This document shows, piece by piece, positions 1 through 32,000 of a stretch of DNA of 32,000 bases; within the stretch, counting starts at the first letter, position 1, and each line of letters opens with the position of its first letter. Made by a program: the position numbers and the translations under genes. The stretch is from Paramicrosporidium saccamoebae KSL3. Taxonomy: Eukaryota > Fungi > Cryptomycota. The notes under the pieces were generated by a model. The model was given only the letters and a program-made list of their open reading frames with translations, made no database searches and was not told the DNA's origin. The stretch covers positions 1 to 32,000 of the forward strand of contig MTSL01000035.1 of the NCBI GenBank assembly GCA_002794465.1, read 5' to 3'.

Positions 1-309
1 TAATGTCTGGTCACTTTTGCGAGATGCCTACTAATACGCAAGTAGGTACTTTAAAAATAAACCTTATGCATAGGCCGTTTATTTGTAAGATGTTGTTGTC
101 CCAAGAAAGTTCCGGCTCTGCGCACTCCCAACAGGATCACTTGTTGGAAGGCCGAGTGCTGCGCTTTACGTTCATGGCAGCTAAACCTTTGTAATAATGT
201 GTATGTCATGTGAATCTGAGAAGTCACAAGCATTAAGTGGCAGAGCAATACACCACTTACAACTAGTCAATCAAATACTCCAAGACAGTTGCATATATAA
301 AATGCGGAT

Positions 310-1469
310 TTATTCAAATAGCCTTCCAAGTCCAATCTCTTCGCTGCTCGTTGCTGCAGCGACATCCCATGTCCACCAATCCCATGGCTTCTCGGAAGCG
401 GGACGCATGCGTAAGCCGCGTCCCAAGGTACGGTGCCCACACGTCTTGCAACGGCGGGCGCAACGAAACACGTACCTCAATCCCCTGTAGGGAACTTCCG
501 AGACCACCCATCTCTTCGGAGGCCTATATCCACAAAACCAGCACTCCTCGAGATGCCCTGCCGAGTACCAGTGCTTTAAAGTCAAATCTCTTGCGCACTT
601 GAAACGGTTACTCGGGGGTGCTTGTGCGTCTCCGGATGTGGCCAAATGAGTCTGGACCCAAACATCCCTGGCGTGCTCTTGGACCAAGAAATATCGGAGA
701 AACTTGGCGCGGTCCGTACTCAGACGATGAAGCGCATTCAGTGTCATTTCATGCTTCAAAGCCGGGCAGAGCATACGCATCTTCCAAATGAGACGCACCG
801 CATCCACGAGTTTATCGGCATTCGACTCGATAAAAAGTCCCAAGACGGTCGCACATGCCACGTACCATCCTCGACATTTTGCGGCTTCAGTCGGCTCCAC
901 AAACAACAACAGACCTGCCATCTTCCTGAAGCCGCTTATGTCTCGGTACGTGGCTGCACCCAGGCACGCCGTCTTGAACTCCGCCAGGCTCAGCCCCTGG
1001 CGCTCAATGGAATGCGTCGCGAATGCCCTCTGCAGGGATGAGATTGGTAGGTGTGGGACACAGGATGCATCGACCCCATAGCGGTGGAGTGCGATCTACA
1101 GAATTAGAAACAATCAACTCACCTTGATACTGAGAGGGTGATTTCGAAGGAGGCTTCCTCTATGGTGCCCTCGGGCAACCACATCCCGAGGGCGCGGGAC
1201 CGCCTCCGCTCCTGGAGGCGGTCCCAGAGGTAACAGCACGGTAGCAACAGGAGGGCCAGGCCCGCTAACCCAGCTCCAACTCCATAGGACCACTTCTTGG
1301 CCCCCGCTGCTGCTACCGTGCCCAAAAACATTGACGTCGCGGAGAGTAGGACGCCCCCGAGGGTCACCCAGGGATGGGCGCGGTCACACCTCTTAAAGCC
1401 CAGAAGGCAGGCACCGAGGCCCCCGACAGCGGCAGCAATAACTCCAGTGGCGAGCCGTGTAGTTTCCAT
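310..1469 (-). CDS. Lineage-specific 3-TM plus C-terminal CxxC-x27-CxxC (zinc-ribbon-like) protein, family copy 1; exons 1469-1131 and 1095-310, 374 aa
   Basis: ORFs 1119-1547 (hydrophobic) and 310-921 join in frame through a 35-nt GTATCA...CTAAT...TAG intron (1130-1096). Exon lengths (339 + 786 nt) are identical to the paralog at 21399-22558, and many exon-2 differences are synonymous third-position changes. TATAAATA lies ~36 nt upstream of the ATG. Confidence 0.75.
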
Positions 1470-1504
1470 GCTTGTTGATGTTAAACCCCGGGGCAGAGTC
1501 GCCG

Positions 1505-1512
1505 TATTTATA
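1505..1512 (-). promoter_or_regulatory. TATA box of family copy 1
   Basis: TATAAATA on the minus strand. An equivalent TATA sits at a similar distance from the ATG in both paralogs (20014-20021, 21357-21364). Confidence 0.6.
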
Positions 1513-2590
1513 GGCATCGGAAAGTCTAAATTGGCGCTCTTTCTCAACGAATGAGATTACGCAGATTTCCGTTCCGTACCGCGATCGCAGCATATAATAA
1601 AAATTCCTACCATTTCCTGGACACTGTCAAGAAATGAATGCATGTTCTGTCTTCTGGAACATCAGAGATGAATCACAACAATCAGTTATTGCCGCTAAAC
1701 CAAGCTCGCCGATGCCCAGAATATCGTTGTTTGCAAATGGCCGTCAATTCACAGGATGAAGCTTCAATCTCCTCATAATAGACGAGAATTAGAGTTGTCA
1801 ATAGCATGCTTTAGATTGTCCGCCAGTGTATTCCATGTCACCGGGCCAATTTCGCATTTTTGTGTATGAATTCATTCCCCGTCACTTTGGCTGTATTTAG
1901 GGCCCCACTGTGCTTTCGTTGACCCAATTATGCACTCGCCTACCTTGTTACGCTAGCCAACAATCTTTCAGTAGGCATTACAGCGACTGGGTAACACTTT
2001 GGCAAGTCCAGACGCTTCACGAAAGCTTGACTTTGGCTTGCGGTCCCGTTTCATGCAACAACCTTTTTTTCGGGTTCGAATTGCAAAGCCAGCATTGGAA
2101 CCATAAGCGCCACAAATGAACAGTAGTGACGACTCATGAGCACGGGTTATGGCTCTCCAGCTGGACTGTGGGTGATTCACAGGAGCCTCGACAATGGGGA
2201 AGTCTTGCTATGACTCATGGATTGTAAACGCCTTTACGAGCAGCCGAATCGTTCAAAATTAACAAGCTAGTCCTTATCTTTGCATTACATGTTCACAGCA
2301 ATGGTATATTAAACACTCCAGTTCGCCCCATATGTCCAAGCCACATTATATTAAAGGCCTCATTAGCAATTATAAAACCGCATCCGCCAATGATTGATGG
2401 CCTCCATCCATATAGTTACCTGTGATGCGAGCACGGTTAGGCTTGAAAAGATCATCTTACATACTATGGTTCTGTATTGCGAGACCATTGGCCACACACG
2501 CATAAATATATATGCCTATAAGCATTCGCACCTACCTACACACTCGCCTCCTCCTTCACGCTCGCACCGACACTTGCTTACATATATGGT

Positions 2591-4207
2591 TTAGTGAATA
2601 AAAGGCAGTTTGACAAATCCTAATCCAAGCAAAAGTGCACAGGGAAGGTACAACATGTACACGGTGAGAAGGACAAAGCCAAAGTTGCGGGGTATCATAA
2701 AGTCAAACTTGAACGGAACAAGAATCAACAGGGACAGGATGACAATTGCCAGAACGACAAGTGCAAAGTAAATGTCGAACCGTAGGGATGACACCAAAAC
2801 ACTGTGGTGGGGGTTTTGCAATGCGGCAACCAAGAAGCCAGCCCCTATGGTCAAAAGCACATTTTGCACGGGGCCAGAAAGAATTGCCGTTACAGCCGTC
2901 TCAAAGGCACCGTTTTTAGCAATTGCAATATCGGCCACCAGGTCCCCAAAGGAATTTCCCCATGCCAGGACAAGGATGCCCATGACAGTAGGGGAAACTC
3001 CCAGGAATGCTCCAGTGGACGACAGACAGGACACCAACTCACTGCTGGTGGCGTAAATCCAAAGGATACAGGTGCAGAAAGAGTACAATACATGCAGTGG
3101 GAATAGCTTTGACCGAGCCCCCCAAGAGGTGGAGAGCCAGAGAGCAATGGACAAGCCAAGCGACGTGGCTCCGTAGATGGACCAGATGTACCAAGGAATT
3201 TCCAAAAGGGGGGGTCCCAGTAATAGTATATACAAAAGGAGAGATAGGGGAGGGTTCACTACACAACGAAGCCTATGAAGGAAGCGCAGGGAAACCCACT
3301 GGCGGTGGTCAGGATGGTCTTCGGGGATTTCAAGAGGCAGGATTGTACAGTTCAAAATAAGACTGATCGGTGCCTTTATGGCTAACAGTAGTAGTCGAAG
3401 GACTGTTTGAGCGGTCGAGCTATTCCAGGTGTCATCCCAACAGGTAATTCTCAGCGAGTACCCGAATCGGCGAAGCAAGGAAAGTTGCCTACAGCCTTCA
3501 AGAACCTTTTGACGAGCTTCCACATTCTCCAAGCTCATTGAAGCAAGTGACAAGGAAACACGCCGATCTCTTGGCTTTTTAAAGTGCACCGCAATGGAGA
3601 CGCCTAGATACACAAAATAGATTCCAACAAAGGTTAATGGAAGCCAAAACGGAATCGTCCTCATAAATGCAAGCAGCGCGAGTAATACAACACACACAAA
3701 GTACATGCCTGTGCTCCGAAGGAACGAAAAGGGATCCACAGAGTGGCTAATATCAAGGCACCGGAATAGCCCAGTATCAATTTCTGGCAACGGCGCCGAT
3801 TCCTCGGGCTTACCGTCTGGCCTAATAGTAGTCCTTCCCTGACCTGGCCGCCTTGCCACAAGCAGGACAAGACCAAATATAACAGTTACAATAAAGAGCC
3901 CTGACCCGACACTGCTTCCCAAAATCATTTCGGGCTCGTCACCCGCTCCAAAGACAGCAGTGAAAAAGTCTGGAGCTCCATTTCCAAAGGCCAAAAGCGT
4001 CAAGCCAGCCATATCGGGGGAGAGGCGACAGAGCTGAGACAAGTGTTCCAACGCCCAGGTAAAGTGGCGGTCGGCAATCGCGTACATTGAGTAGAACAAG
4101 GCCACTATCCACACCAAAATGAGGACGTAGAATAGCCACCGCCAGTTTTCAGAGAACAACTGATGCAGATACTCATAGGGAACCAGGAAGCCTGACTCAT
4201 TTCCCAT
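2591..4207 (-). CDS. Cation/Ca2+ exchanger, CCX/NCLX-like (Na_Ca_ex superfamily), 538 aa
   Basis: Two alpha repeats, AGLTLLAFGNGAPDFF and GILVLAWGNSFGDLVAD, plus two clusters of TM helices. Single ORF. Confidence 0.9.
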   Translation of the reverse strand: MGNESGFLVPYEYLHQLFSENWRWLFYVLILVWIVALFYSMYAIADRHFTWALEHLSQLCRLSPDMAGLTLLAFGNGAPDFFTAVFGAGDEPEMILGSSVGSGLFIVTVIFGLVLLVARRPGQGRTTIRPDGKPEESAPLPEIDTGLFRCLDISHSVDPFSFLRSTGMYFVCVVLLALLAFMRTIPFWLPLTFVGIYFVYLGVSIAVHFKKPRDRRVSLSLASMSLENVEARQKVLEGCRQLSLLRRFGYSLRITCWDDTWNSSTAQTVLRLLLLAIKAPISLILNCTILPLEIPEDHPDHRQWVSLRFLHRLRCVVNPPLSLLLYILLLGPPLLEIPWYIWSIYGATSLGLSIALWLSTSWGARSKLFPLHVLYSFCTCILWIYATSSELVSCLSSTGAFLGVSPTVMGILVLAWGNSFGDLVADIAIAKNGAFETAVTAILSGPVQNVLLTIGAGFLVAALQNPHHSVLVSSLRFDIYFALVVLAIVILSLLILVPFKFDFMIPRNFGFVLLTVYMLYLPCALLLGLGFVKLPFIH

Positions 4208-4450
4208 TTTGGACCAGGCCTTGGTACGAGTCGCTTAATTACTCTTGAAATTTATATAAGCATAAAGCCACTCTCCCTACTAGTACATATAAATATCCCA
4301 TTACATTACATCATACTGTACGGAACGGATGATATTAGTTTCTACATACCAAGATTCCTTGTTTATTTTAGTCCCACTCTGATTGGTCGCTTAAATTGGG
4401 ATTGCGATATCTCGACCAGTTGAAAGGCGGTAGCGCTCCAACCTAGCACG
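4208..4450. promoter_or_regulatory. 243-bp bidirectional promoter region between the CCX exchanger and calcineurin A
   Basis: Divergent ATGs at 4207 (-) and 4451 (+). TATATAAA on minus (4251-4258), TATAAATA on plus (4288-4295), inverted CCAAT near 4382. Confidence 0.6.
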
Positions 4451-6040
4451 ATGGATAGCAAGCCTCAGAATCAATACAAGTTGGAAGACGGGACCATAGT
4501 CTCAACTACGGAACGCTTCTGCCAAGGTAATGGGTGTTGCATGAGACTGAATATTGTAGAAGTGCCGGAAGTGGCGACCGCGGTACCGTCCGATGAGCAG
4601 CTCTTTCCGAATGGAGGTGCACCGGATGCAAAGTTTCTGAGGCATCACTTTTTCCAAGAAGGGAAGCTGACAAATGAGCAGACTCTCAAATTGATAGAGG
4701 ATGGCACCAGGATCCTCCGGTCGGAGCCGAATTTGCTGCGGACCGACGCGCCAATTACCGTGTGTGGGGATATCCATGGTCAGTATTTTGATCTTTTAAA
4801 GCTATTCGACATTTCTGGGGGCGAGCCTCCCGCTCACAAGTACATCTTCCTGGGGGACTATGTCGATCGCGGCTATTTCTCCCTGGAATGCTACCTGTAT
4901 CTTCTGGCTCTCAAAATCAATTACCCTGACCAGATTTACATGCTGCGGGGGAACCATGAATGTCGACACTTGACAAAACATTTCACATTCAAACTCGAGT
5001 GCACCTTCAAGTACGGCGAAGCCATTTACGATGCCTGCATGACCTCGTTTGACAGTTTGCCCATTGCTGCAGTAGTAAACAAGCAATTCTTCTGTGTTCA
5101 CGGCGGAATCTCTCCATCACTAAAGACACCCGATGACGTCAATTCGTTTGATCGTTTCAGAGAGCCACCGAAAAGTGGAATAATGTGCGATCTGCTCTGG
5201 ACTGATCCGACAGAAGACTATGGCACCGAGGACCATGATGACGAATTTGTTCACAATGGTGCTCGTGGATGTTCATACCGTTATAGCTACAAGGCAGTGT
5301 GTAATTTCATCTCACGCAACCATCTCCTCTCTGTCATTCGTGGCCACGAAGCTCAAGATGCTGGTTTTAGATTATATAGGCAAGCCGAGCAGAGCGAGTT
5401 TCCGTCGCTGATTACCCTCTTTAGCGCAGCAAACTATGTCGACGTCTACAATAACAAGGGTGCCGTGATGAAATATGATGGCAAGGTAATGAACATTCGT
5501 CAGTTCAACTGTGCCCCTCATCCGTATTTTCTCCCAAAATTCATGAACGTCTTTGACTGGTCCCTCCCCTTTGTTGGCGAAAAGATTGCAGACCTACTCA
5601 TGGCAGTGCTCAATGTCCCCAGTCTAAACATGAAGCTGGCAACTCTGTCGGATGATCAACGCACTCAGCTAGAAAGGGAAAAGAAGATTAAAATGGATGT
5701 CATCAAGAGCAAGATTCGGGCCATTGGAAGAGTAAACAAAATGTTTGCCACAGTCCGAGATGAGCGTGAGACTCTAACTGAGCTGATGAATGTGATGGGA
5801 ACAACGATTGTCCCTGCTTCATACCTCACTCTTGGCCATGAGGATTTGCGAAAAGCTATTCGTTCATTCGAGCAAGCAAGGAGGAGTGACAGCATTAATG
5901 AAATGCTTCCACCCGACGACGACACTGGCAGCGTCATTTCTCTTGCCCTCAGTGATTCCAGCTCGACAAAGATGAATATTGATCAGCAAAACGCGCCGCA
6001 TGTGGAGAGTCCAACACCACAAATACAGGGCCGAGAATAA
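4451..6040 (+). CDS. CNA1: Calcineurin A (PP2B catalytic subunit); intron 4527-4559; 518 aa
   Basis: GDIHGQ, FLGDYVDRG and LRGNHE phosphatase motifs; HPYFLPKFMNVFDWSLPFVGEK CnB-binding helix; KSKIRAIGRV CaM-binding region; SFEQARRSDSINEMLPP autoinhibitory domain. A 33-nt in-frame GTAATG...TAG intron restores CQEVP. Confidence 0.97.
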   Translation: MDSKPQNQYKLEDGTIVSTTERFCQGNGCCMRLNIVEVPEVATAVPSDEQLFPNGGAPDAKFLRHHFFQEGKLTNEQTLKLIEDGTRILRSEPNLLRTDAPITVCGDIHGQYFDLLKLFDISGGEPPAHKYIFLGDYVDRGYFSLECYLYLLALKINYPDQIYMLRGNHECRHLTKHFTFKLECTFKYGEAIYDACMTSFDSLPIAAVVNKQFFCVHGGISPSLKTPDDVNSFDRFREPPKSGIMCDLLWTDPTEDYGTEDHDDEFVHNGARGCSYRYSYKAVCNFISRNHLLSVIRGHEAQDAGFRLYRQAEQSEFPSLITLFSAANYVDVYNNKGAVMKYDGKVMNIRQFNCAPHPYFLPKFMNVFDWSLPFVGEKIADLLMAVLNVPSLNMKLATLSDDQRTQLEREKKIKMDVIKSKIRAIGRVNKMFATVRDERETLTELMNVMGTTIVPASYLTLGHEDLRKAIRSFEQARRSDSINEMLPPDDDTGSVISLALSDSSSTKMNIDQQNAPHVESPTPQIQGRE

Positions 6041-6217
6041 AGACTTTATGTATTAGAGTGCGAGGTTTACGGTCCCATAGTAAGGAAATTACCATGGATT
6101 CTTCCCCCATCACGCCACATGATCACTTTACTACTTTACACACTGCGCGCCTTGTCTATTCCTCACGTCCCTCCAGTCTTACCCCCCTTCCCGTAATCTC
6201 GAAATCTTACATTTATC

Positions 6218-7090
6218 TCATGTTATAAGTAAATCTAACAGATCAGCAGATCTGGTCTTTTGAAGGAATCCTGCAAACAAATCCCGAACCTTATCGTTCA
6301 CTATTTCACACGCGCTAAAGGGCTGTAAAAGAATGCAAATGTCACCCAACTCTGGCCTTTTGATGGTAAAGTCAAAAGAGCTGGAGCAAATGACAAAGAG
6401 TTCTGGTCGTTTCCGCACCGCTTCCAAGAGGGTTCCATATAGTAGCTTTGAAATTTGAGAAATCTGTGCTTTAAACAAGGATAGCTCCCGATCGTCTTGC
6501 AGTGAGGGAAGGGGAAGAGTTCCTCCGTTCACAGTCAGCATCATCAACTCGCTTATCCTTGGAATCATAATCTGTCCGTTGCAGTCAATCACTCCGGTCA
6601 ACTGAAGAGGAGACTTTGGGTAAACTGGATGCAGAATTTGACTGATGCCCGCATCAACCAGCCAGTTGTCTCGATTGCGAGTCAATCTCCAACCACCAGA
6701 TTTGAGGGGGATAACATTACTAGTCAAGAACTTTTCCTGCGACACAAGAGAATCCCTTAATCGTGCGGCTTCCTTACGCAGGGTTTCGGCAACTTTGGCT
6801 ACATCTGGGCGGCATTTTGTCATAGCAACTGGGGGGACGCTGGCAGTCGGGATTTCGACAGTAGATAGCGGGCCGCTGGAACTGACGCCATCGAGAACAT
6901 CCAGAATTACCCGCATCTCTCCATAAACGGCACTAACGATGAGTAAAAATACGGTACAAGCATCGCACTTGATTAACGTCATGAATTTCGAGAATTCAAA
7001 ATTACTCTCATTGGGCTTCTCATCCTCTGCAGCAAGCCTTTTCCATACATTTCCCATAAACTCGTCCACTTCGCTAAGAGATAATGACAT
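6218..7090 (-). CDS. Mediator subunit Med17/Srb4-like, short (~278 aa); intron 6968-6933
   Basis: After removing a 36-nt GTGCGA...TAG intron, NAVYGEMRVILDVL and AETLRKEAARLRDSLVSQEKFL...GWRL resemble my recollection of the Med17 N-terminal helices. Divergent sequence; not searched. Confidence 0.55.
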   Translation of the reverse strand: MSLSLSEVDEFMGNVWKRLAAEDEKPNESNFEFSKFMTLIKCDACTVFLLIVSAVYGEMRVILDVLDGVSSSGPLSTVEIPTASVPPVAMTKCRPDVAKVAETLRKEAARLRDSLVSQEKFLTSNVIPLKSGGWRLTRNRDNWLVDAGISQILHPVYPKSPLQLTGVIDCNGQIMIPRISELMMLTVNGGTLPLPSLQDDRELSLFKAQISQISKLLYGTLLEAVRKRPELFVICSSSFDFTIKRPELGDICILLQPFSACEIVNDKVRDLFAGFLQKTRSADLLDLLIT

Positions 7091-7177
7091 CAACTTTGTA
7101 TGTACGATATTTCCACCGCCTCCCCGTTCTCATCATAATGGGATAGCATATACGAAAGTGAATATTCGTATCTTTTC

Positions 7178-8532
7178 ATGAGTAAACTTGTCCAAGTGTG
7201 GGAGAGCAGCTATACGTTCACTGAAGATGAGCTGGGATTTTTTGCGCAATCTCAAAAAGACTTATCGCAGCCCTTTATCCTGCCGAGTGTAAGGAAAATT
7301 AAACCCGGCCCTAAGTGTAGCCCACCATTGATGCCGAATCATGCTGGGTGGAAGACGAGACTCGGTGCAGTGTCCAAACGTTTGTGACACTATCTGACGA
7401 GATTGGTCCAGAGGCCATGTACACTGTGACTCCAAGTAACCTTGCAGGCAGCTCCAACAAAAGCTTCAAGAGCGTGTACAGGGTGCAGAATCGCTGATTA
7501 ATGTTTTGGAATTGCTCGGAAAAAGAGTGCTCGAACTCCAAGATTCCCACGAAAAGGTCAAGTCGAAATCCTTGGTAATGCAGAGTCTATGGGATGGCCT
7601 TGTAACCAAGCAGGTAGCTTGCAGCGTGACACCTGATTCAGTAGACTGAATTTACTCGAGTCTTGGACAATTTAAAGGCGATTCTTGATCCATACACTGA
7701 CTATGAGATGCTGCACAAGATTCTATTGCCAAAAGAAGGCCAGGATTGCCTGTCAGCGGGTTTTTGCGAGTCTTTTCAAAAGGCCGTAAACTATTTTGAA
7801 AATCTAGCCAAACGAGTACCCCCCATAAAGTAGAGCTAACCTGTTCATTTTAGCCAGACCATTTGGATTCCACACTGTATGCCCAACGATACCAAAATTT
7901 GATTGCCTTTGGGACCAAATCTTTAATCAGCGCTATAACTATGGAATTTGACAATGTCACAAAAGCGTCTAGTCTACGATTCCGAGAGGCAAAGCTGGCT
8001 ATACTTGCCGATGTGAATGCAGATTTCCTAGTGTCCGTTTTAAAGCTATCAGTGGCCGTTCAAGTCCTCGGGAATTGTGGAGATGTTGTCAAGGAATGTG
8101 CCGACGGAATAGTCCAGGTGGCAAACCGATACTTTGCAAGTAGATCATCCCTGCTTCACTTTTTCTTTACTAATTATCCGGTTGATGAATCAAGTCCATC
8201 CATGGCCATTTGCGCCTTGATCGAAATGATGAATCACGTCTTGAGAGAGGAGCGATCTATTGCTGAACGCCTCTTTGGCCCATTGCTGCCATCCTTCTCG
8301 ATCCAATACAAGTAGGGAATGGTAGTCTATTCTCATGTTTAGGCAATTCGTAGAGTCATTCCTCTTGCCCGTATTGAAGCGCATCCGGGAAATTTACGAA
8401 TCCGCCTCGGAAGGAGATGCCAAAACCGTTGCTCTTGAAGCAATCTCCAAATTGCGCGCTCCCAGAGCACTCAATGATGACCAACGCCGCATCCTTAATG
8501 TCCTTCAAGAGTACTTTAATCATAATGGATAA
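7178..8532 (+). CDS. COG3: COG3/Sec34-like tethering subunit, ~397 aa; introns 7289-7320, 7419-7447, 7614-7644, 7816-7853, 8312-8342
   Basis: Six exons joined by GT-AG introns of 29-38 nt give one 1194-nt frame. LQDSHEKVKSKSLVMQSLWDGLVTKQTEF...PDHLDSTLYAQRYQNL matches the Sec34-domain pattern (coiled coil, then HPxFKDxxxYxxKFxQ-like). Confidence 0.7.
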
Positions 8533-8600
8533 ACTATAAATGATCAAAAAATATCAATCAATCACATATGTGTCGTGTGGTGAAAAGAGACAAAGTGAGG

Positions 8601-8686
8601 CGAAAAGAGGTAAAAAGTGGCAAAAAGTGGTAAAAAGCGGCAAAAAGTGGCAAAAAGTGGCAAAAAGTGGTAAAAAGTGGCAAAAG
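8601..8686. repeat. Tandem 10-bp repeat (C/T)AAAAAG(T/C)GG, ~8.5 copies
   Basis: Directly visible units at 8601, 8611, 8621 ... 8681, lying between two convergent genes. Confidence 0.95.
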
Positions 8687-8738
8687 AAGTCGTGTTCATT
8701 GTTAATCGACCGACATAATTCGAGCGAGACGAAAACTT

Positions 8739-8773
8739 GCTAACTGTTAACTGCTAACTGCTAACTGCTCACT
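8739..8773. repeat. Tandem 7-bp repeat GCTAACT, 5 degenerate copies
   Basis: gctaact gttaact gctaact gctaact gctcact. Confidence 0.9.
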
Positions 8774-8856
8774 GTTCTCGGATACCCAACTAACCAATCC
8801 TCTATATCACAAACAGGAATCAAATTAATGGAATTACTTTCGTTATTTAACAAAAG

Positions 8857-10173
8857 CTAATCTCTATTATCGTCCCAGTTGACGAATACTAGCAAAACCA
8901 CTGCAAAGAGCAGCACAATCCCAGCAAAGGCAAAGTAATGGAATGGCGAGGGGATAAAGACGAGTGACAGGAACACTGTTGTTGCCGTCAGCACCAGCAT
9001 GGTAAGCCAAAAGCCCATTGGTGAGAGGTATCCAAGTCGTAAGCCACAGATCATACTCCGATGTTCACTGTCATCGAGGAGGCCCCAGGCATTTCGCATT
9101 TCGAATCGTTGTCGTTGGGCCGTCTGCTGAGTGCCTCGGGCCAGCGGTCGTCCATCAGGGCCCAGCACTGTCAGATCATATGGCAAGTCTGATCTCCGAT
9201 GAAGCTGAAATAGCTGATAGTCGTCCGGATTCACAGAGTTGACCTTGAAAAAGTCTCTTATATCTGCCCTCATTAAAAAATCATCGTCGGTTCCGAAAAA
9301 CGATGCCTCGTAAATGACCGGTACTGGACTCGTGTCGTCGTCCAACTGACTTAGATCTAGTACCGTGGGTCCCGTCTGCGTCACTTCGGGCAGACTTGAT
9401 GTGCTCTGATTGCCCAGTTGCATCGATTCAGACATACTTCTCCTGTGACTAAAGCTGGAGCATCGCGCTACCGTGTCCAACTCGGAATGTCCCACCGAGC
9501 TCCTCAGCACATCCTGCTGCTCTCTCCTCATCTGCCTCTCGGCCCAAGCGCGGTCAAACTCTTCCACCGTCACTGCAAAGTAGTGCACATCGCCAACAAT
9601 GAGCATGTTATTTAGGGGATTCCGGCTCTTCATCCGGTGCAAAAGTCCTTCTTCTGGCTGTGTCCTGAATATTACTCTGTTGATGTGGTGTGCCGCATAG
9701 TACGAAAAGTAGAGTTTTGTTAGGTTATTGGGATCGACCGTGGTCACTCTTGCCAGCAAAAAACTCTTCCCCGACACTCTTGCCACCCTAATTAGTGACT
9801 CGAACGTCTCTAAGGTAAACGTTTCCTCATTAGCAGCGTCGAGGTACTCTGCATCTGAATCGTGATTGGTCTGCGAACTGTCAACTTGGTCCATGGATTT
9901 CATAGTGTCTTCATGGGCATCCTCTTCCAGCGCAATCTTTTTGGCCTCGGCCAGATCTATGATGGGGGCGCCGAGCAGTCGGATCAGTCCAGTATTCTTC
10001 TTCTGCGACGGGTTATTTTCAGTCTTGTTAGTCTCAGGGCCGGTCTCAGGATTTGCCTCTGCAACACTGCTGCGGATCGAGTTGGGCTCTGCCGCGTTGG
10101 CGACATCGGGAGGAGTGGTATTTAGTAATGGTTTACGTGGCGACTCGCAAGGGCTATTCACCTGGGGTATCAT
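8857..10173 (-). CDS. DUF5092-like protein with two C-terminal TM helices; 5' end uncertain
   Basis: 450-codon ORF. FTLETF...LARVTT...SYYAAHHIN...NPLNN...VHYF resembles my recollection of the DUF5092 consensus. C-terminal hydrophobic pair. First ATG is 10173; two possible small upstream exons extend to ~10335. Confidence 0.7.
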   Translation of the reverse strand: MIPQVNSPCESPRKPLLNTTPPDVANAAEPNSIRSSVAEANPETGPETNKTENNPSQKKNTGLIRLLGAPIIDLAEAKKIALEEDAHEDTMKSMDQVDSSQTNHDSDAEYLDAANEETFTLETFESLIRVARVSGKSFLLARVTTVDPNNLTKLYFSYYAAHHINRVIFRTQPEEGLLHRMKSRNPLNNMLIVGDVHYFAVTVEEFDRAWAERQMRREQQDVLRSSVGHSELDTVARCSSFSHRRSMSESMQLGNQSTSSLPEVTQTGPTVLDLSQLDDDTSPVPVIYEASFFGTDDDFLMRADIRDFFKVNSVNPDDYQLFQLHRRSDLPYDLTVLGPDGRPLARGTQQTAQRQRFEMRNAWGLLDDSEHRSMICGLRLGYLSPMGFWLTMLVLTATTVFLSLVFIPSPFHYFAFAGIVLLFAVVLLVFVNWDDNRD

Positions 10174-10386
10174 GCTGAATGCATATGTCAGAGATTTTCT
10201 CCTTAGCACTATAACTACTACTGGGGAAAACGGAGACTTCTATTCTTGGAATATGCTGCCCAATGGCAATTGCTCGGAATATTACCCCTTACTCCTGATT
10301 GGTAAACAAATCTCCTGACCAGCCAATGGAGCCATAATGATTTATTGGTTACTAAAAAGAGAGACTCTAGGGTACAATCGGGAATT

Positions 10387-12353
<1,967 letters not shown>

Positions 12354-12444
12354 CGAATTAACAAGGTTTATTGTTTGCAGCTCATCCTGACTCTGCAGTT
12401 TATCTTTTGACTTTTGCTCGCCGAAAACACATCTCTCTTACAAT

Positions 12445-12929
12445 TCACTCTGAATCTTCCGTCCGTTTCTTAGTCTTTGCCCTCCAGAGACGTGCCATCC
12501 CCTCACAAATCCCGACATCTTTTGTGTTGTATTGGTAGAGTCCGTACATGGTTCCCAACGTTCCAGCATAAAGCAATGCCATGGCCAGTGGGTATATCAT
12601 TGGGAATTTGCGTTTCGGTAGGTAATCTATGATGATGGAGGAGAAGCCCAGGTGGCAGTGGAGGGGAAAGACCACTCCGATGGCAAAGTCTACAAGGTGG
12701 CTTGGAAAGCTTACGGCCGCGCCGATTAAACCGAGACTGGCCACAGACAAAGCCCGCTCGTATATCCAATGGTAGCTCCCATGCCAAGGGTCAATCTTTT
12801 CGCCAGCTAGAGAGTTATTTCTTCCAACCACTAGGTACCAAGGGTCGTATTAACGGATGGTTCCGGCCCTGCCGTGTAGCGTCGAAGATTAGTAACATGA
12901 AAAGTCCGACTTGTAAGCCGCCGAAGCAT
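12445..12929 (-). CDS. SDH4: Succinate dehydrogenase cytochrome b small subunit (CybS); intron 12838-12807; 150 aa
   Basis: HGSYHWIYERALS and PLHCHLGFSSIIIDYLP motifs. Exon 1 encodes the Arg-rich mitochondrial-type presequence MLRRLTSRTFHVTNLRRY. Confidence 0.9.
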
Positions 12930-12979
12930 TGAAAATCCCACCGAAATTACAATTAAATCAATTCTCGTAAACCGGTTGG

Positions 12980-13261
12980 ATGATATATCGGCCTGCTCCG
13001 GTCACAGAGGTAAAGGCTGCCATCATAGATGAACAGCTGCGCAGTATAATACTGGCAGACCGTGCGAATAATGTACCAAGTCATGCAAATTCTGACGATC
13101 CCGGGTTTGTGCCCGCCGAAGGGCGCCTTACTGCAATCAAAAGGAGAGTCGCTGTTCTGCAAGCACAAAGAGCACGACTTTTACAACAAGTCCCAACGCG
13201 CGCAAACACCACAGCAACGGCTGAGAATTTTGAACAAGACGTCATTGACGCAGAATCCTGA
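12980..13261 (+). CDS. Hypothetical small coiled-coil protein (93 aa); weak resemblance to Snapin/BLOC-1-type subunits
   Basis: ATG ORF divergent from SDH4, followed by AATAAA (~13272). The RLTAIKRRVAVLQ heptad segment is only weakly suggestive. Confidence 0.45.
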   Translation: MIYRPAPVTEVKAAIIDEQLRSIILADRANNVPSHANSDDPGFVPAEGRLTAIKRRVAVLQAQRARLLQQVPTRANTTATAENFEQDVIDAES

Positions 13262-13501
13262 CACTGTAAATAATAAAAGTTAGACATGGTAAACAGAAGA
13301 ATATTGCGTAGGTAGATTGGAAAGGGGTAAGGAGAGAAATGTGAAAATCCGTTCATTATTATTAGTCCAACAGTCTCTACAAGCTATAGAAACATTGCGA
13401 GAAACACCATACCACCACCCTATGTAGGACACAGTACTCTAAACACAGATTAGACGGATCTTTCAGCTCCTAGAGGTTACAAATTTATTGTCTTGCAGCT
13501 C

Positions 13502-13881
13502 TTAAGCCTTGGTAGCTACTGGCTCCTCAGCAACCGCCGTCGCGCGGGTGTAAATGTTCAGCGATGCCGACGAGTGCACACGCTTGATCAAGCCCTTTCC
13601 CTCCAACTCGGCGAGAACCTTGCGAGCAGCGCTGCCGTTAATCTTCATACGGTCCATCAGCACACTGCAGGTAATCAGCTTGTAAGTGGGCACATCCTTG
13701 TAGAGCTTGTCCATGGTGGCCTTGTCAATGACGACGGCATTGTTGGACTTTTCCTTGACCTTTCCCTTGGACCACTTCTTCTTCTTGGCCTTACCACCGC
13801 TCGATGGCTTTCCTGCTTCAGCCTTGGTCTAAATAAGAGTTAGTAACGGATGAACAAGACCCGGGAGGGTTCACGTACCAT
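13502..13881 (-). CDS. RPS25: 40S ribosomal protein eS25; exon 1 is the ATG alone; intron 13878-13829; 109 aa
   Basis: [15 protein letters not shown]...YKLIT...[10 protein letters not shown]...IYTRA. The 50-nt intron has a GTACGT donor and a TACTAAC branch point. Confidence 0.97.
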
Positions 13882-14044
13882 TTTGAACGAGGGAGCAGAC
13901 CGGGGTATTGGGATGTGATGTAGGGGATTGATTGTCTTAATATTTGTGTGATAGACTAGCTCTATTGGATGGATATTTGAGGATCAACCGTGAACAACGG
14001 TGAATAAATTCTCTTTCCGTTTGACTTGGTTCGTAGCAATTACT

Positions 14045-14170
14045 CCACCACGCAACAACCATCCCACCACACAACAACCATCCCACCACGCAACAACCAT
14101 CCCACCACGCAACAATCACCCCACCACACAACAACCGCTCCACCATACAACAGTCACCTTCCCACGCAAC
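14045..14170. repeat. Tandem 19-bp C/A-rich repeat CCACCAC(G/A)CAACAACCATC, ~6.5 copies degrading rightwards
   Basis: Units at 14045, 14064, 14083, 14102 and 14121, followed by degenerate copies. Confidence 0.92.
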
Positions 14171-14178
14171 AGTAGTAT

Positions 14179-15312
14179 TTATTGAATGTGACGGGTCGCC
14201 GAAGCGGCTTTGGATAATCTATTCATGATGGCAAGGCCTTCATCATTCTCCTCTATTGATTGCGCAACAATTAGCGTCGGGTTCACAGAATCAGCCGCCC
14301 TCAGCGCCGAGAACAAATTTCTGGCAATCTCCTCCCGATCCCCCGTGGTGGAAAGTGGAAATTCGAAATAACAATCGTCTGTGATGGCGCTCTGAGATCT
14401 TATCGTCAGTCGAGCGATACGGTGATCAGAGTTGAGCTCTTGTTTAATAAACTTGGAGATGGCCTCGTCCAGCTTGGCTTCGTCAGTGCCATGAAATAGT
14501 AGCAACGGACTTGTGGGAGAGTAGTGGCGATACTTCATACCAGGAGTTGCTGGTCGATCCTCCATCTGCTTAGTCTCCTCAGCGGTCAAGTTGTCCGAGT
14601 TCTTATTGAACACGCGCACATCTGGGAGCAGCTCGTGCAACATCCGTGCAGTTATGGATCCAGGCCGCAAGATTATTGGCGGGTGGCGGGTTGCATCCAA
14701 AACAGTCGATTCTAGGCCAAATCCAGAAGATCCACCGTCAACAATATAATTTATCCGTCCTTCCAGGTCCTCCAAAACATGAGCTGCCGTTGTCGGACTG
14801 GGTCGACCAGAAAGATTTGCAGACGGCGCCGCCAAGGGGAATCCACACAATTCAATGATTTTTCGGGCAATCGGGTGGGAGGGAAAACGTACAGCGACAG
14901 TGTCCAAACCGGCAGTGACCACATCAGGCACACCTTCCTTTTTAGGAAGGAGCACAGTAAGGGGTCCTGGCCAGAATTTACACAGTACAGGCTTCAGTTT
15001 TTGGGGTATACAAAGTGCATCAAGAACATTGGCATTGGGCTGTGCGTCGTCTTTTGGCCGAACAAGCATGCGCAGCATCTCCAATGAAGAGATGTGCGCA
15101 ATAAGAGGATTATCTGACGGCCGCTTCTTAACGCTGTATATTCGCTGGCAAGCGTCAAAGTCTAGAGCGTTGGCAGCGAGACCGTAAACCGTTTCGGTGG
15201 GTATCGCAACCGGGCGGGACTCTTTCAAGTCGACAATAGCTGGCGCAAGTGCATGTTCTAATTCATCAGCCGTGGTGCACTCTGCAGCTTGTAATATGAC
15301 AGTCTTGTGCAT
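14179..15312 (-). CDS. SUA5: Threonylcarbamoyl-AMP synthase (YrdC plus SUA5 domains), 377 aa
   Basis: PTETVYGL, KKRPSDNPLI, PGPLT, APSANLSGRPSPT and PGMKYRHYSP motifs. Confidence 0.97.
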   Translation of the reverse strand: MHKTVILQAAECTTADELEHALAPAIVDLKESRPVAIPTETVYGLAANALDFDACQRIYSVKKRPSDNPLIAHISSLEMLRMLVRPKDDAQPNANVLDALCIPQKLKPVLCKFWPGPLTVLLPKKEGVPDVVTAGLDTVAVRFPSHPIARKIIELCGFPLAAPSANLSGRPSPTTAAHVLEDLEGRINYIVDGGSSGFGLESTVLDATRHPPIILRPGSITARMLHELLPDVRVFNKNSDNLTAEETKQMEDRPATPGMKYRHYSPTSPLLLFHGTDEAKLDEAISKFIKQELNSDHRIARLTIRSQSAITDDCYFEFPLSTTGDREEIARNLFSALRAADSVNPTLIVAQSIEENDEGLAIMNRLSKAASATRHIQ

Positions 15313-15409
15313 CTTCAGGGCCCTAAGGAGTGCGGGTCTTGCTATTGTGGCCAGTTTTGGGTCGAACCGCGGCCACCAATCAGAATCTTCAATAAAAACA
15401 ATCCCTTTA

Positions 15410-16190
15410 TTAGAGCAGCATTTGCACAGAAGAGAGGTCCTCCAGTGAGGCTATATTTTGGCATTGAGACAGCTCCCTGTCGAGATCGACGACCTGTTCA
15501 AATGGCCAGTCCGTTTCTGGGGCATCAATAACATTCAAGTTGCGATTCTGTTCCATCGTGTCAACAACAATGTTCCTCAACGAAGAAACCTGCTCAGTAA
15601 GAGACCGGGCAATGTCCTCGATCGGCGTCACTATAATGAGACACAATGCATAAGAACGCTACAATTGTGATAAGCGAGCTTTTCCTTCAAGGCAGACAAC
15701 TGGGCTTCCATTCGAGATACCAGCTCCTCCTCCGCCTGCAACTGCAACTCCTCCGCCTCCAAATAGGCGTCCTCCAGCCGGGACTAAAACATAAAGAGTC
15801 GGACAAACAAGTCACCTTTTGAAGACGAGCAGCAAGTTGTGTTAGCTCGGCATCAACTGCCGCCTCATTGAAATCCTGCACAGGCTCAGGAGCACCAGGC
15901 AGCTGAAAGTTGTCCGGGATCACCAGCACATTTTTAATAATGTACGACTCGAAAAGCTCATAGTTTCTTCCGAACCGTGCCTCCACCAGAGCGGACCATT
16001 GTCCCACACCTGCTTCCAGCTGACCGTGACTTAGAAAGGCAACCTCGGGAGCAATGTCACTGACGACCTTGTCAAACATGGCAAAGACTGCCTTGACGAC
16101 CACTTCACCGACAGAATCAAGAAACTGAAAAGGCGTAAAGCCATAATGCTGAGCTTCGCGTTCGTAAAAGAATTCCGAGTCGGTGGACAT
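15410..16190 (-). CDS. MIS12: Kinetochore protein Mis12/Mtw1-like; introns 15815-15784 and 15662-15631; 238 aa
   Basis: HYGFTP...LEAGV...FESYIIKNVLVIP Mis12 pattern followed by coiled coil. Two 32-nt GT-AG introns give a 717-nt frame. Confidence 0.8.
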
Positions 16191-16331
16191 TTCAATTGGC
16201 TGCCCGCCAAATCCTGGATTATCCGTATTAGCAAGGGTTGAGAACTATTTAGCGCTGGGATTTGTTGCGTTAAGAGCGATTGAACACTGACAATCATTTA
16301 GTATTGAGAGAATCTTTAATATTGGTGGTAT

Positions 16332-16844
16332 ATGAGCTCTGTCCATTCCAGGGCAGCCGGCTATTGCTGGATCATCCTCGGGTAGAAACATTTGCAAATC
16401 AACAATCTGATTGGATGGCTTGTCAAAAGTCTTTATGCGCAGATTGGGAGCAGCTGTTGTGCACAGAGCAGCGCGAGTTTATCAATTTCAGATTTAAGAG
16501 AGTGTACAGACTACAGGGATTCTAACGGCCATAGCTACGAGTCCGTGCTAATACCCACCAAGCTGGATTTTGAGGAGCTATACTCCTCCGTAACCGAGAG
16601 ACGACGCACTACAGAAGCTCCGGCTACGGAAGCCAAGCACAAAGTGCAAATATTACCTAACGCAACTACGTCCGTAACCCGACGCAAAGACTACAACGAA
16701 GATAAAGAGACAAAAGTGCTAGTCCCGAGGAGGCTTTCAGCCAACCGTTTCAAACTCTACCGGTTACGCATGTCACGCCCCCGATGGCAAGGACTCTTCC
16801 TATACCGCACATTTAAGCGTCTCCGCATACCGACGTGTCAATAA
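16332..16844 (+). CDS. Hypothetical protein, possibly signal-peptide bearing; needs a ~48-nt intron (16382-16429) to skip an in-frame TAG
   Basis: ATG 16332 is in frame with ORF 16392-16844 and divergent from MIS12. The AAG acceptor is atypical. No recognisable motif. Confidence 0.3.
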
Positions 16845-17206
16845 ATCCAACGTTTTATATGTGACAACATGGTGGATTGAAAAATAAACAGTGTCTGATA
16901 GTAACTTTATTCAAATCTCAACAGACCCTTTATGACATGTCATTACATTGCGTAGTGGGGATAACATCATGGATCAGGTCATGTGGGAACCCGTTTGCTG
17001 TTAGTCAAACAGCCTAATGCGGGCGAGGAGGGGACTTGCTCAACTGCTGATCTCAAGATCGTAAGGACATAGATCTCACTGTTCTCAAATGCCCAGCAAA
17101 CGATCCACTCTATCACACAGGTGCACCTTCTTCAAATTAGGGAATTACCTTTAAATATCCAACTAAAAATACCCTATATCACAGATATACCCTCCCTCAC
17201 TTTATT

Positions 17207-18611
17207 TCAATATGTCGCCCAATCAGGCACAGCTAGACAAAAGGATGTCGCACCGGAAATTAGTAGAGTGTCATTTCCTGGAGCCCAGCGGACAAGACGC
17301 GGATCATTAACTGCCGGCTGGGGGATAGAGAGACATCCACTGGGTTGCCAGACAAAGACGTTTGACGCCTCAGTTGCAACGACCAGAACAGGCGACACGT
17401 CATGCCACGAAAAGGATCGCACTGAAGATGCCTGCTGCAGTACGGCCACTACTTCCAGTTCGTTGACATTGATAATCCAGACACAGTTTGGATACTCACT
17501 GGTGACTGCGGCAATGTAGGCAGAATCATTGGAGAATTCAATCTGCAAGTTGGGTGTCCTCTTTGTATCTACCGACCGGCTAGCTTGAAGCTGAAATCCC
17601 GATTCATCTACCAAATAACAGCAGAACGGGCAAGTCTTACATTTTGACCGATCAACTACATTTCCCAGCTGATTCACCTCTTTGACAATCTTTTCCTTAA
17701 AGACTATCTACACATTTAGCCCCAATTTAATGTCTTGCCGTTTCATGAGGCATCAGTGATGACGGGCCAATGTCCAGGATTGCTCCCATTTTCTGTGTGA
17801 TGGAATTCCACAACGAAAATGAGGTTGGATTCCTGACAGCTGCTGCAATCCACCCTGCCTTGCTCCAAACCACCTTTTCATATCCGCTGCCGTATTCGGC
17901 CAGGCCACTAATTACTTTGCACGAGGCGCCATCCGGCGCAAAGATGAAAATCCGATCTGAGAAGGCCGGTGCTTCCCATGCAATGATTGCAGGTCGCAGC
18001 TCCGTCGTCCGCTCAAGAAACGGACAGAATATTAAATCTTCCAGATTGGCCGACTCGGGGGGCCGTACGCTTTGTACTACCCGCCACGCCGAATCATACA
18101 CAATAATTACATCCTCAAATTCTCTGCGGACAAGGACCGCCAGCCACCGATCGTCAGGGCTAAACGCAAAACCTCGATCAGTGAATTTCGGCGAATGAAT
18201 TACCGCCTGGGGAAACTTTTCATCCAACTTCCAAATACGGACGGCTATTCGGTGTTTCAGAACGACCAGAAAATGAAGCGAATCAGGCGCCCACAGAACT
18301 CGTTCCACCCCCAAGCGCACATTTTCTGTCACAGTACAAATGGGTCGATCACTGGTCTCAAAGTCCCAAACAAAAAATCTCGCCAGCGCATAATCTGCCA
18401 ACAGCAGGAACTGATTATTTGGCGCCCAGACAAGCTCCCGCCGACCAGGACCGCTCTCCGGGACAGGAAGAAGATAATGTAGAGCGCCATTAGTAGTAGA
18501 ATGGATTGCGACAAAGAGCTGGACGGCGTCTCGACGATGAAGACCGGCTACGTATCGCCCAGAGGGGGAGAGACGTGCTCCGACCGTCTTGAACCCTTCA
18601 GTAAACTCCAT
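17207..18611 (-). CDS. WRAP73: WD40 protein WRAP73/WDR8; introns 17738-17708 (GC-AG) and 17640-17608; 446 aa
   Basis: MEFTEGFK...SPSGRY, WAPDSLHFLV..HRIAVRIWKL, FSPDDRWLAV and PNCVWI...VLQQASSVRSFSW follow the WRAP73 layout. Splicing restores IVFKE and SKYE, which correspond to conserved segments. Confidence 0.85.
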
Positions 18612-18690
18612 AATATTTATTCTATTGTTTTCTTTCTTTACAACCCGCAGTGTTTCCTGCAACGACATTTCTAAGCACATCTGGGCTCAT

Positions 18691-18942
18691 TTAAACACTT
18701 TCTTGTTCTGCCTCCACAGGCTCGTCTTTCAAAAACATGGCTGTTATGGTCTCGCGAAGACTGGTATCCTTAAGCTGCTGGTTCAGAAACTTTTGGTACT
18801 TTGCGCTTGTTCTCATTTCATGCTGCCTTGGTGTCATACACTGATTATGATCTTCTTGTATCGCAAGGCTATCGGCCATGTCTAGTCCAAGGCTGCTGGC
18901 CATGTTCAGTCCAAGAATTACCAGAAACAGTCCACGTCGCAT
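18691..18942 (-). CDS. Small hypothetical secreted protein (83 aa)
   Basis: MRRGLFLVILGLNMASSLG has an n/h/c signal-peptide shape. No recognisable domain. Confidence 0.45.
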   Translation of the reverse strand: MRRGLFLVILGLNMASSLGLDMADSLAIQEDHNQCMTPRQHEMRTSAKYQKFLNQQLKDTSLRETITAMFLKDEPVEAEQESV

Positions 18943-19286
18943 CTTAGGCACTACCCTGGTTCAGTACCATGCGTTAAAAAGGTTTACCATGAACGCCCAG
19001 TTGGTGGCTGGTTGTCTTGTTACCTGCGGCATTATTTAACACTGATTCGTCAATTGGGCATACCTTAATAAACTTGATTCTTAGATGAAAGGGCTGTAAT
19101 TTCAAATGAAAACTGCGTCCAGGGAAAATTTGTAATTTTCTGGGGCACTCTGTCTAAAGTATGCTTTATTCTTAAGGTAGATCAAGCAAAAAGCCTATCA
19201 CCATAACTCTTGTTTAGATACGTGTTACAACCACGATTACAGCCATGTTTTCAACCCTGTGCTAGCTTTGATTGTTCGTCATTGGC

Positions 19287-19667
19287 TTAGAAGGACAAAC
19301 GACGATTAACGGGTCTCCCGCATAGACCGGGTTTATCGGTCTTGGGGGATGCGGAGCCGATAATCGGTCTGCGAGGAGCCTTAGCACGGCGCGTCAACGG
19401 GGGCGGGGTGTGAGAGCTAGGAGCTGGGGATGGAGAGGGAGCCCGAGGAGAAGAGGCACGAGAAGGCGTGGTGCGAGGAGATGGAACCTGAGGAGAAGAA
19501 GCACGAGAGGGCGTGGTGCGAGGAGATGAGGAAGACTGGTCGAAATTCACCATATCGAGGGTCTCATTAGATGATCCTATTTCAGAGACGCTTTCAGATG
19601 AGCCAATGGCTGCCACATAGGACGAAAGGAGCAAAAAGGATAAGAGACTCAGTGACAGAACTCGCAT
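19287..19667 (-). CDS. Small secreted Ser/Pro/Arg-rich protein (126 aa) with two 15-aa repeats
   Basis: MRVLSLSLLSFLLLSSYVAA signal-peptide-like N-terminus; 45-nt direct repeat at ~19445-19535 encoding SPRTTPSRASSP. Confidence 0.65.
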   Translation of the reverse strand: MRVLSLSLLSFLLLSSYVAAIGSSESVSEIGSSNETLDMVNFDQSSSSPRTTPSRASSPQVPSPRTTPSRASSPRAPSPSPAPSSHTPPPLTRRAKAPRRPIIGSASPKTDKPGLCGRPVNRRLSF

Positions 19668-20055
19668 TTTTCAAGCACCCCGGCTACCCCAACAGGCCAG
19701 TACCCCACAATATAACTACGATGACTAAAAGTCCAAAGCGTGATAGTGGCAACTCTGTTTCATGTCTATTCTGAACAAGTTGAAGATTCATCTTTAAGAG
19801 TGATGAGTATCTGTAAACAGCACCATTCCGAACACCGACGAGCCTGGTTTGTCAACAACCTTTGACGTTCCAGACGATAGAATAGACTTTAATGCCTAAC
19901 AGTATCCATAAAGCAGTGGAAATTTGATAGTAAACCCCACGATTGCGGCATGAGAGGGAAATTGCCTAATCTCATTCGTTGGAATGCAAGGTTAATTTAG
20001 ACTTTTCGATTCTTATATAAACAGCGATTCGGCCCAGGGCTCAGCATCCGAAGTA

Positions 20056-21221
20056 ATGGAAGATGCCTAGCTAGTCATTGGAATTGTTGCGGCAGCAGCC
20101 GGCGGTCTTAGTGCCTGCCTCCTGAAAGCAAGCCCACCCCTGGATGGTCCTCGCAGACACTATAGGGTCTGCCGCGGCAATGTTCTGCAGTACAGTGGCA
20201 GCGGCCGAGGCTAATCTGTGGTCGTATGGCGTAGGAGGTGAGCTAGTAGCCCTTCTCCTTTCGTTGCTACCGTGCCGCCGTGCATGGGACCGCCGCCAAC
20301 AAAAGAAGCGGGCCCGAGCCCTTGGGATGTGGTTACCCGAGGACACCATATAGGATGCCTCCTTCTCCATTACCCTCTCAGTATATCAAGGTGAATCGGT
20401 TGTCTCTAATTCTATAGTTCGCTCTCCACCGCTATGGAGTCGATGCGTCCTGTATCCCACACCTACCAATTCCATCCCTGCAGAGGGCATTCGCAACGCA
20501 TTCCATCGAGCGCCAGGGACCGAGTCTGGCGGAGTTCAAGACAGAGTGCCTTGGTACAGTCACCTGTCTGGACGTAGGCGGCTTTCAAAGCTTTCAAATA
20601 ATGGCAGGCCTGCTGTTGTTCGTGGAGCCAACCGAAGCTGCAAAATGTCGAGGATGGTACGTGGCACGCAGCATGTGCTATTGTCTTGGAGCTTTTCATC
20701 AAGTCAAAGACCGATAAACTCGTGACTGTAATGCGTCTCATCTGAAAGTCACGCGTGCTCTGCCAGACGTCGGAACATGAATTTACAAGTAATGTGCTTT
20801 GTCGTCTGGCAGAGCACGCGTGACTTCCAGATGAGACGCTCCAAAGACGTCCGAGTCAAGATCCATTTGACCACACTCCCGGGTGACCGTTTTGAGCGTA
20901 GAAACAAATTGAACTTGAAGCGCTGATACTCGATGGGAATCTCTAAGAGTACCGGTTTTATGGACTTGACTGGTGTTTTTGGAGGTAATCTTCAAGGGAC
21001 CGGGATATTTGATTCACTACACTCATTGTTGTGAGACGTGTGAGCATCGTACCGTGGGACGCAGGTCATACAAGCATTCTGCTTTCGAGAAGCCATGGGA
21101 TTGGTGGGCATTTAAGACTATGTTGACAAGGTACATGGTAATGCTTCCACTACGCAGCGGACTGATGGTTATGTATAAACGTGGCATTTCAGACCCGGAA
21201 GAACTTGGCTTTTTGACATAG
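20056..21221 (+). pseudogene. Pseudogene of the 3-TM/zinc-ribbon family (copy 2)
   Basis: Aligns with copies 1 and 3 from promoter to CETC...EKPWDWW. Stops at 20068 (codon 5) and 20351, further TGG->TGA changes, a 7-nt frameshift insertion near 20668 and a local inversion. Confidence 0.9.
20733..20839. repeat. 37-bp inverted repeat (1 mismatch) with a 33-nt loop
   Basis: Left arm 20733-20769 gcgtctcatctgaaagtcacgcgtgctctgccagacg; right arm 20803-20839 cgtctggcagagcacgcgtgacttccagatgagacgc. Confidence 0.95.
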
Positions 21222-21308
21222 GCAAATCTTTGTGATAAACCCTTTCGTTTCTGGGAGAAATCATGTTGATATGCCATTATGAAACTGCAACGCAGATGGC
21301 ATTTCTAT

Positions 21309-21364
21309 CCAATCACACGTATAGGCGGGAGATTCATGCGAACGCACAGCGATTCCTATAAATA
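21309..21364 (+). promoter_or_regulatory. CCAAT / GC-box / TATA promoter of family copy 3
   Basis: CCAAT 21309-21313, GGCGGG 21324-21329, TATAAATA 21357-21364; ATG at 21399. Confidence 0.55.
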
Positions 21365-21398
21365 GAGCGATTCTGCCCAGGGTTTGGCATCGACAAGC

Positions 21399-22558
21399 AT
21401 GGAGAGTCCGCAGCTAGTCACAGGGATCGTTGCTGCCGCTGCTGGAAGTCTCAGCGCCTGTCTTATGGTCTGGTTTCGATGGGATCATGCCCATCCTTGG
21501 AGCACCCTCGTCGGGTTGTTCCTATCATCTGTGGTAGCGTTTTGCGGTACAGTGGCAGCGGCCAAGGCTAGTCTGTGGTCGTATGGCGTAGGAGGTGCGC
21601 TGGTAGCCCTTCTACTTTCATTGCTACCGTGCCGCTGGGCATGGGACCGCCACCAACAAAAGAAGCGGGCCCGAGCCCGAGGGCTGTGGCTGTCCGAAGG
21701 CACCGTCGAAGGTGAATCCTTTTATGTCACCCTGACAGTATCAATGTGAGTCGATCGTCTTTAATATTGTAGATCGCACTCCGCCGATATGACATTGACG
21801 CGTCATGCATCACAGACTTACCGATTTCAGATATGAAGAGGGCATTTGCGACAAGGCCCATCGCGCGCCAAGGACTTAGTTTGGCGGAGTTTAAAATAGA
21901 GTGCCTTAGTGCAGTCACTTGCCTGGACGTAGGCAGCTTTCGACAAATGGCCGGAATGCTGCTGCTTGCGAAGCAAGCTGAAATCGAAACGTGCAGAAGA
22001 TGGTATGTCAAGTGCGCAATTGTCTTGGATCTCTTCGTAAAGTCGAAAGATGAGGAGCTCGTTAATGTGGTGCGCTTGATGTGGAAGACCCACCTGTTCT
22101 GCCGGGCATTGAGGTGTGAATTGACACGCAATGCTATTTATCGTCTGAAGACCGAAATGGCCAAATTTCTTATACATTTTTTGATCCAGGAGCACCCCAA
22201 GGACGATTGGGTCAAGGCCTATTTGACAGAATCCGGAAACGCACAGACCCCTCCAAGTGGTAGTTTCACGCGCATAGAAGACTTGTCAATAGAATGCTGG
22301 TACGCCGCGGGGGATCTTGAAGAATGCCGTTTATGTAGGTACAGGCCTTGGAAGAGACCGGCAGTTTTGGAAGTACCTTATAGGGGGTTAAGATACATAT
22401 TTCGCTTTACCCGCCGTTGCAAAACTTGCGGGTGCCGTACTTTGAGGCGTGGGTTATGCAGGCGTCCCGATCCTAAGACGCCATGGGACTGGCGGTCATG
22501 GGACAGTGTTTCAGTAACAGGCAGCGAGGACATTGGACTTGGAAGGATATTTGACTAA
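21399..22558 (+). CDS. 3-TM/zinc-ribbon family copy 3; exons 21399-21737 and 21773-22558; 374 aa
   Basis: Same exon sizes and the same 35-nt GTATCA...TAG intron as copy 1; CRLC-x27-CKTC and PWDW motifs conserved. Confidence 0.75.
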
Positions 22559-22861
22559 TAAATAAACATTTTATTCATATTGTGAGGCTAGAGTATCTGG
22601 TTGATCTGCTTTTTAGTGCAGTTGATTACATCTCAAGACACATAGTATTCATGCTAACAACCATATGGGGCATGGCCAATAATACGAGATGCTTGAAGCT
22701 TTCCTGTTAGGAACGGGCAAATAAACCCGTGACCCTCTTAAAAAGTTATATCCTGAAAATGCGCTTACATACACAGAAAGTTTATTGATAAAAGCACTTT
22801 CTTAGATATCACTAAATATTTTGCAAAGCAACTGGATATCGCCTATTAACAACTAATCATC

Positions 22862-23713
22862 CTAACACGATACATTGCGCTCGCACCGATCAGGCCAACG
22901 AAACCGGTAATAGCCCAGTCTAACCGGATCCATCATTGAAAGACAACCCGGGCACACCATTGTAGCCGAATTGAACCATTTGCGTTTTTCAGAGTGACTA
23001 AACAGCGCCACTTCTGATACTGTCAAAACCAGCTCACTGTCTGATCCCTCCAAAATGCAAGTCATCAGGCCGATATATTTTTTAGGATAAATCTTTCCCT
23101 CGAAGAATATTTCGTCATCCCATGGATCTACGTCGAGCGGAAAACGGAGAGAATTGATCACACACATTGCCAAAATGACTCCCATTAGATAAAATATGAG
23201 GGTGCCGATGCCATAAAAATAGCCAGCACTGATCACTACTGCTAGCAATATGAACGGAATGGTGTCGGTGATCAGGACAATGGGCCAGCCTAGCCACTTG
23301 TAAATATCTATTTCATAGCCAAGACGAACAGTTCTCCCCTTTCGACAGAGAAACTTGTCGTTTTTGTGGTAATACCCAAGTGTCAAGCCACCAGGGTGAT
23401 GCCAAACAGAAAAGAGAAATCCGAGATACTTCAGTCGCCCACTAGCTGTGCAATTTACATCATTATAACGATATTCGGCTGTCATGAAAGAGCGAAGGCT
23501 GATATGCATGATGAGATAGTAGAGAGGAATGAACGTGAAGAAGCCAAGCCAAGTTGAAAGATAGATCGGCCAGCCCCAGAAGGGATAGCACATGTTGACA
23601 ATTGTCCATGCTGCCAGCAATACAAAGCATGCATCAGCGATAATACTGAGACATTTTACCAGCTTTGGAACAATCACACTTCCTTCTGCAGGTCTGAATG
23701 AGAGATACAACAT
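22862..23713 (-). CDS. Hypothetical ~4-TM membrane protein (~283 aa from ATG 23713; ORF extends to 23809)
   Basis: 315-codon ORF with two hydrophobic hairpins. A TATAAATA and CCAAT inside or just upstream of the longer ORF's 5' end favour the MLYLSF start. Confidence 0.65.
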   Translation of the reverse strand: MLYLSFRPAEGSVIVPKLVKCLSIIADACFVLLAAWTIVNMCYPFWGWPIYLSTWLGFFTFIPLYYLIMHISLRSFMTAEYRYNDVNCTASGRLKYLGFLFSVWHHPGGLTLGYYHKNDKFLCRKGRTVRLGYEIDIYKWLGWPIVLITDTIPFILLAVVISAGYFYGIGTLIFYLMGVILAMCVINSLRFPLDVDPWDDEIFFEGKIYPKKYIGLMTCILEGSDSELVLTVSEVALFSHSEKRKWFNSATMVCPGCLSMMDPVRLGYYRFRWPDRCERNVSC

Positions 23714-24149
23714 CGGGTGGGGAATTCGGAGTAGCTCCACATATACTATTGTCCAATAGGAGCGACCCCTTGAAGAATATGTTGGATGGTTATTTATAGA
23801 ACAGTGCATTCATTGGCCGATAAAATTTACTGCACTAAACGACAATGTGATGCATTGTTTATTGGTCGCTGACACTTCTTACGTACCTGTTGTAGGTACT
23901 GCCCAGTCATCGGGGAACAGATCCTTCTGTTAGGTCCTGCATTTTGGAAACGTCAGTTGCTCACAATGGGCCAATGATAGATCGACTATTGGGGAAATAT
24001 GAGTGGATGCAGTGCCCGTGCCACGTAGTGGGAAAAATGTCATGGACAAAGTCGGGAAGAACGAGAACTAGTTTAGTATTAATGCAACAGTCTTTGCTAC
24101 TCGGCTTCAACTAACTTGAAATAGTAAAATTCATTTTAGTTTCAGAAGC

Positions 24150-24155
24150 AAAAAA
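24150..24155 (-). terminator. Pol III T6 terminator of tRNA-Arg
   Basis: TTTTTT begins 2 nt downstream of the tRNA 3' end on the minus strand. Confidence 0.8.
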
Positions 24156-24156
24156 G

Positions 24157-24230
24157 TGACCTACGCAGGGGTCGAACCTGCAATCTCCAGATTCGTAGTC
24201 TGGCGCCTTGTCCAATTTGGCCAGTAGGCC
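24157..24230 (-). tRNA. tRNA-Arg(ACG), intronless
   Basis: GGCCTAC/GTAGGTC acceptor stem, TGGCCAAATTGG A-box, CCAGA-CT-ACG-AA-TCTGG anticodon arm, GCAGG-TTCGACC-CCTGC T arm. Confidence 0.95.
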
Positions 24231-24478
24231 TTGTATACAGAGGTCACATGGTTTTACTTGGCTCATATACAGACCAATAATTTATATAGTTTTACTACAT
24301 TTTACACAGACCACATATAAAGCATCTGTTAAACAGCATCCACTTATTATCGGCGAGTCCGACCCAGATAGCGATCCTACAGGCCAGTCTGGTTCTATTA
24401 TGAATGGCTACCTATAAAGAAGCTATATACTTGATAGAAGCAAGTTCATCCATCGACAGCGTCTTTATATAAAAATAT

Positions 24479-27400
24479 CTACCATAGACCACGGACATAA
24501 ACATGATAATTCTTGACCTTGTGCCACCTCCTTGAAAAATGGTCATTTCCCCTGACCTCTTTAGGATTCTTCCCGAGTGCTGCATAGATTCTATATCGAC
24601 CGGGCAATGTTGGGCGGTAGACGACCTCGTACAGAGACTGTTCCGGACGGGGGATGACCTTGCACTGGAGCGGACGATCGTCGGGATGTGCGACAAGCGA
24701 GTCGCTGGATTGGGACGTTGTAGGGGGCGCAGACTGCACCCGATGCAGTCGAATAGCCAGATCAACGGGTGAGAGAGGCAGGACCTTTCCACAGGAATCG
24801 TGGAGCTGGAGGAGGAAGGTACCCCGCTGATGAGGCTGGATAGAATAGAGTCCGGTGAAGAAGATGCGCGTCTGGGGGAGGTTGGGCAGTGGTGAGAGGA
24901 AGGAGAGGTCCTCGATGGCTGGGATGGCATAGTGGGCCGTAGCAATCGAATATCCAATCAACATTTTGCTCGTGTTCCCGAGAATCTGTCGCACATCCAC
25001 TGGGAACTTGGCCACGTATTTGATGTCGGGCGCAGCCTCAGATGCCATGGTTGTGATGAGAATCTTTTCGTCTGGACGGTATTGAATCTGCGCAAAGTTC
25101 CAACCTGTCATCATGTCGGGCGGAAAGGCGGCAGCGTTTTGTAACATGAGCGGATGGGACTCTCCATTTTTGTAAATGGCCAAAGTGTTCTTGATTGGGT
25201 CGCAAACAATCCCAACGCTGTGATCAAGCCCCACATAGCCATAATCCGTGTGTTTTGAAAATCTCAATGGTCTGCCGCGTCGCAAGATGATAGCCCAGCC
25301 GGGCTTTTCAGGTCCATATCTTCGGGTAGAGGCAAACTTTCCAAGATGTGTAAACCTGAAGCGGAACGAAATGATCAGATTTTGACTCGAATGGAACATC
25401 TTGGTGCTCCAATACCGCTCGGTGAGATTTTCGTGTGACCCGCCACGTCTTGCCAAGTTTTGTTTGGTGAGACCTCTGAATAGGTCCGTGCTGGGCTTGG
25501 GGATGCAGCTGATGGATTGATGACAGGGATCGGAAAAGGGAGTACTGGGCATGGGCAAATCGGCAATTTCAATCTGTAAATCCATGTAAAAGGGCGTATC
25601 CTTCTTGCCAGGCACAGACAGTCCGACTGTGACAACACTTGGTCGAACAGCAACACAGAGTCCATCTCTAAATACGCCTTGGTCAACCAGCTGAGGGATC
25701 GCTTGGTAATTGGGGACTGTAATGGAAGCCTTTACCGCTTCACCAGAGGTCATTGAGGTATTTGGTGGCAGCTTGACTACAGGTCGGGTCTTATGTCGGT
25801 ATATACATTTCAAATATTGAGTAGGTGACAAGGTGGGTTCCTGGCATTCCTCTGCGGCAAGCCTAATTACACCAAATGCATCTCCGCGCAGCTCCCCAAG
25901 GACATCCTGCAGTCTGCTAGCGGCAGAACTGTAAAGTACGCCCGTCATGTCTTTAAACTCGATATTCAGGAACATGCCCAAAATGTTGAAATCAAAAGTA
26001 AAGTCGTTCCTAAAGGCCATGTGGTAGAAACCCTTTTCTATATTTTCCATCAGTTTGGCATAGCGTTGGTAGCCTTGTTTCTTTAAATCTTCCCACATGC
26101 CAGTCCAGCCGCCGTCATCACTGTCGCGGCTGTCATCAGAAGAGGAAGAATATTCTCTCTTGAACAGTTTCTTGCCCTGCTTGGCGCGTTTGTTGTAGTG
26201 TCGATCGATCCGCTCACTATGCTTCCGCAACACTTTAATTTCGCCATTATCCCACAATCTGTCAAATTCACTGGACGAGGATGGGACGGATTCCGTGCTG
26301 CCACTACTTTTCTTGCTCTCCCTTCTACGTACTCGAGCTTGCTTCTTCCGTGACTTTCCGGCCCTCTGGATCCGATTCTTCCACACACCTGGAACTTTGA
26401 CATGTTTGTTGGGTGCTTCGGGGTCAACTGACGGCGATCGCTCGCGATGATAATTACGGGACCTCTGTAGACGTCTCCTTTCGCTCGTACTTCCAGTATC
26501 CAACACCAGACTCTTTACCAGCTGATCCTTTGTCATTAATCTTGCTCCTTTGATCGGATTATTAGTCTGCACTGTTGTTAATGCCTCGCTGAGAGAGTCA
26601 CTTGAAGAGCGTCTTGAGCGACCGCGTCTGGGCGGAGGATCGTTCCACGATGGGGATGATCGAGATCTGCGCGTAAACTTTGTGGAGGACTTTTGTGAAC
26701 CCGACCGGGACACCGACTCTTGCGAACCCGATCGAGATACTGATTCTTGTGAACCCGACCGAGATACTGGTTCTTGTGAACCCGACCAGGATACTGATTT
26801 TTGTGAACCCGACCAGGATACTGATTCTTGCGATGACCCGATGTTGGTGGGCCTGGAACGAATGGGGCTGAAACGAGTAGATCTGGTATGGGTAGAGCTA
26901 GAACGAACTGGCCTGGTATGGGTGGGGCTGGAACGAGTTGAACTACTGCGGGCTGAATTGCTGTGGGAAAAGCCTGAATTCTGCGCTGAGCTAATGTGAA
27001 CAGGACTCGAGTTTTGTGGCGGTGTAGTAGGGGCTGAGCCTGAATCCCCAGACAATACTGATTGTGGCAAAGAATCATCGGCAGATTTTGGCTTTTTAAC
27101 TTCATCCGTCACAGTACTTTGATCTTGGACTGAATTAGTACCATTTGCATTCCTTTCTTTTTCGGCATCTTGACGATCCACCTGCGGTTTAACCGTTTCT
27201 TTTGATGATCTTGAGCGCGTACTGGCACGAACAGAACGGCGATTATTCCGTTCTGAGTCGGACGACCACGAATCATCTCTTAAGCTACGGTTTCTCCGAT
27301 TAGCCACTCGTGTTTGACTGTGAGACTGTGATTGAGGGCGCGATTTTGTTTGATTACGAGACCTTGTTCGACTATGAGGTCGTGTTTGATTACGAGACCA

Positions 27401-30400
27401 TCTTTGGCTTTGAGGTTGAGTTTGATTACGAGATCTTCTTTGACTTTGAGGCCGTGTTTGATTACGAGACCATCTTTGACTTTGAGATCCTCCTTGATTA
27501 CGAGACCATCTTTGACTTTGAGATCCTCCTTGACTACGAGACTTTCTTTGATTTTGAGACCTTTCTTGACTCTGAGACCTTTCTTGACTATGTGACCTTT
27601 TTTGACGGTGAGGTTGTGGCTCATTATGGGATAGGGAATTTTTTTCATGGTGACGTGAATTTTCCCGGCTACTGCGCAGCCTGTCGCGGTTACTATATGG
27701 TTTGTCATCACGATATTGTGTCTCGCGTCTTCTTCTATACGCACCACGTTTCTTGTCATTCTTGTTTGCGTCACCGTCTCCCCAAACTGCATTATATGCT
27801 GAATTCAATAGGGAACTACAAGTATTCCAAAATGATGTGCCCATATTGGACTCGGACTTTTGCGGTCTTTGCGGTCTAGGACTACGGTCGCTTCGTCCCC
27901 AACCAGTATCGCTTCTGCTAGGGAACAAGTCTTCATTCCAGGATCTCTTGTAATGTTGTTTACTGGGGACCAAGTCTTCATTTAAGGAACTCGCATCATG
28001 TGGTTTACTGGGGACCAAGTCTTTGCTCAAGGATCTCTTGTAATGTCGTTTGGTCTCGGGTGTACCCCAAATTCGATTTTTTGCCCATGTAGCCCATCCC
28101 TTTGTCCAATCCCAAGCATTCCACAGATCATTTTTGGCCCGAGTTGCCACATTCTTTGCCACACTCCAAGCGGCTGCTGGTGCAGAAGAGGCAACTTTCA
28201 TCAAATCATGCACCTCACGCCAATCGACATGGGAGGCAGTGTCGTCAAAGAGCCCAAGAGGCGCATCACGTCGTCCAAATGACATGTCCAAACGGAGACG
28301 GAAATGTTTGGAAAGGTCCACTAGTGCAGACACCTTGACGGGCATCCCAAGAGAGAGACCCGTGAGGAAATCGCTAAACTCGGGAACAAATGTGCCGCTT
28401 GGTTTGATCTTTCCAAATGCCGTGCGACTGACAGTCACATGGACTAGCAGCGGATTAGATCCCGGCAGCAAGGTGAGCTTTCCAATCTTGACCCGTACAA
28501 ACTCATAGCCTTTGTGTATGTATCGATAGGAAATGTCCTCATCCATGACAATGGTTGTACAGGGAATCGGGTTATTTATCCAAATGCCACCAATGGTCAA
28601 TTCCATCTGTTCTCGTCCCGACTTGAGAAGCTTCATCGGCACATCACCCGGTAGCAGATATGAGAAGATGGGCGCCACATTTGTCTCGGGGAACATCATA
28701 CTCACCAGACTGCTAAGGAGGGTGGATCGATGCAGCCGCTCATTGGAAAAGGAAATGTTCAGCGGAGAAAAGTGCACAGGCACACGATGCCCATGACGTT
28801 TGTAGACGGGAACTGGATCAAAAGTAAGAATAAACGAGGGATCAATTTGCCAGGGAGCCAGCAACTCGCCCAGCATTCCAATTCTTTTTGCCAACTTTAA
28901 ACGTACCATCACCGTCTCAACGTCGTCTTTGTGTTTCTTTCGGGGTTTCCTATGTCGCGGATAGGGAAGACGGGCGACACGTTTGATGGTGAGAGGATCC
29001 ACTCGCAGTTCAATGGCATCCATATCATTGATTGCAATGGCAAAATCCAATCGAGAGACTCTCACCCCCACTGCCAAGAACTTTGGATGTCTTCGAAAGT
29101 TCAACTTGTCCAACAGTCGGGCAAGCAGATACGCCACTCCGTCAACTGCCGGTTGGATGGCATTGAATAGGGTAATGTCAGCATCCATAAAGGGACCCGA
29201 TGGTGCTGATGCTCTTCGATCCTTGGGATCGCACATGCTGGGAATAATACACGGAATACGGTACTCTCGTACCCCATGGGCGCCTTTTGGACGGACTACG
29301 AGCGCGTAATTAGACTCGGCAGCAGCACGGCCCTTTTGAACTCGTCGCCAAGCCCGCGTCCAAAATTCAACAATCATATGGATTGGCAGAGAGCTCTTGA
29401 ATCCATGATGCTTTTCCTGGCGAGAGTTTTGTAGTCTGCGTCTTTCCAGTCTGATGCGTCGAATCCATTTCTTACGGGTTTCATTCTTTCTTCGTCGCGC
29501 AGTGCGGAATGCTCGAATCCGACCTTGCACAGTTTCGGGAAGGAAGGGAGACGAGCGCACCTCGAGTTGAAGATGTTTTTTTGGCAATCTGCGCATCACC
29601 CGTTTGCTCGTCTTGTCGTCGGCCCTTTTCCTTACAAAGTTGTGCAGATGCGCCAAGATCCGTCTCATGGTGGCGGAGGAAAAGTCGTTGGGATGGACTC
29701 GAATGGCAAACTCAATTACCAGACGATTCGTAGTAGGAACCCCATGGTTAATCAAGACGCGGTTTTCATCGAGTCGAAAAGTCAACTGTCCCTGGGAGAT
29801 GCGCGTCTTTAGCCAGGACTGCTCGTATCGGGTAGTGAGAAGGGTGCGTCCCCATTGGACTGACATGAGAAACGCTAATGAATTCCCGGATCCCCTCCTC
29901 GGTCGCTGTTTCAAATTATAGACACACGCAGGGGGAACTCTGATCAAGATTCTCCCCTTCATCATTGTGCGTGATACAGAATCTACATCGACTTGAATGG
30001 AGAGTGGACGTTCTCGATAAAAATTCTTTACCGGAGGACGATTTGGACGCTTCTTCCTGCTGTGTAACGGCAGACTGAGGGGGAATACTTGTCCCACGCC
30101 GTTGATAAGTCGATCGAGAAGCGAAATGTCCTGAGACATGAGCTGTCGACGATCGCTAAAGCCGACGGACGTCTTTACCTTGCGCAGATGGCGTCCAGCG
30201 AGATGATCCGCAGCCTCCAATGCGCCCCTCAGATTAGTAATGGAGGCGCTTAGTGGCAAAAAATTAATCAGTGCTTCATCTTCATTGGCCATCAAGATTT
30301 CCCGCTCCGTCAAATTTGGCTTAGACAGAGCTCGACGGCGTTTCTTCCGATTGTTTGCGATAGTCTCTCGTCGGGTGTGCTTGCTTGGGGCAAGACGGGT

Positions 30401-32000
30401 TGTAATGTCGCAAAACTCGCCATCAATGACGGCCACATTTAGTAAGATGGGGTGCAGGCCGACCTTGGCAACGCAACTGATTGCCTTCTCTACACATTAG
30501 CAAGCTCTTCAAACACATACTTTTGTGACGACGTGTGGGATACAAGCAGCCGTTGGCATGGATTGCAGGGAGCGTAACTGACACATCCAGAAAAGTGGCA
30601 AAGACATTTTTCCTTTGTGTTCGACAAGTGCCCAGTTTGGGCAGCTCCAATAAAACTTGAATGGTCGCCTCGTAAAATCCCGCAATTTTGACCCGTGTCT
30701 TGATGACATCTGCCACCCAGCGAGGCCAATCGGTGCGGTCGCTGACAAGGGCCGAACGGGGAGGAAGACACGTTTCAAAGTCCAACTTTCGGGTGCCAAT
30801 TCGACCGACAACCTGAATCGGCGGGAAGATGGGACTGGTGTACAACTGCACCATATGTCGCCACGCCGCAATCAGAGCGGGTTCCCCACGGATCACCGTG
30901 TCAGTGTGGCGAATGGAAAAGACATAATTAAACGATCCATTGTGGAGAAGCTGCAAGGGCGACAAGCCAGCAATCAGCATTCTTCCATGGCCCTTTTGCA
31001 CGCTCAAATTAGCCAGTTCAATGTGATCAAGTTCCTTGGAACGCACCGGGTAAAAGGAAATGTCCAACGCCTCCCAATACACATACACAAACGGAGAGGA
31101 CAATGCAGGCTTCTTTGCAAAATTCACGTTCCCAGTGGCCTTGACAGACTCTCCATCAGTCGTAACGTCTAGTTTGACATTATGTTTCACCGGTTCAGCA
31201 CGGAGCTCCTCAGCCGTAGTCTCCTTTGTGGGAAATTCCAATGCCCGTTTTGTGCCATGTCGGAATGCCATCTCCCCGCCATGATTTAGTGACCATTGGA
31301 GCTCAAATACGCGCAGGATGGCTGGCAGAATTCCACGACCAGGTGCGCGAAGCACAATCGCTCGATATTCGCCAAGTTCTTTGACAATGTTCTCGGAATG
31401 ATGCACGCGGCCCATTTTATGTCCCGCCTTTACAACAGTGCTCACATCGGCGAGTGTGATGTGGAAGAAAATGTCCGTTCTGGTCTCCTGCGCCTCCTTA
31501 TGCAGGACATCTACTGTGAACACTTTGGTCAGGCCTTCAGTCAAGTCTCCCCGATCCACCATGGCTTGCAAAGTAATCTTTGGCAAATGTCCCCGGAGCA
31601 ATTTTGTATCGAATCCGCCCAGCATTCCTTGCACATATTCGTGTCCCAGAGAGACCTTGACGACAAACTTTGGGGTGGGACCGCTATCGTCAATTTCAAC
31701 CAAGCCGACATCAATGGCTGCAGCCGAAGACTCGGTAAACTCTCTCTTCACAAGTCGATCTGAGGGCAAGCTTAGCAAAGAACGCAATTCTCCAAAGCTG
31801 GCTTCATAGGATATGGTAGATAGCCATTTTTGGAGATGGCTACCTTTTGGGGCCGAGCCAACCGAAATTGACCAATCGTCCTCGCCATCACGAACCTTTT
31901 CCAGCAACTTGACAAGTGCCTTTTTGTGACCCACCGTAGTTGATATCTGCACAATCAATTTCCCCCCATCAGGGCCATTAGTGTCACGTCTTAGCACATG
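24479..32000 (-). CDS. Giant multidomain protein (>=2,496 aa, 5' end outside window); intron 30520-30490
   Basis: The 524-aa and 1985-aa ORFs join in frame through a 31-nt GTATGT...GCTAAT...TAG intron, and the frame is open to position 32000. C-terminal L-type lectin-like (~25385-24905) and filamin-like (~24890-24520) segments. Confidence 0.8.
26691..26835 (-). repeat. Coding 27-bp tandem repeat (SGSQESVSR-type), ~5.3 copies
   Basis: Units at 26691, 26718, 26745, 26772 and 26799. Confidence 0.9.
27310..27610 (-). repeat. Coding 18/36-bp repeat array encoding RSQ/RSRNQ-rich low-complexity sequence
   Basis: QERSQSQERSQNQRKSRSQGGSQSQRWSRNQ...; periodic gattacgagacc/tttgactttgag units. Confidence 0.9.
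27921..28052 (-). repeat. Coding ~45-bp repeat (x3) encoding KDLVPSK/NEDLVPSK/NEDLFPSR
   Basis: ggggaccaagtct and ggatctcttgtaatgt segments recur. Confidence 0.75.

Follow-up and report, generated by a model that had tools for sequence, protein, structure and literature searches.

Type II membrane proteins of the LEA-2 superfamily include Tag1, Vac7, TMEM106B and the long fungal DUF3712 proteins, and very long multi-module LEA-2 relatives occur in fungi (Levine, bioRxiv 10.1101/2021.03.12.435176). In these type II proteins, a cytosolic tail is followed by one helix and, right after the membrane, by a beta-rich module. Csf1/BLTP1 and Hob/Fmp27/BLTP2, which belong to the bridge-like lipid-transfer proteins, reach 2,000-3,000 aa and combine an N-terminal helix with a long beta-rich region. 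We describe here a gene of the amoeba parasite Paramicrosporidium saccamoebae whose product resembles the former in the arrangement of tail, helix and first module and the latter in size, N-terminal helix and beta-rich region, and which ends in a lectin-like and a filamin-type domain, a head that sets it apart from the bridge-like proteins. Paramicrosporidium is placed close to the base of the microsporidian lineage, with a complement of only ~3,750 genes (PMC5701793); that a gene for a 2,800-aa protein of conserved layout has been kept in such a genome suggests that the protein has an important job. In this parasite, whose host-contact proteins are largely unknown, a protein anchored in the membrane and bearing its lectin-like and Ig head at the distal end might, as a hypothesis, reasonably be considered for a role in attachment or tethering.

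The window, i.e. the whole stretch of 32,000 nucleotides that was analysed, covers positions 1-32000 of contig MTSL01000035.1 (34,038 bp; GCA_002794465.1) from the P. saccamoebae genome MTSL00000000 (PMC5701793). Two frames on the minus strand make up the gene, an ORF at 24479-30436 (1,985 aa) and another at 30423-31997; a sequence-only reading had proposed that a 31-nt intron fuses them into a protein of at least 2,496 aa. This proposal is borne out. The spliceosomal intron (30490..30520, minus strand; GTATGT..CTAAT..TAG, with a branch-like CTAAT box between GT and AG) reads GTATGTGTTTGAAGAGCTTGCTAATGTGTAG from 30520 to 30490, and its removal leaves 2,496 codons in a single open frame, which closes with a stop at 24479-24481 and meets no other up to the window edge at base 32000; unspliced, the upstream frame hits a stop 32 codons past the splice donor. 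Furthermore, tblastn revealed the frame switch at the identical protein position in relatives, with a 37-nt GT..AG intron in L004 and an intron of ~84 nt (GTAAG..CTAAT..TAG) in L005/L006. L002, L003 and P0004 are intron-free at this position and read through as ..ANGCLYPKVKGREQISCVASVGLHP..; the site is occupied in three related lineages and free in a fourth. The upstream exon (30521..32000, residues 1-493 of the window part) is a stop-free frame that aligns to P0004-P0007 with 37-66% identity, and the last exon (24479..30489, residues 494-2496 plus the stop codon) ends in a conserved C-terminus, with ..VYVRGLW kept in orthologues. The motif strings quoted in the sequence-only reading were likewise all found where it had placed them, HIELANLSVQKG at 30990-31025, KIGKLTLLPGSNPL at 28448-28489 and the lectin- and filamin-like strings at 24587-25378. 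The GenBank gene call at this locus is a 2,792-aa product, a 'hypothetical protein' with no domains annotated, and ~296 residues must therefore lie upstream of the window on the contig. The gene is real and very large, with one giant reading frame.

An exhaustive profile search with the conserved body of the protein retrieved 49 relatives, many of which have a matching layout. The order of domains from N to C recurs in four independent full-length sequences, P0012, P0014, P0019 and P0020, each a single ORF spanning helix through filamin domain; P0012 is one ORF of 2,948 aa (NCBI genome GCA_047514055.1). That two adjacent genes, one for the body and one for the head, were misread as one via a low-complexity stretch that is open by chance is hence barely credible. 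Prokaryote-style gene calling in L002 and L003 does give body and head ORFs in different frames, yet introns can explain these splits, and the artefact would have to accommodate the four single ORFs, a window frame that continues for 6 kb without a stop, and a GenBank record that also holds one product. In L004 and in L008 the upstream neighbour is ELP6, which favours orthology. Word-indexed protein searches matched orthologous fragments only, and the joined alignment of N- and C-terminal parts added one sequence. Neither half of the window protein had a Pfam match at E<=0.01, and literature searches for the family and for Rozellomycota combined with filamin found no relevant description of it in the library covered. 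The protein is a member of an undescribed eukaryotic family, and the former 'hypothetical protein' can now be described as one of a defined family, with its domains mapped, its gene model confirmed and predictions that can be tested.

The N-terminus of the protein is represented by its orthologues, whose tails of 16-203 aa (very short, 16-26 aa, in some members) are disordered, acidic or proline-rich, and lack a signal peptide; PPxPPRR-type and TAS[IVL]DW motifs occur in the tails of some members. A single transmembrane (TM) helix follows, the only strong hydrophobic segment, conserved in ~24 members. The membrane anchor that had been suggested as a check on the upstream sequence is thus found in orthologues, in the part corresponding to sequence upstream of the window. 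The helix carries a conserved mid-membrane Asn (FLxNAxxVxxAxW), which might drive self-association. Lys and Arg residues flanking the helix number 75 on the N side vs 49 on the C side, and the excess is N-terminal in 13 members and C-terminal in 2; these charges favour an N-terminus in the cytosol, i.e. a type II orientation, although nine members tie.

With this in mind, our best reading, which we hold tentatively, is a single-pass type II membrane tether with a distal binding head. From its N-terminus, the protein comprises a cytosolic-looking tail, the TM helix, a body of ~1,600 aa, a variable spacer of ~650 aa and a head in which a cysteine-bearing domain (C1) precedes a concanavalin-like sandwich and, last, an Ig repeat of filamin type. 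This order of domains and its conservation across relatives are shown, as are the structure of the gene and the fold of the filamin repeat, whereas orientation, location, tethering role and ligand are inferred. The N-terminus would reside in the cytosol and the bulk outside, the anchor sitting either in the plasma membrane of the parasite or in an organelle of the secretory or endosomal system; the flexible spacer could put the head tens of nanometres from the membrane, where it may grip a protein or glycan partner. Several observations count against such a tether. The cysteine content is low (18 of 2,496 residues), N-x-S/T sites number 15, about chance by our estimate, and the 80 dibasic sites in this very basic protein (pI ~11 for body and spacer together) would be exposed to Kex2-type proteases if it were secretory. 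Filamin and SPRY domains are, in known proteins, mostly cytosolic, and the ties in flank charge weigh on the same side.

The conserved body (28064..32000, minus strand; residues 1-1302, intron excluded) occupies ~1,300 aa of the window, where it aligns to L002/L003 with ~41% identity over 1,300 aa, and ~1,600 aa when the part upstream of the window is included. It is basic, with pI values of 9.3 and 11.0 for the two parts, and beta-rich in the part that was modelled (residues 1-493). Six of its cysteines, C459, C485, C499, C520, C907 and C913, are conserved family-wide; in the body as in C1, cysteines are kept even among members at ~20% identity. The body has no Pfam relative and, by profile search, no PDB relative. 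AlphaFold modelling of an orthologue's N-terminus (842 aa, 5 sequences) reached a mean pLDDT of 38, and in this low-confidence model long strands (12-15 residues each) with helices in between set in right after the anchor. Foldseek matched it to complement, macroglobulin, factor XIII and MHC chains, i.e. generic Ig-like arrays, a list that at such a pLDDT says only 'beta-sandwich-like'.

Between body and head lies the low-complexity spacer (26117..28063, minus strand; residues 1303-1951), ~650 aa rich in Ser, Arg and Gln, with tandem arrays at 26693-26830 (27 nt x 5), 27347-27606 (36 nt x 6-7) and 27921-28051 (45 nt x 3). In relatives the spacer is conserved in neither sequence nor composition, being rich in Glu in L006 and in Lys, Arg, Glu and Ser in L003. 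Body and spacer together bear on an opposite topology, in which the protein would be anchored in an organelle with its bulk in the cytosol, the body forming a divergent bridge-like, repeating-beta-groove lipid conduit comparable to Csf1/BLTP1 and Hob/BLTP2 and the filamin/SPRY-like head docking a partner membrane or the cytoskeleton. The anchor followed by long predicted strands punctuated by helices would suit such a bridge, as would the very basic Ser/Arg-rich disordered regions with their many dibasic sites, the usual cytosolic location of the head's domain types and the N-tails of only 16-26 aa in some members. We nevertheless consider it unlikely. Pfam gave no match to bridge-like lipid-transfer families (Chorein_N, Fmp27, Apt1 or similar) in the window protein and eight distant relatives, and the Foldseek matches of the N-terminal model were generic Ig-like and macroglobulin-domain arrays with no bridge-like fold (VPS13, ATG2, Csf1, Hob) among them, the model being too poor to exclude that fold. 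Flank charges, read by the charge rule, point to an orientation opposite to that of Csf1/BLTP1 and Hob/Fmp27/BLTP2, translocation of N-tails of 80-203 aa is improbable, and a non-conserved disordered spacer of 650 aa, a further difference from these proteins, would break up any conduit.

The head begins with C1 (25421..26116, minus strand; residues 1952-2183), a domain of ~232 aa delimited by family alignments and present in P. saccamoebae and in P0001-3, P0009, P0011, P0012, P0014, P0019, P0020 and P0027. It is marked by an invariant Asn within an F-x-N-x3-F motif and by four to five conserved cysteines, and has no Pfam relative (10 segments scanned) and no PDB relative by profile search. An AlphaFold model of the C-terminal 544 aa (4 sequences; mean pLDDT 44) is confident only in the last two domains, not in C1. 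With models of this quality (mean pLDDT 44 and 38), ~1,500 aa of body and C1 are left without an assigned fold. Because of the F-x-N-x3-F motif (TNPNQW and RNPADF in relatives), C1 was considered as a LEA-2 domain; this assignment was rejected, as neither Pfam nor PDB searches nor hhalign against the body gave support.

Built on the sequence-only reading is a version in which the body would be a Tag1-like LEA-2/DUF3712 array and the head a working glycan-binding L-type lectin at the host interface, a combination that we judge improbable; the host-interface role is speculative, as is a groove for lipid transfer. For its first half speak the topology of the orthologues, in which tail, helix and an immediate beta-rich module follow each other as in LEA-2 type II proteins, and LEA-2-flavoured strings such as INNPIP..KIGKLTLLPGSNPL and the F-x-N-x3-F of C1. 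P. saccamoebae is moreover an obligate intranuclear parasite (PMC5701793). The DUF3712/LEA2 modules themselves are not supported: Pfam gave no LEA_2 (PF03168) or DUF3712 (PF12505) match in the window protein, nor in any of 35 other sequences or segments scanned (eight full-length sequences of distant relatives, 17 segments of the first module and 10 of C1), and no LEA-2 structure (3BUT, 1XO8, 1YYC, TMEM106B) was retrieved by four PDB profile searches or by Foldseek, the latter run on a low-confidence orthologue model (strands and a helix after the TM helix, mean pLDDT 38). The first module, unlike that of LEA-2 proteins, has no N-p-N motif, and internal repeats were not seen by blastp and were only weak and not significant by hhalign (P 0.003-0.1). 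The ~1,500 residues of body and C1 match nothing known in Pfam or the PDB. The body of ~1,600 aa and C1 might represent new folds or LEA-2-like lipid-binding modules diverged beyond recognition. In that case the family, confined to Rozellomycota-like parasites, would be a previously unseen kind of tether from a membrane to its target, or a machine that handles lipids, and would act where the parasite meets the host cell or nucleus; we regard this as a long shot.

The lectin half of the claim stands in part. The domain that follows C1 (24893..25420, minus strand; residues 2184-2359) looks like a concanavalin-like, L-type-lectin-like beta-sandwich. It shares with L-type lectins (legume lectins; the carbohydrate-recognition domain of ERGIC-53/VIP36) the collinear blocks ..sFrF.., GWA.., YGY.G..S.gIv.DP, ..v.vqYr..ek.l.v.. 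and fPvdv..il....iG.s.a.a, and AlphaFold predicts about ten strands for it (pLDDT 50-75). Among eight members scanned with Pfam, three matched Lectin_legB (best E 2.8e-4, in an orthologue; curated cut-off 26.3 bits), two Lectin_L-type_dom and two SPRY, all sub-threshold and all within the concanavalin-like clan. A PDB profile search at E<10 returned only two matches, both to ERGIC-53 (E 0.66). On the other side, no sequence match to L-type lectins (PF00139, PF18483) exceeded the curated threshold, the window sequence itself scores similarly with SPRY (E 0.0032, sub-threshold), the domain is short (176 aa vs ~230), and no lectin was found among the best 50 Foldseek matches of the C-terminal model, a list dominated by the neighbouring filamin domain. 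Legume lectins have a VAVEFD-type strand followed by a loop with the remaining metal ligands. Measured against this consensus, the family has VGIVCDP in place of VAVEFDT, with the first acidic residue (Glu) lost and the Asp kept in 7/8 members, and the metal-binding loop looks much shorter and seems to have been lost.

The filamin Ig repeat recognized in the sequence-only reading is supported. This C-terminal domain (24482..24892, minus strand; residues 2360-2496) is a filamin/ABP280-type repeat: with a profile built from 17 family sequences, the PDB yielded filamin-C (E 4e-8), the LIN-41 filamin domain (4e-5) and gelation factor (2e-4), and Pfam Filamin (PF00630) matches 9 of these 17 members (best E 4.3e-5). 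Individual sequences, unlike those of filamins, are sub-threshold in Pfam, the window sequence alone reaching E 0.0014-0.009 (17-20 bits against a cut-off of 26.9 bits). Searched against the PDB, the C-terminal 544 aa gave no match as a single sequence, and noise plus a weak filamin-B match as a 4-sequence profile; a consensus emitted from the C-terminal profile brought no gain over single sequences in Pfam. In the C-terminal AlphaFold model, the filamin part folds into seven strands (pLDDT up to 80), and its best Foldseek matches are solved filamin repeats, 1wlh (E 2.8e-6), 4umg and 7o0b (the latter two with target-normalised TM-scores of 0.63-0.64 and rmsd 3.0), on which the model superposes. 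The 137 residues at the C-terminus have the fold, a seven-strand Ig, and the pattern ..Y.V.Y.P..PG.Y.I.. in common with filamin-C, Dictyostelium gelation factor and the filamin domain of LIN-41/TRIM proteins. Unlike in those proteins, the repeat occurs here as a single copy rather than as a rod of repeats, and it ends a membrane-anchored protein instead of an actin cross-linker or a TRIM ligase. It contains a long non-conserved loop and closes with a conserved ..YVRxxW.

The giant gene lies on the minus strand in two frames, one encoding 1,985 aa (24479-30436) and a second (30423-31997) that reaches the window edge. The sequence-only reading had joined them through a 31-nt intron into a protein of at least 2,496 aa, and these figures proved exact. 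The intron (30520..30490, minus strand) reads GTATGTGTTTGAAGAGCTTGCTAATGTGTAG, bounded by GT..AG and containing a CTAAT box that resembles a branch site. Once it is removed, a single frame of 2,496 codons ends at the stop 24479-24481 and remains open up to base 32000; without splicing, the upstream frame hits a stop 32 codons past the donor. That two genes were artificially joined is very improbable. Comparison with relatives by tblastn of the spliced protein confirmed the predicted splice. On contig L004 (65-69% identity) the frame switches at the identical protein position through a 37-nt GT..AG intron, and on L005 and L006 (44-48% identity) the same switch spans ~84 nt (GTAAG..CTAAT..TAG). 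L002 and L003 (~41% identity) are intron-less at this site and read without interruption ..ANGCLYPKVKGREQISCVASVGLHP.., the counterpart of ..ANGCLYPTRRHKKKAISCVAKVGLHP.. across the junction in the spliced window protein. Since the intron site is fixed, its length variable and a relative intron-less, the gene model is well supported.

Contig MTSL01000035.1 (assembly GCA_002794465.1) measures 34,038 bp, of which the window covers positions 1-32000; it belongs to the genome (MTSL00000000; 47% GC, 3,750 genes) of Paramicrosporidium saccamoebae, which parasitises amoebae inside the nucleus (PMC5701793). The GenBank record holds one gene at the giant locus, with a 2,792-aa product without a recorded Pfam family, and ~296 residues are thus expected upstream of the window. 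The record's range extends to 23879 and would take in a 3' untranslated stretch. A tRNA-Arg gene (anticodon ACG; 24156-24230, minus strand) lies within this range, ~250 bp downstream of the stop.

Counted from the window edge, the minus-strand product comprises a conserved, basic body (residues 1-1302, in two parts of pI 9.3 and 11.0), a low-complexity, Ser/Arg/Gln-rich spacer (residues 1303-1951, pI 11.5), whose DNA holds three tandem-repeat arrays, and a C-terminal region (residues 1952-2496) that is conserved once more. Relatives align in the body and in the C-terminal region, though not in the spacer, whose composition differs, being Glu-rich in L006 and Lys/Arg/Glu/Ser-rich in L003. The spacer is taken to be a disordered linker selected for length or flexibility, not sequence.

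No convincing transmembrane segment was found within the window part of the protein. The orthologues P0005, P0006 and P0012 start with a disordered tail, as do the upstream ORFs that stand apart in L002, L003 and L007. The tail continues into a single, strongly hydrophobic helix whose central Asn is conserved (..LCILLVLFLINAAMVSVALW..), and ~250 residues separate this helix from the point matching window residue 1. Orthology is supported by ELP6, the upstream neighbour in both L004 and L008. Three relatives (sites L002 3811-3889, L003 9949-10001 and L007 6976-7026) encode the initial ~350 codons, covering tail, helix and first modules, in an ORF of their own, and in L002 a 3' splice-like site (..CTGAT..TAG) immediately precedes the main ORF. 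These lineages therefore probably have an intron that is absent from L004, the window's closest relative.

The relatives found at first were all unnamed and encoded on environmental contigs. When 1.84 billion representatives were searched exhaustively with a profile of the body (1,160 positions), 49 proteins matched at E<=0.001, 37 of them at E<=1e-10, and many family members are 1,500-2,950 aa long. All members looked up are annotated as unnamed or 'hypothetical', and they stem from metagenome or read-archive assemblies with the single exception of NCBI genome GCA_047514055.1, where the giant protein is a single ORF of 2,948 aa. Local HMMER runs located the helix and first modules in ~24 members, the C1 domain (residues 1952-2183, ~232 aa) in ~11, the lectin-like domain in 8 and the terminal filamin-like domain in ~20. 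Helix region, C1 and filamin-like domain occur within one ORF in P0012, P0014, P0019 and P0020, all except P0019 additionally carrying the lectin-like domain; this co-occurrence indicates that the architecture is real and conserved. Chance fusion as its origin is ruled out by the layout conserved across relatives in these four single ORFs. The 187-kb contig L009, from an environmental eukaryote, carries a tandem pair of distant paralogues (6001-14412 and 16509-20412; 2,803 and 2,584 aa) ~2 kb apart, whereas the other contigs examined carry one copy each.

The LEA2/DUF3712 modules proposed from sequence found no support in any test. Pfam scans detected neither LEA_2 nor DUF3712 in the window protein, in orthologues (E<=5), in 8 distant full-length relatives, in 17 first-module segments or in 10 C1 segments, and four profile searches of the PDB returned no LEA-2 chain. 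For orthologue P0005 (842 aa), AlphaFold predicts the helix and then strands with occasional helices (mean pLDDT 38); Foldseek matched this low-confidence model to generic Ig-like or macroglobulin-type arrays only. Self-comparison by hhalign gave weak internal similarity (P 0.003-0.1). In topology the giant protein does match LEA-2 proteins as Levine described them (bioRxiv 10.1101/2021.03.12.435176), which is resemblance, not membership.

The proposed L-type lectin held in part. Its collinear blocks are present in the family alignment, and domain-only Pfam scans of eight members gave sub-threshold matches to Lectin_legB (3/8, best E 2.8e-4), Lectin_L-type_dom (2/8, E 0.0097) and SPRY (2/8 including the window sequence, E 0.0032), all of which we take to be members of the concanavalin-like clan. 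Against 177,635 PDB sequences, the eight-member profile yielded two matches at E<10, both to the ERGIC-53 lectin domain (E 0.66-0.77) and aligned on the strand ending ..GISAATG. A working lectin is disfavored by the short domain (176 aa), by the absence of any lectin among the best 50 Foldseek matches, by the VAVEFD-type strand reading VGIVCD (given as IVCD for VEFD in the sequence-only reading) and by the following loop, which looks short relative to the legume-lectin consensus. We read the domain as a putative concanavalin-like sandwich, with L-type lectins as its nearest kin and with doubtful sugar binding. That LEA-2 modules are combined with a working lectin, as originally envisaged, is distinctly unlikely.

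The proposed filamin repeat was borne out. The window sequence alone matches Pfam Filamin at E 0.0014-0.009, single sequences falling slightly under the Pfam cut-off, and 9 of 17 members match at the identical position. A profile built from this domain in 17 members retrieved from the PDB filamin-C (E 4e-8), the LIN-41 filamin domain (E 4e-5, almost full length) and Dictyostelium gelation factor (E 2e-4). AlphaFold modelled the C-terminal 544 aa poorly as a whole (mean pLDDT 44); in this model the filamin-like domain reaches pLDDT 70-80 with seven strands, and the best Foldseek matches in the PDB are filamin repeats (4umg and 7o0b; TM-score 0.63-0.64, rmsd 3.0). From profiles and predicted structure, we regard the C-terminal filamin repeat as established.

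As to orientation, we tentatively favor, at somewhat less than an even chance, a type II tether with a cytosolic N-terminus and the bulk of the protein outside. A cytosolic N-terminus is suggested by Lys and Arg in the 15 residues flanking the helix (75 before versus 49 after, across 24 members; N side higher in 13, C side in 2) and by N-tails of 16-203 aa that are acidic or proline-rich and without signal peptide. Several tails contain PPxPPRR-type motifs, and the closest clade TAS[IVL]DW. Cysteines conserved across members only ~20% identical (six within the body, a further four to five within C1) argue for the bulk lying outside. Against it stands that the protein is extremely basic, has few cysteines overall and contains 80 dibasic sites and 15 N-x-S/T sites (the latter no excess by our estimate), and that filamin and SPRY domains are usually cytosolic. 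A cytosol-facing bridge is unlikely.

GenBank already lists the gene product as hypothetical; new are the family definition, the conserved layout and the domain assignments. Known folds are recognisable in two of the five regions, ~1,500 residues (body and C1) being without any match, and no description of the family turned up in the literature searched. It comprises uncharacterised, modular membrane proteins that are probably lineage-restricted, of interest for research on early-diverging fungi and microsporidia, although not surprising in kind.

Elsewhere in the window, a Sua5 protein is encoded at 14179-15312. A minus-strand ORF outside the called genes (22862-23809; 315 aa, ATG start, several hydrophobic segments), whose product had no match in an exact look-up, might encode a membrane protein missed in the annotation or be spurious. 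A direct repeat of ~400 nt (20182-20586 and 21539-21941; 76-84% identity, spacing ~1,356 bp) overlaps short minus-strand ORFs and part of the called gene 21399-22558. The annotated small gene at 19287-19667 (minus strand) encodes 126 aa; its N-terminus resembles a signal segment and a Ser/Pro-rich repeat unit (..SPRTTPSRASSP..) occurs twice, which makes it a candidate secreted or wall protein. Finally, the minus-strand ORF 8857-10209, where the record's product has 438 aa, matches Pfam DUF5092 (E 1e-35).
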